From Bacteroidota bacterium (GTDB lineage: Bacteria > Bacteroidota > JABWAT01), in the NCBI GenBank assembly GCA_020161835.1, contig JAIUNL010000004.1, forward strand, positions 65,049-129,048: a stretch of 64,000 bases of DNA, written 5' to 3'. The translations under genes and the position numbers were made by a program. A model generated the notes under the pieces. It ran no database searches, had not been told where the DNA came from, and worked only from the letters and a program-made list of their open reading frames with translations. This document shows, piece after piece, positions 1 to 64,000 of this stretch. How positions within the stretch are numbered: the first letter of the stretch is position 1; each line of letters starts with the position of its first letter.

Positions 1-116
1 TGAAAATCCGGCCACCGACGGAAAGGCGGGAATGACATTCTAAAAACAATAACAACCCCCTTTTTTTATACTTATACTTTGCTTTTTAAAGTTCTTTACA
101 CACAAGGAGATATAAC

Positions 117-869
117 ATGTTAACTGCTTTGCTTACACTCACACTGCTGACCGGAAATCCGGAAACATCCGAAATCCAATTCGCTTTAAATCAGCTTCAA
201 ACTGCCATCAACCGGTTTGAAGAAGCCGCTTTACTTACATCTATTTCCACTCTGGACAGTTTGTCGGCTCTTGTTCCCGAAAACGGACATCTGCTGGTTG
301 CTTCCGGATGGGCAAGATATGAACTCGGGACTTACTACATGGTCAGGAAAATGGGTGATAAAGTCACCGAAAATTATGACACCAATATGGAGTTCGCAGA
401 AAAACTGTCCTCACTTCCCGGCTACAAAGTAGACGGACTTGTTCTGAAAGCTGCATACACGATGAACAAACTGTCGGTTTCTGGTGGTGCTTCGGCTCCC
501 ATCCTTTCTTTCAAAACCCACGGTTATCTGGATGATGCAGAAGCCATCCAGCCTGAAAATCCACGGTTAAATCTGATCAGAGGGATGATGTATTTTTTCA
601 CCCCGAAAATGTTTGGCGGAAGTGCCGAAAAAGCCCTCAGCTATTTCGAAAAATCAGTTGCCGGATTTGAATCTGCACCAAACTATGACGGAACCTCTTA
701 TCGGTTAGCTTATGCAACCTCCTGTGCCTGGGCTGCTCAGGCTGCTTTCAAAATGGAAGATGGCGTACTGGCAAGAACCTGGTGCAACCGTGCCCTTTCC
801 CTTCAGCCGGAATACGGATTTGTGAAACACCAGCTTTTACCCATGGTTAACGAAAAATTCCCGGAATAA
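117..869 (+). CDS. hypothetical protein (possibly secreted/TPR-like), directly upstream of an outer-membrane receptor gene
   Basis: 250-aa ORF; no recognisable catalytic motif; tight spacing with the downstream outer-membrane protein gene suggests an operon. Confidence 0.4.
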   Translation: MLTALLTLTLLTGNPETSEIQFALNQLQTAINRFEEAALLTSISTLDSLSALVPENGHLLVASGWARYELGTYYMVRKMGDKVTENYDTNMEFAEKLSSLPGYKVDGLVLKAAYTMNKLSVSGGASAPILSFKTHGYLDDAEAIQPENPRLNLIRGMMYFFTPKMFGGSAEKALSYFEKSVAGFESAPNYDGTSYRLAYATSCAWAAQAAFKMEDGVLARTWCNRALSLQPEYGFVKHQLLPMVNEKFPE

Positions 870-873
870 TCCC

Positions 874-3087
874 ATGAAAACGACCCGTCATTTCATCGCC
901 ATTTTTCTTGCTGCAGGCTTATTCTTCATCAGCAGCAGCACCTTCGCCCAGACTAAAATTTCCGGAACGGTTAAATCCGGTTCCGGTGAACCTTTGAGTT
1001 ATGCCAATGTCATTCTGCTCGGCACCACTTCAGGAGGCATGACCGATGAAAACGGGTCGTTTTCCTTTTCCGCAACAAAAACAGAACCCGGAACTGTGCA
1101 GATTTCACTGCTGGGATATCAGAAAAAATGGGTAGCCATCAAGCCGGTAGCCGGTAAACCAGTTGTCATTAAAGTGACACTTGAAGAAGCCGATATCACC
1201 CTTTCTGAACTGGTTGTGACCGGATCTTCTTACAGCACCGAATCGGTTTCAGGTTTACCCGTAAGTCCCATGGAAATTGTGATGACGCCCGGCGGTGCTG
1301 CCGATGTTTTCCAGATGCTGAAAACCCTGCCCGGACTCACACCCGTTTCTGAAAGTGCAGATTTGTACGTCAGAGGCGGTGAACCGATGGAATCGGTTGT
1401 TCTGACTGATCAGGCGGCGATTTACCATCCGAGCACGTTTGAATCAACTTATGGCGGGTTGTTTTCTTCCCTTCCCCCATCGCTGGTGAAAAATCTGTGG
1501 TTTTCTTCCGGTGGTTTTCCGGCGAAATATGGAAATGCACTTTCCGGAATTCTGGATATTGAAACCCGGAATGAACCTACAGATTACCGGTTTAATTCAG
1601 GCTGGAATTTTGCGGGATGGGATGCGCAAGCCTCGATTCCCATTCGTAAAGAAAAATCTGGCATGACTGTTTTCTTCAAGAAAAGTGAGACCGGTCTGCT
1701 CATGAAAATCAATCAGAATACACGCCCCTTTACATCGTATCCGGCAGGTTGGACGACGGGCGGAACGTACAGTCACAAATATTCTGAAACCGGACGGGTG
1801 AAACTCAATATTCTGGCCGGTGAAGATGCACAGGGTGTAAATGTAAACCGTCCGGAAGGACAATCACAATTTGACGGAAATTCTGAGAATCAGAATCTCG
1901 GACTTTCATTGTCGGATGTGTGGAATCAGAAACTGGTCATCAAAACCGGTGTTGCCGTGAATCAGTTTGCCAAAACCTGGAAACTGGGTGTTCTGGATCT
2001 CGATGAAACCGACAGAACCGTGCAAACCCGTACCGATTTCGAATGGATGGGAGCCAACGGACAAAAATGGTATTTCGGCGGAGAAGTCCGTTTTCGGAAG
2101 GATGGCTTTTCCGGTAAAGTCCCGGCATCAGACAAAGATTACCGGTCTGGGGCAGCCTTTAAAACCATCAACCCGTCAGAATCTATCACAACCGGCGGCG
2201 GATATCTCGAATGGGAACAATCCGGCTGGCTGGGAATTCCGGCTTTGTCGACACGGGCAGGATTCCGCACCGACAACAGTTCCGACCGGAAAAATCCGAC
2301 CGTAGATCCCAGAATCACACTTGCAGGTCCGCTCTCAGGAAACTGGACAGCCAGTTTAAACTGGGGAATTTTCCATCAATCTGCCTGGCTGCCTGTATCC
2401 GACCGTCAGCATCTTAACAAAAACCTGCCGGCCATGTCGGCCATTCACACCGTATATTCAATGACCTATTCCGGTACCGAATCGAACACCTTCCGGGCAG
2501 AAATCTGGAATAAAAACTATGACCATCTTCCATTAAAAACCGGAACGACGTTTTCTTCGGATGGATACGGATTTGCCCGGGGTCTCGATGTGATTTACAA
2601 AGGATTGCTGCCCGGCGGCATTGACGGCTGGATCAGTTACGGATGGTCAGTTTCGAAAAGAAAGTGGCTCGATTCAGACGGACTTTCACCGTCTTCTGCA
2701 GATATTACCCACAACCTGACCTGGATCGGAAAGAAGAATCTAAATCCGTTCTGGCAGTTGGGATGGAATCTGAAACTGGCAACCGGCAGACCTTACACGC
2801 CCGTCACCGGCGGCCTTGCAGATACAACACTCGGATTATTCACTCCGGTTTACGGAAAAACCAATTCAGACCGGCTTCCCTTCTACCACCGGCTGGATGT
2901 GAGAATCACTTACACCAATTCATTTCTTGACCGTTTTTTTCTCGTTGGCTACGCAGAACTGCTGAATATTCTGGATACAGATAACCCGATGGGCTATTCC
3001 TGGAACTCAGATTACACGAAAAAAATACCGGTGAGAAGCTACTTCGGCAACCGGACGGTAGTGCTGGGAACTTCAATTTCTTTTTAA
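874..3087 (+). CDS. TonB-dependent receptor-like outer membrane beta-barrel protein with N-terminal carboxypeptidase-regulatory-like domain
   Basis: Signal peptide (LAAGLFFISSSTFAQ); N-terminal ISGTVKSG...GSFSF motif typical of the CarbopepD_reg-like domain preceding TBDR plug/barrel; C-terminal residue F typical of OM beta-barrels; 737 aa. Confidence 0.6.
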   Translation: MKTTRHFIAIFLAAGLFFISSSTFAQTKISGTVKSGSGEPLSYANVILLGTTSGGMTDENGSFSFSATKTEPGTVQISLLGYQKKWVAIKPVAGKPVVIKVTLEEADITLSELVVTGSSYSTESVSGLPVSPMEIVMTPGGAADVFQMLKTLPGLTPVSESADLYVRGGEPMESVVLTDQAAIYHPSTFESTYGGLFSSLPPSLVKNLWFSSGGFPAKYGNALSGILDIETRNEPTDYRFNSGWNFAGWDAQASIPIRKEKSGMTVFFKKSETGLLMKINQNTRPFTSYPAGWTTGGTYSHKYSETGRVKLNILAGEDAQGVNVNRPEGQSQFDGNSENQNLGLSLSDVWNQKLVIKTGVAVNQFAKTWKLGVLDLDETDRTVQTRTDFEWMGANGQKWYFGGEVRFRKDGFSGKVPASDKDYRSGAAFKTINPSESITTGGGYLEWEQSGWLGIPALSTRAGFRTDNSSDRKNPTVDPRITLAGPLSGNWTASLNWGIFHQSAWLPVSDRQHLNKNLPAMSAIHTVYSMTYSGTESNTFRAEIWNKNYDHLPLKTGTTFSSDGYGFARGLDVIYKGLLPGGIDGWISYGWSVSKRKWLDSDGLSPSSADITHNLTWIGKKNLNPFWQLGWNLKLATGRPYTPVTGGLADTTLGLFTPVYGKTNSDRLPFYHRLDVRITYTNSFLDRFFLVGYAELLNILDTDNPMGYSWNSDYTKKIPVRSYFGNRTVVLGTSISF

Positions 3088-3176
3088 ATGCGGATTTGCG
3101 CGCAAAGGCGCTAAGACACAAAGAAAACGCTAAGCGGAGGGAGGGTTTTTTATTTAATTCATGGATGAAATTCGTA

Positions 3177-3210
3177 GGGGCGACCGGCCGGTCGCCCGTG
3201 TTTTTTTGTT
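3177..3210 (+). terminator. rho-independent terminator (GGGGCGACCGGCCGGTCGCCC + TTTTTTTG) after TBDR-like gene
   Basis: GC-rich perfect hairpin followed by T-run. Confidence 0.75.
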
Positions 3211-3233
3211 TTTAATAGAAATACCGAATTAAG

Positions 3234-3312
3234 TTCCCCTCTCCCGATAAAATCGGGATTTTCAACTTTTCAAGGAGAGCCCGTCCCGAACGCTTTCGGG
3301 AGGTTAGGGGTG
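3234..3312. repeat. composite palindromic element (TTCCCCTCTCCCGATAAAATCGGGA...GGAGAGCCCGTCCCGAACGCTTTCGGGAGG..GGGG); copy at 15775-15850
   Basis: Direct comparison. Confidence 0.7.
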
Positions 3313-3601
3313 GTTTGATATTTAAACTATTAAAACCGCATTCCCAAAATTGATATTTAATCCTGATTTTATCCGCGAAATCAGCGGGATCTGCGGGAAA
3401 ATAGTACCTCCGGGATTACCGACCAGAGGTCGGTGTTACATAAATTCCCATCCCACCGCTCTGTGTTCATTGGTATTTCCTTTGTGCCCGTTGTGGTAAA
3501 ATAAAATTCCCATCCCACCGCTCTGCTTCCTCCGTGTCTCCGCGGTTGAATTTTCCACCTGCCCAAACATTAGAATCAGATTAGAGACCACCTCATTCCT
3601 T

Positions 3602-3623
3602 TAAATGAATTTGAATTCATTTA
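3602..3623. promoter_or_regulatory. palindromic operator-like site TAAATGAATT-TG-AATTCATTTA immediately upstream of tetR
   Basis: 10-bp perfect inverted arms with 2-nt spacer seen directly in sequence ~40 bp upstream of the TetR start; typical TetR-family autoregulatory operator architecture. Confidence 0.5.
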
Positions 3624-3664
3624 TAATTATCCTCAGATTTATCCCATCACAAAACAGGTGGGTC

Positions 3665-4252
3665 ATGAGAAGAAAAGAAGGTAATAAGGAAGAAGATATT
3701 CTGAAGGCAGCTACTGAAGTCTTTGCTCGGGAAGGATTTCACCTCGCCAAAATTTCGCAGATTGCTGAAAAGGCCGGACTTTCCGTCGGAACGGTTTATC
3801 TCTATTTCGAAAACAAAGATCATCTTTTGCAACGGATTTTCGAAACTCTCTGGGAAGGACTTCTCGACCATTCCCAAAAACTTATCGAAACCCCAAACCT
3901 GAATGCCCTTGAAAAGATTGACGGCATTGTGGATGTTGTGTTTGACACGTTTGCTGAAAATCCGTCTTTGGGGGCAGTATTCCAAAAAGAAATGCACCAC
4001 GTTTCAAATTTAAAACATACCCCTTTCCGCACTTACTTTGAACAGTTCATTTCCATCGGTGAAAAAATTCTTGCTGAAGGCCGTGAACAATCCCTTTTCC
4101 ATCCTGAAACCAATCTTCATGTTGCCGTTTCCTTCATTTTTGGCGGACTCCGGTTTTCGGTTCATCAGTGGACGTTACATCCTGATGCTGAATCCCTGGT
4201 CATTTTCAGAACGGGTATCAAGAAAATCATCCGGAATGGATTGTCTGTCTGA
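3665..4252 (+). CDS. TetR/AcrR family transcriptional regulator
   Basis: N-terminal HTH signature ILKAATEVFAREGFHLAKISQIAEKAGLSVGTVYLYFENKDHLL; start placed at the internal ATG (MRRKEG) rather than ORF-track start 3605. Confidence 0.8.
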   Translation: MRRKEGNKEEDILKAATEVFAREGFHLAKISQIAEKAGLSVGTVYLYFENKDHLLQRIFETLWEGLLDHSQKLIETPNLNALEKIDGIVDVVFDTFAENPSLGAVFQKEMHHVSNLKHTPFRTYFEQFISIGEKILAEGREQSLFHPETNLHVAVSFIFGGLRFSVHQWTLHPDAESLVIFRTGIKKIIRNGLSV

Positions 4253-4313
4253 GATCACCAGAAAATTCGTTTTTCACTTCACAATGAATTTTTTTCTTTT
4301 GCCTTTTTTTCCA

Positions 4314-4346
4314 GGTCTGCACCTTTTTCTGGGTGCAGAATTTTAT
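4314..4346 (+). terminator. stem-loop (GTCTGCACC..GGTGCAGAA) followed by TTTTATT between tetR and tolC-like gene; possible intrinsic terminator/attenuator
   Basis: 7-8 bp GC-containing stem followed by T-run, seen in sequence. Confidence 0.4.
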
Positions 4347-4360
4347 TACCAGCTATCAAC

Positions 4361-5815
4361 ATGAATACCCATAAAATTTCCCCGTTTTTCTTTCTTGCCC
4401 TGCTTCTCCCCCTGACAGGTACGTCTCAAAACTTTTCCCTCCCCGATGCGGTTCAGTCAGCCCTTTCCACCCATCCGAAACTGAAGCAAATGGAATCCCG
4501 GAAAGAACAAAAATCCGATCTGACCAAATCGTCCTGGGGAAATTATATGCCGTCAGTTTCCGTTCAGGGAACTTACAACCGGCTGAATGGTCCGCTCGAA
4601 ATTAATTTATCGCCGGTCCGGGAAGTCATTCTTCAGCTTCAGTCGAAAAACTCAGCAGAAATTAAAAATCTGTACGGAATTGCACAGGGTGCCGGTTCCA
4701 TGACCGATGCACAGAAAGCCCAGGTTGCAGCAGGAGCTTATCAGCAACTGGACAAATCCATTCCGGCTTTTGTGGAAAGTGTGAAAGATCAGACATATCC
4801 TTCCGCCAACATTACCGCCGTTCAGCCTCTTTTCACCGGTGGAAAACTGCTGGCAGCCTCTGGTTTTGCTAGAGCAGAAGAAGTTGCCGCCGATGCAGAA
4901 TTCAGAAAAACCCGGGAAGACATTATCCTTGAAACGACCAAATCGTACTGCACCGTATTACTGATGCAATCGGTTGTTGAAACCCGGAAACAGGTTCTCG
5001 TGGGCATGAAAATCCACCTGAAACAAGCTATCAAAGCCGAGTCGGAAGGACTGATTTCGTACCAGCAACGGCTCAGGGCAGAAGTTGCCGTGTCAGATGC
5101 AGATCAGAATTTATCCGCCGATCAGAATAATCTGGACCTTGCATTAACCGCTTTTAAATCCGTCGCCGGAATCCCGGAATCTGCTGTCATTTCGTTGACG
5201 GATTCTCTCTTTTTCCGGGAACTGTCCGATTCTGTTCAACTCGCCGGTTCCGGATTTTCCCATCAGCCGGTTCTGTCCCTGCTTTCTGCCAAAGAACAAT
5301 CAGCCGTTATGGGAAGCCGGGTTAAATTGTCTGAATTTATGCCAACCGTTGCCCTTTTCGGCCGGTATGAATTATTTCCTGATGATCTTTCTGTGCTGGA
5401 ACCGAAATGGATTGTTGGGGTTAGCCTCAGCATGAATTTGTTCCGTGGCGGATCATCTTATTACGACTGGCAAGCCGCAAAAAGTCAGGTTGATGAAGTG
5501 AAATTTGCCCGGAAGGAAGCAGAACGGCAGATCAGTTTATGGATGAGCAAATCGTGGCAAACCCAGAAAAGTGCTGCCAGCCGGTATCAGAATCTGGCCG
5601 TTAATGTGAAACTGGCCCAGGAAAATCTGCGTGTTGCAGAAACCCGTTTTAAAGCCGGAATGGCAACGTCTCTCGATGTCATTGATGCCCGGCTTGTTCT
5701 TGAAAAAAACCAGATTGACCGTCATCAGGCGTTGTTTACCTATCAGACGTCCGTGGCAGATTGTTATGCTGCAGCCGGACTTTCAGACCAAATTCTGACC
5801 TGGTGGGTTAAATAA
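4361..5815 (+). CDS. TolC family outer membrane efflux protein
   Basis: Signal peptide, 484 aa, two-repeat coiled-coil/beta architecture typical of OMF (TolC) proteins; operon position before HlyD-family adaptor. Confidence 0.75.
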   Translation: MNTHKISPFFFLALLLPLTGTSQNFSLPDAVQSALSTHPKLKQMESRKEQKSDLTKSSWGNYMPSVSVQGTYNRLNGPLEINLSPVREVILQLQSKNSAEIKNLYGIAQGAGSMTDAQKAQVAAGAYQQLDKSIPAFVESVKDQTYPSANITAVQPLFTGGKLLAASGFARAEEVAADAEFRKTREDIILETTKSYCTVLLMQSVVETRKQVLVGMKIHLKQAIKAESEGLISYQQRLRAEVAVSDADQNLSADQNNLDLALTAFKSVAGIPESAVISLTDSLFFRELSDSVQLAGSGFSHQPVLSLLSAKEQSAVMGSRVKLSEFMPTVALFGRYELFPDDLSVLEPKWIVGVSLSMNLFRGGSSYYDWQAAKSQVDEVKFARKEAERQISLWMSKSWQTQKSAASRYQNLAVNVKLAQENLRVAETRFKAGMATSLDVIDARLVLEKNQIDRHQALFTYQTSVADCYAAAGLSDQILTWWVK

Positions 5816-5846
5816 GTACGGAAAGAATTTTAAAAGGAAATTTGAA

Positions 5847-6827
5847 ATGAAATTGAATAAAACGTTACTCATTCTGCTGGTTCCCGTGATTCTGATTTCG
5901 GTAACGGTCGTTTATCTGCTGTTTAAACCGGAACCTGCCAACATCCGGGTGGGAATGATTGAGGCGCCGGAGACTGATATTGCTGTGAAAATCCCCGGAA
6001 GACTCGACAGTATTTTCGTTTCGGAAGGTGATGTGGTTTCTGCAGGAACCCGGCTCGGAACCATGAAAAGTCCGGAACTGCAGGCAAAAGCAAATGCTGC
6101 CGAAGACGCCTGGAAAGCAGCCAAACTGAAAGCCCAGATTGCCGGGAAAGGTGCGAGACCAGAAGAAATTAAGGCAGTGGAAAAACTGTATGAACAGGCC
6201 AGTCATCAGTTTGAACTGGCATCAAAAACCTGGAAACGGGTTCAGTCGGTTTATTCGGAAGGCGTCATGTCAACCCAGGAACGGGATCAGGCAGAATTTC
6301 AATTCAACGCTGCCCGTGATCAGATGGAAGCAGCAAAAGCCAAATCCGACATGGTGAAATCCGGACTCCGGCCCGAAGAAGTTCAGGCTGCAGAAGCCAT
6401 GGCTGCTGCTGCCGGAGAGCAATATAACGAAGTAAAAAGTTATCTGGACGAAACTCAGATTCAGTCACCGGTTGCCGGGGAAGTCACCAAAATTGTAGCA
6501 GATGCGGGTGAAATGGTTGCCGCCGGATATCCGGTTTTTACGGTCATAGACAGAAGTAAATCCTACGTCGTCATCAACGTCAGAGAAACCGATCTTGCTC
6601 TTATTAAAACAGGAACACAAATGCCGGGAAGGTTACCCGGACTTGGCGGCGAAACGGTCACCTTTGAAGTGTATTCTATTGCTGCTGCCGCCGATTATGC
6701 CACTTGGCGATCCACTCAGGAAAAAGCAGATTTCGATTTGAAAACTTTTGAAGTCCGCCTGAAACCCGTTTCGAAAGGAATTGATTTCCGTCCGGGAATG
6801 ACCGTTCAATTGGAATGGCCGGAATGA
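5847..6827 (+). CDS. HlyD family periplasmic adaptor (membrane fusion protein)
   Basis: N-terminal TM anchor, long Ala/Glu/Lys-rich coiled-coil hairpin, C-terminal beta-barrel-like domain; 326 aa; follows TolC gene. Confidence 0.75.
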   Translation: MKLNKTLLILLVPVILISVTVVYLLFKPEPANIRVGMIEAPETDIAVKIPGRLDSIFVSEGDVVSAGTRLGTMKSPELQAKANAAEDAWKAAKLKAQIAGKGARPEEIKAVEKLYEQASHQFELASKTWKRVQSVYSEGVMSTQERDQAEFQFNAARDQMEAAKAKSDMVKSGLRPEEVQAAEAMAAAAGEQYNEVKSYLDETQIQSPVAGEVTKIVADAGEMVAAGYPVFTVIDRSKSYVVINVRETDLALIKTGTQMPGRLPGLGGETVTFEVYSIAAAADYATWRSTQEKADFDLKTFEVRLKPVSKGIDFRPGMTVQLEWPE

Positions 6828-8026
6828 CAAAAAAACCACGTTCCCCCTGGGTGCAGATTGCCATCCGGGAATGGAACCGTATTCTTGAACGGAAAACCTA
6901 CTGGCTGCTGATGGTGATTCTTCCGCCGGTTCTGACGGTTTTCATCGGATCCATTTATCTGAAAGGATCCGTCACTGATATTCCGGTCGGGATTGTGGAT
7001 CTCGACCAGACGCCTCTTTCCCGGATGCTGATCAGAGCCATTGACGACTCGCAAGCACTTTCCGTGGAAGGTCACTACCTTTCTGTCACTGAAGCCAGGC
7101 AAGCCTTGTTGTTTGGTCGATTGCAAACTATTGTGGTAATACCGGACGGATTAACCTCCGATGCGAAATCCGGTCGGCCCGGCTCGGTGACAGTGCTTAA
7201 AAATGCCTCCAATCTTCTTTATTCCAACTCTGTTACCAAAGAAATTTCAACGATTGTCCGAACAGTTTCGGCAGGAATTTTAGTCCGCCGGTTTGAAGCC
7301 AAAGGCCAGCAACCCGATCAGGCGCTGGCATCCGCTGATCCAATCAAAGTGGACACTCACGGTCTTTACAATCCAACCTACAATTACGAACAGTTCCTGA
7401 TTCCGTCTCTCCTTGCCATGGTTTTGCTCTTGGGCGTCATGGTGGTTTCCGTTCTGGTTATTGCAGATGAATTCCGGGAAGGAACCTGGCAGGAAGTTTT
7501 GGATCTGTCAGGATCTGACTGGCTGGTCATTTTTTCCGGGAAATCGCTTCCCCATCTTTTTATTCACGGACTTCAGTCGGTCGTTCTGGTTTTCTTCTGG
7601 TTCCATGTATTCGGAATTCATCTTTCCGGATCGGCCGCCGGTGCAGTTTTCCTTTTATTTCTTCTGATTTCTGCTGGATTTTTTCTCGGGATGGCAGTTT
7701 CCTGCTGGATTCATGACGAATTTCTTTCTACCGAAGTGGCCATTTTTTTCAATACCCCGGCCTTCATCTTCAGCGGGTTAACCTTCCCCCTCTGGGCGAT
7801 GCCAGGCCTTCACCAGGGATTTGCAGGCATTCTGCCTTTCACCCATTTTCTTCGGGCATGGGTGAAACTGGCGGTGATGAACACGCCTGCCGATTCCTGG
7901 CTGGGTGATGTCCTGATTTTAGGCGGATTTTCTCTTCTCGGAATCGTGCTTTCTCTCCTTTTTTTGTACCAATCAACCCGTCCCGGATTTGTGATTGAAG
8001 AAGCCCATCCGGAGGTGGTTGTATGA
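6815..8026 (+). CDS. ABC-2 type transporter permease
   Basis: 403 aa; N-terminal TM then large periplasmic loop then 5 TM segments; overlaps the upstream HlyD gene by 13 bp; YhhJ/YbhS-like topology. Confidence 0.7.
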   Translation: MAGMTKKPRSPWVQIAIREWNRILERKTYWLLMVILPPVLTVFIGSIYLKGSVTDIPVGIVDLDQTPLSRMLIRAIDDSQALSVEGHYLSVTEARQALLFGRLQTIVVIPDGLTSDAKSGRPGSVTVLKNASNLLYSNSVTKEISTIVRTVSAGILVRRFEAKGQQPDQALASADPIKVDTHGLYNPTYNYEQFLIPSLLAMVLLLGVMVVSVLVIADEFREGTWQEVLDLSGSDWLVIFSGKSLPHLFIHGLQSVVLVFFWFHVFGIHLSGSAAGAVFLLFLLISAGFFLGMAVSCWIHDEFLSTEVAIFFNTPAFIFSGLTFPLWAMPGLHQGFAGILPFTHFLRAWVKLAVMNTPADSWLGDVLILGGFSLLGIVLSLLFLYQSTRPGFVIEEAHPEVVV

Positions 8027-9198
8027 TTCAATTCCGGCTAAGAGGCATGATTGCCACGGCAAAACGGGAAGCCCGGATGATCAAAGCCGATAAAAATATT
8101 CTGTTGATTATCATTCTGGCGCCTCTGTTCTACGCCTTTTTTTACACGGCCATTTACTATCACAAAGTTGAACTGAAACCGGCTGTTATTCTGGTTGATG
8201 AAGATCATTCTTCCCTCAGCCGCCAGCTCCTCCGTGCGTATGAAACCAGTCAGTATCTTGATGTTTATGTGTACCCGGGCCCCGGATCGGCCCAAAAAGC
8301 CATGGAAGATCTGGACGGAATGGCAATTATCCGGATTCCAGCCGGATTTCAATCTGACCGCCAGTCGGGCAAACGGGTGACGGTGAGTTTATATCTGAAC
8401 AACGCCTATTTTCTGGTATCCAACGATATCAACAAAGCTGTCAATGAAGTGACGGCAACGTTTGGCGCCGGCATCAAACTGAAAATCCTGGAATCGAAAG
8501 GCGAAAACCGGGAACAGGCACTTGCTCACATCGATCCCATTTCTGTCCGCAGTCATGCGCTTTCCAATCCGTCTGAAAGCTACGGGAATTTTATGATTCC
8601 TGCCCTGTTCATTCTGGTCCTTCACCAGACTTTGCTGATCGGACTTTCAGAAAGTATGGCGGATGAACGGGCAACCCGTTCTCTGGGTGAACTGTACCGG
8701 ACGGCAGAAGGATCAACCTGGGCGCTGGTCATGGGAAAGGGATCGTTTTACCTGGTGCTATATTGTGCGTATGCCGTCTTCTTCCTCACGATCGGACTTA
8801 CGTTTTTCAATCTTCAGGTTGCTGGAAGTTATCTGGCTCTGGCAGTTTTAACCGTTTTAATGATTTTGTCGGTGATTTATGCCGGGATTTTCCTGGCGTC
8901 TTTTTTCACGAGGAAGATTGTGGCTCTGCAGATTCTGGCGTTCACCACTTACCCGATATTTCTGGCATCAGGTTACAGCTGGCCGGAAGGCTCCATGCCG
9001 GTCTGGCTTCAGTGGCTGGCAAATCTGTTTCCGGGAACACCGTATTTTCAGGGATTCTCCAGAATTGTTTTCCTGGGTGCAGATCTGGAACACGTTCTCC
9101 CCGAACTTTTTCATCTGCTTCTGATTCTTGCTTTGGGAATTACTGCAACCCGGCTCCGTCTCCCGAAAATTGCAAAATGGCAGGCAGAGCACTACTAA
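8023..9198 (+). CDS. ABC-2 type transporter permease (paralog of the upstream gene)
   Basis: 391 aa; same topology and conserved blocks as the 6815-8026 product (e.g. IVVIPDG/IIRIPAGF, HGLYNPTYNY/HALSNPSESY); 4-bp overlap. Confidence 0.7.
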   Translation: MIQFRLRGMIATAKREARMIKADKNILLIIILAPLFYAFFYTAIYYHKVELKPAVILVDEDHSSLSRQLLRAYETSQYLDVYVYPGPGSAQKAMEDLDGMAIIRIPAGFQSDRQSGKRVTVSLYLNNAYFLVSNDINKAVNEVTATFGAGIKLKILESKGENREQALAHIDPISVRSHALSNPSESYGNFMIPALFILVLHQTLLIGLSESMADERATRSLGELYRTAEGSTWALVMGKGSFYLVLYCAYAVFFLTIGLTFFNLQVAGSYLALAVLTVLMILSVIYAGIFLASFFTRKIVALQILAFTTYPIFLASGYSWPEGSMPVWLQWLANLFPGTPYFQGFSRIVFLGADLEHVLPELFHLLLILALGITATRLRLPKIAKWQAEHY

Positions 9199-9254
9199 AA
9201 CAAAGGTTAAAGGTTTAATTGTAAAGGTTAAATGGGAAATGCAAATTTTCCCGC

Positions 9255-9865
9255 AGATCTAACGGATTTCTGCTGAAGAAAAAAGAGTTCAACCACAGAA
9301 ATATCAGAAGTCACAGAAAAAACTTCTTTTTAAAACCCGAATTCAATTCCTTTTATGCATATTCTGTACCTTCTGTGGTGAAAAGGTATTGGAGCCCTGA
9401 CTTCACTTTGTGACTTCCGCTGAAGAAAAAAGAGTTCAACCACAGAAACTACAGAAGTAGCAGAAAAAACTTCCTGTTTAAAACATAAACTCAATTCCTC
9501 TTCTGAATATTCTGTTTCTTCTGTGGTGGAAAGGTATTGAAGTCCTGACTTCACTTTGTGACTTCCGCTGAAGAAAAAAGAGTTTAACCACAGAAATAAC
9601 AGAAGAAGCAGAAGGTAATTTCCTTTTAAGAACCCGAATTCAATTCCTTTTCTGCATATTCTGTACCTTCTGTGGTGGAAAGGTATTGAAGTCCTGACTT
9701 CACTTTGTGATTTCCGCTGAAGAAAAAAGAATTCAACCACAGAAATATCAGAAGTCACAGAAAAAACTTCTTTTTAAAACCCGAATTCAATTCCTTTTCT
9801 GCATATTCTGTACCTTCTGTGGTGAAAAGGTATTGGAGGCGTGTCCTGAATTTGGGATTTCCAAT
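9255..9865. repeat. tandem array, ~4.1 copies of a 149-bp unit (family A of the 149/150-bp repeats)
   Basis: Unit starts at ~9271, 9420, 9569, 9717; copies ~85-95% identical; each unit contains imperfect inverted repeat AACCACAGAA...CAGAAG / CTTCTGTGGTG. Confidence 0.9.
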
Positions 9866-9978
9866 TTGAATACTTACAAGTAAATATTCAAAATGTTTCT
9901 TGTTTGATTAAACAATTTAAATACTTTAACTTCATTTATTCTAAACCCATCGAGTTTAAAAAAACCGGATAAAAAAAT

Positions 9979-10677
9979 ATGATGAACAAATTTACATACC
10001 CGACTTATTTCTTAGCCATTGTTTTTGTTATCACAATTTTTTCAGGCTGTACGGCCAATTATTCCCGGTTTTCGCCTGAGAGCCCCGAACAGATAAAGAA
10101 AATAAAAAGGATCGGATTATTAACCCCTGAAATCAATATCCGTGAAATCAGCGCTGGCGGCTCCAGTATCGTTTTAGGTGAACATACTGCAACTTCAAGG
10201 AAATATTTTATTGAAAACACAAAAAAGATATTTGAAAAAAAGGGCATTGAAGTCAAATTTATCGATCTGTCTGGTCAGGATTCGCTTCGTTTTATTGAAC
10301 CATTGGCCATGTACCGAACAATAAATAATGCCATCTTACAAAAAGATCCGTCTGAAACGAGGAATAATTTTCAATTTGAAATTGGCTCTCTTGACTCTCT
10401 TTCAGCACTCTACGAGGTTGATGGGTTTTTATTTCTTTCCGGATATGATTTAAAATCATCAACAAGCAGAGTCTTTGCTGAAACTGCATTAGTCGCAGTT
10501 GGGGGATTAGGGGCATCCGAAAAGAGAAGTTTACTCTGTCTTGGAATAGCAGATAAAAGCGGAAAATTACTTTTTCACAGTTATAACAATGAACCGGATA
10601 TCTGGATTTTTACCCGGGAACAAAGTGTTAAAGACCTGATGATTAAGGTGACAAGAGATTACACAAGAAAGCTTTAA
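9979..10677 (+). CDS. lipoprotein of uncharacterised family, paralog 1 of 3
   Basis: Signal peptide + lipobox (FSGC); shares blocks with ORFs 10932 and 13469: GC-T.DY.R.S, IK.I...GI..P, E[LI]SAGG, LAMYRT, GS[LI]DSL, VDGFLF..GY, GLADK.GK[IL]L. Confidence 0.6.
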   Translation: MMNKFTYPTYFLAIVFVITIFSGCTANYSRFSPESPEQIKKIKRIGLLTPEINIREISAGGSSIVLGEHTATSRKYFIENTKKIFEKKGIEVKFIDLSGQDSLRFIEPLAMYRTINNAILQKDPSETRNNFQFEIGSLDSLSALYEVDGFLFLSGYDLKSSTSRVFAETALVAVGGLGASEKRSLLCLGIADKSGKLLFHSYNNEPDIWIFTREQSVKDLMIKVTRDYTRKL

Positions 10678-10686
10678 GTTTTTTTC

Positions 10687-10724
10687 AATTTAGGGTAATC
10701 GTAATCCAATGATTACCCTAAATT
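10687..10724 (+). terminator. 14-bp perfect inverted repeat AATTTAGGGTAATC..GATTACCCTAAATT right after lipoprotein-1 stop (hairpin; no strong T-run)
   Basis: Seen in sequence; placement 10 bp after stop codon. Confidence 0.35.
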
Positions 10725-10931
10725 TTCACAAATTGATCTGTTAATCAAACAAAATGGTTTTTCCTGATAACCAGCACATGTTGTATTGAATCTATTTCCG
10801 CTTCCTTCCCGATCAAAAATTAACCTGTGATTATAAATTAAGTTTAGATTACCGTCTTATGATACTCTTATTGATTTGACCAAGCCGAACTCTTAACTTT
10901 AAACCCTACCCAGATGTTACCAAAACTTTGA

Positions 10932-11648
10932 TTGGATCCCAACATGAACTTTTCAAAAATGTCGTTTTTCACTTTTTTGGTTTTTGCAGGAATGACAATT
11001 TCCGGCTGTACGTCTGACTATACCCGTTTTTCTTCGAATGGCCATCAGCAAATCAAGCAAATAAAAAAAGTTGGAATTATTACCCCAGATGTTAAAGTTT
11101 ATGAACTTGGAGCAGGCGGAGCAAATACTCCTCTTGGAAAACAAACAGAAATTGCCCGGAATTTTCTTTTTGAGAATACAAAAGTATCATTGCAGAATCT
11201 GGGAATGAAGGTCAGAAAGATTGATTTGCAGGGAGGAGATTCCCTTCTTTTTCAGGAAACGTTGGCCATGTACCGCACAGTTGATGATGCCATTCTGGGT
11301 AAAAAGACAAGCGATACCAAGAAAAAATTTGAATATGATCTGGGTTCATTAGACTCCCTTGCATTATATTATGATGTCGATGCCTTTCTTTTCCTGAGAG
11401 GTTATGATACTGAACCCTCATCGAACCGCAGCGCAGCAGCAGTTGCAGGGGTGGTGACAGGCGTTCTTTTTGGCGTGGGCGTCATTTTACATGAACCCAG
11501 CTTTCTTTCTGTCGGACTTGCAGACCGTGACGGTAAAATTTTGTTTTATAACTTCAACAATGAAATGGATACCTGGAATTACACTAAGGAAAAAGATGTA
11601 AAAAAGCTGACTGAAAAGCTTTTCAAAGAATTCTCAAAGAAAAAGTAA
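10932..11648 (+). CDS. lipoprotein of uncharacterised family, paralog 2 of 3
   Basis: Signal peptide + lipobox (ISGC); conserved blocks as above. Confidence 0.6.
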   Translation: MDPNMNFSKMSFFTFLVFAGMTISGCTSDYTRFSSNGHQQIKQIKKVGIITPDVKVYELGAGGANTPLGKQTEIARNFLFENTKVSLQNLGMKVRKIDLQGGDSLLFQETLAMYRTVDDAILGKKTSDTKKKFEYDLGSLDSLALYYDVDAFLFLRGYDTEPSSNRSAAAVAGVVTGVLFGVGVILHEPSFLSVGLADRDGKILFYNFNNEMDTWNYTKEKDVKKLTEKLFKEFSKKK

Positions 11649-11669
11649 CTATGATTCAGGAAATGAACT

Positions 11670-12857
11670 ATGACCCGGTTTCCGTTTTTGTATAATTTTT
11701 TAACCATTTCCATTCTCTGTTTTGCATTTTCGCTTAAAGCACAGGAAAAAAAAGCGAGAATCTTCGAAAACGATGAAACAGAAATCTGGAAAGAAAGCCA
11801 GATCGAACAAAGAAAAATAAATGAAAGCGGACTCATTTACCAGGATGATTCACTCGAAGCCTATCTTAACAATGTTCTGATTAAGGTTACAGGAATTTAT
11901 CCTGAACCGATTCAGCCAAAAATAAAAGTTTTAAAAAGTCCCGTGTTAAATGCCTTCGCCTATCCAAACGGAGTCATGTATATCCATTCAGGCTTGCTTG
12001 CCAAAATGGAAAATGAATCCCAGCTTGCAACCTTACTCGGACATGAAATTACCCATTCTACCAACCGTCATGCTGTACTGGCCTTTCGCTCACAAAAGAG
12101 CAACAGTGACGCACTTGCATTTTTTAGCATTCTTTCAGGTGGATTTGGGTTGATTGGGGCAGTCGCACGTTTGATTGGTGAGGTGGGTTATATGGCATCG
12201 GTTTCCGGGTATTCTCAGGAATTGGAAAAGGAAGCTGATGGGGTTGGGTTTCAGCGAATGAAAAGATCTGGATACAACGTGACTGAAGCCCCCAAGCTGT
12301 TTGGAATACTCAAACGGGATCTTGATCAGGAACCACCTGCAGAAAAACAATCTTTCTTTTTCAGTTCACATCCAAAACTGGATGACCGGATAAAAAATTA
12401 CAACCAGCTTTTAAATAATTTAACGGTAAAACCAGATTCGGCAGGTGTTGATTCTGTTTTTATAAAGAAAACCAGAAAACTCCTCTTTGATAATATCGGA
12501 ATTGATATTCAGTCAGGACGTTATAATTCTGCTCATTTCTCTTCAATTGTTTATGCAACCAGATTCCCCTCAGATTACCGCATCTATCTGCTTCAGGCTG
12601 AAATTATGAACAAACGATTCCCTGATGATTCAAATAAACAAACTGAGGTAATGGAATTATATAAAAAAGTTGTTGATCTGGATTCTACCCAGGCAGAAGC
12701 ACAAAAAAATCTTGGAAAATGGCATTTTAAAAAGGGTGATTATACGGCTGCATTGCCCTATCTTGAAGCCTATTTGAAACTGTCACCTGATGCAAAAGAT
12801 AAAGGCTATATCGAAGGTTACCTCAGAAAAATTAAAACCTCAATGGATTCAAAATGA
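11670..12857 (+). CDS. M48 family zinc metallopeptidase with C-terminal TPR-like region (BepA/YfgC-like architecture)
   Basis: HEITH (HExxH), downstream ELEKEAD (third zinc ligand ExxAD) and SHPKLDDRI motifs characteristic of peptidase M48; signal peptide; C-terminal helical repeats. Confidence 0.75.
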   Translation: MTRFPFLYNFLTISILCFAFSLKAQEKKARIFENDETEIWKESQIEQRKINESGLIYQDDSLEAYLNNVLIKVTGIYPEPIQPKIKVLKSPVLNAFAYPNGVMYIHSGLLAKMENESQLATLLGHEITHSTNRHAVLAFRSQKSNSDALAFFSILSGGFGLIGAVARLIGEVGYMASVSGYSQELEKEADGVGFQRMKRSGYNVTEAPKLFGILKRDLDQEPPAEKQSFFFSSHPKLDDRIKNYNQLLNNLTVKPDSAGVDSVFIKKTRKLLFDNIGIDIQSGRYNSAHFSSIVYATRFPSDYRIYLLQAEIMNKRFPDDSNKQTEVMELYKKVVDLDSTQAEAQKNLGKWHFKKGDYTAALPYLEAYLKLSPDAKDKGYIEGYLRKIKTSMDSK

Positions 12858-13417
12858 AAAAAATAACGTACTCACTATTACTTCTTTCTATCTTTCTGGT
12901 TTCTTGTGGACCACAATGGAACACCGTTACAAAATCAGTTTCTGATAAAAAAACCGGTGCCGTTTTAGCTGCGCCAACCGGCTGGAAATACATGGAGCTG
13001 CAGAATAAAATTATGCTCACTCCTGACAGCCCGGATTTAGGACTTTTGGTTTATCAGGTTCTCTCTGTTTCAAACCCCATGCGGTTTACCAAACAAATTG
13101 TACAAAAAAATATGCTGCCTGAAGATTTGGCTGCACTGATTACTGATAATTACCAATTAAATCAGGGTTTATCTCAATTTAAAGTTTTAGAAAACAATCC
13201 GGAAGTATTGGCTGGAATTGAAGGATTTCGTCTTATTTCGGAATATAAATCGGGTGATGGTAACCCGATGAAAATGCTAACGGTTGGGATAAGTCTGCAG
13301 GATAATGCAGTCATTCTTGAATTTACAGCTCCGAAAAGAGTCTATTTTGATAAGTATAAACCTGAAATCGAAGCCATTTTAAGCAAATTCCAACTGTCAC
13401 CAGATCTAAAAAAATAA
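12854..13417 (+). CDS. hypothetical lipoprotein
   Basis: Signal peptide + lipobox (LVSCG); 4-bp overlap with M48 gene. Confidence 0.5.
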   Translation: MKKITYSLLLLSIFLVSCGPQWNTVTKSVSDKKTGAVLAAPTGWKYMELQNKIMLTPDSPDLGLLVYQVLSVSNPMRFTKQIVQKNMLPEDLAALITDNYQLNQGLSQFKVLENNPEVLAGIEGFRLISEYKSGDGNPMKMLTVGISLQDNAVILEFTAPKRVYFDKYKPEIEAILSKFQLSPDLKK

Positions 13418-13468
13418 GTTGACCTTACTTTTTCAAAACTGAATATTTTACTTATAAAAAGTTCTCCA

Positions 13469-14206
13469 ATGAAAAAAAACAGTATCCTTTTTTCAGTTCT
13501 TCTATTAAACTGGGTGATATTCAACGGTTGTACTCCTGATTATACAAGGTATTCTTCAAAAGGCCCTTATCTGGTTCAAAGTATAAAAACCATTGGAATT
13601 ATTTCACCTGATTTGGGAATTTTCGAGTTAAGTGCCGGCGGAAGTTCTGAAAAACTTGGAGCAGAATCTGAAAAATCCAAAGTGCTTATTCTAAACGCTT
13701 TTACATCCGAGTTAAAAAAATCTGGAATTGAAGTAAAACTAATCGATTTAAAGGGTCCCGATTCCACCCGTCTTGATGAAACACGTGCCATGTTCAAAAC
13801 GGTAAATGAGGTTATTCTTACAAAAAGTACTGATGAAACCAAATGGAAATTTGAATTTGACATCGGTTCAATAGATTCTCTTGCCACACAGTATCAGGTT
13901 GATGGATTTCTTTTTATTCAGGGATATGAAACCCGGAATTCTGCCGGGAGAAATTTTGCAGCGACGGCGGGCGTTGTTTCTGCTGTATTGGTTGGATCAG
14001 GTACGGTTTACCATAACCCCTATTTAATCTCTTTTGGGTTAGCTGATAAAAAAGGCAAAATTCTGTTGCATAATCATCAAACGGGCGTTGACGGCTCAAA
14101 ATGGACACTTGACGATGCGGAAGAAGTAACAGAAATGACTGAATTTTTATTCAAAACATTTCATGAAGGACTTAAAATCGTTTACAAAATACCAAAAAAG
14201 AAATAG
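13469..14206 (+). CDS. lipoprotein of uncharacterised family, paralog 3 of 3
   Basis: Signal peptide + lipobox (FNGC); conserved blocks as paralogs 1 and 2. Confidence 0.6.
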   Translation: MKKNSILFSVLLLNWVIFNGCTPDYTRYSSKGPYLVQSIKTIGIISPDLGIFELSAGGSSEKLGAESEKSKVLILNAFTSELKKSGIEVKLIDLKGPDSTRLDETRAMFKTVNEVILTKSTDETKWKFEFDIGSIDSLATQYQVDGFLFIQGYETRNSAGRNFAATAGVVSAVLVGSGTVYHNPYLISFGLADKKGKILLHNHQTGVDGSKWTLDDAEEVTEMTEFLFKTFHEGLKIVYKIPKKK

Positions 14207-14351
14207 CCGGTTATCAGAAAAATTGATGCTGAGTTTGATTTACCATTAATCATTGCCCCTTAACCATTATAGCCTTTTTCCCTTCACTTTTACTATGTAA
14301 TTTGTCCTCCGAATCCATCAAAGGCAGGATTAAAATATCACTGTAACTTTC

Positions 14352-14725
14352 ACTTAAGAAAAATGGGTTTAACCACAGAAATTACTGAAGGAGCAGAAAG
14401 AAATTTCCCAATAAAAACCCGAATTCAATTCCTTTTCTGCATATTCTGTGTCTTCTGTGGTGAAAAGGTATTGGAGTCCTGTCCTGACTTTGTGATTTCA
14501 TCTGAAGAAAAAAAGAGTTTAACCACAGAAATTACAGAAGGCACAGAAGGAAATTCCCTATTAAAAACCTGAATTCAATTCCTTTTCTGCATATTCTGTG
14601 TCTTCTGTGGTGAAAAGGTATTGGAGTCCTGTCCTGACTTTGTGATTTCATCTGAAGAAAAATGGGTTTAACCACAGAAATTACAGAAGGAGCAGAAAGT
14701 AATTTCCCAATAAAAACCCGGATTC
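14352..14725. repeat. tandem array, ~2.5 copies of the 149-bp unit (family A)
   Basis: AACCACAGAAATT recurs at 14371, 14521, 14671; unit ~85% identical to the 9255-9865 units. Confidence 0.9.
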
Positions 14726-14761
14726 AAGATTCATTAACCATTAATCATTTACCATTAACCA

Positions 14762-15730
14762 TTATTCCCCTGCGTCTTCCGCATCAAAGCCTTGTTCTCT
14801 GAGCCACCGGCTGAAAATTCCTTCTGTTCCATGAGTTACGATGATTTTGTCAGCTCCGGATTCAGTTATCGCCTTATTTAATGCCGGCCAATCAGCATGA
14901 TCTGACAAAATAAATCCACGGTCAAACGCCTGCCAGTTTCTTCTCTTACTCACCGCCATCCACCCCGAAGCAAAAGCAACCGAATACGGTTCAAACTGAG
15001 TCATGAACGGTGATCCTTTCCCCGAAACCGGTGTGATCACCAATCCCCGTCTGAGTTCCTCCGGCTTCACTGAGTCAACCAGTAAATTGACTTTTGGAAC
15101 GGGAATTCCAAATTCCCGGAGTGACTGATTCATGGTCTCCACGGAAGGATGACAGAAAACAGGTCCGGTTGAATAATCGAGATGATGAAGAATCCGTTGG
15201 GCTTTTCCCAAAGAGTAGGCGTTCAATACGGAAGTTTTTCCTTCAGCCTGGTTTTGTTTCCACCAGCGGTTGATTTCAGCAAAAACCTGATCCTGATCGG
15301 GCCAGCGATAAATGGGAAGTGCAAAAGTTGCTTCAGTGATGAAGGTGTTGCATGTCACAGTTTCAAAAGGCTGGCAAACCCGGTCATTTTCAAGTTTGTA
15401 ATCTCCCGACGCCACCCAGACTTCACCCTGATACTCCACACGGACCTGAGCCGAACCGATGATATGTCCTGCCGGGTGCAAACTGATCGTAACGCCGTTG
15501 ATGGTTACCGGGACACCATACTCTTCAGTTCTGAGGCGAATATTTTTCCCGAGACGGGTTTTGAGAACCGGTTCAGAGTCACGGTGAGCGAAATAAGAAG
15601 CGTGCCCGGACCGGGCATGATCTGAATGTCCGTGCGTAATCACAGCCCGCTGAACAGAACGAAGCGGGTCGATGTAAAAATCTCCGGCTTCGCAGTAAAT
15701 TCCGTTGGGTGTAAATTGGAGAAGGGGCAT
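14762..15730 (-). CDS. metallo-beta-lactamase fold exonuclease (ligase-associated DNA damage response exonuclease-like)
   Basis: N-terminal LQFTPNGIYCEAGDFYIDP...VITHGHSDH motif (HxHxDH MBL signature); 322 aa. Confidence 0.5.
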   Translation of the reverse strand: MPLLQFTPNGIYCEAGDFYIDPLRSVQRAVITHGHSDHARSGHASYFAHRDSEPVLKTRLGKNIRLRTEEYGVPVTINGVTISLHPAGHIIGSAQVRVEYQGEVWVASGDYKLENDRVCQPFETVTCNTFITEATFALPIYRWPDQDQVFAEINRWWKQNQAEGKTSVLNAYSLGKAQRILHHLDYSTGPVFCHPSVETMNQSLREFGIPVPKVNLLVDSVKPEELRRGLVITPVSGKGSPFMTQFEPYSVAFASGWMAVSKRRNWQAFDRGFILSDHADWPALNKAITESGADKIIVTHGTEGIFSRWLREQGFDAEDAGE

Positions 15731-15774
15731 TTTGGTTACATATTACGGGTTACAGATCACGTGTTAATTTCCAG

Positions 15775-15850
15775 GTTCCCCTCCTTTTTTAAAGGAGAGC
15801 CTGCCCCGAACGCTTTCGGGACACCCCTCCTTAAAAAGGAGGGGAATTTT
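15775..15850. repeat. composite palindromic element (CCCCTCCTTTTTTTAAAGGAG...CCGAACGCTTTCGGGAC...CCCCTCCTTAAAAAGGAGGGG); copy of element at 3234-3312
   Basis: Direct comparison of the two loci. Confidence 0.7.
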
Positions 15851-15949
15851 TCATCCTTATTACATTTCAAAAACCTTATAGCGTACAACGTCCCCCGTAA
15901 TACGTTTTGCGTTTTCCCGTGACCCGTAATAAGTGACCCGTAACCATCC

Positions 15950-16861
15950 TTAATCCATTACTGTTTTCATGCAGAAAACTGATCCGCCGGATTTCATATA
16001 TTCGCCGGTTTCAATCTGGATGACTTCATATCCTTCTTTCTGAAGAATATCAATAACGATTGAATTGGATTTTTGGATAACGGCAACTTTTTTCTCACCG
16101 GATTCATCAAAAACGGCATCGAAATTCAGAGAAAAAGTTTCCTTCACATCCGCCATCGGAATGTCATACACTTTTTTGTACATCTGATGGATGACGGCAA
16201 GTCCTTCTTTGCTGAAGGCATCGGGGCAGATGAGAACGGTATCATCATCAAGAGGAGAGAAACAGGTGTCGAGATGATAGAAATACGGCGAAACGAGCTC
16301 AAGGCAGATAATCGGTGTTTTCAGTTTTGCAGAAATTTCATCGTACATAAACCGGTCAGACCGGTGACCGTAACCACCCCAGATCAATCTTTTGTACGGA
16401 TGCGGAATGGCATCACCACCACCTTCAAAAAGTCCTTTTCCTTCCAGTTCAATGATTTTAAATCCCTGACGTTCACAGAAAAGCCGATGATGTTCCACTT
16501 CCCGCTGACGGCTTGGGTAACGCATGTGCGAAAGGACGACACAGCGGGTATCATCCACTACCCAGGAATAAATCGGATTGCAGCAGAACACCATATCTTC
16601 CAAACCTTCTGCACCCGGTTCAACAAACAAGCCACGGATAAGTCCACGTTTGTATAAAGCTTCATAGGTATCACGAAGTTGCTGCCACTGCTTTTTTGCC
16701 AGCCGCCGGTCGATGATACTGCCTTCCATGTACACGTTTTTAACGTCGATCACATCAAAATAATCGGGAATGGTGAGCAGGACGTTCTGCTGCGGCCCCC
16801 GGTCTTCAAGATCACTTATGGTAAAATCGGGTTTATCGTAGGCTTTGGCGAGTGGTTTCAT
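15950..16861 (-). CDS. amidinotransferase-superfamily protein (DDAH/arginine deiminase-like)
   Basis: 303 aa; C-terminal SGGSVFCMK resembles the catalytic Cys motif (GGxxxC) of the guanidino-group modifying enzyme superfamily; start overlaps selD stop. Confidence 0.45.
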   Translation of the reverse strand: MKPLAKAYDKPDFTISDLEDRGPQQNVLLTIPDYFDVIDVKNVYMEGSIIDRRLAKKQWQQLRDTYEALYKRGLIRGLFVEPGAEGLEDMVFCCNPIYSWVVDDTRCVVLSHMRYPSRQREVEHHRLFCERQGFKIIELEGKGLFEGGGDAIPHPYKRLIWGGYGHRSDRFMYDEISAKLKTPIICLELVSPYFYHLDTCFSPLDDDTVLICPDAFSKEGLAVIHQMYKKVYDIPMADVKETFSLNFDAVFDESGEKKVAVIQKSNSIVIDILQKEGYEVIQIETGEYMKSGGSVFCMKTVMD

Positions 16862-16864
16862 GGG

Positions 16865-17917
16865 TCAGCTCCGTATCTGTATTCTGGGTTGGTCATGGTT
16901 TTCCGGCATTAACCTGCCGATGGGTCTGGAAAATTTTACGAGTCCATTTTCCTTCAGAAGAGTTTCAAGTTCTTCCCGTCCTGAAGGATCAATGGCGATC
17001 AGAAGTCCGCCGCTGGTCTGCGGATCAGCAAGGATGGCTTTTTGCTCATCGGTTACCGGTCCGATTTTCGATCCGTAGCTGGCCCAGTTCCGGTTGGTCC
17101 CTCCGGGAATGGATTTCAGCTGGATATAATACACTAAATCATCAATAATCAGCGGAATGGATTTCATGTCCACTTCTGCAGAAAGCCCGCTTCCTGCAGC
17201 CATTTCAACGAGGTGACCCAGAAGTCCGAATCCGGTAACGTCGGTCAAAGCCGTTACTTTTTCCATTTTTCCGAGTTCAGCACCGATTTTATTCAGTTCC
17301 ATCATCTGCCGGGCTGCAAGTCCGACTTCCGGCTCCCTCAAAATCCCTTTTTTTTCAGCAGTTGTCAATATTCCGACACCGAGGGGTTTTGTTAAATATA
17401 AGAGATTTCCGGCTTTGGCAGTATTGTTTTGTTTGAGGTTTTTCACCGGGACAAATCCGTTCACAGCCAGCCCGAAAATCGGCTCCGGACAGTCAATAGA
17501 ATGTCCGCCGGCAAGTGCAATTCCTGCTTCCTGACAGGCAAACCGTCCGCCGTCGACAACCTGACCTGCAATTTCGGGTGCGAGTTTATCAATCGGCCAG
17601 CCTAAAATCGCAATGGCAAGTGACGGCGTTCCGCCCATGGCGTACACATCACTGATCGCATTGGCAGCAGCAATCCGTCCGAATTCAAACGGATTATCCA
17701 CAATCGGCATAAAAAAATCGGTCGTTGAAATGAGTGCAATTCCGTTTCCCATATCGAGAACCGCAGCATCATCCCGGCTGTGATTTCCGACGAGCAGATT
17801 TTTAAAATCGGGTTTCACTTCCCGGGTTTGAAGAATTTTATCAAGAACGGCCGGAGAAATTTTGCATCCGCATCCGGCACCGTGGCTGTATTGAGTTAGT
17901 TTGATGTCTGAGTTCAT
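16865..17917 (-). CDS. selD: selenide, water dikinase (selenophosphate synthetase), Cys-type
   Basis: N-terminal [12 protein letters not shown] glycine-rich active-site loop with Cys (not Sec); AIR-synthase-related fold, 350 aa. Confidence 0.85.
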
Positions 17918-18020
17918 GGGGATAATTCCGAATTACGAATGACGAAACGAAGTTCTGCGAAGCAAATTTTAAATTTTGAATTTTAAAAATTGAAGAATGA
18001 AAAAAATCTTTGATTTAATT

Positions 18021-18130
18021 GTCATTCCCGCGAAGGCGGGTCATGAAATGTGCGAAGCAAGTCCAGTATTTATTCAAACAAACTAATACAAAATTCAATT
18101 ATGGATTCCCGCCTTCGCGGGAATGACATC
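18021..18130. repeat. two inverted copies of a small palindromic element forming a perfect 19-bp inverted repeat (TCATTCCCGCGAAGGCGGG ... CCCGCCTTCGCGGGAATGA) between selU and selD
   Basis: Seen in sequence; ~65-nt spacer. Confidence 0.8.
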
Positions 18131-18156
18131 AGTTTATACCATTAAACATTAACCAT

Positions 18157-19197
18157 TTACCATTGAGCCTTAAGCCTACCTAAAGCCTCCACCACCCGGT
18201 CAGCATTTCCCGCCGGATCAATCTTTTCGCATGGAACACGGATGATCGATTCCGGATCCCGTTTCGACGTCCCGAAATCATAGCCCGGATCGTAATAACG
18301 GGTCAGCAGAAATTCGGACAAGGTCAGCCAGTCACCGGTTTCAAGCCAGAGAAGACATTGTTTCGTATCGGTTCCGCCCAGTTTTTCCCGGATTTTCAGA
18401 ATTGATTTTTCCAGATTGACCGGTTCGGTTTTGCCGTATTCTTCAACCAGCTTTTTCGCCCGTTCCTGAACCGGAATATCCAGATAGATTACCGGCGCCG
18501 TTCTCATTTTCGGCCAGAAAAATTCATTGATCTGAATGGATCCGGTCTTGTGACTTTCATCTTCCAGCCAAACCACTTTTTCAGGATTTACCGAAACCCA
18601 ATCCAACCCAAGATCGTTGTCAAACTGTTCCTGAGTCGGTTGAGCAGGTTGATCGATGTCACCAAATGCAGAACCTTTGTGATTTGCAAGCAGTTCCAAA
18701 TCGATGATCTGCTGATTTCTTTCCGGAAGGAGGTGAAGCACATCTGTTTTCCCTGAACCGGTTCTTCCGCCAAGAATCACCAGTGGCTTTGAGGTTTTAA
18801 ATTCCTCAAGAATATGGCGGCGGTAAGCCTTATATCCGCCATTGACGATGTAAACAGTATATCCATAAAAACCGAGAAGCCAACCCACCGCACCGCTTCT
18901 CATTCCGCCACGCCAGCAATGAACCAAAACAACCCGGGAATCGGTAACCGATTTAACCTGTTCGATGATTGGCCGCATTTTGGGTCCGACAAAATCCAAC
19001 CCTTTGAGAATTGCCGCCTGCTTGCCTTCAGTTTTGTAAGTCAATCCGATGATATGCCGTTCTTCAACAGAAAAAAGAGGGAGATTCAGGGCACCTGGAA
19101 TGTGTCCCTGACGGAATTCTGCTTCGGTACGGACATCAAAAACGGGGAATTGTTTTCGTTTAACGAGGAATTCAGAATTGTCGCAATGGAACGTCAT
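18157..19197 (-). CDS. selU: tRNA 2-selenouridine synthase
   Basis: N-terminal rhodanese domain (VDVRTEAEFRQGHIPGALNLP, CWRGGMRS) and P-loop GGRTGSGKT; 346 aa; adjacent to selD. Confidence 0.8.
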   Translation of the reverse strand: MTFHCDNSEFLVKRKQFPVFDVRTEAEFRQGHIPGALNLPLFSVEERHIIGLTYKTEGKQAAILKGLDFVGPKMRPIIEQVKSVTDSRVVLVHCWRGGMRSGAVGWLLGFYGYTVYIVNGGYKAYRRHILEEFKTSKPLVILGGRTGSGKTDVLHLLPERNQQIIDLELLANHKGSAFGDIDQPAQPTQEQFDNDLGLDWVSVNPEKVVWLEDESHKTGSIQINEFFWPKMRTAPVIYLDIPVQERAKKLVEEYGKTEPVNLEKSILKIREKLGGTDTKQCLLWLETGDWLTLSEFLLTRYYDPGYDFGTSKRDPESIIRVPCEKIDPAGNADRVVEALGRLKAQW

Positions 19198-19700
19198 AGT
19201 TTTTGCAGAAAGTAAATTGTAAAGATACGAAATTTTAAAATACCGGGGACGGAATGGTTACAGGTCACGGATTACGGGTAACGGGAAATACAGGGATTTA
19301 GAAAAGTCTTGAAATCGATTTGCTTCTTCGCCGTCATCCGGTCGACGCCGCGGCCAATGAAGTGCCCTGACAAAAAATGTCAGTGTCTGCTTTTTAAAAT
19401 TTGCTTTGTGCTTAATCGTCTATGTTCTGACATTTTTCAGGGCCGAAGTGCCAGCCGCAAGTCAAAGAGCGGATGGGCGAAAAGGGATTTTGGGTACTTT
19501 TGTCCCGTCAAAAGTACCTCTCCGAAGGAAAAACCACCTATTTGGATGAAGGAGTTTTACAGAACTTCGTTAACCATCAGTGACTGAAAATTTATCAACC
19601 ATTTGAAAAAAAAACATGGATCCCGGCTCGTAGGCCGGGATGACAACTAAAGAGTCTGTATTTACCATTCATTTCCCTTTAATCTGTCAATTTCCTACCT

Positions 19701-20609
19701 TTGCAGGTTTTAACTGAAATTGAAAAGAGGACTGTTGTGGCGAAGGAAAAACTCGTCAATGTGGGCATGATTCAGGTTTCCTGTTCAAAGGATCCTGCTG
19801 AAAACATGAAAAAAACCATTCTGAAAATCCGGGATACTGCAAAAGCCGGTGCTCAGATCATCGTTCTTCAGGAATTATTCAAGTCACTTTATTTCTGTGA
19901 TGTTGAAGATTACGACAATTTCAATCTGGCAGAGCCAATCCCTGGTCCTTCTACCGATGAACTGGGAATAGTTGCAAAAGAACTTGGCGTGGTCATCGTG
20001 GCTTCCCTTTTCGAAAAACGGACGGAAGGATTGTATCACAACACAACCGCCGTCCTGGATGCTGACGGAACATACCTCGGGAAATACCGGAAAATGCACA
20101 TTCCGGATGATCCTTCCTTTTACGAGAAATTTTATTTTACACCGGGAGATCTGGGCTACAAAGTTTTTGATACGAAGTTTGCGAAAATCGGCGTCCTGAT
20201 CTGCTGGGATCAGTGGTACCCTGAAGCAGCAAGAATCACAGCGTTAATGGGTGCTGATCTCCTTGTTTATCCGACTGCAATCGGCTGGGCCACCTCACAG
20301 GATGAAGCAACCAACGATGAACAGTACAACGCCTGGCAAACCATTCAGCGCGGACATGCCGTCGCAAACGGCGTTCATGTGGTTTCGGTAAACCGTGTCG
20401 GACTTGAAGGCGAACTGAATTTCTGGGGCGGATCGTTTATCTCAAATCCGTTCGGAAGATTGTTGTACAAAGCCAGTCACGATAAAGAAGAAATCCATGT
20501 CGAAACCCTGGATTTAAGCAAAACCAATTCGTACCGGATTCACTGGCCATTTTTAAGAGACCGAAGGATCGATTCCTACGACCCAATACTTAAAAGGTTT
20601 ATAGATTAG
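19701..20609 (+). CDS. aguB: N-carbamoylputrescine amidase (carbon-nitrogen hydrolase family)
   Basis: CN-hydrolase N-terminus KLVNVGMIQVSCSKDPAENMKKTI...GAQIIVLQELF and catalytic Cys region ICWD; true start may be slightly downstream of the ORF-track start. Confidence 0.7.
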   Translation: MQVLTEIEKRTVVAKEKLVNVGMIQVSCSKDPAENMKKTILKIRDTAKAGAQIIVLQELFKSLYFCDVEDYDNFNLAEPIPGPSTDELGIVAKELGVVIVASLFEKRTEGLYHNTTAVLDADGTYLGKYRKMHIPDDPSFYEKFYFTPGDLGYKVFDTKFAKIGVLICWDQWYPEAARITALMGADLLVYPTAIGWATSQDEATNDEQYNAWQTIQRGHAVANGVHVVSVNRVGLEGELNFWGGSFISNPFGRLLYKASHDKEEIHVETLDLSKTNSYRIHWPFLRDRRIDSYDPILKRFID

Positions 20610-20688
20610 GTAGGGCAGACCGCAAAGGCCCAAAGTCGCTAAGAAATTCAATCTTTTAGAAAATACAAAGAATTAAAAATTAATTTCT

Positions 20689-21108
20689 ATGATTAAATCT
20701 GGGTTTAGGAATGAAATTCAGAGTGAAGAATTAAATAATCTTGCGAAAATAATTGTTGATTCTTGTTATGAAGTTCATCGGAATATTGGTCCCGGCTTGC
20801 TCGAATCTGTATATGAAAATTGTCTTGAGATTGAATTAAAACACCGTGGAATTAAAACTGACCGGCAAGTCCCGGTTCCTTTGAAATATAAAAATGTGGA
20901 TCTTGAAAAGGAATTTTATATTGACCTGTTGGTTGAAGATAAAATTGTAATTGAAATAAAAGCAGTTGAAACCATGATTCCTGTTTTTGAAGCTCAACTT
21001 CTTTCTTATTTAAAACTGGCAGATAAACGGCTCGGTTTTCTGGTGAACTTCAATGTTCCTTTAATTAAATATGGAATTCGCCGTTTCGTAAATGGTTTGG
21101 AAAAATAA
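20689..21108 (+). CDS. GxxExxY family protein
   Basis: GPGLLESVYENCLEIEL motif (G-x-x-E-x-x-Y); 139 aa. Confidence 0.7.
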   Translation: MIKSGFRNEIQSEELNNLAKIIVDSCYEVHRNIGPGLLESVYENCLEIELKHRGIKTDRQVPVPLKYKNVDLEKEFYIDLLVEDKIVIEIKAVETMIPVFEAQLLSYLKLADKRLGFLVNFNVPLIKYGIRRFVNGLEK

Positions 21109-21232
21109 TCATTTTTTTGCTCTTAACTATAAAATAATTAGAGTCTTAGCGCCTTTGGGGTCTCTTTGAATTATCCTTTGTCTTTAACTTTAAAAAACTT
21201 AGCGTCTTAGCGCCTTTGGGGTCTCCTTTCCA

Positions 21233-22273
21233 ATGAATACATCTCCGAAATCTCTTGGCTACCGGTTCCCGGCTGAATGGGAACGTCACACGGCAACCTG
21301 GCTGTCCTGGCCGCACAAAGAAGCATCCTGGCCTGGAAAAATCGATACGATTTATCCGGTTTATGCTGATTTTATCAAAATTCTTGCAACCGGTGAACGG
21401 GTTTGCATCAACGTGGCTGATGACGCCATGAAAAACCATGCAATGAAGTATCTTTCTGCCAACGGACCAGATCTTTCAAAAGTGGAATTTTACCCCTTCC
21501 CAACTAATGATGCCTGGTGCCGTGATCATGGTCCGGCCTTTCTTGTGAATCCATCTGCACCTGAACCCAAAATCGTCATTGATTGGGATTACAACGCCTG
21601 GGGTGATAAATATCCGCCTTACGATCTGGATGATGTCATTCCTACTTTAATCGGACGAAAATTCGGATATCCGGTTTTCAAACCCGGCATCGTCATGGAA
21701 GGCGGTTCCGTCGAGTTTAACGGGAAAGGAACCCTGCTGACGACTTCCGCCTGTCTGCTGAATCCGAACCGGAATCCGCATCTGAATCAGGATGAAATTG
21801 AAGGATTTCTGCGGGATTATTACGCTGTCGATCACATTCTTTGGTTGGGTGACGGAATTGTGGGCGATGACACAGACGGACACATCGACGACCTGACCCG
21901 GTTTGTGAATCACGATACCGTCGTTACCGTTATTGAATCCAGCAAAAAAGATGAGAATTATGACATTCTTCAGGACAACCTGAAAGAACTTAAGAAAATG
22001 AGACTGGAATCCGGAAAACAGATGAATGTGGTTGAACTCCCCATGCCGGATTCGATTATTTTTGAAGATCAGAGATTGCCCGCATCCTACGCCAATTTTT
22101 ACATCGCCAATTCATCTGTCATCGTTCCGACTTACCGGTGTAAACAGGACGATCAGGCATTGGATATTTTGTCCTCAGTTTTTAAAGACCGGAAGGTTAT
22201 CGGACTCGATTCCGTTGACATTATCTGGGGCTTGGGAAGTTTTCATTGTTTAAGTCAGCAGGAACCGGAATAA
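21233..22273 (+). CDS. aguA: agmatine deiminase
   Basis: FPAEWERHTATWLSWPH N-terminal signature and C-terminal GSFHCLSQQ catalytic Cys of agmatine deiminase/PAD family; 346 aa. Confidence 0.8.
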   Translation: MNTSPKSLGYRFPAEWERHTATWLSWPHKEASWPGKIDTIYPVYADFIKILATGERVCINVADDAMKNHAMKYLSANGPDLSKVEFYPFPTNDAWCRDHGPAFLVNPSAPEPKIVIDWDYNAWGDKYPPYDLDDVIPTLIGRKFGYPVFKPGIVMEGGSVEFNGKGTLLTTSACLLNPNRNPHLNQDEIEGFLRDYYAVDHILWLGDGIVGDDTDGHIDDLTRFVNHDTVVTVIESSKKDENYDILQDNLKELKKMRLESGKQMNVVELPMPDSIIFEDQRLPASYANFYIANSSVIVPTYRCKQDDQALDILSSVFKDRKVIGLDSVDIIWGLGSFHCLSQQEPE

Positions 22274-22279
22274 ATCCCC

Positions 22280-24094
22280 ATGAAATTAAATTTCAGACCC
22301 ATTTTCATGCTATTTTTCTCTTTCTCACTGAGTTCTTGTGAACCCTATGAGCCTCAGGGTGAGAATTTTGTGGAAGTTGCAAAGCCGGAACTTAATGTTG
22401 GGCTTCAGTTGAACAATAAAAATCCGGGTGTAACATTTTCGATATATGGTCAAAATAATTTTACTATCTCAAGAAATCTGGGAAATAAAAGGGAAAGGGA
22501 ATTGACCGTTTTTGTTGACGAAAAGCTGGTTGGTGATTTTACCTTTAAAGACTCCTTTTCGATAGATGGCAGTAAATTATCAGATGGCACTCACACAATA
22601 AAAATTAAATTGATTACCAGTACCAGCTCTGGCAGTCTCGCCGATAAATTAAAAACAGAATATATAACCTATTCCCCAACGTGGAATTTAATGGTAGATA
22701 AGCAATTAACTGGTTTTTCCAATCCATTAACCTACACGATAGAAGATGGATTTTTAGTTATCAATTGGCAAAAATATTCAGGTATTGGGTTTGAGTATTA
22801 TAACCTGAAATATATTGACGTATACCGTAACGAAATTTCGAACCGGATTACCGACATCAATACAACCAGTTTTAAAATTCTGACAATACCATTAAATCCA
22901 AGCACAGTTGTTGTGGAACTCGCAGCAAAAGGAAAAAAAGTTTCATCCCCTGTATTAAATGTTGCAATTCCTACCCAAATTAATCTTTTATCGCCCGAAA
23001 GAATAAATGAACAGGAATATAAATTCACATGGAGCCGGCCAATCTTATACGGACCGATTTCTCAATATTCTGTTGTTGATCAATATGGAAGATCTTATGG
23101 TAATACGTCAGATTCATCGCTTACCTGTATTCCCAGTAGAATTGGTCAGGGCGTTGAGTATAAGATTATTGCAACTCCATTTTCCTCCAACTCAGTTAAG
23201 TTAAATCTGGGAACACGGATTTTTAATAATTTTTCAGTGGCCTGGCCAGACGAGAAAAACAACCGGTTTTTACACTATAATTCTACGCTTTCAACTATGT
23301 TTAGTATAAGTGGAGTTGACGTTGCAACCAAAATATCAGTGCCTCAGATCAACAAGCCGGTTGTTTCTCAGGACTTGACCTATTTTGCAGGGCTTTCAGG
23401 CAAATCTATAAATGGTAAATACTGGAAACAAATTGATATATATAGAACCAGTGATTTCATAAAAATTCAATCTATAAACCTTGATGATTTTTACCCCACA
23501 ATTTATGGTTATGTCGAATCAGTTATGATGAATGGAGATCACCTGGTCTTTAATGTTTATGAAGATGACAAGAATCCAAATAATAATGATAAACCATTAA
23601 AATTTCTTGGTTTTTTTTCCATTTCAAAAGGGAAAAAAGTTAAAGATTTGTTTTACATAGAAAATATTAAACTTATAACTGCAGATGCAAAACGGGCAAT
23701 TACTTCCTCGGGTGCGGTTTATGACATTTCAGGAATCAGTTCGGTTGCAATTTCAGATGTGCCAGTTAACGGCGGGTACCTGCCCTATAATATTATCCCA
23801 AATCCTTTGGACAATTCTTTTATTGGAATTTACTATGATGGAAAGGTCACTTTATTTGATTTGGCACCATCCGTAATTGTTAAAAGTGAATTTGATTTTA
23901 AATTTCCAAACACGATTAATTTTTTTGGTCTCTCACAAAACCTGGATGTTGCCGGTATTGAAATAGATACAAGAATACTTTTGTACAACACGTTATCAAA
24001 CACAATTATTTCAACTTACAGCTATGATGGAAGTTGCTATTTATATGGTGACTACCTCATCACCTCTTTAGGATATCAGGTAAAATGGAGATGA
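22280..24094 (+). CDS. large hypothetical lipoprotein (possible Ig/FN3-like repeats)
   Basis: Signal peptide + lipobox (LSSCEP); 604 aa; AT-rich. Confidence 0.45.
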   Translation: MKLNFRPIFMLFFSFSLSSCEPYEPQGENFVEVAKPELNVGLQLNNKNPGVTFSIYGQNNFTISRNLGNKRERELTVFVDEKLVGDFTFKDSFSIDGSKLSDGTHTIKIKLITSTSSGSLADKLKTEYITYSPTWNLMVDKQLTGFSNPLTYTIEDGFLVINWQKYSGIGFEYYNLKYIDVYRNEISNRITDINTTSFKILTIPLNPSTVVVELAAKGKKVSSPVLNVAIPTQINLLSPERINEQEYKFTWSRPILYGPISQYSVVDQYGRSYGNTSDSSLTCIPSRIGQGVEYKIIATPFSSNSVKLNLGTRIFNNFSVAWPDEKNNRFLHYNSTLSTMFSISGVDVATKISVPQINKPVVSQDLTYFAGLSGKSINGKYWKQIDIYRTSDFIKIQSINLDDFYPTIYGYVESVMMNGDHLVFNVYEDDKNPNNNDKPLKFLGFFSISKGKKVKDLFYIENIKLITADAKRAITSSGAVYDISGISSVAISDVPVNGGYLPYNIIPNPLDNSFIGIYYDGKVTLFDLAPSVIVKSEFDFKFPNTINFFGLSQNLDVAGIEIDTRILLYNTLSNTIISTYSYDGSCYLYGDYLITSLGYQVKWR

Positions 24095-24807
24095 AAAATA
24101 AATTCTATTTTCTTATTGGTTTCTTTATTATTGCCTTAAGTCTCAATGTCCAGGCACAGGTAACGATTTCTGGTAATAGAATATTTGCTTTTGGAGAAAC
24201 ATCAGATTTGGATGATATTCCAAATGCAATTGTTGAATTATATCAAAAAGAAGAAATTGAAATGAAGGTAACTGATCGGTTCCCGGCCAGGCCAAATTAT
24301 GAAGTACGGGTTTCGTTCGGAAATATTTTTGGTGAAAATTTAAAATTGGGAGGCAGTTTTAATTACTTTTCAACCGGCTCAAAAATAACTTACGCAGATT
24401 ACTCGGGGGAGATCAATGAAATTCTTGTCTTCGAAAGAAAATCTTTTGAAATCTTTCTGGGGCAACCCATATATTCCAGTGGGAATCGTATTTCAGTTAT
24501 CGGAACTATTTCTGCAGGAGTAAACTTTTCAACTGTAAAGCTCAATTCATCGTTGACTCTTTACGACCAATCTGCTGAAGAAAATACGACATTCGAAAGT
24601 CAATCCTGGTTTTCAGAACCTGCACTTGAAGTCCAGGTAAGGTTGTTTTACGGTTTGTTTATAGCTGGAACCGGGTCAGTCAATTTAAATATTTCCTCTC
24701 AATTAAAAAATGATTCTGGAAATGGTTTATTTAATTCAAATGGGAAGGAAATTCAAATGAATACTTCTGGCCCAAGATTTAAAATCGGATTAGGTTACAC
24801 CTTCTGA
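24085..24807 (+). CDS. putative outer membrane beta-barrel protein
   Basis: Signal peptide, alternating hydrophobic strands, C-terminal GLGYTF aromatic terminus; 240 aa. Confidence 0.4.
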   Translation: MEMKNKFYFLIGFFIIALSLNVQAQVTISGNRIFAFGETSDLDDIPNAIVELYQKEEIEMKVTDRFPARPNYEVRVSFGNIFGENLKLGGSFNYFSTGSKITYADYSGEINEILVFERKSFEIFLGQPIYSSGNRISVIGTISAGVNFSTVKLNSSLTLYDQSAEENTTFESQSWFSEPALEVQVRLFYGLFIAGTGSVNLNISSQLKNDSGNGLFNSNGKEIQMNTSGPRFKIGLGYTF

Positions 24808-24834
24808 TAGTTCACCCTTTTAAAAGGAGCATTT

Positions 24835-25485
24835 ATGTCAAAGTCACTATTTTCAGAATCAGATTTAAAGCGGATTGAAACTGCCGTCACGGCCGCTGAA
24901 AAGAAAACATCCGGAGAAATTGTTCCCTATTTCGTTGAAGCAAGTGATTCGTATGTCGATGCCTTTTGGAAGCTTTTGGGTTTTACCCTGATTTTTTCCT
25001 TGCTGCTGACAGCATTTATTTTTGAGTATTCCGGTTGGTGGTTCACTTTTGGAATTTTTGAGATTTTAACTGCAATTACAGGTGGAGCCATTCTTCTTTG
25101 TTTCCTGCTCGTAAAAATTGATCCGGTTTTACGTTTCGCTGCCGGAAGAAAATCCATTCAGGACCGCATTACTTCCCGTGCTGCAGAAGCCTTTGTGTCA
25201 GAAGAAGTTTTTGCAACCCGTGACCGGACCGGGATTTTAATCTTTATCTCCGCTTTGGAGCACCGTGTTCTGGTCATTGGTGATTCAGGCATCAATGCCA
25301 AAGTGAAACCGGAAGTCTGGGCAGAAGTTGCCGGTTTGGTTGTAACCGGAATTAAAACAGGAAAAGCCACTGACGGAATTATTTCGGCCATTGAAAAATG
25401 TGGTGAAATACTCGAAACAGCCGGTGTTGCCATCAAATCTGACGACACAAACGAAATCGGAAACGAACTGAGAGTCGGGAAATAA
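24835..25485 (+). CDS. membrane protein, TPM-domain-like
   Basis: Two TM segments then RDRTGILIFISALEHRVLVIGDSGIN resembling TPM-domain core; low certainty. Confidence 0.35.
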   Translation: MSKSLFSESDLKRIETAVTAAEKKTSGEIVPYFVEASDSYVDAFWKLLGFTLIFSLLLTAFIFEYSGWWFTFGIFEILTAITGGAILLCFLLVKIDPVLRFAAGRKSIQDRITSRAAEAFVSEEVFATRDRTGILIFISALEHRVLVIGDSGINAKVKPEVWAEVAGLVVTGIKTGKATDGIISAIEKCGEILETAGVAIKSDDTNEIGNELRVGK

Positions 25486-25650
25486 TAATCCGGTAGCCTT
25501 TTTAAATAAAACATCATTTGCCTTGCTAACTCAGTAAAGCACTTAAACGGATGTTGTTATTGATTTAAAAACAAAATGAATTGTATTTAAAACTCAGCGT
25601 CCTCTGTGTCTCTGCGGTTTACTTGAAATTTATAACATATAAGGAAAATC

Positions 25651-26745
25651 ATGGGTCTTAGAATTGGTATTGTCGGACTTCCAAACGTGGGAAAGTCCAC
25701 GCTTTTTAACGCAATTACATCAGCCGGAGCACAGGCTGCGAACTTCCCTTTTTGTACCATCGAACCTAACGTCGGCGTTGTTGACGTTCCGGATGAACGC
25801 CTTTGGGTTCTGAAAGAAATCGTTGGAACCGATAAAGTTATTCCGGCTGCCGTTGAATTTGTTGACATCGCCGGCCTCGTCAAAGGTGCGTCAAAAGGTG
25901 AAGGTTTGGGAAATCAGTTCCTTTCCAACATCCGGGAATGCGATGCCATTCTGCACGTCGTTCGTTGTTTTGATGATGATAACGTCATTCACGTCGATGG
26001 ATCGGTCAATCCGAAAAGAGATATTGAAGTCATTGAAACCGAACTCATTTTCAAAGATCTCGATACCCTTGAGAAAAAGCTTCAGCGAACAGCTCGCGGA
26101 CTCAAATCCGGCGATAAAAAAGCAAAAGAAGACACTGATTTGTTGATGGCATTGAATGATCACTTCGGTCAGGGAAAACCCGTCAGAACATTTCCGGCAA
26201 CACCTGAACAGAAGGAAGTCTTTGCCGATTGTTTTTTCCTGACTGATAAGCCGGTTCTTTATGTTGCCAACGTGGCTGAAAAGGATATCCTCACCGGAAA
26301 TAATTACGTGAAACAGGTAAAGGAAATCGCAGACGCCGAAGGAGCAAGAATCGTCACCATTTCTGCAGCCATTGAAGCAGAAATTGCCGAACTTCCAATG
26401 GAAGAAAGAAAAGATTTTCTTGCCGGATTAGGACTTGATAAATCCGGACTAGATCAGATCATCACGATCGGATTTGATATGCTCGGTTTGATGACCTACT
26501 TCACTGCCGGTAAAATTGAAGTGAGAGCCTGGACGATTCACAAAGGCGACAAAGCCCCTCAGGCAGCCGGTGTCATTCATACTGACTTCGAAAAAGGATT
26601 TATCCGCGCTGAAGTTCAGAAATATGACGATATCGTTCGTCTGAAATCTGAAGCTGCAGTTAAAGAAGCCGGCTTGCTGAAAGTTGAAGGAAAAGATTAC
26701 GTTGTCCAGGATGGCGATGTCATGCACTTCAGGTTTAATGTTTAA
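25651..26745 (+). CDS. ychF: redox-regulated ATPase YchF (Obg-family GTPase)
   Basis: MGLRIGIVGLPNVGKSTLFNAIT G1 motif, DIAGLVKGASKGEGLGNQFL, C-terminal TGS domain; 364 aa. Confidence 0.9.
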   Translation: MGLRIGIVGLPNVGKSTLFNAITSAGAQAANFPFCTIEPNVGVVDVPDERLWVLKEIVGTDKVIPAAVEFVDIAGLVKGASKGEGLGNQFLSNIRECDAILHVVRCFDDDNVIHVDGSVNPKRDIEVIETELIFKDLDTLEKKLQRTARGLKSGDKKAKEDTDLLMALNDHFGQGKPVRTFPATPEQKEVFADCFFLTDKPVLYVANVAEKDILTGNNYVKQVKEIADAEGARIVTISAAIEAEIAELPMEERKDFLAGLGLDKSGLDQIITIGFDMLGLMTYFTAGKIEVRAWTIHKGDKAPQAAGVIHTDFEKGFIRAEVQKYDDIVRLKSEAAVKEAGLLKVEGKDYVVQDGDVMHFRFNV

Positions 26746-26756
26746 GAATTGAATTT

Positions 26757-26796
26757 AAAAACTGCAGGTTTTTAAAGCCTGCAGTTTTGTTTTTAT
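26757..26796 (+). terminator. rho-independent terminator (AAAACTGCAGG..CCTGCAGTTTT + T-run) after ychF
   Basis: Perfect hairpin followed by TTTTGTTTTTAT. Confidence 0.7.
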
Positions 26797-26849
26797 CCCG
26801 GGTTTTCAAATACAATACTTTTCTCCCGCTCCCAAGCGAGTCAGAAGAC

Positions 26850-27150
26850 CCGCCGGATAAAAACCATTGTTAACCGCAGAAAGAACAGAAATAACAGAAA
26901 AATAAATTCAACCTTTTAAACCTGATTTTATTTCCATTTCTGTCCATTCTGTATCTTCTGTGGTGTAAAAGCATTTGGCATTTTGTCTTCAACCAAGCCA
27001 TTCAAAAGTTGGCCAAAAAAACCAGTTTAACCGCAGAAATAACAGAAATAACGGAAAATTAAATTCAAATCTTTAAATCCGAATTCATTTCCCTTTCTGT
27101 CCATTCCGTATCTTCTGTGGTGAAAAAGCATTTGGCATTTTGTCTCAAAT
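26850..27150. repeat. tandem array, 2 copies of a ~150-bp diverged variant (family B) of the 149-bp repeat
   Basis: TTAACCGCAGAAA..ACAGAA...CTTCTGTGGTG core at 26869 and 27018; overlaps the TTG start of the downstream sigma-54 activator ORF. Confidence 0.85.
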
Positions 27151-28858
27151 TTCAACCTTTAACCTGATTTTTGTTGAGAGTTTAACCTCATCTTCCTATT
27201 TTCTTGAAAATGTAGCCGGAGAAAGTCCTTTGTCTTTTGTAACTGATGCTTTTAAAGCTGTTCATGCTGCCTTTCAGGAATTGAATGCCCAGGTTTCCAC
27301 ACTCCCGGCTGTCCGTCCGGCAATGATGAAACTTTTCAATGAAATTGTGAAGCTGGAAGCCGAACTGAAACGAAAAGAACAGCAGCCCGCCCCATCCGGA
27401 AAAGAAACAGAAACCCACCGCCGGCTTGAAAATGCCAAGTCAATTATCGCCGAAAAAAATCTTGAAAAACTCCTCGATTTTGCGGTGGATTCTCTGATCA
27501 GAATGACCGGCGCCGATCGTGGATTCCTGGCAAGTTTATCAGATGACGGAAATCTTGAACTTTATGCTGCCCGAAGCATCAGCAGCGGTGAAATCGAAGA
27601 TCCCAACTCCCAAATCAGCAAAACCATTCTTAGAGAAACCCTGGCTGCAGGAACGATCAGGCAGGTACAATCTGGGGAAGACGGATTTCAGTATCTGTCC
27701 ATCATGAACCTCAACATCGGGTCGGTGCTTTCTTTCCCGATCAGCGATGACGGCAAACCGGTTGCCATTTTATATCTCGACAGAAAAACGGGGAATAACC
27801 CTTTTGACAGTTCCAAAAATCTGGAACTAATGGAATTCTGCCAGATGCTGGCACCCAAACTCCGCCAGTTGAAAATCATGAATGATCTGGAAACCCGGGC
27901 TGCAGAAGAACCCGAAACTGAATTTATTTTCCCCGGCGTTACCGGGCAATCGGGCGTTTTCAGGGATATCATCAAAATGACAAAACGGGTTTCGGTCACC
28001 GAGGCTTCGGTTTTAATTCTCGGCGAAAGCGGAACCGGAAAAGAACTGATTGCCCGTGCGATTCACGATAATTCCAAACGGAAAACAGGTCCGTTCATTG
28101 CGGTGAACTGTTCGGCCATCCCGGCAGAACTGATTGAATCAGAACTTTTCGGTTATGAAAAAGGTGCCTTTACCGGCGCCAATGCAAGAAAACCCGGGAA
28201 GTTTGAACTTGCGGATAAGGGAACCATTTTTCTGGATGAAATCGGGGATTTAAGTCTCGATCTGCAAAGCAAGTTCCTGCGTGTTCTTCAAACCCGCCAG
28301 CTTGATATTCTGGGCGGAAAACAACCCCTGCCGCTGGATGTGAGAGTGATTGCTGCCACCAACCGGAATCTTAAACTCATGGCAGAAAGCCAGAAATTCC
28401 GTGAAGATCTGTATTACCGGCTGAATGTGGTTTCGCTGACCCTTCCGCCACTCAGAAGCCGCCGGACGGACATTCCGGTTCTGGTTCATTACTTTATTGA
28501 AAAAATCAGAGCCAGAATGGGAGAAACTCCCTACCTGATTACCGATGAAGCACTTGATGTTCTGATCAATTACAAATGGCCGGGCAACATCAGAGAACTG
28601 GAAAATGTAATCGAGCGTGGCATGATTCTCTGTGAAAATTACCGGATTGAACGCCGTGACCTTCCGCCGGAAATTCTGGAAGATGCACCACCGGCGCCCA
28701 CATCAGAAGAACTCAATTTTGAAGATCTGGTATCCGACTTTAAACAGGAACTGATCGCAAAAGCCCTTCACAAAGCCAATGGTAACAAGAGTTTAGCTGC
28801 ACAGATGCTGGGCATTTCACGTAACTATTTCCATCAATTGCTGAATAAGCAAGCGTGA
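27140..28858 (+). CDS. sigma-54-dependent transcriptional activator with GAF sensor domain and C-terminal Fis-type HTH
   Basis: [15 protein letters not shown] Walker [16 protein letters not shown] (GAFTGA sigma-54 contact), C-terminal [20 protein letters not shown]; N-terminal start uncertain (ORF-track start is TTG inside the repeat array). Confidence 0.8.
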
Positions 28859-28970
28859 GGGGAAAGCTGTTAGCTGTTGGCAATTAGCTGTTAGGTAAAT
28901 CCGAAAAAGGCTCAATGCGTAAGGCGTAAGTTTTAAGCGTCAAGGCTTGAATTTATAATTTAATAAAATG

Positions 28971-29034
28971 ACCGGACACTGAGCGGTACTTCGACTCCGC
29001 TCAGTAACCAAGTCGAAGTGCCCGGTTATTTTTA
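28971..29034 (+). terminator. nested hairpin (ACCGGACACTGAGCGG...CCGCTCAGT...AGTGCCCGGT) followed by TATTTTTAC
   Basis: Seen in sequence ~110 bp after stop of the activator gene. Confidence 0.5.
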
Positions 29035-29102
29035 CAAGTTATGTGCCTTGAGATGCAATTCGGGCAGGTGTTGGGGGAATGTAAACATGGAATCATTTTG
29101 AA

Positions 29103-32100
29103 ATGAAAACGATAAGACTTTTCATCATTTTGATTTTCATTTTTCCCGGAATTGGTTTTTTATTTTCCCCTATTGTCTTCAGCCAGGATTTTGAAAACTT
29201 CTCCGTAGATCAGGGGTTACCTCAAAGTACGGTTTTCTCCATTATTCAGGATGATACCGGGTTTTTGTGGTTTGGCACTGCCGACGGACTGGCACGGTTT
29301 GACGGTTACTCCTTTTTCGTATTCAGAAATGATCCCGCAGATTCAACTTCACTTCCTGCCAACCCCATTACCGGTCTCTACACGGGAATAAACGGTGATT
29401 TTTATTCGAATTCGTTTTCAACCTTTTTCAGCTACCAGAGTTCAACTCAAACCTTTTCGAAAATCCGGATTCCGGGCAATCCAATTCAGGGCGTAACCAG
29501 TAAAAAGGCTTTTTATTTCACGAATGAACTGTTGAACGAATATGATCTGAAGTCAGGTTCAGTCAAAACACTTTCGCCCTTTAAAGGTTCAGTGAGTCAA
29601 ATCTACGGATTCCACTCTTTTTCTTCTTCAGTTTCAGCTTGTATTTCCTTCAAAACACTTTCGGTCTTTGTTGACGGAAAACAAAGTCACTCCTTCTTGT
29701 TTCCCCTTCCCTTTAAGCAAGCTGAATGGATTGAAATTTCCGGCGATTCAGAAACCCTTTTTCTTGCAGGAAAAGGAGCTAACAACTCCCTTTTGGTTTA
29801 TTCATATTCCCTGTCGACCAAAAAATTAGAGCTACTGGGTGACACTTCATTTAAATTTCAACCCAATGAGGCCATCATTTTTTCCGGACTTGGGGTTAGC
29901 CGTGACCAGAAAATTTGGATTGCAATTCACAATTTTGGTTTGATTCAACTGGATGCGAATTCAAAGAAAGTGGTTCGGGTTTTTAAAAAAAGTGAACATG
30001 CCCTTCCAACTGATTTATTAACTTCTTTACTAATTGATAAAAGTCAGAATCTTTGGATTGGAACTGATGGAAACGGCGTTTTTAAACTTGATCTGAAACC
30101 ACCCAAATTTAAACTTTTCCGTTCGGGTTTGGATAACATGACCAAAGCCATCTACAGCACCGGTGACGGAAAAGTTTGGGTGGGTTCATATTCTGCCGAT
30201 GGCGGACTGAAGCTTTTTGATCTCAAAACGGGTGAGCTTTTAAAAAACTGGAAGCATCAGCCAGGGAAACCAACCAGTCTTCCCGATAACCGGATTGCCA
30301 CGATTACTCCCGGTAAAAATGGATTTTTATGGATTTCTACAGAAAAAGGGCTATGCCGGTTTGATCCGGTAGCTGGAACAGTCAGGAGATTTACTTCCTA
30401 CAGAATTACGCCGGGCACCATCGATTATCATGTTTGGATTGGTGAAGATACTAAGGGCATCGGATGGATACTTACCCCTTCAGGTCTTGCAAAATTGGAT
30501 CAAACCTCCGGTACTTTTCATTATATTGATTCATTTTCAACGGATCCGAATAAAAGATTGGATGTCTGGCAATTGAACGGACAGTTTCTATCGGATACAA
30601 GTTTGGTCTGCATTTCACCGGAAGGACTCGTTTTTTTCAATACCCAAACGGAGTTGAAACGAATAATCAGAACCTTACCCGGACTTACGATCAGTCTGAA
30701 AAATCTCAGATTGAAAACTATTTTAAAAGAAAGTGAAAATCGGTTCTGGATCGGAACGGAGAATGGGTTGATTTGCTGGAACCTGCAGACGAACAAAGCC
30801 TGGCTCCTGACTGAAAAAAATGGTCTCCCCAACCATTTTATTTACCGGATGGAAATTGAAAATAAATCTCGGCTGTGGGTGAGCAGCAACAAAGGACTTT
30901 TTTCTTTTCAAATCAAACTGGCCGATTCATTTGATGCAGATCCGGTTTTTCTGGATGTTGAACAATACAGCACCCGGCAGGGAATTCAATCCAATGAGTT
31001 TAATTCGGGAGCAAGTTTCAAGGATCGCAACGGGTTTCTTTATTTTGCCGGTATTGGCGGACTGAATTACTTTCATCCGGATTCTTTAAATCAAAACCAA
31101 TTTAGACCAACAGTTGTCCTTACCGATATCCGGATCAACAACCTACCTTTTGCGATGGATTCATCTGTCACAGCAAAGAAAAACCTGATTTTATCGCATG
31201 ACCAAAATACGATTTCAGTTGATTTTGCTGCACTTGATTTCAGTCATCCCGATTTAAACCGGTTTCAGACCAAACTTGAAGGATTTGATTCTGATTTTGG
31301 ACCTGTAACAACAAACCGAAGCATCCGATACACCAATCTCGATCCTGGCAACTATCGGCTGCTAATCCGTGGAAGCAATCCGGATGGAATCTGGTCTGAC
31401 TCCGACCGGATCCTGATGATTGTCATTCAACCTCCATTCTGGAAAACAACCTGGTTTCTTGTTGCTGCTTTTTTTGTTGTGGTCGCAATCGTCATCCAAA
31501 CATCCAGAATGATAACTTCCCGGAAAGTAAAAAAGGCAGTCGCTGATTATGAAAGAAAACTTGAAGTTGAAAAGGAAAAAGAACGTGAACGAGCCAGAAT
31601 TTCACGGGATATGCACGATGATGTCGGGGCTGGACTCACAAAAATTGCGTTGACTTTGCAAGGTTACCAACACAAAAAACACCTTTCGGGTGAAGATGAT
31701 CCTGATATCCAAAAAGCGGCATCAACAGCATCCGGGTTGATAGACAACCTCAGCAATATTGTCTGGGCGTTGAATCCCTACCATGATCCTGCCGAAAATC
31801 TGGCAGGATATTTCAGAACTTACGCATCAGACTGGTTTCAAAATACAAACATTGAATGCCGGTTTGTTTTTCAGGATCCGCTTCCTGACATCAAATTACA
31901 CGCTGAAATCAGACGGACATTGTTTCTGGTTTACAAGGAATCTCTGCACAATATTCTGAAATATTCCGGTTGCAGCGTTGTTGAAATTAAACTTAGTATT
32001 TCTGAGGGAAAGATTTTCTTCAGTGTTTCAGACAACGGTATTGGTATTCAGCCGGAAATTAAAAGTAAAAAAGGAAATGGCCTGATTAACATGAAACGAC

Positions 32101-32183
32101 GGATTGAAGAAATCAACGGAACCTTTGTCATTCAAAGTGTACCCGGGAATGGAACTCAAATTCAAATCGAAATTCCCGTTTAA
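29103..32183 (+). CDS. sensor histidine kinase with N-terminal periplasmic two-component-regulator beta-propeller/Y_Y_Y region
   Basis: Propeller repeat signature (LPQSTVFSIIQDDTGFLWFGTADGLARFDGYSF), TM segment near residue 770, HisKA_3-like ISRDMHDDVGAGLT and HATPase (NGIGI...GNGLINMKRRIEE); 1026 aa. Confidence 0.8.
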   Translation: MKTIRLFIILIFIFPGIGFLFSPIVFSQDFENFSVDQGLPQSTVFSIIQDDTGFLWFGTADGLARFDGYSFFVFRNDPADSTSLPANPITGLYTGINGDFYSNSFSTFFSYQSSTQTFSKIRIPGNPIQGVTSKKAFYFTNELLNEYDLKSGSVKTLSPFKGSVSQIYGFHSFSSSVSACISFKTLSVFVDGKQSHSFLFPLPFKQAEWIEISGDSETLFLAGKGANNSLLVYSYSLSTKKLELLGDTSFKFQPNEAIIFSGLGVSRDQKIWIAIHNFGLIQLDANSKKVVRVFKKSEHALPTDLLTSLLIDKSQNLWIGTDGNGVFKLDLKPPKFKLFRSGLDNMTKAIYSTGDGKVWVGSYSADGGLKLFDLKTGELLKNWKHQPGKPTSLPDNRIATITPGKNGFLWISTEKGLCRFDPVAGTVRRFTSYRITPGTIDYHVWIGEDTKGIGWILTPSGLAKLDQTSGTFHYIDSFSTDPNKRLDVWQLNGQFLSDTSLVCISPEGLVFFNTQTELKRIIRTLPGLTISLKNLRLKTILKESENRFWIGTENGLICWNLQTNKAWLLTEKNGLPNHFIYRMEIENKSRLWVSSNKGLFSFQIKLADSFDADPVFLDVEQYSTRQGIQSNEFNSGASFKDRNGFLYFAGIGGLNYFHPDSLNQNQFRPTVVLTDIRINNLPFAMDSSVTAKKNLILSHDQNTISVDFAALDFSHPDLNRFQTKLEGFDSDFGPVTTNRSIRYTNLDPGNYRLLIRGSNPDGIWSDSDRILMIVIQPPFWKTTWFLVAAFFVVVAIVIQTSRMITSRKVKKAVADYERKLEVEKEKERERARISRDMHDDVGAGLTKIALTLQGYQHKKHLSGEDDPDIQKAASTASGLIDNLSNIVWALNPYHDPAENLAGYFRTYASDWFQNTNIECRFVFQDPLPDIKLHAEIRRTLFLVYKESLHNILKYSGCSVVEIKLSISEGKIFFSVSDNGIGIQPEIKSKKGNGLINMKRRIEEINGTFVIQSVPGNGTQIQIEIPV

Positions 32184-32245
32184 TATACTCCAAATGGAGC
32201 ATTGTTTTCATTCAGCCATCTGAGTACTTTCATGTCGGAGAAACT

Positions 32246-32884
32246 ATGAAAAATAAAACCGTCATTCTGGTAGAAGATGATCCCGATCTGCAGGAGTCCA
32301 TTGGTCAGATTATCAGACAATTGCCGGGTCTGGATCTGATAAAAATTATTGGTGACGGTTTGGAAGCGGTAAATATCATTCCGGATTTACATCCCGACCT
32401 CATTTTTATGGATATTAATCTGCCGGGTTGTTCTGGCATTGAGTGTTGCAGTACGCTTTTGGCAGAAAATCCTGAAATTCTTATTCTGATGCTGACCTCT
32501 TTTGAAGATGATGACTCCGTTTTTAATTCTCTGAAGGCCGGTGCAACCGGATATCTGATCAAAAAAGATCTTACCCTGAAATTAAAGGAAGCTGTAGAAG
32601 ATTTACTTACGGGCGGATCGCCAATGTCACCATCCATCGCAAGACGGGTTGTCAATTCCTTCAGAAAACCCGAACCTGCTGCAAACCAGCAACTCGACAC
32701 CCTGACTTCCCAGGAAGAAAAAGTACTTCATTTGCTTTCAAAAGGATATCAATACCGCGAAATAGCCAATGAGCTTTTTATCAGTACGTTCACCGTCAAA
32801 ACCCACCTTCGAAATATTTACAGAAAACTTCAGGTCCGCTCTGGTACCGAAGCAATTCTGAAATTATTCAATAAACCTTCCTGA
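32246..32884 (+). CDS. response regulator, NarL/FixJ (LuxR-type HTH) family
   Basis: REC domain (ILVEDDPD, DLIFMDINLPG) + LuxR HTH (EKVLHLLSKGYQYREIANELFISTFTVKTHLRNIYRKL). Confidence 0.85.
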   Translation: MKNKTVILVEDDPDLQESIGQIIRQLPGLDLIKIIGDGLEAVNIIPDLHPDLIFMDINLPGCSGIECCSTLLAENPEILILMLTSFEDDDSVFNSLKAGATGYLIKKDLTLKLKEAVEDLLTGGSPMSPSIARRVVNSFRKPEPAANQQLDTLTSQEEKVLHLLSKGYQYREIANELFISTFTVKTHLRNIYRKLQVRSGTEAILKLFNKPS

Positions 32885-32963
32885 ACAAAATACTCCATTC
32901 GGCTGATTTCTTCATTTCTGATTTGTCCCGATTTTTCAGTCAGAAAAACCAAACGGAGAAATC

Positions 32964-34052
32964 ATGAAAAAGCTGGTCGTTTTACTTTTATTTGTTTGTG
33001 CAGGTCTTCCTCTTTTTGCTCAGGATGATGACTGTGATCCAAGTTCTTCTATGGAAGATCTTTTCGCCTCAAAACGAACTGAATTTGGCCCGAACTGTAT
33101 GCAATGGGCAATTAATATTGCCATGAATGTTAACCATAACCGTAGTTTTGCTTTGGCTGACGGTAGTTATGTTCCTGTTTTCTTTGCTCAACGAAAAGAA
33201 AGTCCGTTGCCCGGAGGAGAATGGTCAACCACCTTCCGTGAAACAAATAATTGGATTGGTCAATCCTCAAAAGGATATGAGGTTTTCTCAAGACCCGGTT
33301 CCATCATGAATCTTGGACCCATGATCAGCATGGAATTTTATACTCTGAGTCTGGATACCGGAATTATCAAAGTTGACATCAATAAAATCCTAAAAACGGT
33401 CAGGGATGAGTATGATGACTTCGAAGATGAATTGAATGTGACGGTTACTCCTCACTACGAAGAAGGCCAACTTTATTGTAAAGTAACAGGAAATATCATG
33501 CTTCTTGAAGGATTAAAACCGACGAAAGCCGGCGATATTATTTCCTATTTTTATATGTGGGTTGCAAATTTCGTTAACTATACAATCAAGTACGACGAAA
33601 ATGAAGCTGCAAAAAAAATCGGCGACATGAAGTTTGATTTTTGGAATAAGACCCAGCTTGGTGCAGCTCTAAAAGTTGGAGATATGGTTTCAAAAGGTAA
33701 TGAAGTCAAAGACGGACGATTTGTCTGGAGTCAGAGTGAAGGTGAGAAAGTTATCCAGGTTGATAATTTTGGAACAGAATGTTTCGTTTACATTCAGGTT
33801 AAAAACTCGACCAAAGAAATTAATACTAAAGTGGTAGAAAAATTAAACACCTGGGTGACAAAGAAAAAACCAAAATTGGCAGAATCGGCCGAAGTTAAAC
33901 TTTATGGCGATACTCCCTGGGTTTTACTGAAATTTAAAATTGCAGGAAAAACGGGTTCTGACTTGTATGAAGACATCAGAGAAGATGTGATCAATGATTG
34001 GGGAGATGATTTTATTGAAGAAGCAGAAGATGTTGTTGATGATTTAAAATAG
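32964..34052 (+). CDS. hypothetical secreted protein with acidic C-terminus
   Basis: Signal peptide (LFVCAGLPLFAQ); 362 aa; no recognisable motif. Confidence 0.4.
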   Translation: MKKLVVLLLFVCAGLPLFAQDDDCDPSSSMEDLFASKRTEFGPNCMQWAINIAMNVNHNRSFALADGSYVPVFFAQRKESPLPGGEWSTTFRETNNWIGQSSKGYEVFSRPGSIMNLGPMISMEFYTLSLDTGIIKVDINKILKTVRDEYDDFEDELNVTVTPHYEEGQLYCKVTGNIMLLEGLKPTKAGDIISYFYMWVANFVNYTIKYDENEAAKKIGDMKFDFWNKTQLGAALKVGDMVSKGNEVKDGRFVWSQSEGEKVIQVDNFGTECFVYIQVKNSTKEINTKVVEKLNTWVTKKKPKLAESAEVKLYGDTPWVLLKFKIAGKTGSDLYEDIREDVINDWGDDFIEEAEDVVDDLK

Positions 34053-34248
34053 GGGCGTTTTGATTGGAAAATTCTAAACTCTAAATACATGGATCCCGGA
34101 TCAAGTCCGGGATCCAGCATTTTCCCCTTCCTATTTTCCCCAACAAAATCTTTCAGATTATCAGATTCAAATATTGACTATTAAAAAAAGGAAGTTAACC
34201 TTTATTATCATCTAAAATGTAAAAGAAAATCACTAATCCGGGTGCAGA

Positions 34249-36687
34249 ATGAACCGATTCCTCCTTAATTTATTCAACCCTTCTTTTTTATTTTTTCTTT
34301 TCTTTCTCAACCTTCTCTCCATTCACCCCGCCTTCGCTCAGGAATCTCTTTCCGGGTTTTCATCCTTCAAACAAACCGGACGAAGTCTTCTTTTTTCAAC
34401 CGAAACCGGACAAAAACTCAGGATTACGCCATACGGCAATTTTATCGTCCGTGTTCAGGCTGTCAGAAAAGATGAAGATTTTTTCCCGGATGATTACACC
34501 GAAATGGTGGAATCGCACAATTGGACGGGACAAATTTCCGCAGATGAAAAGTCCGATCGCTTTATTCTGAAAACAAACTCCGGGGATGGCCTTTCCCTTC
34601 AGGTTAGCAAAAATCCGCTGAGACTTTCCTTTTTCCAAAACAATCTTTCTGTTCCTTTTCTGCAGGATAAAAACGGTATTCAGTGGCAACAGGATACACT
34701 TTCGGTTTCTTTTCAGTCAGATTCATCAGAACATTTTGCCGGTTTGGGTCACACCTATTTTGCCAGAACCGATAAACTGGATCTGAAGGGTGAAAAAACC
34801 AGCCGGAATTATGGCACTGAACATCATCAGCAGGCACCTCTGATCGTTCCTTTCTTTCTATCAGGAAAAGGTTACGGCATCTTTCTTAACAGCACTTTTC
34901 CCAACTCTTTTTCTTTCGGTAAAGACGGAAAGTATGAAATTTCGGTTTCTGGTGGACGGATGGATTATTTCGTCATTGCCGGACCCGAGCTCACCGACGT
35001 TCTTGACCGGTACACCCAACTCACCGGACGGCCACGGTTTCCGCCAAAAGCTGCTTTCGGACTTTCACTTTCTGACAAGGGAAACGATCACACCTCAACG
35101 GATCCTTCAGATGAAAACTGGTGGAAACGAAAAATCACTGAACACCGGGCAGCTGGATTCCCGATTGATCATATCGTGAACGACAACCGGTGGCGTGCAG
35201 GCGGCGGACAAAGATGTCTTTCCCGGTTCGACTGGGAATTAACCCGTTACCCGGATCCGACCGAGTATCAAAGTTGGGTTCAGAAAAATCACCTTTTTGT
35301 CACCCTCGATTTTAACCGGTGTATCGCCAGCCACAGTGAAGGCTGGAAACCGGATTATCTCATTCCCGCCTCCGGAAAAATTGATTTCAGTGACAGTGCG
35401 CCGGATTTCACGAAAAGGGAAGTGCGTGACTGGTTCTGGAATCTCTTCTGGACAAAATCACTGAATCCGGAATAGAACTATCCGGGAGATGCTTTGTGGA
35501 TTGATGAGTTCGATGAAATGGGCGCTGCACCTGATTCTATGATTCTGGGCAACGGAAAAACCTGGAAGGAAATGAAAAATTACTGGTTTTTCCTGATCGC
35601 CAAATCTTTAGTCGCCGATGGCTGGGATAAAAGCTTTAAGGAATCAAAACGTCCGTTTGTCTGGGTGAGAGGGATGACGGCAGGTGCCCAACGGTATGCG
35701 ACGTTGTGGAGCGGAGACATCAGACCCACAACTGACGACATGAAAACTCAGGTACGAAGTATGCAATCGGCCGGACTTTCAGGCTTTCCGTTCTGGGGCC
35801 ATGATGCTGGCGGATTTTACAACTGGGAAACCAAAAACGGTTCGGATGACCATCTTTACCGGAACTGGTCAATGGCGTTTGGCAGTTTTTCCCCAACCTG
35901 GAAACCCCACGGCGTGGGTGAGTCCCGCTGGCCGGTTGACCGTTCCGCTGAAGTTCAGAAAGATGCAAAAACTTACAGCCGGTTGCGTTATGAACTGATG
36001 CCTTACTTTTATACGTATGCCCACCTGGCTTCTGAAACCGGAATTCCGATCGCCAGAGCCATGATTCTTGGGTTTTCGCAGGAGCCTGAAGCATGGAAAC
36101 GGGATCTGCAATATATGTGGGGGAACGAATTTCTTGTTGCACCCAACTGTTCAGACAGTGACCGGGTTTCAGTCTGGCTTCCGGGCGGATCATGGTTTGA
36201 TTTCTGGAGTGATTCTCTTTTTTCCGGAAATCAGGTTCTTTCCTATCCGTCACCTACCGGAAAACTTCCTCTTTTTGTGAAAGCCGGATCTATCCTTCCG
36301 ATGACGAATTTTGCCCTCAGCACCGGCTCCCTTCCTGCAGATAGTTTAACAATTCACATCTACACCGGGAAAAACGGATCGTTCACTTTGTACGAAGACG
36401 ACGGACTTACTGAAGGTTACCGACATAAAGAAAAACGAACAACTGAAATCACCTTCAATCAGGATCAGATGTCGGTTACCGTTTTGCCAGCCAATGGAAC
36501 TTACAAAAATGCACCAGCCCAAAAAGCCTGGACGTTTGTCTTTCACGGATTTAAAAAACCGGTTTCTTTTTCAGTGAACGGAAAAAAAACAAAAACAAAC
36601 TGGGATCCTGTAAGGAAATTCCTTTCACTTTCGGCGGGCAGTTTTTCTGTGTTGGAGGATATTGAAGTGGTAATGGTTCGGGAATGA
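34249..36687 (+). pseudogene. glycoside hydrolase family 31 (alpha-glucosidase/alpha-xylosidase-like) interrupted by a single in-frame TAG at 35473-35475
   Basis: ORF-track fragments 34249-35475 and 35494-36687 are in the same frame; sequence spanning the stop (..SLNPE*NYPGDALWIDEFDE..) matches the GH31 nucleophile region of the intact paralog (GIWTDLGEPE); downstream GHDAGGF acid/base-region motif. Confidence 0.55.
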
Positions 36688-36699
36688 GTGAACTAACTA

Positions 36700-36960
36700 G
36701 ATTAGGTTCTCCCCTTTCAAAAAGGGGAGATGCCGAAGGCAGAGGGGTTTGGTTTTTAAAGTCTGCCAGCGGCGAAAAATGCGGGTCAGGTTCTTTTACT
36801 GTCATCCCGGATGTCGAAGATCCGTCCACCGACGGAATCCGGGATCCAGTATTTTTTCTAATTAATTCAAATACACGGTGGGATGGATTTGCTACGCACA
36901 TTGCATGACCCGTCTTTCCGTCGGTTGACGGATTTACAACACGGGAATGACAGCCCCATG
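36700..36960. repeat. intergenic cluster of small palindromic elements (CTCCCCTTTCAAAAAGGGGAG; GTCATCCCGGAT..ATCCGGGATC; CCGTCGGTTGACGG)
   Basis: Seen in sequence; the minus-strand 138-aa ORF here is probably spurious. Confidence 0.6.
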
Positions 36961-37014
36961 AGCCCAATCAAAAAAGTATAATTAACTCTCGAAGTAAAAG
37001 GGAATTTAAATCAA

Positions 37015-39456
37015 ATGAAAACCAGACTTGCCTTCCTTTTCCTGTTGCTTTTTTCAAGTGCATTTGCTCAAAATTTCAAATCTTTTTCACAGGATGGCAA
37101 CTCCATTTTCATCCGCTCAGAAACCTCTGCTTTTCAGTTTACCTTTTATAAAAGTGACATTCTCCGGATGGATTTTCTTCCGTCCACATCCACCCTCATT
37201 GATTCTTCATATGTAGTCATTCAGCAACCGGATAAAACCATCCCGGTTAAAACAGAATATTCCGATTCTCTGATCCGGTTTTCATCCACCGGACTCACGG
37301 TTTCCTGTTCTCTGTTTCCCGTTCGGTTCACTTTTTCTGATTCCACTGGAAAAATTCTGCTGGCAGAACCTGTTGCCGGCGGATTTTCAACCGAAAATGA
37401 AGCACGGAAGGCCACCTTTTCTCTGAAACCGGATGACCATTTCTACGGCACCGGTGAACGGGGAACCAGTCTCGACAAACGCGGACAAAAATTCGGGAGT
37501 TACAACACTCAGATCGGCGGCTATTCAACTCCGCTCCCAACCATGAATCTGAATGTTCCGTTTTTCACCACAACAAATGGATATGCGGTTTACGTTGACA
37601 ACACCTACAAAGGAATTTTTGATTTTGGGCATTCCGACAAAACCACGTTTTCTTACACCGCAACCGGTGGTGAACTTTCTCTTTACCTGATTGCCGGCAA
37701 AACCGTTCAGAAACAACTTGAAAACTATACCTGGCTCACCGGCCGTCAACCCCTTCCTCCACGTTGGGCCTTTGGGTACATCCAGTCGAAAAACCGGTAC
37801 ACGACTGAAGCAGAAACAAGGGGCATCGTCAACACTATCCGTGAGAAAAACTTCCCCTGTGATGCGATCGTTCTCGATCTGGCGTGGTTTAAACACATGG
37901 GCGACATTTCGTGGGATGAAGAAGCCTGGCCGAACCATGAAAAAATGATTCAGGATTTTAAGCTGACGGGAATCAAAACCATTCTGATTACTGAGACCTA
38001 TCTGATTGAACCTTCCCACAATTTTAAGTTTGCCGTTGAAAACGGGTTTTTCACAAAAAAATATGACGGGAAGCCTTATTTGATGCCAAAATGGTGGTCG
38101 TGTAATTTTGGATGCAATGCTGCTTTACTGGATATGACCAATCCGGAAGCCAGAAAATGGTGGTGGAGTTTGCATCCCGGCTCTTTCGGTTCGTCAATTC
38201 CCGGCATCTGGACGGATTTGGGTGAACCGGAACGCCATCCGGAGGATATGATTCACTATCTCGGAAACACGAACAAAATCCACAACATTTACAATCTGCT
38301 TTGGGCACAAACGATTTTCGACGGATTTAACCAGCTTCAACCAGGAAAAAGAGTGATGAATCTGACCCGGTCGGGATTTGCCGGCATTCAGCGGTATGGT
38401 GTCCTTCCCTGGTCAGGTGATGTGGCCCGTGATTTTGGCGGACTTGCGGTTCAGCCACCGATGCTGCTGAACATGGGAATGTCCGGGTTGGCGTACCACA
38501 ACTCAGATATCGGCGGATATGCAAGAAATCCGACCACTCCTGAATTGTATATCAGGTGGATGCAATACGGCGTTTTCTCACCGATTGCCCGTGCTCATGG
38601 TGCAGGTACAAATGCGAATGGATCACCCACAGAACCCTGGATGTTTGGTGAGGAAGCAGAACGGATTTCACGTGAGTTTCTGAGGCTTAGGTATAGTTTG
38701 CTTCCCTATATTTACACGCTGGCTCATGAGAATTACAAATCCGGACTCCCAATCGCCCAGCCTTTATTTTTCACGGATCCTTCAGATAAAAACCTGCTGA
38801 ATGAAAGCGACTCTTATCTCTGGGGTGACAACTTCCTGATTTCTCCGGTTGTTGGAGCCGGAATCCGGGAAAAAGAAGTTGTGCTGCCGAAAGGAAACTG
38901 GATCAATTTCTGGACGGATGAAGTTGTGACTGGCGGAAAAAAAATATCCGTTTCTGCTCCGTTGGATAAAATGCCAATTTTCGTCAGATCTGGAAGTGTG
39001 ATCCCCATGGCTCCGGTTATGGCGTCTACCGATGAACGACCGTTGGACACGCTGATTATCAGAGTTTACCCAGAGTCCGGTACGCCCGGTTCTTTCACCC
39101 TTTATGAAGATGATGGTGAGTCATTGGAGTATCAGAAAGGGGCATTTTCGGAAACCACGTTTTCTCAATCCGGTTTGGTGAGTCAGGGGAAACAGGAACT
39201 CACTCTCACCGTAGAAAAACCAAAAGGCTCGTTCAAAGGTCAGGTTCAAAACCGGATTTACCTTTTTGAAGTCCGCCTGATGAAAGAAAAACCGGAATCG
39301 GTTTTGGCGGATGGGGAAAAAATCAAAGACTATTCGTCATTGGCTCATCTGCGGAAAGAAAATTCCGGATTCTTTTACGACCAGAAATCGGGCGTTTTAT
39401 TTGTTCAGGTAAGTGGTTCTTTGGAAAAATCTGTTGAAATAAAGGTGGGACGTTGA
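37015..39456 (+). CDS. glycoside hydrolase family 31 protein (intact)
   Basis: Signal peptide; GIWTDLGEPE nucleophile-region motif, WSGDVARDF and GMSGLAYHNSDIGGY acid/base region; 813 aa. Confidence 0.8.
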   Translation: MKTRLAFLFLLLFSSAFAQNFKSFSQDGNSIFIRSETSAFQFTFYKSDILRMDFLPSTSTLIDSSYVVIQQPDKTIPVKTEYSDSLIRFSSTGLTVSCSLFPVRFTFSDSTGKILLAEPVAGGFSTENEARKATFSLKPDDHFYGTGERGTSLDKRGQKFGSYNTQIGGYSTPLPTMNLNVPFFTTTNGYAVYVDNTYKGIFDFGHSDKTTFSYTATGGELSLYLIAGKTVQKQLENYTWLTGRQPLPPRWAFGYIQSKNRYTTEAETRGIVNTIREKNFPCDAIVLDLAWFKHMGDISWDEEAWPNHEKMIQDFKLTGIKTILITETYLIEPSHNFKFAVENGFFTKKYDGKPYLMPKWWSCNFGCNAALLDMTNPEARKWWWSLHPGSFGSSIPGIWTDLGEPERHPEDMIHYLGNTNKIHNIYNLLWAQTIFDGFNQLQPGKRVMNLTRSGFAGIQRYGVLPWSGDVARDFGGLAVQPPMLLNMGMSGLAYHNSDIGGYARNPTTPELYIRWMQYGVFSPIARAHGAGTNANGSPTEPWMFGEEAERISREFLRLRYSLLPYIYTLAHENYKSGLPIAQPLFFTDPSDKNLLNESDSYLWGDNFLISPVVGAGIREKEVVLPKGNWINFWTDEVVTGGKKISVSAPLDKMPIFVRSGSVIPMAPVMASTDERPLDTLIIRVYPESGTPGSFTLYEDDGESLEYQKGAFSETTFSQSGLVSQGKQELTLTVEKPKGSFKGQVQNRIYLFEVRLMKEKPESVLADGEKIKDYSSLAHLRKENSGFFYDQKSGVLFVQVSGSLEKSVEIKVGR

Positions 39457-40124
39457 ATGATGAATGTTGAAGGAAACTCGTAACCCGTCAACCGACGGGG
39501 TGGCCTCTTGGTAGCCAAATGACACAGAGCGCAATGGACGGTTAGCCTGTCGAATTGCCGCTTTTTTGAGGGTAAATGAATTTCAAATTCCCTGGCTTCA
39601 ACCCCGTAGGGGTGACCTGATTGTAACCCCGGGTGTCAACCCGGGGATAACGTCACCCCAAAAGCCAACCGCCCGGCCACCATTTCATTTGAAACTGGTA
39701 CCTCCGTTCCGGGCGGAACAAGATTGTTCTCCCGCTGATCCCGTTGATTTACACGGAAAATACGTTTTAACTTGGATATTCAGGATTGTCAGGATGAGAA
39801 AAGAATTGTTAATGATTAATGATCAATGGTTAATGAAATTCTGACTGTTTTGCAATCCCTTAGGGGTGACCTGATTGTAGAAAAAGAGAACCACCAACCA
39901 ACATCACCGCTCGACCACAAATCGTTTTTTAATTCCTTTCCCCCCTGTAATCAATCGATTACACCCACCTGTAACAATCTGCTTACAAGTCATCCCCCGA
40001 AAGGGTTAGTTTCCTTCCAAAACCAGCCCATTTCCCAAATAAATCACAAATTCAGCTTAATTTTTCCTGGTTAACATTTCCGGCACAGTCTTTTCAATAG
40101 TTTGGATCAGAAAACGGAAGGTAA

Positions 40125-40406
40125 ATGGATCAAAAGCGGATTTTAATTGTTGCCCCTGACCTGGAAGTGCTAAAAGCCATCAGGTTCAGATTTTCTGATA
40201 ACCGGGTCAGTTTGTTCACTGCAGACGATCTGGCAACGGCAGAAAAAATAATCATCTCGCTCGATCCGAAGATTGAAAAGGCATTTCTACACCGTGATCT
40301 GTCCCCATCAGATCATAAAGAAATAAAGGATTTATGCCACAATCTTGGAATTCCTTCGGTTGACTTTGACGATACTGTTTCAGGTGAATGGATTTTACGA
40401 GGATAA
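40125..40406 (+). CDS. hypothetical small protein (receiver-like N-terminal fragment?)
   Basis: 93 aa; KRILIVAPD start resembles REC N-terminus but too short and lacks canonical acidic pocket; in-frame with downstream ORF. Confidence 0.3.
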   Translation: MDQKRILIVAPDLEVLKAIRFRFSDNRVSLFTADDLATAEKIIISLDPKIEKAFLHRDLSPSDHKEIKDLCHNLGIPSVDFDDTVSGEWILRG

Positions 40407-40409
40407 TTT

Positions 40410-40850
40410 ATGCCAACCCCAGCTTCTTACTCATATCATAATCAGAACGAAATGAATAATGGCTTTTCGTCAATGAATCCCGTTTCCAATGCGGACGGAC
40501 AAATCATTTATTTCGCCATCCATCCCGAAAATGTGGTCCGTCTGAAAACTTTTCTCATGATGAACAATATTCCCTTTTCACAGGATGAGGAAAAAAAATC
40601 TGAAAGCAAGAATCAGAACCGGGATTTGATCAAGGATGTATTTGAATCCCAATTGCCTGAACTTGGATTGAGCAACCGGGAAAGTGAAGTGTTAAGGGAA
40701 GTGGTAAACGGCTTGGATTATCAGGAAATTGGTAACCGCCTGTTTATCAGCCACGAAACCGTGAGAAGTCACGTGAAAGCGATTTACCGGAAACTCGGGG
40801 TTAAAACCAGAGCCGAAGCCTTAGCGAAAATCCTGAACTTCAGGAATTAA
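40410..40850 (+). CDS. LuxR-family HTH domain protein
   Basis: LSNRESEVLREVVNGLDYQEIGNRLFISHETVRSHVKAIYRKLGV LuxR-type HTH at C-terminus. Confidence 0.6.
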   Translation: MPTPASYSYHNQNEMNNGFSSMNPVSNADGQIIYFAIHPENVVRLKTFLMMNNIPFSQDEEKKSESKNQNRDLIKDVFESQLPELGLSNRESEVLREVVNGLDYQEIGNRLFISHETVRSHVKAIYRKLGVKTRAEALAKILNFRN

Positions 40851-40939
40851 TTCGACCGCAGAGACGCTGAGAACGCAGAGAAATGCAAATTATTAGGTTG
40901 ACCCCAAAGGCCCAAAGGCGCTAAGAATTCTGTTTTTTT

Positions 40940-41135
40940 TTATTTAATTTCTGGGTTGGTGTCTGCCCAAGTTTCTGATTCCCCTCCTTTTCCAAAGGAG
41001 GGGAAAATCCGGTCACTGAGTCCCGAGAATCGGGAAAGTGCTCGGATTGGGGTGGTTTGTATTTTTATAGGTTCAGGAAAACCACCCCGGCTTCGCCACC
41101 CCTCCTTTGGAAAAGGAGGGGAATTTAATGGCCAA
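40940..41135. repeat. cluster of small palindromic elements (CCCCTCCTTTTCCAAAGGAGGGG x2, CACTGAGTCCCGAGAATCGGGAAAGTGCTCGG)
   Basis: Seen in sequence. Confidence 0.6.
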
Positions 41136-41197
41136 TAGCGAATAGCCTAGACCCTAAGATTTTCAACTGTCAGGTATTTAGAATTTATTGTAACACC

Positions 41198-41270
41198 GAC
41201 CTCTGGTCGGTATTCAGGAGTTTTAAGGAAGAATCTCCGACCCGGAGGTCGGAGTTACAAAAATGCGGGA
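41198..41270. repeat. ~70-bp double-hairpin palindromic element (TGTAACACCGACCTCTGGTCGG ... CCGACCCGGAGGTCGGAGTTACA); inverted copy at 43481-43550
   Basis: Reverse complement of this segment aligns almost base-for-base with 43481-43550. Confidence 0.75.
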
Positions 41271-41349
41271 TTTGAAACACCATTACCCATTTAACATTTA
41301 GCCTTGAGAATTTAACCTTTCCCCTTACGCCTTAAGCCTTAAGCCCGCC

Positions 41350-43302
41350 CTACTCCTCCAGTTGTGCGGCCAGTTTTTCCCATTTCTTGTACAGCGGTGG
41401 AAGTTCTGACTTCAGAGCATCGTATTTCTTGGAGGATTTCAGCAATTCCTGAGTATTCTTTTTCAAAAAGGATTCTGATGCCATTTCGGCTTCGATTTCC
41501 TTGATCTGCTTTTCTTTTTCGGCAATCTGCTTTTCAAGCGTTGAGAATTCCTTCTTCACACCCTTCAGCGATTCATGCTTCTTCTGGCGCTCTTCAGCTT
41601 CCTGGCGTTTCATTTCTTTCGATTTGAAACCGGAGTTCTGATCTTTTTTATCCGATTTTTTCGAAGATTCGGCTTTTACTTCCGCCTGACGTTTTTTCCA
41701 GACTCTTTCATAAAATTCTGAGTACGGATCAACATAAACTTTGATCTGCTTGTTATCCAGGAAAAACACTTTCGAGGTAATCTGATCGAGGAAATACCGG
41801 TCGTGCGAAATGATCAGCAAACTGCCGTCGAAATCCATTAACGCTTCAATGAGCAGATCTTTCGATTCCATATCAAGGTGGTTGGTCGGCTCATCCATGA
41901 TAATCAGGTTGTGGGCACGAACCAAAAGTTTGGCCAATGCAACCCGGGCTTTTTCACCACCCGAAAGCACTTCGATGCGTTTAAAAGCATCATCCCCTTC
42001 AAAAAGAAAACAACCCAATAACGTTCTCACACGGGTACGGAATTCAGCCGGAGCAGCTTCGAGAACTTCATCATAAATGGTGGATTGTAAATTCAGTTCT
42101 TCAACCTGATGCTGGGCGTAATAGCCAACAGAAACATTCGACCCGATAATCAGATCACCACGGGTTTTAGGCTCTTTACCAAGAATCATTTTCACCAGGG
42201 TGGATTTACCCGAACCGTTCACCCCCGCAAGAGCGACTTTTTCGCCCCGTTCAAGAATAAAATTGAGGTGATCGAAAAGATGGTTTTCACCAAAAGCTTT
42301 TGCAAGATCACGTCCTTCAAGAACAATCCGGCCAGATCGTGGTGCTTCCGGGAAATCGAAATGGATGGATTTCTCCTTGCTGCCAAGTTCAACCCGGTCC
42401 ATTTTATCCATCAGTTTAATCCGGCTCTGCACCTGACGTGATTTGGATGCCTTGTACCTGAACCGTTCAACAAACCGGTTTAACTGAGTCAGTTTTGCCT
42501 GCTGATTGGCGTACTGGGCTTTAAGAATTTCTTCCCGTTTAACTTTATCTTCTTCGTAAAAAGTATAGTTTCCGGCATATTCGGTGATTTTTCCGAATTC
42601 AATTTCAAGCACTCGGTTAACGATCTGATCCAGAAAGAACCTATCGTGCGAAATGATGATGAGCGCACCTTCGTAGGACTTCAGGTAACTTTCGAGCCAT
42701 TCGAGAGTTTCAAGATCCAGGTGGTTGGTCGGCTCATCGAGCAACAGATAATCCGGACTTGCACAAAGCAGTTTAGTGATGGCAATCCGCATTCTCCATC
42801 CACCCGAAAACTGAGAAACCGGACGGGTAAAATCTGAGGTTTTGAATCCAAGTCCGCTCAGAATTTCTTCTGCACGCGTTTTTGCTGTGAATCCGTCTGC
42901 AACTTCATATTTATGCTGAAGATTGCCGTAATGGTTCAGAATATCAGCGAGATCAGGATTGTTTGTGGCCGAATATTCTTCGATGAGAAGTTCGGTTTTG
43001 CGGAGTTCATCTTCGAGACTCATAACTGAACCAAAGGCGGTCAGAACTTCATCAATGACTGAAAGATCGCCGGGAGATTGGGCAAAATCCTGGGATAAAT
43101 AGCCAATTTCGACGCCTTTAGCTTTGTGGACTTCGCCCTTGTCTGGAAGGATTTCCCCGGTGATCATTTTCATCAGGGTGGATTTGCCTTTACCGTTGGC
43201 GCCAACGATGGCAACCCGGTCACGGACGGTGAATTGGGCAGAAACGCCCTCAAAAATAACCTGGTGGTTATACTGTAAATGGATGTTGGAAAGTGAAATC
43301 AT
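41350..43302 (-). CDS. ABC-F family ATPase (two ABC domains, Uup-like C-terminal coiled coil)
   Basis: Two Walker A (GANGKGKST, GVNGSGKST), two LSGG signatures (LSGGWRMR, LSGGEKAR), C-terminal K/E-rich coiled coil; 650 aa. Confidence 0.85.
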   Translation of the reverse strand: MISLSNIHLQYNHQVIFEGVSAQFTVRDRVAIVGANGKGKSTLMKMITGEILPDKGEVHKAKGVEIGYLSQDFAQSPGDLSVIDEVLTAFGSVMSLEDELRKTELLIEEYSATNNPDLADILNHYGNLQHKYEVADGFTAKTRAEEILSGLGFKTSDFTRPVSQFSGGWRMRIAITKLLCASPDYLLLDEPTNHLDLETLEWLESYLKSYEGALIIISHDRFFLDQIVNRVLEIEFGKITEYAGNYTFYEEDKVKREEILKAQYANQQAKLTQLNRFVERFRYKASKSRQVQSRIKLMDKMDRVELGSKEKSIHFDFPEAPRSGRIVLEGRDLAKAFGENHLFDHLNFILERGEKVALAGVNGSGKSTLVKMILGKEPKTRGDLIIGSNVSVGYYAQHQVEELNLQSTIYDEVLEAAPAEFRTRVRTLLGCFLFEGDDAFKRIEVLSGGEKARVALAKLLVRAHNLIIMDEPTNHLDMESKDLLIEALMDFDGSLLIISHDRYFLDQITSKVFFLDNKQIKVYVDPYSEFYERVWKKRQAEVKAESSKKSDKKDQNSGFKSKEMKRQEAEERQKKHESLKGVKKEFSTLEKQIAEKEKQIKEIEAEMASESFLKKNTQELLKSSKKYDALKSELPPLYKKWEKLAAQLEE

Positions 43303-43480
43303 GGCGCGAAGATAAAAAACGGATGGGCGTATTCCGAAAGGAAGGACGAAGAATTAATGGTCAATGGTAAATGGTTAAGGGTTAATGGGGGAAATGACAG
43401 TGGTAATTCGTCCCCTTTTGAAGGGGGTGGCCCGTTCCGTTGATCGGATCGGGACGGGGGATGTTGTATTCTGTATTCCT

Positions 43481-43550
43481 GTAACTCCGACCTCCCGGTC
43501 GGAGATTTTTCCGGGAAATTTCAGAATACCGACCGGAGGTCGGTGTTACA
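43481..43550. repeat. inverted copy of the 41198-41270 double-hairpin element
   Basis: See above. Confidence 0.75.
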
Positions 43551-43614
43551 ATAAATTCCATTTACCATTGAGCATTTACCATTTAACATTATGCCTAACG
43601 CTTCCCGCCTTTCC

Positions 43615-44235
43615 TCAAAATTTCCCAAACTTGAAAATCAGATTGACCGAAACCGAAGTTAGGTCATTGCTTTGAAGGAAATCATTGTCATAACCGTTTA
43701 CCAGCCGGTAATTCAGAGTTGCAGCCAGTCTCATGTATTTCACAACATTGATTTCCCAGCCGATGTACGGTTCAAAAACGATGACAACCTGTTCATCCGT
43801 TTTCCGGTCAGCACCTCTTTCTTTCAGCCAGGCTGAACCGCCGCCAATCAATCCGCCTGCAAACCAGTGGCCCAGAGAGTCGGGATTATGGATGTATTCC
43901 AGCATCAATCCGCCATAATCCAACCCGATATGATAATCTTTCCCGGCAGGACTTTTACCGTTTGCCCGGATATTGTTGATCAGATTTCCGCCACCGCCAC
44001 CAATCACGTATTGGTGATTGATAATCCACCCCCCACGTCCACCGGAAAAAAATGCTCCCTCTTGGTTAACAGATCCATAACCTAAAATGGGTGCCCCATA
44101 ACCGCCGGAACTTGTCATTTCGGGAAGCAGGGTTTCTGGTTCTTCCTGTGCAAAGGAAAGAACCGGGAAAAGAAGAGTTAAAACAGAGAAAGTTAATGTT
44201 TTCATTTTTTTGTTCCTTGATAGTAAATATTGCAC
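43615..44235 (-). CDS. outer membrane beta-barrel protein (small porin/OmpW-like)
   Basis: Signal peptide (MKTLTFSVLTLLFPVLSFAQ, likely true start at 44205), Gly-rich strands, C-terminal FKFGKF. Confidence 0.5.
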   Translation of the reverse strand: MQYLLSRNKKMKTLTFSVLTLLFPVLSFAQEEPETLLPEMTSSGGYGAPILGYGSVNQEGAFFSGGRGGWIINHQYVIGGGGGNLINNIRANGKSPAGKDYHIGLDYGGLMLEYIHNPDSLGHWFAGGLIGGGSAWLKERGADRKTDEQVVIVFEPYIGWEINVVKYMRLAATLNYRLVNGYDNDFLQSNDLTSVSVNLIFKFGKF

Positions 44236-44594
44236 CTAAACTGAAACCCGTTTTAAGGTCATACCAGAAAGACACAGGTCGCTCCTAAGGAGCTTATTTT
44301 TTTTTCGCGTTTTGGATTCTACAAACAGGTCGCACCTCTGGTGCTGCAAGAAATAGAATCACCAAAATTGTTCTTGCCCCAATTACCAACGGCGTTCGGT
44401 TTTCATTTCTCACCCCGAAAGTGTTTCCAAGTTTAACCGGATCCGCGGTTCGTAACCGAACCTTGGACGGGATCTTCGCTTCGCTGGACTTTTAACTTAT
44501 CACTTACCACTTATAACTTACCACTCGTTCCGTTTACGTCCCCAATCCCGTTCCGGTTGCAGGTTTTCAGGAAGTTCGCTATCTTTGTTGTTCA

Positions 44595-44909
44595 TTGATG
44601 CGTGAGGAAGCTGTGTCAACCCGTGATTTAACCCTTGAAATTACCGATACTTTGATCGATTCAGGTGAGCCTGAAGCCAAAGTTATTTTGTTCAACGATG
44701 ATTATCATACGTTTGATGATGTCATTTTCCAGGTTGTAAAAGCCTGTGACTACTCTTTTGATCGTGCAGAGCAAATTGCCATGATCGTTCACTTCAAAGG
44801 CAAATGTACCGTCATTTCTTCTGACTTTCAAACCTGCCAGGAAGTGGCCGCCGTTTTATCAGAAATTGATTTGCTCGTCGAAATCGAACCTATTGAAACT
44901 GAAAAGTGA
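44595..44909 (+). CDS. clpS: ATP-dependent Clp protease adaptor ClpS
   Basis: VILFNDDYHTFDDVIFQVVKACDYSFDRAEQIAMIVHFKGKCTV matches ClpS core; ~100 aa. Confidence 0.8.
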   Translation: MMREEAVSTRDLTLEITDTLIDSGEPEAKVILFNDDYHTFDDVIFQVVKACDYSFDRAEQIAMIVHFKGKCTVISSDFQTCQEVAAVLSEIDLLVEIEPIETEK

Positions 44910-45025
44910 GCGGAAACACCTTTTTCTGCTCACTCTGTTTTTTTTCTGCCCCCGTTTAAACCTTTCCTTTCCCGTCTCCATCGAACCGGACGTAACTCAA
45001 ACAAAACCTTTTAAGGAGACTACCT

Positions 45026-45823
45026 ATGAAACGTTCTGCATCATTACTTCTATCCGGACTTGCACTTTCTTCCTTTGTTCTTTTTTCAGCCTGTGACAAT
45101 GAAGACAACAAATCGGAATCAACTGCGTTAACAAACGATGAATATACTGAGGTAGCAGCTGTTGCCGGCGGAGAAATTTCATCAGCAACTGAAGGTGATT
45201 TTTCTGATATCAGCGAAGCAGCTAATTACAACGTCAAAGCCGGCCTTGGAAAAGAGGCGGTTGATACAACCTTCGAGAAAGGTCCGCTTACCATTTCCCT
45301 TTACCGTAAATTTGCTCCCGGAATTCTCAATGATTCAACCGATTTTTACATTAAAGGTACTTCAACTTCAATGGTCATGAAAAGATCAGTTAAAGGTGAA
45401 TGGACAAAAACAGCCGGGATGAGCAATAACAGCAAATCGGTTTCCATCAATAAATATCATTCACTCAGGGTTACCGGTTTGGATACCGTTTCTGGTGCCA
45501 TCACCATCAACGGAAATTCGTCAAGAGATAATTACCGTGAAATGACGATGAAAGCCGTTGAAACGACCTTCCATGTAAAAGGAACCGGTTCTAAAACCGA
45601 TGTTGTCATCAACAAGAAAAGTGACAAGTATCCTGAATCAGGAACAGCAACCTACAACATGGTTATCGAAAAAACGAAGAGCAAAGCTGATAAAACTGTT
45701 GTAAAAACCATCACCGTCTCAGTTCAGGTCACCTTTAATGGAACGAAAACTCCTGAAATCATCATCAACAGGGAAAAGAAATTCAAACTTGACCTAGAAA
45801 CCGGTGATGTTACAGCGATGTGA
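45026..45823 (+). CDS. hypothetical lipoprotein
   Basis: Signal peptide + lipobox (LFSACDN); 265 aa. Confidence 0.45.
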   Translation: MKRSASLLLSGLALSSFVLFSACDNEDNKSESTALTNDEYTEVAAVAGGEISSATEGDFSDISEAANYNVKAGLGKEAVDTTFEKGPLTISLYRKFAPGILNDSTDFYIKGTSTSMVMKRSVKGEWTKTAGMSNNSKSVSINKYHSLRVTGLDTVSGAITINGNSSRDNYREMTMKAVETTFHVKGTGSKTDVVINKKSDKYPESGTATYNMVIEKTKSKADKTVVKTITVSVQVTFNGTKTPEIIINREKKFKLDLETGDVTAM

Positions 45824-45953
45824 TTCTGAAATAACTGATATATTGATTTCATCCCTTCCCGCAACCGGGAGGAATCCAATATAGAAGGCATGGATGAGCT
45901 TCGCAGAACTTCGTTAACCGGATCAAGTCCGGGATGACATCCCTAAAATGAAA

Positions 45954-45990
45954 TAAAAAAACCCGTTGAAACCAACGGGTTTTTTTATTT
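45954..45990. terminator. bidirectional rho-independent terminator (AAAAAAACCCGTTG..CAACGGGTTTTTTTATTT)
   Basis: A-run, perfect hairpin, T-run. Confidence 0.75.
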
Positions 45991-46046
45991 CCTGTTTTTC
46001 ACTTCCTTCAGGAATTTAATTCCCCCGTTTTCTCGTTTCAGCGGTT

Positions 46047-46694
46047 ATGATACAAGCCACCAACCTCATCAAAACCTATGGCAGCTACACTGCACTTTCC
46101 GGGGCAAGCTGCTCGATTCCTGCCGGAGAATTTCTTGCCATTATGGGCGAATCCGGCTCAGGAAAATCCACCTTTCTCAATCTGATATCCGGAATTGATA
46201 CCGTTGATTCAGGTTCACTTTCTGTTTTCGGAAACCAGCTTGACGGGAAACCTGTCAATGATCTTCATGAGTACCGCCGGAATTTTGTTTCCATTATTTT
46301 TCAGGATTTCAATCTGCTGCCGACCTTAACCGCCTGGGAGAATGTGATTCTTCCGCTGAAACTTCAGGGAAAACCCGTCGACCCTGCCTGGATTTCTTTT
46401 CTGTTCGAAGAAGTTGGTCTCACCTCCAGACAGCATAAATTGCCTGAAACCCTAAGCGGCGGCGAAAACCAGCGGGTTGCCATTGCACGTGCTTTGGCTG
46501 TAAAGCCCAAAGTTCTGGTCGCTGATGAACCTACCGGCAGCCTCGACAGCCGAACCGGACGTGAAGTTCTCGATTTGCTCAGAACGGTTAACTGGGATCT
46601 GAAGGTGACGATTCTGATGGCAACCCATTCCAAAACTGCTTCGGAATTTGCTGACCGGATTCTCAGAATTGAGGACGGACGGTTTCTGCAATGA
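46047..46694 (+). CDS. ABC transporter ATP-binding protein (MacB/LolD-like)
   Basis: GESGSGKST Walker A, LSGGENQRVAIARAL signature, VADEPTGSLD Walker B; 215 aa. Confidence 0.85.
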   Translation: MIQATNLIKTYGSYTALSGASCSIPAGEFLAIMGESGSGKSTFLNLISGIDTVDSGSLSVFGNQLDGKPVNDLHEYRRNFVSIIFQDFNLLPTLTAWENVILPLKLQGKPVDPAWISFLFEEVGLTSRQHKLPETLSGGENQRVAIARALAVKPKVLVADEPTGSLDSRTGREVLDLLRTVNWDLKVTILMATHSKTASEFADRILRIEDGRFLQ

Positions 46695-49174
46695 TGTCAG
46701 TGTTTCAGGTTTTTAAAGTCCTCACCTTCCACTATTACCGCCGATTTAAACTCCGCTGGATTTTATGCACCGCCGGTGTTGCCATTGGGGTTGCCGTGGC
46801 AACGTCAATCAATCTAACCAGCGACCGTGCGGTTTATTCCTTCTCAGAAACCCTTGAATCGGTAACCGGAACTGCCAACCTTCAGCTTACCGCCGATCCC
46901 GGACTGAGTCCCGATAGTTTATGGTCGGCGTCCTGGATCTGGAAAGTGGGTTATTACTCGCCCTTTATTCAGACAGCAGGGACTTCAAAAGGCAAAACCT
47001 ACCGGTTGTACGGATTTGATTTTGTAGGTGACCGCCGGATCCGCCAGCTGCAGACTTTGCAAAACGATTCAATTAAAACTTCCGTCAATGGCGTTTTTAT
47101 TCCTGTCGATTCCCCTTTGGGCAACGAAGGCGATACCGTCACGATTGTGATTAATGCGGTCCGGTATCAATTGATTATTGCCGGAAAAGTCAGCGCCATC
47201 AGCGGAAAACTTCCGCCACGAAATGCCATTTTTGCCGATCTTTCACTTCTGCTTCCTATCACGAAAACCGTTTCCGGACTCGATATTTCCGTTCCGGCAG
47301 ATTCACTCGATTCTGTTAAAAATAAACTTCAGCTTCAGTTCCCCACCGCCAGAATTGAAACTCTGAACGAGAGAAAACAAACCACAGCCGAACTGTTTTC
47401 TGCATTCCGGATGAATTTGCAGGCGCTGGGTTTAATTGCTCTTCTGGTTTCTGCTTACCTGGTTTACAACACGCTTTTCCTTTCGGTCATTCAAAGGCGG
47501 CAAACCATCAATCTCCTGCTTTCTTTGGGAAGTCACCGCCGTAGTATTTTCATTGCCTTGTTGGTTGAAGGTGCGTTTTTCGGAACGATTGGCGGACTTT
47601 TCGGACTTGCCGCCGGGATTCTGCTGGCTTCTTTGACCTACTCAGAAGTGTCTCAAACCCTGACCGCCGTTTTTCAGCTTTCTGACAGTCAGCTCAGTTC
47701 CTTTTCGTGGATGGCTCTTGCCGGATCGTATCTGACCGGCATCATTTTCGCCACTCTGGCGGCCTGGTATCCGGCATGGCTGGGTTCTGGAACTCCAATT
47801 TCCCGTTCGCTCAAACGCGGACAAAGTGAATTTTCATCAGCCAGATTAAAAAAATCGGTCATCATTGGCGTTTCTGCGCTTCTGTTGGTTTTATTTTCTG
47901 TCTGGATGGCATCGGTTGCAGAAAATCCGCTCTGGGGATATGCAGGCGTTACTTTTTCGATTCTGATGCTGAGCTTTCTTGCGCCTCCTGTTTTAATTTT
48001 ACTTACAAGCCTGCTGAAGAAACTGTCGTCTGCCGGAGAAATTCTGCTGGCAACCTCGTCAGTGAAAGAGCACATGGTGAAAGTTTCGATTGCCGTGGCG
48101 GCTTTAACTATGACGTTAAGTATGGCCGGTGCCGTCGGGATTATGGTTCACTCCTTCCGGACGACTTTGGATGACTGGTTAACCCGATCAATTGTTGCCG
48201 ATATTTATCTCAAATCATCATCCGATCCAACCCAGCTTGTCGGAACGATCAATCCGGACGTGATGGCAATTCTAAGAAATCACCCGATGACTGAAAATGT
48301 GATTACCCTGAGAACAACCCAGATTAAAATTGACGGACTTCTCACTGATATCGGCGCCAACGAAACCTCGGTTTATTTCAAGGCAAGTCCGGCCGATCTG
48401 GTTGCCGGAAATCCTGAGAATCTGGGGCTTCTGCAGAAAAAAGGCGGGGTTGCCGTGAGTGAAGTTTTTGCCAACAAGCACCATCTCACTGCCGGAGACA
48501 CCGTCCACATCCGTCAATATGCCTATCCGATTCTCGCTGTTTACCGGAATTACAGTTCTGACCGTGGATTTTTGCTGATGGATACGCTTCAGTTTTCACA
48601 GCTTTTCGGATATAAAGATCCGACCGCCGCTGCAGTTTTTCTGAAACCCGGAATTTCTTCGGATTCTGCCCTTTTAAGTCTCAGAGATTCCCTGAAAAAT
48701 TTCGAAATGGATTTATCAGTCAACAAAGACATCAGGGAAAATGCGCTGGCGATTTTTGATCAGACATTCAGAATGACACGAATTCTTCAGCTGATTTCGT
48801 TTTTCATTGCTTTACTGGCTGTCATCACCACTTTGAGTTCCATTATTCTTGAGCGGCGGAAGGATTTTGCGACTTTGGTCAGTCTGGGAAGTTCAACTTT
48901 TGGGATGTACCGTTCCTTGGCCATGGAAAGTCTGATTCTCACCGGAACCAGTCTGATTCTGGCTGCCGCCGGAAGTGCTGTGCTTTCTGCCCTGCTCATT
49001 CAGGTTATCAACCGGTATTCGTTTGGCTGGACGATTGTAACCGATATTCCATTTGGTGAACTGGCCTTTACCGGTGTGGTGATGATTCTGGTTTCCCTGA
49101 TTGCAGCAGCCTTCCCGATGAAAATGATCAAAAAACTTAATCTGCCTGAGAATCTGAAAGGAACGATCGGATAA
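46691..49174 (+). CDS. FtsX-like ABC transporter permease (two FtsX modules)
   Basis: 827 aa, ~10 TM segments in two 4-TM FtsX-type blocks separated by large extracytoplasmic domains; overlaps ATPase gene by 4 bp. Confidence 0.75.
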   Translation: MMSVFQVFKVLTFHYYRRFKLRWILCTAGVAIGVAVATSINLTSDRAVYSFSETLESVTGTANLQLTADPGLSPDSLWSASWIWKVGYYSPFIQTAGTSKGKTYRLYGFDFVGDRRIRQLQTLQNDSIKTSVNGVFIPVDSPLGNEGDTVTIVINAVRYQLIIAGKVSAISGKLPPRNAIFADLSLLLPITKTVSGLDISVPADSLDSVKNKLQLQFPTARIETLNERKQTTAELFSAFRMNLQALGLIALLVSAYLVYNTLFLSVIQRRQTINLLLSLGSHRRSIFIALLVEGAFFGTIGGLFGLAAGILLASLTYSEVSQTLTAVFQLSDSQLSSFSWMALAGSYLTGIIFATLAAWYPAWLGSGTPISRSLKRGQSEFSSARLKKSVIIGVSALLLVLFSVWMASVAENPLWGYAGVTFSILMLSFLAPPVLILLTSLLKKLSSAGEILLATSSVKEHMVKVSIAVAALTMTLSMAGAVGIMVHSFRTTLDDWLTRSIVADIYLKSSSDPTQLVGTINPDVMAILRNHPMTENVITLRTTQIKIDGLLTDIGANETSVYFKASPADLVAGNPENLGLLQKKGGVAVSEVFANKHHLTAGDTVHIRQYAYPILAVYRNYSSDRGFLLMDTLQFSQLFGYKDPTAAAVFLKPGISSDSALLSLRDSLKNFEMDLSVNKDIRENALAIFDQTFRMTRILQLISFFIALLAVITTLSSIILERRKDFATLVSLGSSTFGMYRSLAMESLILTGTSLILAAAGSAVLSALLIQVINRYSFGWTIVTDIPFGELAFTGVVMILVSLIAAAFPMKMIKKLNLPENLKGTIG

Positions 49175-49235
49175 TGGTTCATGGTCAATTGTTAATGGTT
49201 AATGGAAAACAATTTTCACTGAATATTTTTTGAGC

Positions 49236-49324
49236 ATGTCATCCTGAGTGATCCCGATCCCGAACGCTTTCGGGACGGGATTGTATCGAAGGACGACATG
49301 CCCCGAAAGTCAGGAAAGTGCCCT
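49236..49324. repeat. ~90-bp palindromic element (GTCATCCTGAGTGATCCCGATCCCGAACGCTTTCGGGACGGGATTGTATCGAAGG...GAAAGTGCCC); second copy at 57084-57171
   Basis: Two copies ~85% identical seen in sequence. Confidence 0.75.
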
Positions 49325-49473
49325 GTATTTTCAGATAATTGTACTTGAGTAACTGAAATCTGGTAATGAAAGTCCCCCTTTGCGATTAATTCCCCCCGTA
49401 ATTTTTCCCCGTTTTGCACATCTGTTACTTCCTTTGTACTTTTAGTCCGTAAGCTTACTAAAGAAACCGGCCC

Positions 49474-50016
49474 ATGAAAAAGCTCATTTTTCTCTTTGGA
49501 TTTTTAACCCTTTTTTCCTGTTCTGATGAAGAGGATACCAAAAAAAGCACAGGGGGAAATCAAATCACTCCGGATTCGGTAAAAAACATCGGGACACTTT
49601 CATTTTCCATTGACGAAAAAGGAAAAACTGCTGCCATTTCGGGGTTGTATTATCACCGGATCCTGAAAAAATACCTGTTTTCGTATTCGGACGGGGTTCA
49701 GCATGCGGGCGGGATTTATGGTTTTTTCACCTTGAATACGCTGCAGACCGGAGTTCAAAACTGGTCTGATATTGATTCATCCAAAGCAATCATTTATTCA
49801 GTTTTTACAGGATTTGACCCTGAGTTTGAAACCAGATATTACAGCGTTCCCGATTCAGGAAAAACGGAAGTCGTTTCGTCTGATCAAAATGAAATTAAAG
49901 GCGTTTTTTCGGGGAAAATACTCAGTCCGGGAAAAGGATCAGCTCAGACCATCTCAGGGTCTTTTTCAGTAAAAAATAAACCGGATTCACTCAGTTTTGT
50001 TTTTGGATATTATTGA
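49474..50016 (+). CDS. hypothetical lipoprotein
   Basis: Signal peptide + lipobox (LFSCSD); 180 aa. Confidence 0.4.
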   Translation: MKKLIFLFGFLTLFSCSDEEDTKKSTGGNQITPDSVKNIGTLSFSIDEKGKTAAISGLYYHRILKKYLFSYSDGVQHAGGIYGFFTLNTLQTGVQNWSDIDSSKAIIYSVFTGFDPEFETRYYSVPDSGKTEVVSSDQNEIKGVFSGKILSPGKGSAQTISGSFSVKNKPDSLSFVFGYY

Positions 50017-50025
50017 AATTAACCT

Positions 50026-50871
50026 TTATTTTGAAAAATCACCGCCCATGGTCAATCTGACGCCCCCAATTATGAAGTTATTCTTAATACTATTCTCAAT
50101 AAAATCCTTTTTAAAATACTTAACACCAAAGATATCCAATTTAATGAACGGATAAATTCCAGAAAAACCATTTTCTAAATCATTTGAAAAATGAATTATG
50201 TTTGTGAAGGAATTTCGAAGGTTAAAACTGAAATAACCTTTTTCCAGAAAATAGTTTCTACTATAATAATAAAACATGTAACTGAGTTGATCCGTTGAAT
50301 ATCCGAGGTTGTCAAAAAAATACAACAGTTTTGTTTTCTTTTTCGTATCAGCAAAAAACCTACCTATAATCCTTTTTTTTCCTTCAAATTCAGTGGTGTC
50401 AATTCTTAATAAATTTATTTCTGGAATCGGCATTTCTATTGTCGTAACCCTTGGGAAAACGATCCAAAGGCTATCCTGATGAAAAGAGTCACCAACTACC
50501 AATTTCACAGAATCCTGATCAGATCCATTATCTGAATAGTTTATTAAAAAAGAACCTGAAGCATATCCCAACTCCTGTGAAATATTCCGATAGTACGAGT
50601 TAATAATTTTGGTTGATTGTGAAGGAAGAAATTGAAAAAAGAGGTACGATTTTTCCTGAACCCTGTCAGTTTGGTACCTAAAATGTTGATTAATAGTGAA
50701 GGAAATAATTACCTCATCCATTCTCTTTTCGCTTCGATCTATTCCAACATTTACATAGTAATAATATCTGGTTTCATCAACTCGTTTTGAAAGAGTTTCC
50801 TCCTCAAAATTGAACTCACACGCAGCCACTAACATGCTGCCCAGAAAAATAAGGATAAATCTTAAAACCAT
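50026..50871 (-). CDS. hypothetical protein (AT-rich; possible lipoprotein partner of the upstream OMP)
   Basis: 281 aa, overlaps upstream gene stop by 10 bp; Tyr/Asn/Phe-rich. Confidence 0.4.
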   Translation of the reverse strand: MVLRFILIFLGSMLVAACEFNFEEETLSKRVDETRYYYYVNVGIDRSEKRMDEVIISFTINQHFRYQTDRVQEKSYLFFQFLPSQSTKIINSYYRNISQELGYASGSFLINYSDNGSDQDSVKLVVGDSFHQDSLWIVFPRVTTIEMPIPEINLLRIDTTEFEGKKRIIGRFFADTKKKTKLLYFFDNLGYSTDQLSYMFYYYSRNYFLEKGYFSFNLRNSFTNIIHFSNDLENGFSGIYPFIKLDIFGVKYFKKDFIENSIKNNFIIGGVRLTMGGDFSK

Positions 50872-53252
50872 AACCGAAATCCCAAAGTAGGAATAATTGG
50901 AATCATAGAATACTGTTTTCGTTTTATGGTCATTTTATCCGAAAAAAATGAGTATGAATTATTTTCTAAGTAGTTGTATATAATTGATGGATTTGCCCTG
51001 GATAAAACATTGTAAATCTGAAAAATAAATTCTCCATTAAAATTTCCTGATTCAGATTCAAATTTGCGGGTTAGACCAAGGTCAACCCGGAACCTATAGG
51101 GGAACTTGTTATCCCATGATAATATAATATTATCGGTACTAATTTTTTCAATTTGGGAAAACCAGGAACCCGAGTCCCAAAAACAATCGGCTGAAAACTT
51201 CCATTTCAAAATTGGAGACCAATACATAAAAAATCCTGCCTGAATATTTGCTGCATCTGGTGAATTCTCCCAGGAATAAACTCTTTCATTAATACTTTTC
51301 CCCCAATAAACGGGGACTCTCTGGAGGGACTTCAGAATTCTCAAATTTGTTTTATACCCAGCAATTTCTCCTGATTTTTCATATTCCAACTCAAGCCCAA
51401 CTCGTTTTGAATCTGAAAACCCACCTGGAATAAAGTTTTCGTATTCCCTTTCATAACCTTCTTTATAATTTACATTTCCTTTTTCAACACTCGCTATAAT
51501 ATAAATTCGCTGACCTGCATAGTACACATTTTCAGAAAATTCAAAAAATAAAGAGCCCTTCACTTTGCTCACATCATTGACGGCACCAGAAAATGCAAAT
51601 TCAATGCCATGGACGACCAGAATTTGGTCGTTCCCCGTAGCTGGCTCGAATAAAAATAATCCGGGAGTCATCACATTTGACATATTCAGATTGTATTCGA
51701 ATTGTATTTTTCTGCTAAGGGTCAGGGAAAGAATGATCGGATCAAGAGAGTTAACTGAAAGGGTATAATCGCCACTCCAGCCTGTTAAAAGGGCAGGTTT
51801 TTTTTCTTTTTGCAGATTGTAACCAGTATAACTCCAAATTAAAGAAGAAAAATCTTCATCATTATTGCTACCCATTACCTTCATGGGTGAATCTGACCTG
51901 ACAAGATGAAATTTTAAACCACCATTACCGGTTAACCCCGGTAAAAGCTGATTACCCATTTTGAAATATACAAATCCCTGAGTTGTTTTGGAATCAAGTG
52001 CAGAACCTATTAAAAAAAAGGGGATCGCATTCCGTTTATTTAATATCACTGAAACGCCTGTTACCAGTTGTAACCCACTGTCAGAAATCAGACCCAACTC
52101 GGAATTTAAACCGGCAGCATTTCCCTCAGAACGTGAGAAATCATATTTTTGTGTATTTTTCCCATTTAGCGTTTCATTGTAAAAAAATAGTTTGTTTTTT
52201 AAAGCAAGTCGGGCATTGATTTGCCGGGATCCGGTTACTTCAAACCCCGTATAATTCCATTCAAATTTATCAGTGATCAACTTACTGGCAGAATTTCCAC
52301 CCGATCCATTTTTCCAGGACAAATTATCAATAAAAAACAAGCTTGTAAAACTCAGTTTCCATCCGTTTTCAGGATTATACCCACCTGAAATCAGGAAATC
52401 ATCAAAATGATAAAGAGGCAATGGCTGATCTGATCCTGAAAAAAGTCCTTTTACAATCAAATCAACATAGGTTCTTCTGAAACCGGCCCGAATATATCCG
52501 TTATCAGTTACCGGACCTGAAACTGAAAATTGAGAAGAAATCAGACCCGCACCTGTGCTGAATGCCCATTTATTAGGTTGATATTGGGGTGTATTCATCG
52601 AAATAACAGCTCCCGAAACCGGTAAACTCCATCCGGGATGTGAGCTTCCATAAGTTTCAACAGATTCGAGCAGATCACCCTGAATTGCACTGATAAACCC
52701 GCCGGCATGCCAGGGATTGGGCACAGGTAAACCATTTAAATAGATCGAGGACTGATAGGGGAAATTTCCCCTGAAAAAAAGCATGCCCTGTCCTTCATTC
52801 GCCGTATTGAAAGCCGGCGAAACAGAAACAAGACGCAAGGGATCACGCTCACCGGCAAAATAATTTCCCTCAGCGAGCTTTTCTGCCGGCAACAAAGAAA
52901 GAACCTGATCAACCGACCTTTCGCCGGTCACCTGAACAAAAGATAGAGGAATATCTTCTGGTTTTAGGAGAATGCGGAACTGTGAGGAATACAAGTCAGT
53001 TTGAATGACTTGGGTTTTGTAACCCAAATGAGAAATCCGGATTTCAGAATTGGCTGAAAGATGAATTTTAAACACCGAGTCCGAATTTACAATCAAAGAA
53101 ACCGGGGAGGGATTGCACAAAACCCGGGCATCAGGGAGCTTTAATCCGGTAACGGAGTCAATAACCGTCAGAATCACGGTTTGTGCCCGTACTTCCTGTG
53201 AAAAACAGGTTGCCAAAGCAAGAAGGATAAAAAAGAGGAGGACTCTTTTCAA
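50862..53252 (-). CDS. TonB-dependent receptor-like outer membrane protein with N-terminal carboxypeptidase-regulatory-like domain
   Basis: Signal peptide, TVILTVIDSVTGLKLPDARV N-domain, 796 aa, C-terminal LGFRLWF. Confidence 0.55.
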   Translation of the reverse strand: MKRVLLFFILLALATCFSQEVRAQTVILTVIDSVTGLKLPDARVLCNPSPVSLIVNSDSVFKIHLSANSEIRISHLGYKTQVIQTDLYSSQFRILLKPEDIPLSFVQVTGERSVDQVLSLLPAEKLAEGNYFAGERDPLRLVSVSPAFNTANEGQGMLFFRGNFPYQSSIYLNGLPVPNPWHAGGFISAIQGDLLESVETYGSSHPGWSLPVSGAVISMNTPQYQPNKWAFSTGAGLISSQFSVSGPVTDNGYIRAGFRRTYVDLIVKGLFSGSDQPLPLYHFDDFLISGGYNPENGWKLSFTSLFFIDNLSWKNGSGGNSASKLITDKFEWNYTGFEVTGSRQINARLALKNKLFFYNETLNGKNTQKYDFSRSEGNAAGLNSELGLISDSGLQLVTGVSVILNKRNAIPFFLIGSALDSKTTQGFVYFKMGNQLLPGLTGNGGLKFHLVRSDSPMKVMGSNNDEDFSSLIWSYTGYNLQKEKKPALLTGWSGDYTLSVNSLDPIILSLTLSRKIQFEYNLNMSNVMTPGLFLFEPATGNDQILVVHGIEFAFSGAVNDVSKVKGSLFFEFSENVYYAGQRIYIIASVEKGNVNYKEGYEREYENFIPGGFSDSKRVGLELEYEKSGEIAGYKTNLRILKSLQRVPVYWGKSINERVYSWENSPDAANIQAGFFMYWSPILKWKFSADCFWDSGSWFSQIEKISTDNIILSWDNKFPYRFRVDLGLTRKFESESGNFNGEFIFQIYNVLSRANPSIIYNYLENNSYSFFSDKMTIKRKQYSMIPIIPTLGFRLWF

Positions 53253-53345
53253 AAGGGATCTTCCATAAATTAAAAAATAATCACCAATATTTGGTATTTT
53301 TCCCTGAATTCCAATTTTGTACCTTTAAAAGAAAAGGAAGTTTCC

Positions 53346-53804
53346 ATGAAGAATCATTACATCAAGCTTTTCAATTATGATAACTGGGCAACCTCACGTC
53401 TTATTGAAGCTGCAGAATCAGTTCAGAATGACCCTAAATTACAAGATCTGATCAGTCATATGATTACCGCCAGAATTGTCTGGTTGGGACGGATAAAAAC
53501 GGATAGTTCATCGGCAACATCATGGAATCCAAGGGAATTATCAGAGAACATCCTGCTTTTCAAAGAAAATCAGGATAATTGGGAAGGTTTTCTTGACCAG
53601 ATAACTGAAACCGATTTACGTGGATTAATCCATTACAAAAACATAAAAGGTGACCCGTTTTCGGGAGTTCTGAAGGACATTCTGACTCATTTGATTAATC
53701 ACTCAACTTATCACCGGGGTCAGATTGCCACACGGCTTAAAGAATTGGGTGTAAAAGTTCCGCCAACTGATTTTATCGTTTTTACCCGGGAAGAAAAAAA
53801 ATGA
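53346..53804 (+). CDS. DinB family protein (DinB_2/YfiT-like four-helix bundle)
   Basis: C-terminal HLINHSTYHRGQIATRLKELG motif; 152 aa. Confidence 0.65.
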   Translation: MKNHYIKLFNYDNWATSRLIEAAESVQNDPKLQDLISHMITARIVWLGRIKTDSSSATSWNPRELSENILLFKENQDNWEGFLDQITETDLRGLIHYKNIKGDPFSGVLKDILTHLINHSTYHRGQIATRLKELGVKVPPTDFIVFTREEKK

Positions 53805-54163
53805 ATCCGATTTTAATTGCCGCCATTTTTGGATTTTTGGCCGTTACACTTGGTGCTTTCGGTGCCCACGCACTTAAACCTTATCTGAATGAGTATGCAA
53901 AAGGAATCTGGCAAACTGCAGTTTTCTATCATTTCATTCACTCAATTGCCATTCTGGCGGTCGGAATTCTTGCAAAGATCAAACCGGAATTAAAAGTGAA
54001 TTTTATCTGTTTGTGTTTTACAGCAGGTATTTTGCTTTTTTCGGGAAGTCTCTATCTGCTGGCCCTCACTGACCTTAAGTGGCTGGGCATGGTTACGCCC
54101 CTTGGCGGACTCGCATTCCTTACCGGATGGGGAATGTTAGCCTGGAAATCCACCCGGACATGA
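53801..54163 (+). CDS. DUF423 domain membrane protein
   Basis: ILIAAIFGFLAVTLGAFGAHALK N-terminus and 4 TM segments typical of DUF423; 120 aa. Confidence 0.75.
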   Translation: MNPILIAAIFGFLAVTLGAFGAHALKPYLNEYAKGIWQTAVFYHFIHSIAILAVGILAKIKPELKVNFICLCFTAGILLFSGSLYLLALTDLKWLGMVTPLGGLAFLTGWGMLAWKSTRT

Positions 54164-54310
54164 TTTCTATTGTTTACTGTTACTTCGGCGGATAAAGTGG
54201 AATTGCGGCCTTCGATAAAATCCTGCAAGCAGGATCACTCAGGCTGACAGTTCCGGATTTTCACGAATTGAATTTACTTGCCGGATTAATAATTACCCGA
54301 AGGGGGATTT

Positions 54311-54916
54311 ATGAAAACTGTTTCTTTCACCGCACTTTCTTTTTTCTTTCTTTTTGCCGGTTGCGGCAGCTCATCCAATTCGCTAGTCTCTCAGGAGCAA
54401 ATCACTGAAAATGGTGGAATCCGTGTTCATGCACAATTTTATCCGGATTCAACATCCGGGTCAACCCAATATTTAACTATTGGATTGACGAAAACCACCG
54501 ATTCAGTTGTTGTTTTTTACCTGCCGGTTAGAAATGACGATCAGTTTGCCCAACTCAACATTCAGCAAGCCCCTGACAAGATCACCAAAAAATTTCCGGG
54601 ACAAGCTGATTTCATGTACACTCCCAAAGATGGATATACAAATCCGCTTCAGTTTGGTGTAAAAGGCTGGGAAGAAACCAAATGGATCACCTGGGATTTC
54701 TGGAAAACAAACAAAGTCATCACCCAGTTCAACATTCCGGCAGATGTTACAGACGGCGTTTTCACCTTTGGATTCAGAATGCTCCAGTTCAATGAAAAAC
54801 CTGCAGATGGTACCAATTTAAATAGTCTTGCCTTCCGGGATGAATACCGTTCCGGCAAAATCTCGGTCATTATCCAAAACCGAAAACTGGCCGGAATCAA
54901 AACCCTGGGGAAATAA
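54311..54916 (+). CDS. hypothetical lipoprotein
   Basis: Signal peptide + lipobox (LFAGCGSS). Confidence 0.45.
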   Translation: MKTVSFTALSFFFLFAGCGSSSNSLVSQEQITENGGIRVHAQFYPDSTSGSTQYLTIGLTKTTDSVVVFYLPVRNDDQFAQLNIQQAPDKITKKFPGQADFMYTPKDGYTNPLQFGVKGWEETKWITWDFWKTNKVITQFNIPADVTDGVFTFGFRMLQFNEKPADGTNLNSLAFRDEYRSGKISVIIQNRKLAGIKTLGK

Positions 54917-55119
54917 TTGACTGGTCACTGAGTCCCGATTTTCGGGAAAGTGCCCGGTCAACTGTGACAAGTCGAGCGAAGCGAAGATCCCGAATTAACT
55001 TCGGGGTGGTAAGTTCAGACTAATACAGCTCCAATCCCACGTCTGTGATTGGGGTGACAGGCAGTAGAACCTTACGTTTGATTTTTTCAGATTGAATAGT
55101 AACTTTCGGAATCTATTTT

Positions 55120-55335
55120 TTGAGGATTATTATGTCTTACAAATTCTTTGGCTTGGCACTTCTTTTACTATCTGCCTGTTCTTCAAACAAAACTGAATCC
55201 CCTGAAATTACATCCGATAGTTTATCGGTTTCCAAACCTGACTCAGTTGTTTCCTTACCGGATTCAGTTTCATCCCTTGATGAACAAACCAAAAAAACTG
55301 AAGAAAAAGTAAACGATTTATTGAAGGGAATCTAA
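55120..55335 (+). CDS. small hypothetical lipoprotein
   Basis: Signal peptide + lipobox (LLSACSS); 71 aa; 2-bp spacing to next gene. Confidence 0.35.
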   Translation: MRIIMSYKFFGLALLLLSACSSNKTESPEITSDSLSVSKPDSVVSLPDSVSSLDEQTKKTEEKVNDLLKGI

Positions 55336-55337
55336 AT

Positions 55338-55832
55338 ATGAAACTACAGATTATATTTTTACTGACCTTCATTTTACTGGTTTCAACGGGTTCCATTGCA
55401 CAGCACAAACCTGAAATAGCGGGCGAAAAGGGTAAAAAGGAAAAAAGTCATCCAGAAAAATCTTCAAAAGGCAATAAATCAGAGAAAGAATCCCGTGAGG
55501 ACGATGAAGATGACAAAGGCCAAAAGGGAAATGCCTATGGGAAGGACAAGGGTGAATTGAGTGGTAAGGAATTTGGAGAAAAACGGTCAGAAGAAGCCAA
55601 ATCTTCAAAAAAACAAAAAGTAAAAAAAGAAGTTTACGATTCCTCAAAAAAGAAAACCTCTGAGCTTAAGGAAAAAATCAAAAAGGCAAAAGATAAAATT
55701 TCCAAAGAACGTAAATCAGGAAAAGTGACTGAAAAGGAACTTAAAGAAAAAGAAGACCGGATCAAGGAAGCTGAAAAGGAAGTTGAAAAACTTGAATCTG
55801 TAATTGAGAACAGCGACCCCGCCATTGAATAG
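55338..55832 (+). CDS. secreted Lys/Glu-rich low-complexity protein
   Basis: Signal peptide then 140 aa of K/E/S/D-rich sequence predicted coiled-coil/disordered. Confidence 0.4.
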   Translation: MKLQIIFLLTFILLVSTGSIAQHKPEIAGEKGKKEKSHPEKSSKGNKSEKESREDDEDDKGQKGNAYGKDKGELSGKEFGEKRSEEAKSSKKQKVKKEVYDSSKKKTSELKEKIKKAKDKISKERKSGKVTEKELKEKEDRIKEAEKEVEKLESVIENSDPAIE

Positions 55833-55850
55833 CAGGAAAAATTGAATTAT

Positions 55851-55895
55851 AACCCGTATCCAGGCTAATCGGATACGGGTTTATCCCCGTTTATT
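55851..55895 (+). terminator. hairpin AACCCGTATCC..GGATACGGGTT followed by T-containing tail
   Basis: 11-bp perfect stem 19 bp after stop of the K/E-rich protein gene. Confidence 0.45.
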
Positions 55896-56040
55896 GCGTT
55901 CCCCACGACCCTCCAACCAAAGTCTAATGTCATTTCTTTGATCTGAAAGCGGATTCCCCGTAATTTTGCAACACTTTAATTCAATAACAATGAATTCCGG
56001 ATCGTTTGTGATGGAATTCCCCGATCGTAGGAGATGTGAG

Positions 56041-57024
56041 ATGAGTGAGATTCGCCATGACTGGACCCGGGAAGAAATCCGTGTTCTGTTCGACCGCCCG
56101 CTTTTAGACCTCGTTTTTGAAGCTGCATCAGTTCACCGCCAGCATCATAATGCCAGTGAAGTTCAATGGTCAACTCTGGTTTCTGTAAAAACAGGTGGCT
56201 GCCCCGAAGATTGTGGTTACTGCAGTCAATCTGCCCATTATGATACACCGGTTGACCGTACCCCATTAATGAATGTCGAAGAAGTGCTTGAAGCTGCCCG
56301 GATTGCCAAAGCAAACGGTTCAACCCGTCTTTGTATGGGTGCAGCATGGCGTTCCCCACGTCCCGGCAAAGACTGGGATCAGGTTCTTGACATGGTTCGT
56401 CAGGTCAATGCAATGGGAATGGAAAGTTGTGTAACTCTCGGAATGTTAAACGAAGAACAAGCAAAACAACTTGCCGAAGCCGGACTTACGAATTACAACC
56501 ACAATATTGACACCTCTCCCGAATTTTACGAAAAAATCATTTCCACCCGGAAATTTGATGATCGTATCAAAACCATTGAAAATGTTCAGAAAGCCGGAAT
56601 TGGTGTTTGTTCAGGCGGCATCATGGGATTGGGCGAATCCACAGAAGACCGCGTCGGATTTATTCATACGTTGGCAACACTTGCCAAACATCCCGATTCA
56701 GTACCGATCAATGCGTTGGTAGCCGTTGAAGGAACTCCCCTTTCGAACCGGCCCCCGGTTGAATCTTTTGAATTTATCAGAATGATTGCTGTTGCCCGGA
56801 TTACTATGCCCGGCTCAATGGTTCGTCTTTCTGCCGGTCGTCTTACCCTGACAGAAGAAGCTCAGGCTATGTGCTTCCTTGCTGGTGCGAATTCCATTTT
56901 TACCGGCGAAACCCTGCTGACAACTGAAAATCCGGGTTTTGATCAGGATCAGAGTTTGCTCAAAAAGCTCGGACTAAAAAGCCAGCCACTTCACGCCGTC
57001 GAACTGGATTTGTGCAAAGCGTAA
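56041..57024 (+). CDS. bioB: biotin synthase
   Basis: Radical-SAM CxxxCxxC ([13 protein letters not shown]), downstream [12 protein letters not shown] and biotin synthase C-terminal motifs; start chosen at MSEIRHD (ORF-track start 55966 is probably too far upstream). Confidence 0.85.
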
Positions 57025-57083
57025 AATCAGTTATAAGTTACAAGTGGTAAGTTACAAGTGATTTAATATCGGACTTCAAGCTT

Positions 57084-57171
57084 GGTACCCCGAGTGATCC
57101 TGATCCCGAACGTTTTCGGGACAGGATTGTATCGAGGGGCGCCGTGCCCCGGACCTTCGGGGAAGTGCCCG
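57084..57171. repeat. second copy of the ~90-bp palindromic element seen at 49236-49324
   Basis: Direct comparison. Confidence 0.75.
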
Positions 57172-57236
57172 ATTTCATTTTCAGAATAGTACGCAATTAA
57201 TTCCCCTCCTTCTCAAGGAGGGGTGTCCCGGCCCGC

Positions 57237-58400
57237 TTGCGGGATCGGGGCGGGGTGGTTCTTTTGAAATCCTCATTTTTCACACGCATTGAAACGGAAC
57301 TTGATGATCTGAAACAGGTCAGCAGGTTCCGTTCTTTATTTACAGGATCCGGGATTATTCTCTCCGGAAATGATTATCTCAATCTCTCCCATCATCCATC
57401 CTTAAGAAAAAAAGCAATCGAACTGGCCAAAACTGCCGATCTTGCATCTACCGGGAGCAGATTGCTTGGCGGAAACCATCCGCTGCATGAAGAACTTGAA
57501 TCTTTAGTTTCTTCCTGGAAAAAGTCAGAATCTGCACTTCTTTTTAATTCAGGCTACGATGCCAATATGGGCGTTATTCAAACCCTGATCCGGAAAGAAG
57601 ATATCGTTTTTTCGGACAAACTGAATCATGCCTGCATCATTGACGGGATCAGAGGAACCGGTGCCGTTACCGAACGGTTTAATCATCAGGATTTTACCGA
57701 TCTCGAACGGCGTCTGAAAAAACATGAATTCTCCAAAGCCGAAAAATTCATTATCGTTGAATCGGTTTATTCGATGGATGGGGATATTACCGACTTTCCG
57801 TCTTTGGTTCAGTTGTGCGAAAAGTATAACGCCCATCTGATTGTGGATGAAGCCCACGGAACAGGCGTTATCGGGCAAACCGGCGCCGGTGTTCTGGAAC
57901 GGGACGGATTGATGAATTATCCGCTGGCAACGATCCACACCTGTGGCAAAGCACTGGGTACTTTTGGCGCTTTTGTTTCCTGCCAGAAATCAGTCCGTGA
58001 TTATCTGGTTAATAAATGCCGCAATTTTATTTTCACGACCGCCCTTCCCCCGTGGCAGGCCGGTTTGATTGCTGAAGCCATCCGGCTTGTTCAGCCCATG
58101 ACCGCTGAACGTGACTATCTCATGAAACTGTCAGCAGATTTCAGAAAACGGGTGACAGAGAAAACAAAGTGGTCAACCGGAAATTCCAAAACCATGATTG
58201 TCCCAGTCATTATTGGTGAAGATTCTGAAGCTGTAAAAATTGCCTCTTTTTGCCGTGATGCCGGGTTTGACGTCAGAGCCGTTCGTCCGCCAACCGTTCC
58301 CGAAGGAACATCACGTCTTCGGTTAAGCTTCCACGCCGGAATTCAGGTGACTGACATGGAAAAACTGGCGGAATTGCTTACCAAAATGGTCAATGGTTAA
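57237..58400 (+). CDS. bioF: 8-amino-7-oxononanoate synthase (class II aminotransferase fold)
   Basis: GSGIILSGNDYLNLSHHP, PLP-lysine region TCGKALG; adjacent to bioB; true start probably downstream of 57237 (5' end overlaps a palindromic element). Confidence 0.75.
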   Translation: MRDRGGVVLLKSSFFTRIETELDDLKQVSRFRSLFTGSGIILSGNDYLNLSHHPSLRKKAIELAKTADLASTGSRLLGGNHPLHEELESLVSSWKKSESALLFNSGYDANMGVIQTLIRKEDIVFSDKLNHACIIDGIRGTGAVTERFNHQDFTDLERRLKKHEFSKAEKFIIVESVYSMDGDITDFPSLVQLCEKYNAHLIVDEAHGTGVIGQTGAGVLERDGLMNYPLATIHTCGKALGTFGAFVSCQKSVRDYLVNKCRNFIFTTALPPWQAGLIAEAIRLVQPMTAERDYLMKLSADFRKRVTEKTKWSTGNSKTMIVPVIIGEDSEAVKIASFCRDAGFDVRAVRPPTVPEGTSRLRLSFHAGIQVTDMEKLAELLTKMVNG

Positions 58401-58649
58401 TTGTTAATGGTAAATGGAAAACCTTTTGTCTTGTTTTGAAAGTCCCCCTTTGAAGACGAAGATCCTCGAACGCATTCGGGAGGGGAACGGCGAAGCCGGG
58501 GGGATGTAACTTGATTTTTTCCCTCCTGCGATCCCGGTCACAGAATCAGTCCATGCCTGAAACAAACGCACTTGATATCCCGAATACCCGCTTTTTAATT
58601 TGAATAAATCACTCAACCGGGAAATGATTTCATCAGGTCGGGTGTTAAG

Positions 58650-59129
58650 GTGTCTATGAAAACTGTTTTTATCCTGTTCAGCATTCTGCTTTCCTTCGCC
58701 TCATGCAATACCGATTCCCGTGAAGAAGAAAATCAGTCCTTGAAAATTTACACTTTGACTGCCGCCAATGGCAATTCACTTCCCTTCAAATCTATTTACA
58801 CTGACAGTACCGGTTATGATACAGTCTGGACGGCAATCGGCAGTTCGGGTATGCTTACCCTTTCGACTATCACAAATGACTATGATCTAAAATTTAACAC
58901 CAGTTCGGGATTTATAATCGGTGCAATAAAATCTGCCGAAGACAAAGTGTATTCTGACCAGGGATCTTTTGAACAATCAGGCGATACGTTGTGGTTAAAA
59001 AGTAAAGGAACTGAACCGGCAAAATCCCGTTTCTTACTTCTTAAGAACGAAAAGGTGATTCTTACGACTAAAGTGCAGTTTGACAACGGGAAAAACCTGA
59101 AATCTATTTATGAACTTGAATTCAGATAG
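58650..59129 (+). CDS. hypothetical lipoprotein
   Basis: Signal peptide + lipobox (SFASCNT). Confidence 0.4.
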   Translation: MSMKTVFILFSILLSFASCNTDSREEENQSLKIYTLTAANGNSLPFKSIYTDSTGYDTVWTAIGSSGMLTLSTITNDYDLKFNTSSGFIIGAIKSAEDKVYSDQGSFEQSGDTLWLKSKGTEPAKSRFLLLKNEKVILTTKVQFDNGKNLKSIYELEFR

Positions 59130-59167
59130 GGAACAGAGATCATCCGATTTCTATTGATTTTGATTCT

Positions 59168-59614
59168 TTGTTTCCGTTGCTTTGTAAATCACGAGGAGAC
59201 TACATGCTCAAAATTTCATTGATTGACCGCAGTCTGTATTTCAAAGGACTTTTACTCCTGATCAGAAAAGATGCCCAAATCTCTGATCCGGAAATGATTC
59301 TGATGAAACAAATCGGGCAATATCTTGGATTTGAAACGGAATTCTGTGACACTGCAATCCGGGATATTTTGACCAACGAACATATTGTTGACAGTCCGCC
59401 TGTTTTTTCAACACCTGAAATTGCAGTAAGATTTATCAGGGATGGCATTACGATCAGTCATTGTGATCATGACATTCATCCGAAAGAATGGGATTGGCTG
59501 GAATCCGTTGCGAAAATTAATCAGCTTGACTTCGTGCCTCTTTTTGAAAAATGGAAAAAGGATCATTTTCAAAAGGAACTGATTCCGATCGAAGCGGAAA
59601 TGCTGACGGTGTGA
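59168..59614 (+). CDS. hypothetical protein (TerB-like helical domain?)
   Basis: 148 aa, helical; weak resemblance to TerB/DjlA N-terminal family. Confidence 0.3.
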   Translation: MFPLLCKSRGDYMLKISLIDRSLYFKGLLLLIRKDAQISDPEMILMKQIGQYLGFETEFCDTAIRDILTNEHIVDSPPVFSTPEIAVRFIRDGITISHCDHDIHPKEWDWLESVAKINQLDFVPLFEKWKKDHFQKELIPIEAEMLTV

Positions 59615-59658
59615 CGGTGTGACGGGGTAAGTGGTAAGTGGTAAGTGGTAAGTGGTAA

Positions 59659-60132
59659 GTGGTAAGATTTTACTTAAACGAAATCAAGAAAATGAAACCA
59701 TCCATACAAAATTTCATTTCAAAAAAGCGGATTGCAGTTGTTGGTTTTTCACGGAATAAAAATAAATTCGGGACCGCAGCCTTTTCCGAACTTCAGAAGC
59801 GTGGATTTGAAGTGTTTGCCATTCATCCAAACGAAACTGAAATAAACGGAGTTGAGTGTTACCCTGATTTGAAATCAGTTTCAGGGAAGGCAGAAGCTGT
59901 CTTTATTTCCATCCCGCCAAAATCAGTTCCACCGGTTTTAAAAGAAGCTGCCGATGCCGGATTCAAATTGGTCTGGCTTCAGCAGGGAGCGGAATCAGAA
60001 GAATCCACCGGTTACGCCACAGAACTCGGACTCGAACTCATTTCAGGAAAATGCATTCTGATGTATGCTCCGCCTGTCACCTCCTTCCACAAATTTCATC
60101 AGGTCGTCTGCAAATGGACGGGAAATTTTTAA
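59659..60132 (+). CDS. CoA-binding domain protein
   Basis: KRIAVVGFSRNKNKFGTAAFSELQKRGFEVFAIHPN Rossmann-like CoA-binding signature; 157 aa. Confidence 0.65.
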   Translation: MVRFYLNEIKKMKPSIQNFISKKRIAVVGFSRNKNKFGTAAFSELQKRGFEVFAIHPNETEINGVECYPDLKSVSGKAEAVFISIPPKSVPPVLKEAADAGFKLVWLQQGAESEESTGYATELGLELISGKCILMYAPPVTSFHKFHQVVCKWTGNF

Positions 60133-60283
60133 ATAACGGTGACAAGGGACAGGGGACAAGTGACTGAAATTCCAGTTACAACCTGTCCCGCTACTGCGGG
60201 AGGTTACGGATTAAATTTTCGAAAACACGAATTTCCCTACTATCTACTAACTACTGTCTACTAACTACTTAAGAATTAAAAAA

Positions 60284-60727
60284 ATGATCTCTACCCTCGC
60301 TGAATTTTTTGACCGTGACATTAAAAAAGTTGCCGAAGAAATCAGTTCATACAAAACTGAAGAAAACCTGTGGGTTATTAACGGAGCCATCTCCAATTCG
60401 GCGGGTAATCTGGCTTTGCACCTGATCGGAAACCTGAATCATTTTATTGGTGCAACCCTCGGACATTCTGGTTACATCCGCCAGCGCGACCTGGAGTTTT
60501 CACAAAAAAACATTCCAATGAACCAGTTGCTGGCTGATCTTGAAAAAACAGCTGGTGTGGTTGCAACTACTTTTTCCAAACTCCCCGAAAGCAGCCTGAC
60601 TGAAAACTTCCCGCTTGAAAAACACGGCAAAATCGTCACCACCGAACACATGCTGCTTCATTTACTCGCCCATCTGAGCTATCACCTCGGTCAGATTAAT
60701 TACCACAGACGTCTGATAGATTTATAA
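60284..60727 (+). CDS. DinB-like (DUF1572/DinB_2) protein
   Basis: NLALHLIGNLNHFIG and LLHLLAHLSYHLGQI histidine-rich helix motifs. Confidence 0.55.
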   Translation: MISTLAEFFDRDIKKVAEEISSYKTEENLWVINGAISNSAGNLALHLIGNLNHFIGATLGHSGYIRQRDLEFSQKNIPMNQLLADLEKTAGVVATTFSKLPESSLTENFPLEKHGKIVTTEHMLLHLLAHLSYHLGQINYHRRLIDL

Positions 60728-61001
60728 AGGAAACACCTTTAAAATTTGAATGCGTGGATCCCGGATCAAGTCCGGGATGACATCGGAGAATTTTTAAAAT
60801 CAAGTGTTTCCTCCACCTTTGCAGGCGCCCTTAAAAATTCTGAATTCCAATAAATGATTCCCCCGCTTTGCGTCCTGGCGAACTGGATTTCGAATTGAGA
60901 TTAAAAAGTATTTTGTACTTTTCTTTTTTCTGCTGATTTAGTACTTTCATTTAACCGGCCCCGCAAACCGGATATTCGTCAGCAAATCAAATGGAATACC
61001 C

Positions 61002-62207
61002 ATGAAAACCTTCCTTACCCTTTTTCTCACTGTTTTCAGTTTAACAGTCGCTGCACAGAAATTTGAAAATCTTGCCAAAACTCCCCCAATGGGCTGGAAT
61101 AGCTGGAATAAATTCGCCTGCAACGTCAGTGAAGATTTATTGAAAAATATGGCGGATGCAATGGCGTCGTCGGGAATGAGAGCTGCCGGTTATGAATATA
61201 TTGTGATCGATGACTGCTGGCACGGGAAACGGGACAGTCTTGGATTCATCCACCCAAATCCTGAACATTTTCCATCAGGAATGAAAGCCGTTGCGGATTA
61301 TATCCATTCGAAAGGATTGAAATTCGGAATATATTCCTGTGCTGGAAATAAAACCTGTGCCGGACATTCCGGTAGCCGTGGACATGAATATCAGGATGCA
61401 ATTACTTATGCCTCATGGGGAGTTGATTATCTGAAATATGACTGGTGCAACACTGACGGACTCACCACCATCGGAGCCTACACAACCATGAGAGATGCAC
61501 TTTATTCGGCCGGAAGACCCGTTGTTTTCAGTCTCTGCGAATGGGGAAACAGTAAACCGTGGGAATGGGGTAAAAACGTGGGGCATCTCTGGAGAACAAC
61601 CGGTGATATTTACAATGTTTTTGACGGAGAAGTGAACCACGGAACCTGGTCGTCATGGGGAGTCATGAAAATTCTGGACATGCAGAAAGGTCTTGAAAAA
61701 TATGCCGGACCCGGTCACTGGAACGACCCTGATATGCTTGAGGTAGGAAACGGAATGCCCGTCAACGAAGATCGTGCCCACTTTTCAATGTGGTGTATGC
61801 TGGCAGCACCGCTCATTGCCGGAAATGACCTTGCAACCATGAGTAAAGAAACCCATGATATTTTAACCAATATGGATGTCATTGCCCTTGATCAGGACAC
61901 ACTTGGAATTCAGGGTTTTCAGTTTTCCACGATTGGCGACAGTATTCAGGTTTTTGCAAAACCACTCGCCGGTGGTGATTTGGCTGTTGCTTTTCTGAAC
62001 CGGAGTAAAAAATCACAGGTTATTTCTTTTGACTGGCAGGCAACTGCTATTGAAAATGAAGGAACAGGGACTAAACTTGTGCTGAAAGAAAAACTTTATT
62101 CTATCCGGGATTTGTGGACGAAGAAAAACCTGGGAACAACCGCAAAAGTTTTAAAAACTGAAGTTCCGTCGCATGATGTTTTGCTTGTCAGGTTAACAGG
62201 GAAATAG
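61002..62207 (+). CDS. alpha-galactosidase, glycoside hydrolase family 27
   Basis: PPMGWNSWNKFACN, YEYIVIDDCWH, LKYDWC catalytic-region motifs of GH27; signal peptide; 401 aa. Confidence 0.85.
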   Translation: MKTFLTLFLTVFSLTVAAQKFENLAKTPPMGWNSWNKFACNVSEDLLKNMADAMASSGMRAAGYEYIVIDDCWHGKRDSLGFIHPNPEHFPSGMKAVADYIHSKGLKFGIYSCAGNKTCAGHSGSRGHEYQDAITYASWGVDYLKYDWCNTDGLTTIGAYTTMRDALYSAGRPVVFSLCEWGNSKPWEWGKNVGHLWRTTGDIYNVFDGEVNHGTWSSWGVMKILDMQKGLEKYAGPGHWNDPDMLEVGNGMPVNEDRAHFSMWCMLAAPLIAGNDLATMSKETHDILTNMDVIALDQDTLGIQGFQFSTIGDSIQVFAKPLAGGDLAVAFLNRSKKSQVISFDWQATAIENEGTGTKLVLKEKLYSIRDLWTKKNLGTTAKVLKTEVPSHDVLLVRLTGK

Positions 62208-62622
62208 GGGGAAGGGAAGCTATTAGCTATTAGCTATTAGCTTTTGGCTGTTGGGTAATGCAATTCAAGGCATAGGAAATAAGGTTTAAAGCACTAGGGA
62301 AAAGGCGTAAGGTTAAATTCTAAAAGGTAAAGGTTAAATTTTTTAGACCAATTCACTATTGTGCCAGACTTTATCTAATCCCGGCAGGATTGAATCTGAA
62401 TAGCCCCGGGTGGAACCCGGTGGATAGTTTCGGGTTTATCCACAAACCCCGTATGGGGTTTAATACTGTTCACCCTTTTCGTCCGGAATAAAATCACCAG
62501 TTTCAACAAATTTTGTGGCCGGACGAATTTCTTTTATTTCCTTTTCATTCCGTCAGCTAAAGCAGACGGCAATAAATTCTCAGAAACCAAAAAATGACCT
62601 TAAAAACTGGTTACGGTCTGAT

Positions 62623-62865
62623 TTACCCTTTCCTCTTCTCCTCATCCACCGTCACCAAATACAAATCTTCGACTTTTTTTCTTGCCCACGGGGTTTTTCT
62701 TAAAAACTTGAGACTCGATTTGATACTCGGGTTTTCAAAAAAGCAGTTGATCCTGATCTGATCGTTGAGTTTTTCCCATCCATAAGCCTGAACCAGATAC
62801 GTCAGGATCATTTCGAGGGTCACACCGTGCAGCGGATTATTGGGTTGGGTTGGGGTTGTTATCAT
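62623..62865 (-). CDS. VF530/DUF2132 family small DNA-binding-like protein
   Basis: [24 protein letters not shown] core; 80 aa; 4-bp overlap with upstream NUDIX gene. Confidence 0.55.
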
Positions 62866-63512
62866 GGTTTTGAAAATTCGTAATAGAAAGCACCTTTTTT
62901 AGACTCGCTGGTGTTTTTAATGTTGAGTTTATTAAGAACACCCATTGATAACGCTTTTTTGCGAAAGTTACCCGGATCGAGTGGTTTTCTGAAAATCGCC
63001 TCGTGAAGCCGGCGAACCTGCATTAATGTAAACCTTTCCGGAAGAAGATCCCGGCCAATCAGTTCTGAATCTGCAAGTGCCTGAAGATGAAGCAATGCTT
63101 TATCAACCATTTTTTCATGATCAAAAATCAGTTTTGGCAATTTGTTTATCGGCCACCATTGCGCACCATGCTCCCTGATGAGGTCCTTATCATGCTGATT
63201 GGGTCTGATAAGAGCAGAAAAAGCAACACTGATAACCCGTGCGCCCGAATCCCGGTTCGGATCAGAAAATGCCCCAACCTGGTCCAACCGGATGTCCTGA
63301 AAACCAGTAATATTAAATAAAACCCGTTTTGCGGCTGATTCAAGTGACTCATCTAGATTTACAAATCCGCCCATCAGCGACCATTTACCCTGCTCAGGCA
63401 TAATTGCCCGTGGAAATAATAAAACCTGCAGATCACCTTCGTCATATCCGAAAATGATGCAATCAACAGCAACAAGATGCTTTTCAGCTTTTGAGTAGGT
63501 AATCGTATTCAT
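62862..63512 (-). CDS. NUDIX hydrolase with C-terminal winged-helix domain (NrtR-like)
   Basis: NUDIX box region [23 protein letters not shown]; C-terminal wHTH-like region; 216 aa. Confidence 0.65.
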
Positions 63513-63776
63513 AATACTACTTTAGAAAATCGGAAACGAGTCAGCTTTAACCCAAATATCTTTCGCAAGTGGTGAAAAATAAGAGTAACAAATGCTTTTA
63601 ATTATTTCAAACCTATCAGCACTAAAAATTCAGACGCAACGATGAAATGAAAATGAAATTGACCCAATGGTAAGTTTTACAACCCAAACAAAACCGTATT
63701 TTCATCCCAAAATCCGGAAAAATTCCATCCTTTTTCCTAACTTGTTGAAAATTCAACAGTTCAGGACTTTCTCAAG

Positions 63777-64000
63777 ATGAATTCAGGTCTTTTTTTAACT
63801 GCACTTACCGGTCTATTACTTTCCGGGTGTTCCCTTTTATTTCCTTCAAAACCAAAAGCCGACATTTTTGATACCGGACTTCAGCAGGATTTTATTCTGG
63901 TGATGGAACATCAGGAGTTAACCCGGATGGCAACCATCCACCTCCCTGATGGATATCGTGAATCAGGGAACTATCCGCTTGTTTTGGTTTTACATGGTGG
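63777..64000 (+). CDS. lipoprotein, alpha/beta-hydrolase (esterase/depolymerase-like), partial at window end
   Basis: Signal peptide + lipobox (LLSGCS); NYPLVLVLHGG is the classic esterase/PHB-depolymerase oxyanion-region motif. Confidence 0.5.
   Translation, partial: MNSGLFLTALTGLLLSGCSLLFPSKPKADIFDTGLQQDFILVMEHQELTRMATIHLPDGYRESGNYPLVLVLHG

Follow-up and report, generated by a model that had tools for sequence, protein, structure and literature searches.

The CGTC-tagged REP superfamily, which includes dRS3 (CGTC-1) of Neisseria and RPE-6 and RPE-4 of Rickettsia, is defined by an unpaired terminal CGTC (TGTC or CCTC being allowed), a stem of 8–9 bp in which the first pairs are A–T and T–A, a loop of 4–5 nt and, beyond it, a short tail that is unpaired and similar to CCA (Di Nocera, De Gregorio and Rocco, 2013; PMC3733652). 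Members of this superfamily are scattered in large numbers through the intergenic DNA of a genome, frequently in head-to-head dimers, are without a dedicated transposase and have already been reported from Bacteroidetes and Chlorobi (PMC3733652). In a REPIN, two REPs in inverted orientation give one long hairpin (Bertels and Rainey, 2011; PMC3116915); REPIN–RAYT systems have a conserved GTAG at the 5' end of the REP and a RAYT gene that is present once per genome and bordered by those REPs (PMC3116915). The 64-kb stretch of DNA analysed here (referred to as the window) holds repeats that resemble both. We consider it probable that its intergenic DNA carries a community of short non-coding hairpin repeats, of the REP/BIME/MITE kind, which multiplied in one uncultured Bacteroidota lineage and is still turning over. 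Bacterial 'junk' repeats of this kind are already known; what is unusual here is how busy the arrangement is. As in the BIMEs of E. coli and the NIME of Neisseria, several repeat types make up intergenic mosaics that vary between strains; unlike BIMEs and NIMEs, which alternate side by side, the repeats of the window are dominated by nesting inside hairpin tips, and the flanking motif is a heptamer array.

A preliminary description of this DNA had proposed five families, (a) to (e), and each does recur at, or a few bases from, the positions at which it had been placed. Pattern counts of all five exceed those in shuffled sequence. Family (a), CCGGGATGAC, has four exact copies and 14 with at most one mismatch (3.5 expected; this number was reached in 0 of 100 shuffles), two further copies, at 1–40 and 36915–36952, being additional to those listed earlier. 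Family (b), CCCGAACGCTTTCGGGA, has five sites (0.16 matches expected) and family (d), GGTCGGTGTTACA, five (0.95 expected), while GGAAAGTGCCCGG of family (e) gives seven matches, representing four genuine sites (1.5 expected). The bare motif of family (c), AAAGGAGGGG, is only weakly enriched (11 against 7.3 expected), with six exact copies forming three perfect hairpins or inverted pairs. All 35 catalogued copies in the window lie outside ORFs, and 16-mers occurring at least twice cover 15.3 % of its intergenic bases against 0.55 % of its coding bases (k-mers of 14–16 were used, those of 10–12 being too noisy). The statement that almost every intergenic region longer than 100 bp carries one of these elements was exaggerated, since a copy of (a)–(e) is found in 16 of the 31 regions of at least 100 nt; with heptamer arrays and tandem units of approximately 150 nt included, 24 of the 31 contain some class of repeat. 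These heptamer arrays have a period of 7 and are rich in stop codons, and copies of the elements are usually situated between them. The tandem units of approximately 150 nt are likewise found in the intergenic DNA of the window and were absent from every other locus examined. Ten of 11 elements tested fold far better than their shuffles, with z-scores of −3.1 to −10.2.

By its anatomy, family (a) fits the CGTC-tagged REP superfamily. TGTC is found on the tag strand in eight of the nine copies (1–40, 18020, 18104, 19616, 36800, 36915, 45917 and 60755); in the ninth, at 34090, the tag has been lost and the element is symmetric. The stems are of 8 bp and start with A–T and T–A (ATCCCGGA/TCCGGGAT, ATCCCGGC/GCCGGGAT and ATTCCCGC/GCGGGAAT), the loops are GAAG (4 nt) or CTTGA (5 nt), with 6 nt at 19616 and a longer loop containing a nested hairpin at 36800 and 36915, and a CCA tail is present at 18104, 19616, 34090, 36800 and 60755. 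The nine copies in the 64 kb are all intergenic, occur in both orientations and include one inverted dimer (18020–18130; fold z = −7.6), made of two ATTCCCGC-GAAG-GCGGGAAT units with their TGTC tags outward; this subtype matches ATTCCC-N8-GGGAAT, the pattern of dRS3. The dimer sits in the SelU–SelD spacer, which measures 239 nt here and 9 nt in the relative L005.

The remaining copies range from simple to elaborate. Simple units are found on the + strand at 19616–19648, in a divergent promoter region (tag strand TGTC-ATCCCGGC-CTACGA-GCCGGGAT-CCA; an identical 35-nt copy is found in UWPOB_BACT1 at locus L069, which is unrelated), and at 60755–60785, 27 nt after a stop codon (TGTC-ATCCCGGA-CTTGA-TCCGGGAT-CCA); the symmetric copy at 34090–34117 reads TGG-ATCCCGGA-TCAAG-TCCGGGAT-CCA. 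At 36800–36952 there are two half-elements, TGTCATCCCGG... and ...CGGGAATGACA, approximately 65 nt apart, each with a nested TCCGTC-N4-GACGGA hairpin, and a nested TCCGTC-N-GACGGA module is shared with the partial copy at 1–40 (+), which consists of ...GGCGGGAATGACA and a nested TCCGGCCACCGACGGA hairpin and is cut by the edge of the window. A truncated copy, finally, belongs to a block at 45835–45945 (+) that also has a hairpin CCCTTCCCGCAACCGGGAGG and a GCTTCGCAGAACTTCG motif. In contrast to CGTC-tagged REPs, several copies of (a) enclose a further hairpin in their loop or are interrupted by more than 100 nt, and the family coexists and interleaves with at least five others and with the heptamer arrays.

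Family (d) occurs in REPIN-like inverted doublets: as in REPINs, two short palindromes lie inverted approximately 20–30 nt apart and are predicted to fold as one long hairpin, with a conserved unpaired tag, TGTAAC or GTTACA, at the outer ends. Two such doublets lie in the window, at 41189–41259 (TGTAAC...GTTACA; fold z = −6.5), in an architecture found in many metagenome contigs, and at 43480–43550 (fold z = −5.9), where it is kept in L002 and UWPOB_BACT1. A singlet at 3417–3440 (+), ACCGACC-AGA-GGTCGGT followed by GTTACA, matches the unit of the metagenome copies. In metagenomes, 56 stretches with 74 units of (d) were found, and in contigs of sample Ga0209460 most units belong to TGTAAC...GTTACA inverted doublets, such pairs being the prevailing form in the related organism from the metagenomes. 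The tag, invariant in the 74 units, differs from the REPIN tag in being TGTAAC (GTAA, similar to GTAG but not the same), and, unlike the situation in REPIN–RAYT systems, (d) is found as singlets, too, in unrelated organisms of low and of high GC content. Contigs bearing (d), 450 kb in all, yielded no RAYT with (d) on its flanks. A tblastn search of 1.47 Mb of loci with approximate IS200 and YafM queries gave one weak match, which turned out to be a broken RAYT-like gene near a (d) copy in another organism (NF047646, 63 bits against a cutoff of 80). The ORFs that are flanked by (d) doublets encode housekeeping functions (MeaB, an epimerase, SelR and the like).

Family (b) is a 20-nt palindrome, R-TCCCGAA-NNNN-TTCGGGA-Y, which together with its TCCCGA-loop-TCGGGA relatives makes up a set of hairpin modules of approximately 20 nt; (b) is present in many other phyla too. 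We considered that (b) might always be the tip of a longer hairpin, but this is true of a minority only: of 123 copies, 13 % are extended by four or more contiguous pairs (controls, 4 %). Tandem pseudo-copies of tRNAs occur in Balneolales, Melioribacteraceae and other genomes of the FCB group, a (b) module taking the exact place of the anticodon, D or T arm. One carrier, Gracilimonas halophila KCTC 52042 (L018), is in culture; a literature search for tRNA pseudo-copies with replaced arms returned nothing.

Units of family (c) are the terminal inverted repeats (TIRs) of MITE-like composites of 71–149 nt, each of which folds as one nested hairpin. TIRs of the form ATTCCCCTCCTTT...AAAGGAGGGGAAT bound 15776–15846, 40977–41125 and L076 6172–6320. 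The first of these (+) is a 71-nt composite with a (b) module between its (c) TIRs, folding as a single hairpin (−24.2 kcal/mol, z = −5.6), and its orthologous place in L005 is taken by a plain terminator. The second (+), of 149 nt, contains (e), with tip TCCCGAGAATCGGGA, and an (f) hairpin, GGGGTGGTTT...AAACCACCCC, between its TIRs and folds as a whole into one nested structure (−54.5 kcal/mol, z = −10.2); the L076 element is its sister. A related composite at 3234–3312 (+) has a degenerate (c) arm, a TCCCGATAAAATCGGGA hairpin, the (b) copy TCCCGAACGCTTTCGGGA and GGGGTGGTTT; it folds only weakly better than its shuffles (z = −2.0), so we regard it as a decayed copy. The pairing of this composite with that at 15775–15850, as first described, is borne out by 91 % identity over 35 nt (3267–3301 and 15787–15821). 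Solitary members of the family are a (c) hairpin TTCCCCTCCTTCTCAAGGAGGGG at 57200–57224 and a (c)-like variant TCTCCCCTTTCAAAAAGGGGAGA at 36708–36732. The composites resemble MITEs (Correia/NEMIS, ERIC, Nezha) in being bounded by inverted units and in that one of them is present or absent between strains. They differ from MITEs in that target-site duplications are lacking, no autonomous IS related to them was found in the 64-kb window, each 'TIR' is in itself a palindrome and what lies between the TIRs is a changing assortment of other repeat modules.

Family (e), the frame that we call 'h' and the composite of the 49233 type are conserved outer frames within which the inner hairpin or tip differs from copy to copy. 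The long form of (e) at 28974–29027 (+; z = −3.1) consists of CACTGAGCGG, ACTTCGACT, CCGCTCAGT and AGTCGAAGTGCCCGG, the complementary segments being interleaved, and a shorter hairpin at 54920–54960 (+; fold z = −4.3) has the tip TCCCGATTTTCGGGA. At 49216–49325 (+; fold z = −5.4) the (e) frame CACTGA...GAAAGTGCCCTG has a composite of approximately 90 nt nested in its tip, namely TGTCATCCTGAGTGAT, then GATCCCGA-(b)-CGGGATTG, then GTATCGAAGGACGACATG. The second copy of this composite, at 57079–57172 (+), had been recognized earlier, and the two are indeed 84 % identical over 73 nt (49233–49305 and 57079–57151), with compensatory changes in the stem (CCCG/CGGG to CCTG/CAGG). Within the 49233 composite, CUGAGUGA...GAA was also considered as a hammerhead-like motif, a reading rejected on inspection, the core not fitting CUGANGA. 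Frame 'h' is found at 43403–43470 (+), as TCCCCTTTTGAAGGGGGTGG, a variable hairpin and GGGGGATGT, and at 58437–58505 (+), with a degenerate (b), CTCGAACGCATTCGGGA, inside.

Such hairpins could in principle be RNA elements of the 3' UTR selected by the host, either terminators or barriers to 3'–5' exonucleases that stabilize the upstream mRNA, with their mutual resemblance arising from selection for stable stem-loops. Their location agrees with this, 26 of the 35 copies lying between genes on the same strand and seven between convergent genes, many of them 20–130 nt past a stop codon, as do the compensatory changes between copies and the orientation of the (b) composites, which in this lineage agrees, in 11 of 12 tandem contexts, with that of the gene upstream; REPs have also been reported, in the background section of PMC3733652, to affect mRNA stability and termination. 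We nevertheless regard such an origin as unlikely. A T-run (at least four T within 12 nt, on either side) accompanies only 12 of the 35 copies, so most are not ordinary terminators, and canonical terminators stand apart from the elements, at 3178–3205 and 45945–45996, the latter adjoining an element and persisting where that element is missing. Strains in which the flanking genes are the same differ in having or lacking an element, a divergent promoter region holds one copy, (a) is found in either orientation and (b) shows no orientation bias across other phyla (23 against 28). The relative L005 (81 % amino-acid identity) manages without them: it has none of the families and no heptamer arrays, its intergenic DNA is compact (6.7 % against 16.9 % in the window, 2.5-fold less) and the orthologous places are occupied by ordinary terminators. 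The element-free relative is available as MAG GCA_023151185.1. Rfam gave nothing at gathering thresholds and, at E ≤ 0.5, three sub-threshold matches, to terminator hairpins only; the window yielded neither a tRNA nor a tmRNA. The possibility, raised at the outset, that the elements would prove to be ordinary terminators without family structure is further countered by the recurrence of the families in contigs of the same lineage and in a sister organism from another metagenome, (b) and (d) being present in other taxa as well. The REP/MITE-like reading holds on anatomy: (a) fits the definition of CGTC-tagged REPs, (d) gives REPIN-like doublets and (c) supplies the TIRs of composites.

That the repeats are still turning over is supported by four related genomes or strains (91–99 % nucleotide identity), which differ from the window in whole elements, swapped hairpin tips and nested elements. 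Besides the window organism, the available strains are those of the JGI 3300015615 contigs, ERR9580544 and UWPOB_BACT1 (MAG GCA_017303995.1). The active or recent mobilization postulated earlier finds direct support in these differences at orthologous sites, which comprise presence or absence, replacement and nesting. L003 lacks 40946–41156, and with it the whole block at 40977–41125, the right end of which is deleted in UWPOB_BACT1. L002 lacks approximately 45835–45945 and has 16 unrelated nt instead, the adjoining terminator being retained. L135 has CGGAGTTG as the (e) tip at 54933, approximately 8 nt being replaced by a module of 16–18 nt, and at 58401–58517 it has different heptamers and a composite with a frame of the 49233 type around another inner hairpin. 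In UWPOB_BACT1, 49216–49325 corresponds to a plain (e) hairpin, CAGGTCACTGAG-TGGAGTC-GAAGTGCCCTG, and the site of frame 'h' at 43403–43470 to a composite of (c), (b) and (f); at 34090–34117 there is a 233-nt cluster of four CGTC-type REPs against one in the window, and at 36800–36952 one 36-nt REP, TGTCATTCC...GGAATGACA, against the split pair. Target-site duplications were looked for, as had been proposed, and none was clean at the (c)-bounded elements (n = 3) or the strain indels, the sole candidate being CCTTTG on either side of a 131-nt element in UWPOB_BACT1. Since the differences are replacements and complex indels, and not clean insertions, they could reflect deletion, gene conversion or illegitimate recombination and not transposition.

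Recombination alone, with no transposase, might be enough. Hairpin tips cleaved by an SbcCD-type nuclease, or stalling replication, would be repaired from a paralogue with the same outer stem, and repair would swap inner modules and homogenize the arms, much like the replacement-type mobility proposed for the small dispersed repeats of cyanobacteria. We rate this as possible but less likely than not. It would produce conserved outer frames with inner hairpins that vary, as seen for (e), 'h' and the 49233 type, and likewise the tip exchange at 54933, the composite of approximately 90 nt in place of a 7-nt (e) tip at 49216–49325 and the absence of clean target-site duplications; the tRNA pseudo-copies show the same pattern of replacement, and CGTC-type REPs have no dedicated transposase (PMC3733652). 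Gene conversion, however, cannot seed a first copy at a non-homologous locus such as the SelU–SelD spacer or dissimilar tRNA arms, the exact donor for the 54933 tip is absent from the window, and REPIN-like doublets such as those of (d) are a classic signature of RAYT-driven elements.

A third view, modelled on dRS3 and on REPs in Neisseria, Pseudomonas and E. coli, is that the repeats are mainly landing pads (att or target sites) for IS, phages and integrative elements, kept for or created by these. REPs are documented IS targets (Tobes and Pareja, 2006, as cited in PMC3733652), and two small gene cassettes of the window adjoin repeats, one of them, a PDDEXK_3 gene at 20689–21108, sitting between inverted GCGCTAAGA-type repeats and the other, an insert of 893 nt (55015–55907), lying just after an (e) element. 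Yet the 64 kb of the window yielded no IS, integrase or phage gene, almost every copy is unoccupied, and the status of a target leaves the multiplication of the repeats unexplained. We regard this view as highly improbable. The PD-(D/E)XK gene was also considered as a mobilizing nuclease and set aside, having no homologue in 1 Mb of loci that bear the (b) module.

Our current working hypothesis is, instead, that single-stranded or extruded hairpin DNA is where new copies originate and that the loops of hairpins already present are their preferred landing places. Pfam searches revealed no transposase in the window (40 of 52 ORFs of at least 100 aa), and for this reason the mechanism is one that we infer. 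A HUH/Y1 (RAYT-like) enzyme whose gene lies outside the window could be the agent; another possibility is that, after cleavage of a hairpin tip, recombination restores it from a paralogue that has the same outer stem. The elements would be co-transcribed because they are located in 3' untranslated regions, and whatever effects there might be on the ends or the stability of the mRNA would be secondary. A bolder version of this hypothesis makes R-TCCCGAA-NGCN-TTCGGGA-Y and its TCCCGA-loop-TCGGGA relatives a cross-phylum mobile module that seeks hairpin tips and replaces the tip or the whole stem-loop with no target duplication. We put this forward as a doubtful speculation; if true, it would explain alike the Russian-doll composites of the window, the tip swaps between strains and the tRNA pseudo-copies, and it would amount to DNA mobility guided by structure and not by sequence, matching no characterized transposition pathway.

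In their behaviour, a 20-nt palindrome such as (b) and arrays of period 7 recall the small dispersed repeats (SDRs) of the Nostocaceae. These, which Elhai et al. are said to have described in 2008 (Genome Res 18:1484), are reportedly hairpin-forming sequences of approximately 20–27 nt, often embedded in heptameric STRR arrays, mutually nested and without target duplications, their mode of mobility reportedly being unknown. PMC5861425 describes SDRs as found only in Nostocaceae, and the work on SDRs and heptamers is also cited in PMC2884548 and PMC4692102. The repeats of the window differ from SDRs in phylum and in sequence, and (b) spans many phyla, which is not reported for SDRs. A search of the literature by exact sequence or peptide translation returned nothing relevant. 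The association of small hairpin repeats with heptamer arrays, so far that of Nostocaceae, is now extended to Bacteroidota, and its occurrence in Bacteroidota also hints that the mechanism may be general and not peculiar to cyanobacteria.

At a practical level, the repeats break short-read assemblies, the Logan contigs of this organism being of 2–4 kb and some of them ending in or near repeat-rich spacers, and they lead to spurious ORFs when MAGs are annotated. Few components of bacterial genomes are as poorly understood as REP-type repeats, and no mobilizing enzyme is known for the CGTC-tagged class. In several close genomes (91–99 % identity) the same sites are empty or hold a simple hairpin, a nested module or a cluster, and such multi-state sites are raw material for reconstructing the insertion, nesting and decay of these elements.

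The repeats of the window are non-coding elements confined strictly to intergenic DNA; they fold into stable hairpins and are organized by nesting. Inspection of the sequence bore out all five families of the preliminary description, (a) to (e), at the positions given there, together with its two composite pairs, one 84 % identical over 73 nt and the other 91 % identical over 35 nt. In 100 dinucleotide-preserving shuffles of the window, none reached the observed counts for the (a) motif CCGGGATGAC (14 matches vs 3.5 expected), (b) (five sites vs 0.16 matches expected), (d) (5 vs 0.95) or (e) (seven matches, four of them genuine, vs 1.5); the bare (c) motif was not in significant excess over the shuffles (11 vs 7.3 expected), and its exact copies are perfect hairpins or inverted pairs. 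None of the 35 copies catalogued falls within an ORF, and 16-mers occurring repeatedly make up 15.3 % of intergenic vs 0.55 % of coding bases. The claim that almost every intergenic region longer than 100 bp holds an element was too strong, since 16 of 31 carry an (a)–(e) copy and the rest do not; with heptamer arrays and tandem units of about 150 nt added, 24 of the 31 contain some class of repeat. The usual layout is a stop codon, a heptamer array, one or more hairpin composites, a second heptamer array and the next gene.

Read on its tag strand, (a) is TGTC-ATCCCGGA-CTTGA-TCCGGGAT-CCA, with a second subtype, TGTC-ATTCCCGC-GAAG-GCGGGAAT-CCA. The CGTC-tagged REPs, a superfamily to which Neisseria dRS3 and Rickettsia RPE-6 and RPE-4 belong, are defined by a CGTC or TGTC tag, an 8–9 bp stem opening A-T, T-A, a loop of 4–5 nt and a CCA tail; they have been reported earlier from Bacteroidetes, and a dedicated transposase is not known (PMC3733652). 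The anatomy of (a) agrees in tag, stem start, loop and tail, and with all the testable defining features present its sequence places it in this superfamily. Family (b) is a palindrome in which, among 122 copies in the matches listed from public genomes, only R-T (5') and A-Y (3') are conserved beyond the core, so that the unit is about 20 nt long; it is part of a broader TCCCGA-loop-TCGGGA set, of which the window holds six sites. The (c) units are inverted ends of larger elements: a c-b-c composite (15776–15846, 71 nt) folds as a single nested structure, as does a c-e-f-c composite (40977–41125, 149 nt; −54.5 kcal/mol, z = −10.2) that includes the further hairpin module (f). In (e), in frame 'h' (CCCCTTTTGAAGGGGGTGG...GGGGGATGT) and in the 49233-type element the outer frames are conserved and the inner hairpins differ. 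Comparison of the repeats with Rfam gave no matching family. Tandem arrays of 148–157 nt units, found at 9268–9835 (3.8 copies), 14348–14727 (2.6) and 26859–27145 (1.8), consist of long imperfect hairpins, with arms made of CAGAAATAA-like 9-mers lying between CCACAGAA and TTCTGTGG; these units had no Rfam match either, and no copy of them turned up in the other loci fetched.

Period-7 arrays occupy 14721–14768, 18137–18178, 41309–41347, 43349–43392, 43555–43592, 44485–44525, 49169–49209, 58382–58423, 59615–59676, 60234–60272 and 62213–62261, with weaker ones at 9199–9233, 15734–15766, 28859–28950 and 57034–57060. The period is unique, 12 segments being found vs none for periods 5, 6 and 8–11 at the same threshold. 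The units include TAATGGT, GGTAAGT, AGCTATT, CTACTAA and CATTAAC, and because each holds a stop codon an array stops all three frames; the arrays adjoin stop and start codons or run into them. Strains differ in both the unit type and the copy number of the arrays.

The window comes from an uncultured Bacteroidota lineage known from metagenome-assembled genomes. It has some 52 ORFs of 100 aa or more, predominantly on the plus strand, and is 16.9 % intergenic by our own ORF table. Among 40 of these ORFs scanned with Pfam, the matches were to ordinary genes for housekeeping and transport; none was to a transposase, an integrase or a phage gene. The ABC-F protein (41350–43302, minus strand) is identical to MCA0445622.1 and shares a 90 % cluster with MBN8704769.1 of the metagenome-assembled genome UWPOB_BACT1; its next relative (81 % protein identity) is in GCA_023151185.1 (locus L005), followed by proteins at 64 % and then below 50 %. 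Parts of the region were also recovered from a JGI contig (L002 and L135, 93–99 % identity), a Logan contig (L003, 96 %) and UWPOB_BACT1 (L195, 91–95 %).

A GH31 glycosidase gene is broken into two ORFs of 408 and 397 aa (34249–36687) and is a single 812-aa gene in UWPOB_BACT1 (L195, 16379–18817), so the window genome has either a pseudogene or an error of sequence here. Two minus-strand genes of 281 and 796 aa without Pfam match (50026–53252) are a hypervariable pair, giving no nucleotide alignment with the JGI strain or UWPOB_BACT1, and the flanking genes are 91–97 % identical. An 893-nt segment (55015–55907), with an ORF of 164 aa and no Pfam match (55338–55832), is replaced by 14 nt in the JGI strain (L135), its insertion point lying directly past an (e) element and a GGTGGTAAGT heptamer stub. 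A PD-(D/E)XK nuclease gene (PF13366, 20689–21108) stands between carbon-nitrogen hydrolase and agmatine-deiminase-type genes, normally neighbours, and is bracketed by inverted repeats (GACC.CAAAGG.C.AAAG.CGCTAAGA / TCTTAGCGCCTTTGGGGTC) with solo copies at 3098–3125 and 40900–40927; the region 20610–21232 looks like a small inserted cassette. The long spacer at 39457–40409, which differs in length from that of UWPOB_BACT1 (496 vs 406 nt between aligned blocks), holds TAGGGGTGACCTGATTGTA twice (39607 and 39861), several other hairpin modules (CCGTCAACCGACGG, CCCCGGGTGTCAACCCGGGG) and a short ORF (about 93 aa) for which the related contigs have a gene call.

Over the time in which strains diverge, the repeats themselves are acquired, lost and swapped. 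The entire 149-nt composite and its flanks (40946–41156) are missing in L003, and about 45835–45945, including an (a) copy, is missing in L002, where the neighbouring true terminator is kept. In L135, the (e) tip at 54933 is CGGAGTTG instead of TCCCGATTTTCGGGAA, and 58401–58517 holds other heptamers and a 49233-type frame enclosing another inner hairpin. At sites shared with UWPOB_BACT1, the window has an (e) hairpin whose tip holds a nested 90-nt composite vs a plain (e) hairpin, two REP halves about 65 nt apart vs one 36-nt REP, one CGTC-type REP vs four, and frame 'h' vs a c+b+f composite; UWPOB_BACT1 carries an additional 'h' element of 131 nt at 49382, and elsewhere, at loci with no relation to the window, it has (a), the c+b+f composite and heptamer arrays in common with it. 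L005 has none of the repeat families or heptamer arrays, an intergenic fraction of 6.7 % and ordinary, unique terminators; its SelU–SelD gap is 9 nt vs 239 nt in the window. No clean target-site duplication was present at any strain difference, the sole candidate being CCTTTG at the 131-nt 'h' element; the (c)-bounded composites look like MITEs, yet lack such a duplication.

A function of the repeats in RNA keeps some weight, as in this lineage 11 of the 12 tandem contexts have the (b)-containing composite running in the same direction as the gene upstream of it, and compensatory stem changes are present. However, a T-run accompanies only 12 of 35 copies, genuine terminators exist separately, copies are dispensable between strains, and the matches listed from other phyla show no bias in (b) orientation (23 vs 28). 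The original reading of the repeats is essentially right, and the finding is genuine.

Family (d) is a palindrome with a 7-bp stem and outer tag TGTAAC/GTTACA, and at two of three window sites it forms inverted doublets that fold into one hairpin (z about −6). This layout is that of REPINs (PMC3116915), and (d) behaves like them, yet we do not file it there because its tag is GTAA(C) rather than GTAG and no RAYT has been demonstrated. It occurs in 56 metagenome stretches, mostly as doublets in a sister organism (sample Ga0209460) in which (a), (b), (c), (e) and (f) are present too, and as singlets in unrelated low-GC and high-GC organisms. The (d)-bearing contigs searched contained no RAYT bracketed by (d); the sole RAYT-like gene adjoining a copy is broken and from another organism. 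That gene (L181, 9941–10890; JGI contig Ga0209016_1001148, GC 31 %; NF047646, 63 bits on our reconstruction) is interrupted exactly at the HUH motif by GTAGAGACGTTGCATGCAACGTCTCTAC hairpins and partly duplicated, the second fragment being followed by a (d) REP.

The exact 17-mer of (b) occurs in at least 117 stretches of GTDB genomes, the matches listed including Balneolales, Saprospiraceae, Chitinophagaceae, Ignavibacteria, Chlorobi, Nitrospirota, Verrucomicrobiota, Cloacimonadota and others. Among these, T...A extends the palindrome in about 84 %, from which we estimate that roughly four-fifths are genuine and the remainder chance, many of the latter in high-GC coding DNA; flanks are not conserved, and only 13 % have a longer contiguous stem. 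About 14 of the 117 matches listed lie in tRNA-like copies. One to four such degenerate copies stand beside genuine tRNA genes in L023, L027, L029, L030, L041, L050, L079, L084, L090, L104, L109, L113, L115 and L120, as tandem 112-nt units in L030 and L079. In them the 18-nt palindrome TCCCGAA-NGCN-TTCGGGA takes the place of the entire 17-nt anticodon arm or of 6–10 nt within an arm, and in some of them different TCCCGA-type hairpins replace other arms; L050 and L109 have the (b) module at the identical site in opposite orientation.

New copies probably arise on single-stranded or extruded hairpin DNA and would favour the loops of existing hairpins; REP insertion inside small palindromes has been described (PMC3733652). 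One candidate agent, which suits the REPIN-like (d) best, is a RAYT-type HUH/Y1 enzyme whose gene would lie elsewhere. Alternatively, hairpin-tip cleavage might be followed by repair from a paralogous copy with the same outer stem, which would explain both the conserved frames with swapped interiors and the lack of target duplications. The tip swaps between strains and the tRNA pseudo-copies with arms replaced by the module led us to consider the TCCCGAA module as a structure-guided element replacing hairpin tips, although we think this rather unlikely. The closest overall picture is that of the Nostocaceae small dispersed repeats (SDRs) and STRR heptamers reportedly described by Elhai and colleagues in 2008, in which tiny hairpin repeats sit inside heptamer arrays and are nested, with no duplications and no known enzyme; the window repeats are likewise tiny, nested, heptamer-embedded, free of clean target duplications and not linked to any known enzyme. 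This comparison leans also on citing passages in PMC5861425, PMC2884548 and PMC4692102. The repeats add one or more members to a known kind of bacterial repeat and are not a new kind of system. Their value lies in the close genomes, which show empty, simple, nested and clustered states in an unusually clear series, and, second, in the cross-phylum 20-nt module (b).

Follow-up and report, generated by a model that had tools for sequence, protein, structure and literature searches.

Tandem hairpin arrays in a Bacteroidota genome look like gene-less counterparts of GxxExxY nuclease cassettes

Main finding

The window (the whole 64-kb stretch of DNA analysed here) contains three tandem arrays of intergenic hairpins, with periods of 147-157 bp as defined by Tandem Repeats Finder (TRF) and unit anchors. 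The arrays resemble gene-less counterparts of a small cassette rather than a novel RNA gene family. On balance, we favour the explanation that the ~149-bp units are gene-less counterparts of the shell of a GxxExxY nuclease cassette, amplified by tandem duplication.

In the proposed mechanism, the shell would consist of two arms that bracket a small PD-(D/E)XK nuclease gene in many phyla. Each arm would be a row of 2-5 short words of the general form C-R-C-N-R-A-N, here (A)CAGAA, lying about one helical turn (9-11 nt) apart, with the second arm repeating the row in inverted orientation. These words are putative sites at which a GxxExxY-family nuclease binds. Together, the shell and its nuclease may constitute a cassette, selfish or semi-domesticated, that is exchanged as a whole, and gene-less shells may persist and spread in the manner of REPINs or MITEs. 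A host function of the arrays would not be required, and any hairpin, cruciform or RNA 3'-end effects would be secondary.

Organization of the arrays

The arrays and their hairpins are located as follows.

9268-9835, + strand: array 1, head-to-tail units of 147-149 bp (TRF: period 148, 3.8 copies, 87% matches), with an ABC-2 permease gene (8023-9198, +) on one side and an ORF (9979-10677, +) on the other
9292-9379, + strand: hairpin of unit 1, defined by sequence, folds and arm comparison; left arm ACCACAGAA-ATAT-CAGAA-GTCA-CAGAA, right arm TTATG-CATA-TTCTG-TACC-TTCTGTGGT, the first right word being degenerate
9439-9527, + strand: hairpin of unit 2 (RNA fold of -35.7 kcal/mol, z = -2.8)
9587-9676, + strand: hairpin of unit 3, defined by sequence, unit alignment and folds
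9736-9823, + strand: hairpin of unit 4, defined by sequence and unit alignment
14348-14727, + strand: array 2, units of 149-150 bp (TRF: period 150, 2.6 copies, 89%), between convergent genes at 13469-14206 (+) and 14762-15730 (-)
14372-14461 and 14522-14611: hairpins of array 2; the third unit ends after its left arm (14671-14697)
26859-27145, + strand: array 3 (TRF: period 157, 1.8 copies, 88%), downstream of ychF (25651-26745)
26873-26964 and 27030-27121: hairpins of array 3, with the core ACCGCAGAA/TTCTGTGGT

The unit anchor AACC[AG]CAGAA occurs on the + strand throughout, at positions 9291, 9438, 9586, 9735, 14371, 14521, 14670, 26872 and 27029. The repeated entity is the whole hairpin together with a 41-61-nt linker, copied head-to-tail. 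The initial annotation described array 1 as four copies with periods of 149/149/148 bp; the array itself stands at 3.8 TRF copies, and the anchors place its periods at 147/148/149 bp (150/149 in array 2 and 157 in array 3). Its estimates of ~2.5 copies at 14352-14725 and of two copies of a diverged ~150-bp variant at 26850-27150 correspond to arrays 2 and 3.

A minus-strand ORF (9330-9758) is present in the window and is not conserved in the sister species, where no frame of the orthologous array stays open for more than 56 aa. The coding reading is therefore rejected, in line with the earlier view of the arrays as non-coding.

Conserved words within the hairpin unit

Each unit is a long imperfect palindrome with three CAGAA-type words per arm, ~9 nt apart. 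The words of the window units read ACCACAGAA / (A)CAGAA / (A/G)CAGAA at 9-nt spacing in both arms. The arms measure 28-31 nt and the palindrome stops ~3 nt beyond CC/GG, such that the units carry terminal inverted repeats as MITEs do. The left-arm pattern AACCACAGAA-N8-14-CAGAA occurs seven times, against 0.00 expected from shuffles, and TTCTGTGGTG with at most one mismatch occurs 21 times against 3.7 expected. The 9-bp core reported at the outset, ACCACAGAA/TTCTGTGGT, is present in all complete units of arrays 1 and 2; the array 3 core differs by a G.T at one position.

The words are kept in all three array families and the spacers have diverged. The 4-nt spacers are unpaired in the window hairpins (5-7 transversion mismatches per ~30 arm positions), and the differences between families are located in these spacers or are one-sided A-to-G transitions. 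In an RNAalifold analysis of 17 aligned hairpins of this lineage, none of the 20 predicted pairs has changed in both partners, with a covariation term of -0.31 kcal/mol. The earlier proposal that both arms had changed in parallel and the structure was thereby preserved is not confirmed. Retained words, unpaired spacers and no compensatory changes fit recognition of the words rather than selection on the stem. The loop (…AAACCCGAATTCAATTCC…), which includes a GAATTC palindrome, is conserved in all three array families and is not accounted for by the nuclease-shell model. Likeness of the words to DnaA boxes, IS6 ends or V(D)J heptamers extends to a minority of copies only and was rejected.

The same hairpin type recurs widely. 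A pattern of two CAGAA words, a 40-70-nt gap and TTCTG-N4-TTCTGTGG, searched against species-representative genomes, matches 75 stretches from about a dozen phyla, compared with ~0.5 matches expected by chance by our own estimate (1.2e12 positions x 31 gap lengths / 4^23). The cross-phylum consensus is NN-CCACAGAA-NN-CACAGAA, followed by its inversion. Tandem arrays are found elsewhere (L044, period 129 bp; L017, 207 bp), as are clustered copies (L003, L004 and L048), and several word types coexist within one genome. Such hairpins also occur in a cultivable organism, Leyella stercorea DSM 18206 (L024 and L038). Of 92 hairpins, 80 fall outside ORFs of 120 aa or more. The orientation of the surrounding genes (31 co-directional, 9 convergent, 5 divergent) is not clearly unlike background. 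A viral origin was rejected, as a search of 2.9 million viral contigs for the hairpin pattern gave only two matches.

Evidence for and against a role as RNA

The main alternative, which we regard as unlikely, is that the units act as RNA, serving for RNase III processing, for 3'-end stabilization or termination, or as a small RNA, either alone or within flanking mRNAs, by analogy with the intervening sequences of rRNA. ORF-bearing intervening sequences do have terminal stems that are cut by RNase III (PMC4990558). The long, three-segment hairpins of the window are compatible with such a role, and of five + strand units, four outperform shuffled sequences in folding (z = -2.2 to -4.7). In the cross-phylum comparison, covariation is also seen at the stem base: the first base outside CC/GG forms a Watson-Crick pair in 40 of 44 loci, using four pair types, against 14 expected, in a test run without any filter on flanking-base pairing. 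Over whole cross-phylum hairpins, 84.7% of cells pair versus 74.5% in shuffles, with 19 pairs showing double changes, although the underlying hairpin list required two flanking bases to be paired, so that covariation at those columns arises by construction. Covariation of an inverted repeat is, moreover, also expected if its two ends must fit one protein, and the lack of compensatory change among the 17 hairpins of the lineage, like the unpaired spacers in the window, argues against a role as RNA.

Strand asymmetry of mismatches gives no overall support to an RNA. Hairpins adjoining GxxExxY genes in L003, L020, L044 and L076 show ~13 G.U-compatible and no A.C mismatches on the gene sense strand. 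This bias is not upheld in the repeats flanking 60 genes of known orientation (81:101), and hairpins overall show no strand preference (107:91).

Signals of transcription were likewise sought. No sigma-70-type promoter-like or intrinsic-terminator-like site is called inside arrays 1 and 2, in a scan that excludes Bacteroidota-type promoters. The stem is followed on the + strand by GGTGAAAAGG, with no U-tract, and a T-run on the - strand begins 6-8 nt past the stem; a Rho-independent terminator, in which a G+C-rich stem leads directly into a U-tract, is thus rejected for arrays 1 and 2. Rfam (release 15) gives no match in the whole window at gathering score and none on the hairpins of 18 related loci, and permissive thresholds over 9100-10000 return chance-level matches only (MIR1509, for example, scores 20 bits where 87 are required).

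GxxExxY genes within word-built repeats

The proposed link between the arrays and a nuclease cassette derives from the genes that such repeats enclose. Blind clustering of hairpin-neighbouring ORFs singled out GxxExxY, and in three unrelated genomes (L003, L076 and L044) a GxxExxY gene is directly flanked on both sides by hairpins or arms. In a protein-centred sample of 80 metagenome loci, inverted repeats with a score of 16 or more flank 46 of 66 GxxExxY ORFs (70%), compared with 20 of 660 other ORFs (3%). The arms around these genes are rows of C-R-C-N-R-A-N words in inverted arrangement, and in compact cassettes they abut the start and stop codons. The two-arm design, with at least two such words per arm at 9-11-nt spacing, is found in the window units and likewise in 60 gene-flanking repeats. 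As an internal positive control, the scan of flanks also picked up a true RAYT bracketed by its cognate repeats (L025). Inverted-repeat-flanked four-helix-bundle genes (L129 and L146) carry other kinds of repeat, and L137 scored lower with an open ORF start.

Word type tracks the protein. GxxExxY proteins that share a word core are 60% identical and others 45%, a difference reached in 0/1000 permutations; common descent of the whole cassette, rather than specificity, could underlie this link. The family (PF13366, PDDEXK_3; TIGR04256) is confidently assigned to the PD-(D/E)XK nuclease fold with an intact D...ExK motif, and no solved structure matches it by sequence. It is very common, with 7992 of 8000 scored candidates at E <= 1e-10. 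We found no paper on its function, and literature searches covering the word, GxxExxY, PDDEXK_3 and the proteins of intervening sequences returned no description of the word-and-gene architecture.

The window contains a GxxExxY cassette of its own.

20618-21225, + strand: GxxExxY cassette
20618-20643, + strand: left arm, GACCGCAAAGGCCCAAAGTCGCTAAG, with the words CGCAAAG, CCAAAG and CGCTAAG
20689-21108, + strand: GxxExxY protein gene, 139 aa (PF13366 PDDEXK_3, TIGR04256)
21145-21164 and 21198-21225, + strand: right arms, CTTAGCGCCTTTGGGGTCTC and CTTAGCGTCTTAGCGCCTTTGGGGTCTC, inverted relative to the left arm and aligned with relatives

The cassette represents the hairpin architecture in gene-bearing form: its left arm is built as in the array hairpins, with a different word type. 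Comparison with the related locus L160 reveals a cassette swap at one chromosomal site. The neighbouring PAD_porph gene is 98% identical, whereas the GxxExxY proteins are 53% identical, and the words differ on both arms (CGCAAAG/CGCTAAG versus CGCTGAG/CGCAGAG); gene and both arms have changed together. Neither the 64-kb window nor the loci of relatives (~40 kb) yielded a GxxExxY gene with CAGAA-type words. The only GxxExxY gene of the window uses CGCAAAG/CGCTAAG words, which speaks against the shell reading, and a nuclease cognate to the arrays is therefore hypothetical. The gene-less loops contain no GxxExxY remnant, so the origin of the arrays from a cassette is a possible reading; genes inserting into pre-existing hairpins would give rise to the same associations.

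The initial annotation recognized no described repeat class, which holds with respect to Rfam, yet the units belong to a widespread group of word-built inverted repeats that bracket GxxExxY genes.

A second alternative is that the words are sites for a host protein other than GxxExxY, for instance a nucleoid-associated protein, or a regulator that recognizes site rows at one-turn intervals, and that the arrays are regulatory or architectural DNA. The retention of words amid drifting spacers would suit such a protein, as would the 9-nt spacing, which brings the sites to much the same side of the DNA helix, the conserved loop with its GAATTC palindrome, and conservation of the arrays between sister species at 89-93%, against ~88% for coding DNA. 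The architecture is tied across phyla to one gene family, however, and the word type changes together with the GxxExxY gene at one site. Several word types per genome are also hard to square with a single host factor, and the window offers no array-linked candidate regulator. We consider this explanation improbable.

Copy number at the same sites in relatives

The syntenic site of array 1 in the sister species L010 also contains 3.8 copies, in a different order of unit subtypes from that in the window, and the array 2 site in the sister species retains one decayed copy. At the ychF site (array 3), the window has 1.8 units, strain L158 has 3.8 and the sister species L164 has one; L165 has no unit there, and its flanking DNA is unalignable. 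The head-to-tail arrays and the copy numbers of 1, 1.8 or 3.8 at one site show local multiplication of a single unit at each of the three intergenic sites in this lineage, through tandem duplication or unequal crossing-over. Arrays occupy the same sites in species ~12% diverged, and recent mobility is therefore unsupported. Neither a target-site duplication nor a clean empty site was found, and the flanks of multi-copy hairpin families share no consistent direct repeat.

Arrays mark the ends of the Logan contigs L001 and L002 and of contig L158 from JGI. The arrays break short-read assemblies, and their strain-to-strain copy-number variation could make them useful as strain markers.

Variable copy number, reshuffled unit subtypes and the decay of one array in the sister species would also fit a neutral local satellite, a palindrome that arose once and was copied by slippage or unequal recombination with neither partner nor function, but we give this reading little credence, as it leaves unexplained the recurrence of the word-and-spacing architecture in about a dozen phyla, the bracketing of GxxExxY genes and the intact words of three spacer-diverged families. 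Among the roles suggested initially, protein-binding site arrays provide the best fit and a recombinogenic satellite is borne out by the copy-number variation, while arrayed small-RNA genes have gained no positive support.

Comparison with known repeat systems

Beyond the window, we tentatively propose, at somewhat less than even confidence, that GxxExxY proteins are the nucleases of previously undescribed small selfish cassettes whose ends are reiterated 7-nt words. Such cassettes would be exchanged as units at fixed intergenic sites, leaving or mobilizing gene-less hairpin "satellites". They would parallel the REPIN-RAYT system with a PD-(D/E)XK protein as partner, and would probably be related to rRNA intervening sequences.

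CRISPR arrays share with the present arrays regularly spaced, partly palindromic intergenic repeats. Here, in contrast, the whole ~149-bp unit repeats, including its "spacer" part (87-89% identity), no spacer is unique, and no cas genes were seen adjoining the arrays; a CRISPR array is rejected, as had been concluded from the first inspection.

MITEs such as Correia/NEMIS, ERIC and RUP are similarly non-coding, multi-copy elements of ~100-150 bp with terminal inverted repeats, and they have a longer, gene-bearing relative that shares their ends. In the present case, there are gene-bearing cassettes with the same ends, and their protein has a nuclease fold. The units differ from MITEs in lacking a detectable target-site duplication and a recognized transposase, and in keeping their sites stable across ~12% divergence. 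Head-to-tail copying of whole units points to tandem duplication rather than repeated MITE-like insertion.

The units also resemble REPIN/REP-RAYT and BIME elements, which are short, palindromic, non-coding intergenic units, dispersed and often clustered or in tandem. As with REPINs, hairpins of inverted short repeats are found here both dispersed and clustered, and they also flank a partner gene. In both systems, inverted copies of these repeats lie on either side of the partner gene, and the repeat type differs between partner-gene lineages. The RAYT partner is an HUH/Y1 (IS200-like) transposase, whereas the partner here has the PD-(D/E)XK fold of PF13366; a phmmer search with the L025 RAYT as query detected homologues neither in the window nor among the other fetched loci. 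REPs are single 20-35-nt repeats with a GTAG motif, in contrast to the rows of 7-nt words at ~9-nt spacing described here.

The intervening sequences of 23S and 16S rRNA contain a ~120-aa ORF inside terminal inverted repeats that form a long stem, with a total length of ~430 bp, or occur as ORF-less hairpins of ~100 nt; they are sporadic, suspected of horizontal transfer and have been called selfish elements whose origin is unknown (PMC4990558). A small ORF or a short loop enclosed by a long stem of terminal inverted repeats is likewise found here, and compact GxxExxY cassettes (L094 and L096, of the CACAGAA type) have the same layout. Intervening sequences reside in an rRNA helix, whereas the arrays sit between protein-coding genes, with no rRNA match in the window. 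Their ORF encodes an S23p/four-helix-bundle protein (TIGR02436) instead of a nuclease fold, and the arms here are reiterated words.

A nuclease partner of such REPIN-, MITE- or intervening sequence-like repeats is apparently undescribed. The GxxExxY family thus gains a concrete candidate DNA partner in the word rows on both sides of its gene, and widespread word-built hairpins gain a candidate protein. The relationship may also offer a handle on the origin and spread of ORF-bearing and ORF-less intervening sequences.

Architecture of the arrays

The window contains three non-coding tandem arrays, each lying between protein-coding genes, with the following boundaries and repeat statistics from Tandem Repeats Finder:

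9268-9835, plus strand: array 1, period 148, 3.8 copies, 87% matches; neighbours an ABC-2 permease gene and an unannotated ORF
14348-14727, plus strand: array 2, period 150, 2.6 copies, 89% matches; convergent genes on either side
26859-27145, plus strand: array 3, period 157, 1.8 copies, 88% matches; neighbours ychF and a sigma-54 activator gene

Anchoring on AACC[AG]CAGAA locates nine unit starts in the window, exclusively on the plus strand (9291, 9438, 9586, 9735, 14371, 14521, 14670, 26872 and 27029), and the left-arm pattern occurs seven times against none expected. In each complete unit, three (A)CAGAA words spaced 9 nt apart are followed by a ~52-nt loop and three TTCTG(T) words, with the outer word extended to ACCACAGAA/TTCTGTGGT, or to ACCGCAGAA/TTCTGTGGT in array 3. 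Successive hairpins are separated by a 41-61-nt linker, conserved among units and partly also among arrays, which holds the single word-like motifs CTTTGTG and CGCTGAA. The initial annotation regarded array 1 as non-coding, and comparison bears this out: its sole long ORF (9330-9758, minus strand) is not conserved, and in the orthologous array of a sister species stop-free stretches reach 56 aa at most. Just upstream, 9229-9290 gives a weak, sub-threshold Rfam match to Chlorobi-1 RNA (18 bits vs a gathering score of 50, E = 0.039) overlapping a small hairpin, GGGAAATGCAAATTTTCCC, 3' of the ABC-2 permease gene; this sequence recurs in part, hairpin included, in the sister species.

Other repeats share the window. 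Short intergenic arrays of 7-nt words, such as GGTAAGT (x5.9) and CATTAAC (x4.7), lie at 14238-14270, 14728-14764, 59626-59666 and 43355-43388 / 43558-43591, with further examples at 44495-44525, 57034-57060, 60237-60269 and 62218-62242. ACCATTA-type words flank array 2 on both sides, as if the array lay inside such a stretch, and at 43.4-43.6 kb rows of (N)AATGGT words form an inverted pair separated by 169 nt. The 7-nt-word arrays that were checked have no four-helix-bundle or GxxExxY gene beside them. A 99-nt inverted repeat (83% complementary; 41173-41271 and 43468-43566), of a different family from the array hairpins, surrounds a 650-aa ORF (41350-43302) whose internal direct repeats, at 843-978-nt spacing, suggest a duplicated domain.

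Array dynamics within the lineage

Copy number differs among relatives. A locus of 'Bacteroidetes bacterium UWPOB_BACT1' (L010; GCA_017303995.1) is syntenic with window 8712-16769 at ~88% nucleotide identity. It retains array 1, likewise with 3.8 copies (89-93% identity) and with unit subtypes in a different order, and carries one decayed copy at the array 2 site. Array 3, at the ychF site, has 1.8 units in the window and one in this sister genome, though the downstream gene there differs. A strain with 98% identity in the adjacent 604-aa protein carries 3.8 units; a more distant relative, with ychF at 88% identity, lacks the unit, the DNA there being unalignable. The arrays are thus inherited at fixed positions and grow and shrink by whole units. 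Short-read contigs terminate at the arrays. An 82-nt stretch, 88% identical between window 44410-44491 and L010 2141-2222 in the array 2 locus, is another dispersed repeat of the lineage.

Base pairing and a possible RNA role

Single window units fold as a three-segment hairpin, and four of five plus-strand units outperform shuffled sequences (z = -2.2 to -4.7), with a similar outcome on the minus strand. The proposal in the initial annotation that both arms had changed in parallel fails on alignment: in the 17 hairpins aligned (window plus three relatives), 0/20 RNAalifold pairs are altered on both sides, and the 4-nt inter-word spacers of the window hairpins are unpaired, with 5-7 transversion mismatches per ~30-nt arm. 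In this lineage, therefore, the words, their spacing and the loop are conserved, and base pairing is not.

A function at the RNA level is a serious rival to a DNA reading, and would be compatible with it. The hairpin might serve as a stem cut by RNase III or resembling a terminator, by analogy with rRNA intervening sequences (PMC4990558). G.U-compatible and A.C-type mismatches are balanced in the hairpin set (107:91), so selection on a single transcribed strand is not apparent. The arrays matched no Rfam family in the window search, and arrays 1 and 2 contain no sigma-70-type promoter-like or terminator-like site in a scan that is blind to Bacteroidota promoters.

The same hairpin across phyla

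The word architecture is widespread. The pattern CAGAA-N4-CAGAA-N{40,70}-TTCTG-N4-TTCTGTGG, run on one genome per species, matched 75 stretches, with ~0.5 chance matches estimated. These come from Bacteroidota, Planctomycetota, Verrucomicrobiota, Lentisphaerae, other PVC bacteria, Acidobacteriota, Alpha-, Beta-, Gamma- and Deltaproteobacteria, Fibrobacter, Nitrospirota, Chloroflexi and Armatimonadota, with a consensus arm of NNN-CCACAGAA-NN-CACAGAA-NN-CACAGAA. In many of these genomes the hairpin is present several times within 8 kb or as a tandem array (loci L044, 129-bp period; L017, 207-bp period; L003, L004, L014 and L048). Of 92 hairpins, 80 do not lie in an ORF of 120 aa or more; the gene-orientation context of these 92 does not depart clearly from background.

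Pairing in most of these hairpins is far better than in those of the window. Across 32 cross-phylum hairpins, standard pairs fill 84.7% of cells vs 74.5% in shuffles and 19/31 pairs show two-sided changes, values reached by 0/500 shuffles. Two columns of this set were paired by construction of the selection filter, and the test was redone without the filter on 44 loci. Immediately outside CC/GG, the first base forms a Watson-Crick pair in 40/44 (four pair types; 14 expected); the second is paired in 30/44, and the fourth is at chance level. The palindrome is thus genuine and ends ~3 nt past the outer word. Covariation of this sort is predicted equally by an RNA or DNA stem and by two ends that have to fit one protein.

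Two loci show composite arrangements. In a Planctomycetaceae MAG (L004, 728-7829), five CACAGAA hairpins are each nested within outer CGCAAAG/CGCCAAG-word arms, so that almost all the intergenic gaps in the 8-kb stretch contain such a two-layer shell. In a Nitrospirota MAG (L017, 3200-3830), CGCAGAA-word hairpins and second, more degenerate hairpins of CGCTGAG/CGCAGAG words alternate in a 207-bp tandem unit, an arrangement that resembles the hairpin-plus-linker unit of the window.

Association with GxxExxY genes

Unprompted clustering of all ORFs from the 75 loci returned a small hairpin-adjacent family in unrelated genomes, PF13366 (PDDEXK_3) / TIGR04256 'GxxExxY protein'. Examples are as follows:

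L003 (Prevotellaceae): hairpin 2032-2131, GxxExxY gene 2187-2561, hairpin 2581-2663
L076 (a further matched locus): hairpin 2102-2186, GxxExxY gene 2199-2573, hairpin 2585-2677
L044 (PVC group): two tandem hairpins, GxxExxY gene, lone right arm, two further tandem hairpins

Starting from the protein, metagenome contigs scanned with a GxxExxY alignment yielded 80 loci, and in 60 of them an inverted repeat of 2-5 reiterated words brackets the gene. The words are locus-specific (CACAGAA, CGCAGAA, CACAGAG, CGCAGAG, CGCCAAG, CGCAAAG, CACGAAG, C(A/G)CAGAT, CGCGAAT, CGCTGAT, CGCTAAG), and each fits C-R-C-N-R-A-N at 9-11-nt spacing. In compact cassettes the arms abut the start and stop codons, as in L094 (arm, 14 nt, 363-nt ORF, arm). 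Of 66 GxxExxY ORFs, 46 (70%) have an inverted repeat in their flanks with a score of 16 or more, vs 20/660 other ORFs (3%). The word architecture is thus tied to GxxExxY genes both statistically and in physical position. Several of the 20 other ORFs sit between hairpins of pattern-selected loci and one is a true RAYT accompanied by its REPs, a recovery that validates the flank scan. Word and protein change together: mean protein identity is 60% for pairs sharing a word core vs 45% for others (matched by 0/1000 permutations). Around the genes of the 60 loci, G.U-compatible mismatches do not exceed A.C-type on the sense strand (81:101), so selection on the long-range repeat as an RNA stem of that strand is not evident.

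Inverted repeats of other kinds also flank three four-helix-bundle genes (TIGR02436, '23S rRNA intervening sequence protein' family; L129 5235-5585, with 6-nt AAGAT(C/T) words, L146 883-1269 and L137 1387-1704); these three cases give at most a hint of a link between repeat type and ORF family. A small protein at L120 396-689, GIY-YIG nuclease-like by eye and with no NCBIfam match, has inverted-repeat flanks as well (flank-scan score 23).

The GxxExxY family is very large (7992/8000 scored candidates at E <= 1e-10). Residues D79, E89 and K91 (D...ExK motif) and E39 are invariant among 42 sequences, and the AlphaFold2 model is confident (pLDDT 90.2, pTM 0.84). Searching solved structures by sequence gave no match, and our literature search found no paper on GxxExxY function.

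The cassette of the window

The window holds a single cassette, which fills the intergenic space between CN_hydrolase and PAD_porph:

20618-21225: cassette
20618-20643: left flank, GACCGCAAAGGCCCAAAGTCGCTAAG
20689-21108: sole GxxExxY gene of the window, annotated in the database as 'GxxExxY protein [Bacteroidetes bacterium]'
21145-21164 and within 21198-21225: right flank, two inverted copies of CTTAGCGCCTTTGGGGTCTC

All five relatives examined carry a cassette at this site, including L164, with a 130-aa gene. Between the window and another relative, L160, the PAD_porph neighbour is 98% identical and the GxxExxY protein (130 aa) only 53%, and the L160 cassette has CGCTGAG/CGCAGAG words on both arms. 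The protein and its two arms thus change together against a nearly constant background, which suggests that the cassette is exchanged as a unit.

Interpretation and known systems

The words may be binding sites of the GxxExxY nuclease, the cassette a selfish unit, and the gene-less hairpins its REPIN- or MITE-like counterparts, a once-single unit having presumably become a head-to-tail array by tandem duplication. The hairpin may have derived from the cassette, or the gene may have inserted into hairpins. No GxxExxY gene with CAGAA-type words was seen in the 64-kb window or the relatives' loci, and neither a target duplication nor a clean empty site was found. Our literature search, with subscription journals outside its coverage, did not turn up any account of GxxExxY genes enclosed in word-built shells; a prior description is possible.

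MITEs are alike in some features, although here there is no demonstrated target duplication or transposase. The rRNA intervening sequences have a similar layout, with ORF-bearing and ORF-less forms, but the present arrays lie outside rRNA. The REPIN-RAYT system, whose partner is a Y1 transposase, unlike the one here, is the closest in its working: a small nuclease-type gene is flanked by the same inverted repeats that are found gene-less and clustered elsewhere.

Follow-up and report, generated by a model that had tools for sequence, protein, structure and literature searches.

A compact block of five genes in Bacteroidota DNA, richer in AT than its surroundings and bracketed by two arrays of the same repeat, raises the question of whether it is an excisable cassette, a variable lipoprotein locus or a functional module that includes a protease. 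An earlier note on the same DNA, a 64-kb stretch that we refer to as the window, had put forward each of these readings. We propose that the block probably contains an envelope operon, in which a lipoprotein of an unnamed family is encoded together with a BepA/LoiP-type M48 protease and a PsbP/DcrB-like lipoprotein, and that the repeats are a separate feature.

The AT-rich block and the repeats around it

The five genes all lie on the + strand and encode three paralogous lipoproteins (p1, p2 and p3), an M48 peptidase with a TPR region and a 187-aa lipoprotein (Table 1). The block has a GC content of 36–39% inside DNA of about 48–49%. In 400-bp windows the GC fraction is 0.32–0.44 across 9200–14750 compared with 0.47–0.52 in both flanks, and the island genes (GC 0.37–0.39, GC3 0.29–0.37) differ from the flanking genes (0.45–0.50 and 0.46–0.53) in the same direction. 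The GC profile and the open reading frames bear out the AT-rich, same-strand block of five genes at the sizes given earlier. To the left of array 1 an ABC-2 permease gene stops at 9198, and on the right a ligase-associated exonuclease gene (14762–15730, minus strand) is convergent with p3. Within the block, 21 bp separate p2 from the M48 gene, whose stop shares 4 bp with the start of the 187-aa lipoprotein gene. An inverted repeat 3′ of p1 looks like a terminator, which suggests that p1 is its own transcription unit; a consensus terminator scan did not recover it.

Table 1. Features of the island and its repeats, numbered from the first nucleotide of the window
Feature	Position	Strand	Description
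Repeat array 1	9268..9857	+	about 4 tandem units of about 148 bp (TRF, nhmmer, folding); between the ABC-2 permease stop and p1
Lipoprotein paralog p1	9979..10677	+	232 aa, lipobox FSGC; unnamed family with a predicted PelC/LptE fold; 91% identical to the L001 ortholog
Putative terminator after p1	10688..10723	+	perfect 13-bp inverted repeat (ATTTAGGGTAATC ... GATTACCCTAAAT) followed by TTTTCAC; read from the sequence
Lipoprotein paralog p2	10932..11648	+	238 aa from TTG or 234 aa from ATG at 10944; lipobox ISGC
M48 zinc metallopeptidase with short C-terminal TPR region	11670..12857	+	395 aa, signal peptide
Putative PsbP/DcrB-superfamily lipoprotein	12854..13417	+	187 aa, lipobox LVSC
Lipoprotein paralog p3	13469..14206	+	245 aa, lipobox FNGC; AlphaFold2 model
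Left copy of 39-nt direct duplication	14232..14270	+	85% identity to the right copy
Repeat array 2	14348..14727	+	2.6 units of about 150 bp, orientation as in array 1; p3 and the exonuclease gene converge on it
Right copy of 39-nt direct duplication	14727..14765	+	overlaps a (CATTAAC)n 7-bp repeat
Repeat array 3	26850..27152	+	1.8 diverged units (157 bp) of the hairpin element of arrays 1 and 2; downstream of a 364-aa gene, unrelated to the island

Two direct arrays flank the block, at coordinates that agree with those reported before to within about 15 bp. Tandem Repeats Finder (TRF) placed array 1 at 9268–9835 (period 148, 3.8 copies, 87% matches) and array 2 at 14348–14727 (period 150, 2.6 copies, 89% matches), and an nhmmer profile of the unit recovered copies at 9268–9857 and 14348–14727, all on the + strand. 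In the 64-kb window this profile identified three repeat sites, including a diverged third array that the earlier inventory had overlooked, and no single copies. Each unit consists of an imperfect hairpin of about 93 nt (AACCACAGAA..CAGAAG..CAGAA / TTCTG..TTCTGT..CTTCTGTGGTG), after which come a second, smaller hairpin and a tail rich in A, and each hairpin arm contains three TTCTGY/RCAGAA words, 9 nt apart. Folding predicts the hairpin for either strand (z −2.1 to −3.1 in five of six folds), none of its 19 predicted base pairs showed a compensatory change, and Rfam gave no match at gathering scores in the window and nothing above chance level in array 1. All repeat sites in the window and in its relative L001 are intergenic. 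These features resemble those of REP/BIME elements, REPINs and MITEs such as Correia and ERIC, in that the repeats are intergenic, form an imperfect palindrome of about 90 nt with sequence-conserved arms, vary in copy number between strains and are found in unrelated genomes. However, the units described here form head-to-tail tandem series with a period of 148 bp and carry three TTCTGY/RCAGAA words per arm.

Several observations are consistent with an island acquired horizontally, whose ends would be the arrays and which would be excised, amplified or moved through recombination between them: arrays in direct orientation, about 590 and 380 bp long, lie on both sides, the GC content drops sharply at both, the 39-nt duplication encloses array 2 together with a 75-nt leader, and short-read contigs break at array 1. 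However, the island lies behind the same TetR-OEP-HlyD-ABC2-ABC2 operon in the window, in L001 and in the more distant relative L135, where it is present with zero repeats. L001 carries four units at the left site (5699–6285) and one degraded unit at the right site (10740–10885), and in L134 the only unit immediately precedes the p2-type gene, a spot at which the window has no repeat. The third array lies at an unrelated site at 26.8 kb, and the same hairpin arms occur as single copies in 63–65% GC contigs of unrelated organisms in sample Ga0180009. Integrase and transposase domains are absent from all five island proteins, a search for long inverted repeats found none, no match turned up in plasmids or viral contigs, and an island-free junction was not seen among the few genomes compared. 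The mobile cassette is the weakest of the readings considered and highly improbable.

Since L135 is repeat-free, the number and position of copies vary, a third array lies at 26.8 kb and further copies occur in Ga0180009, the repeats appear independent of the island, and we consider it likely that the arrays are a separate feature, namely hairpin repeats of the REP/BIME or MITE type rather than island boundaries. Such repeats probably settled in the AT-rich DNA between the genes around the island and multiplied there in tandem. Some association between repeats and island is real, because the island contains or adjoins most of the sites known in this lineage (both L001 sites, the one L134 site and two of the three window arrays).

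A conserved three-gene operon

The three lipoprotein paralogs share 39–45% pairwise identity and more than 60 invariant columns, among which the motifs listed in the earlier note are found. Their signal peptides, as read from the translations, all end in G-C, and that of the 187-aa protein in VSC. A search of 1.84 billion representatives yielded 474 clusters of this family at E ≤ 1e-3. The family is unnamed, as previously supposed: apart from two weak matches to DUF4136 (best 0.0021), none of 81 members scanned matched Pfam or NCBIfam, which rules out PelC, LptE, LpoB, CsgG, DUF799 and DUF4136 as sequence families, and the best matches in a sequence-profile search of the PDB had E > 0.1. The AlphaFold2 model of p3 (pLDDT 92.6, pTM 0.86) has an alpha/beta lipoprotein fold, with a hydrophobic Gly/Ala-rich helix at about residues 159–175 (about 159–180 across the paralogs), and Foldseek retrieved PqiC and LptE. 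Structural superposition of the model on solved members indicates a fold of the PelC/LptE/PqiC type, and the family as a whole probably has an alpha/beta fold of the PelC/LptE/PqiC/TolB-N type. However, sequence identity to PelC, LptE, PqiC, LpoB, CsgG, TraT, the TolB N-domain, GNA1162 (DUF799), DUF4136 and HpaA is 6–17%, and the proteins described here are longer (about 240 aa) with extra helices. Their genomic partners are M48 and PsbP-like genes, whereas lipoproteins of the PelC/LptE type are found with Pel, Lpt, Pqi, PBP or curli genes.

The order of a lipoprotein gene (about 240 aa), an M48(+TPR) gene and a PsbP-like gene (about 180–190 aa) recurs in all nine independent contexts examined, among them L001, L134, L135-137, L004, L006, L007, L138/139 and L140/141, in hosts with a GC fraction of 0.37–0.74; the census comprises nine loci, and the L005 contig ends inside the gene after the lipoprotein. 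In every context of a distant family member (18–31% identity) an M48 gene lies immediately 3′ of it, followed by a PsbP-like gene of about 185 aa where the contig continues, and most gene junctions are 4-bp overlaps. The triad lies between ruvC and ruvA in L138/139 and also occurs in a prfA-rpmE neighbourhood, both of them housekeeping surroundings. The core of the island is a conserved chromosomal three-gene operon found in very different bacteria. The M48 gene downstream of distant members supports the earlier proposal of a functional module made up of lipoprotein paralogs and the M48/TPR peptidase, but that proposal had overlooked that the 187-aa lipoprotein is an integral and conserved third member.

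The peptidase belongs to family M48 by its profile score (Pfam Peptidase_M48 PF01435, 92.2 bits against a cut-off of 20.3), its HExxH motif and its downstream Glu ligand. It contains HEITH (residues 125–129), EKEAD and SSHPKLDDR, as well as a segment around residues 150–180 that is hydrophobic, rich in Gly and resembles a lid. The HPX4R plug motif and the roles of conserved residues have been described in BepA (PMC13655028). In the window protein this motif reads H234-P-K-L-D-D-R240 and is accompanied by E186 and D190, and HExxH, E186, D190, H234, P235 and R240 are invariant in nine orthologs. Judged by HPX4R and its Asp partner, the enzyme is a putative M48 protease of the autoinhibited type. 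TPR matches at residues 322–381 each fall below their own Pfam cut-off, and those to consensus TPR proteins are strong. The nearest solved catalytic domain is that of the Geobacter M48 peptidase 3c37 (profile E 4.9e-39), and the BepA structures 6ait and 6sar also match the catalytic domain (profile E 1.8e-30).

BepA (YfgC) is a periplasmic M48 protease of E. coli whose C-terminal multi-TPR domain docks on BAM and contacts LptD. The window enzyme shares with it the M48 domain, followed by a probable C-terminal TPR region, HExxH, the third zinc ligand Glu, the plug-stabilising Asp, the autoinhibitory HPX4R, the hydrophobic lid-like segment and export to the envelope. The architecture is BepA-like, as noted earlier, but the protein is no BepA equivalog: it scores 86.7 bits with NCBIfam NF052400, whose cut-off is 570, and only its catalytic core, residues 88–243, aligns. 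Compared with BepA it is about 90 residues shorter, its TPR matches span only about 60 residues, and it is always encoded between two dedicated lipoprotein genes, an arrangement we know of for neither bepA nor, in the form of any described partner operon, LoiP or YcaL. LoiP (YggG) and YcaL are outer-membrane M48 lipoproteins of E. coli that are not known to have a TPR tail. They and 3c37 are M48 proteases, and lipid anchoring at the envelope is a point of likeness; LoiP itself (NCBIfam NF052399) was ruled out at 47 bits against a cut-off of 365. Distant orthologs of the window enzyme are themselves lipoproteins (LAGC/LAAC), and lipid anchoring of the window enzyme is uncertain because its lipobox is atypical (SILC).

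The profile searches suggested in the earlier note left the paralogs without a named family and gave mixed results for the 187-aa lipoprotein. The window protein falls below the Pfam cut-offs for both PsbP and DcrB (DcrB E 5e-4, 20.5 bits against 27.2), and six of nine orthologs match PsbP (best 5.5e-9) and four of the nine match DcrB. PDB PsbP chains reach E 0.07 at best, and a single-sequence structure model of the window protein has a pLDDT of 40. The profile matches among orthologs liken the family to the DcrB/PsbP/Mog1 superfamily (PF08786, PF01789), and E. coli DcrB is also a small lipoprotein. Unlike that superfamily, the 187-aa family has no photosystem context and has a set place in an operon that encodes an M48 protease. 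The protein P0157 is a fusion: hhalign assigns its residues 50–242 to the lipoprotein family (98.8%, E 1e-16) and residues 254–417 to the PsbP-like family (97.8%, E 1e-12). No M48 gene is adjacent to this fusion, and the two lipoproteins may therefore also function in the absence of M48.

Paralog turnover and divergence between relatives

In a neighbour-joining tree the paralogs of this lineage all fall in one clade with four groups (p1, p2, p2′ and p3). The window p2 is orthologous to p2 of L134 (60%) and L135 (54%), but the gene in the p2 slot of L001 is a different paralog, p2′, with 40% identity to the window p2. In L001, p2′ overlaps the M48 gene and lies downstream of a 135-bp remnant of p2 (7288–7416), in L135 p2 and p2′ stand in tandem, and the window keeps p1, p2 and p3 without p2′. 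Paralog content differs among close relatives. The lipoprotein multiplied into four paralog groups in this Bacteroidota lineage and close relatives lost different ones; p2′ was presumably the original partner of M48.

Between the window and L001, the flanking proteins are 94–99% identical, compared with 82% for M48, 80% for the 187-aa protein and 79% for p3, and dS is 0.74–1.37 from M48 to p3 compared with 0.14–0.47 in the flanks. Because dN/dS is 0.08–0.15 for all island genes, which indicates purifying selection, these genes are functional.

The divergence of the island and the different paralog in the p2 slot also fit a variable surface-lipoprotein locus, where exposed paralogs under diversifying phage or predator pressure would exchange variants between strains by homologous recombination and carry M48 and the PsbP-like gene along. 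The raised dS could reflect import of a divergent haplotype with its right-hand end near array 2. The window has similar AT-rich patches at 22–25 kb, 50–52 kb and 55–56 kb. AT-rich patches other than the island likewise encode lipoproteins or outer-membrane proteins, and one (22280–24807) is absent from L001. However, dN/dS gives no whole-gene sign of diversifying selection, M48 and the PsbP-like gene are as diverged as the lipoproteins, the triad elsewhere sits among housekeeping genes, and long identical tracts are absent between the paralogs, whose DNA matches reach 65–72% at most. We regard such a locus as quite unlikely. From the variable lipoprotein cassette envisaged earlier, the differing paralog content of close relatives and the faster divergence of the block than of its flanks can be retained; ongoing gene conversion is contradicted by the divergence of the paralogs, and dN/dS is low. 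The block seems more plausibly to be a vertically inherited, fast-diverging envelope locus.

A possible platform for a latent protease

For the envelope operon, we hypothesise that the two lipoproteins form a membrane-anchored platform, based on synteny, gene overlap, the one fusion and analogy with BepA and BAM. The platform would tether the latent protease at the envelope and decide where and on what M48 is unplugged, much as BAM does for BepA, and the gene overlaps would provide coupled, stoichiometric expression. The paralogs p1, p2, p2′ and p3, which arose by duplication of the first lipoprotein, may serve as alternative platform or adaptor subunits. Of these the window has lost p2′, which in L001 overlaps M48.

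The synteny of M48 and lipoprotein genes fits equally well a protease encoded with its substrates or inhibitors, in which the paralogs would be matured or turned over by M48 or would inhibit it stoichiometrically, and the PsbP-like protein would be a chaperone or adaptor. The Gly/Ala-rich helix in each paralog could be attacked by a lid-bearing M48, several paralogs per protease are consistent with a substrate set, and relatives of the DcrB/PsbP fold (the DUF1795 Eag chaperones) bind hydrophobic helices. However, dedicated protease-substrate pairs rarely retain 4-bp translational coupling across phyla, and the fusion without an adjacent M48 gene is more in keeping with a stable pair than with a transient substrate. 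We consider the substrate or inhibitor explanation unlikely, and the computational evidence separates neither it nor the scaffold model from the other.

Several small alpha/beta envelope lipoproteins of the PelC/LptE/CsgG kind form rings. We tentatively raise the possibility that the triad is an undescribed, widespread envelope machine of diderms, in which ring-forming lipoproteins of the PelC/LptE fold and lipoproteins of the PsbP/DcrB fold dock and license an autoinhibited M48/TPR protease. If so, the triad would parallel the BAM-BepA arrangement in self-contained form, and an expansion of paralogs such as that in the window would direct a single protease to several platforms or substrates.

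A conserved protease and lipoprotein operon in an AT-rich island

The earlier note had described an AT-rich island of five plus-strand genes, encoding three paralogous lipoproteins (p1, p2 and p3), an M48 protease and a 187-aa lipoprotein, and this description proved accurate. The paralogs share 39-45% mutual identity and each carries a lipobox. GC content is 0.32-0.44 between the flanking repeat arrays versus 0.47-0.52 outside, and GC3 is 0.29-0.37 in the island genes versus 0.46-0.53 in flanking genes. Two ABC-2 permease genes border the island on the left and, on the opposite strand, a ligase-associated exonuclease gene (TIGR04122, 452 bits) on the right.

The window has further AT-rich patches at 22-25, 50-52 and 55-56 kb, and in the two that were examined (22-25 and 50-53 kb) the genes are again for lipoproteins or outer-membrane-type proteins (Table). 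The gene pair in the first is absent from a relative, L001 (GCA_017303995.1, a 'Bacteroidetes bacterium' MAG), where its neighbours, a PAD_porph gene and a TPM-domain gene, are adjacent; the pair represents envelope genes inserted or deleted in a strain-specific manner. A scan for sigma-70 promoters and terminators gave no enrichment over shuffled sequences, and the motif TAnnTTTG is absent from the intergenic spacers. The consensus terminator scan missed an inverted repeat immediately 3' of p1, which is likely to be a terminator.

Table. Coordinates of features in the window and in retrieved contigs.
Feature	Location	Strand	Description
Array 1	window 9268-9835	+	Tandem Repeats Finder, period 148, 3.8 copies
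Array 2	window 14348-14727	+	Tandem Repeats Finder, period 150, 2.6 copies
Array 3	window about 26850-27152 (Tandem Repeats Finder 26859-27145)	+	1.8 diverged units, 157 bp
Direct duplication, 39 nt	window 14232-14270 and 14727-14765		85% identical; encloses array 2 and a 75-nt leader
Inverted repeat	window 10688-10723		perfect, 13 bp, then a T-run
Chlorobi-1 RNA match (Rfam)	window 9229-9290		just upstream of array 1; sub-threshold, 18.1 bits versus gathering score 50, E 0.034
AT-rich gene pair	window 22280-24807		GC 0.34-0.38; 604-aa lipoprotein and 240-aa signal-peptide protein resembling an outer-membrane protein
Most AT-rich patch of the window	window 50026-53252	−	GC 0.31-0.37; 281-aa lipoprotein-like protein and 796-aa protein resembling a TonB-dependent-type barrel
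Remnant of window-type p2, 135 bp	L001 7288-7416		79% to window 11514-11648
Different tandem repeat, 57 bp	L001 17016-17163		intergenic; 2.6 copies, 96% matches; not covered by any BLAST match to the window
Intergenic gaps relative to L001	window 17968-18185, 19287-19659, 20608-21232		
P0157 gene	4507-5778 of a 6088-bp contig, JGI sample 3300050046		
Ga0180009 hairpin	L126 85-181		
Ga0180009 hairpin	L129 7064-7151		
Ga0180009 hairpin	L130 3718-3803		
Ga0180009 hairpin	L132 7114-7200		
Ga0180009 right arm only	L131 about 2318-2346		

In nine independent neighbourhoods that were read, an M48 gene lies directly 3' of the lipoprotein gene; the L005 contig ends inside the gene next to its lipoprotein gene. 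The M48 gene is usually followed by a third gene whose product (178-189 aa) matches PsbP or DcrB. These neighbourhoods derive from relatives of the window organism (L001, L134 and L135-137) and from unrelated hosts (L004, L006, L007, L138/139 and L140/141; GC up to 0.74), so that the hosts of the triad range from 37 to 74% GC. The gene junctions are mostly 4-bp overlaps. The surroundings are otherwise unrelated: one triad is flanked by ruvC and ruvA, and others adjoin prfA and rpmE or an ECF sigma factor gene. The triad is therefore the conserved unit. This supports and extends the earlier idea of a module, with the difference that the unit is a three-gene operon and not a protease ringed by paralogs. 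A literature search found no paper joining M48 with PsbP and a lipoprotein, M48 with DcrB, or PelC with a dodecamer, a lipoprotein and TolB.

An unnamed lipoprotein family and its partners

A profile check gave no Pfam or NCBIfam match for any of the three paralogs, in line with the earlier note, in which they could not be assigned to any named family. A word-indexed search with a paralog recovered the gene itself in three close strains and nothing else. An exhaustive profile search, run against 1.84 billion representatives, reached 474 clusters at E ≤ 1e-3, of which 130 pass E ≤ 1e-10; lengths mostly fall within 230-260 aa. By cluster-member look-up, the distant homologues are all unnamed metagenomic proteins. 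No Pfam or NCBIfam family includes any of the 81 aligned members (18-43% identical to p3), two of which gave weak DUF4136 matches, and a PDB sequence-profile search with the family yielded nothing significant (E > 0.1 only).

An AlphaFold2 model of p3 based on this alignment (pLDDT 92.6, pTM 0.86) scored 10.0, 9.5 and 9.0 against PelC in fold comparison, followed by HpaA (9.6), GNA1162 (DUF799; 7.6), CT253 (7.5), DUF4136 (7.2), the TolB N-domain (7.1), TraT and CsgG (both 7.0), LpoB (6.7), and PqiC and LptE (5.5). Foldseek gave weak agreement (PqiC, 6osx and LptE). Taken together, p1-p3 belong to an unnamed sequence family with a predicted fold already known from lipoproteins. The model also contains a hydrophobic Gly/Ala-rich helix at about residues 159-175, with corresponding stretches in p1 and p2.

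Of nine orthologs of the 187-aa protein, six hit the Pfam PsbP model (best 5.5e-9) and four the DcrB model; a single-sequence AlphaFold model of this protein reached a pLDDT of only 40, too low to be of use. In the metagenomic protein P0157 (423 aa), a domain of the lipoprotein family (hhalign 98.8%, E 1e-16) is fused to a PsbP-like domain (97.8%, E 1e-12). Such a fusion is classic evidence suggesting that the first and third components of the triad act together. The P0157 gene adjoins a LysR regulator, with no M48 gene adjacent.

The nine aligned M48 orthologs share an invariant HExxH motif, E186, D190 and H234-P-x4-R240. The counterparts in BepA are the zinc ligands, the plug-stabilising Asp and the autoinhibitory HPX4R plug, with its His serving as fourth zinc ligand (PMC13655028). 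A hydrophobic Gly-rich stretch of the window protease (about residues 150-180) sits, as judged by eye, in approximately the position of the membrane-inserting alpha-6 lid of BepA. Among solved structures, Geobacter 3c37 and BepA have the nearest catalytic domains. The window protease fails the curated models of both BepA (86.7 versus 570 bits) and LoiP (47 versus 365 bits). At the invariant Cys, distant orthologs carry a canonical lipobox, whereas the window protein has an atypical SILC.

Paralog turnover and hairpin repeats at the island

The island of L001 occupies the same place as in the window and is likewise AT-rich. Between the two, flanking genes are 94-99% identical at the protein level (dS 0.14-0.47) and p1 is 91% identical (dS 0.35), compared with 82% for M48 (dS 1.37), 80% for the 187-aa lipoprotein (dS 1.27) and 79% for p3 (dS 0.74), the values near 1.3 being close to saturation. 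With dN/dS of 0.08-0.15, the island genes are under purifying selection, and the segment from M48 to p3 coalesces much deeper than its flanks. The simplest reading is that a divergent haplotype was imported by recombination; a locally raised mutation rate is a conceivable alternative source of this divergence. Several intergenic regions also differ between window and L001, and a PDDEXK_3 gene beside the 57-bp tandem repeat of L001 shows no more than about 70% identity across 170 bp.

The L001 gene in the slot of p2 is only 40% identical to window p2, and a remnant of the window type lies just upstream. In a more distant relative (L135), which has the same upstream TetR-OEP-HlyD-ABC2-ABC2 operon and a different right flank, p2 and a fourth type, p2', stand in tandem upstream of M48. 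In a neighbour-joining tree, all the lineage's paralogs fall into a single clade of four groups (p1, p2, p2' and p3, with p2' basal); p2' is missing from the window and L134, and p2 from L001. The expansion was therefore lineage-specific and the losses differential. Since p2' overlaps M48 by 4 bp in L001, like the single lipoprotein gene in most unrelated hosts, p2' was probably the original partner of M48. The suggestion that this is a variable lipoprotein locus gains partial support from paralog turnover and deep allelic divergence, with no sign of positive selection. Differential paralog loss and deep allelic divergence between 98%-identical flanks may mark envelope diversification in the lineage.

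Tandem Repeats Finder recovered both arrays reported to flank the island, together with a third that the earlier note lacked. Array 3 lies 3' of a 364-aa gene (25651-26745), slightly overlaps a TTG-start ORF (27140-28858) and has no associated island. With a profile built from eight repeat units, all units map to the plus strand, and the rest of the 64 kb is free of solitary copies. Each unit contains an imperfect hairpin of ~93 nt, with three RCAGAA/TTCTGY words per arm, 9 nt apart. At the left site L001 carries four units, and at the right site a single degraded one; L134 has one unit, directly upstream of p2, and L135 has none. The idea of an excisable cassette is thus not supported, as the repeats vary in number and position and are missing from the L135 island; an AT-rich block with flanking arrays does not by itself make a mobile cassette. 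Most known repeat sites in the lineage are in or at the island, perhaps because the repeat favours AT-rich intergenic DNA or has simply been inherited there.

The 39-nt duplication around array 2 is rich in CATTAAC-like heptamers, and its upstream copy is missing from L001. The two copies are suggestive of an insertion or duplication at this site and may be a trace left when this array was placed or expanded. A look-up of the window's ABC-2 permease, aimed at an island-free junction, gave two contigs, both ending within about 120 bp of the gene's stop codon, at the point that corresponds to array 1 of the window.

Searching with a right-arm pattern of 24 specified bases matched eight metagenome contigs, five of them from sample Ga0180009 (63-65% GC). 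Four of these five carry a solitary complete hairpin with arms nearly identical to the window repeat and a different, GC-rich loop, in one or more unrelated high-GC hosts, suggesting a widely spread, sequence-recognised element. RNAalifold found compensatory changes at 0 of 19 predicted pairs across 14 hairpin copies, and no RNA structure is claimed. What is conserved is the sequence, which fits a DNA element of REP/REPIN or MITE type that a protein would recognise, and not a structured RNA. Rfam returned nothing credible for the window at gathering scores or for array 1 at permissive E-values, and the Chlorobi-1 RNA match is probably due to chance. By eye, the hairpin base (GTTYAAC; TTAACCACA) was considered as attC or a DnaA box; both readings were discarded, since there is no partner half-site and the motif is not kept in the GC-rich copies.

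Plasmid and viral sequence searches for the repeat gave no match. A scan of 596 Gb of genome contigs with the 19-mer TTCYGTNNCTTCTGTGGTG returned at least 118 stretches. The pattern was too short, and almost all of these were isolated chance hits from unrelated taxa; the sole true match among the matches listed was the L001 contig. The spurious 142-aa ORF of array 1, searched as a protein, had one near-identical match (P0158).

A proposed lipoprotein platform for M48 proteases

Outer-membrane quality control depends centrally on M48 proteases, BepA, LoiP and YcaL among them. The way in which they are silenced and then switched on at the right site has only recently been solved, for BepA on BAM (PMC13655028, PMC13478230). 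The system described here is an M48 envelope protease with dedicated partners from an unnamed family. Based on synteny, gene overlap, the P0157 fusion and the BepA precedent, we propose that the lipoproteins could form a platform that anchors the M48 protease and would license it from an autoinhibited state. An M48/TPR protease with BepA-like plug and lid features is hard-wired to two lipoproteins in hosts of 37-74% GC, which makes the triad a concrete candidate for partner-dependent localisation or activation of M48 proteases. The triad also offers an initial way into the function of an unannotated lipoprotein family, which comprises at least 474 sequence clusters and has no name in any database.
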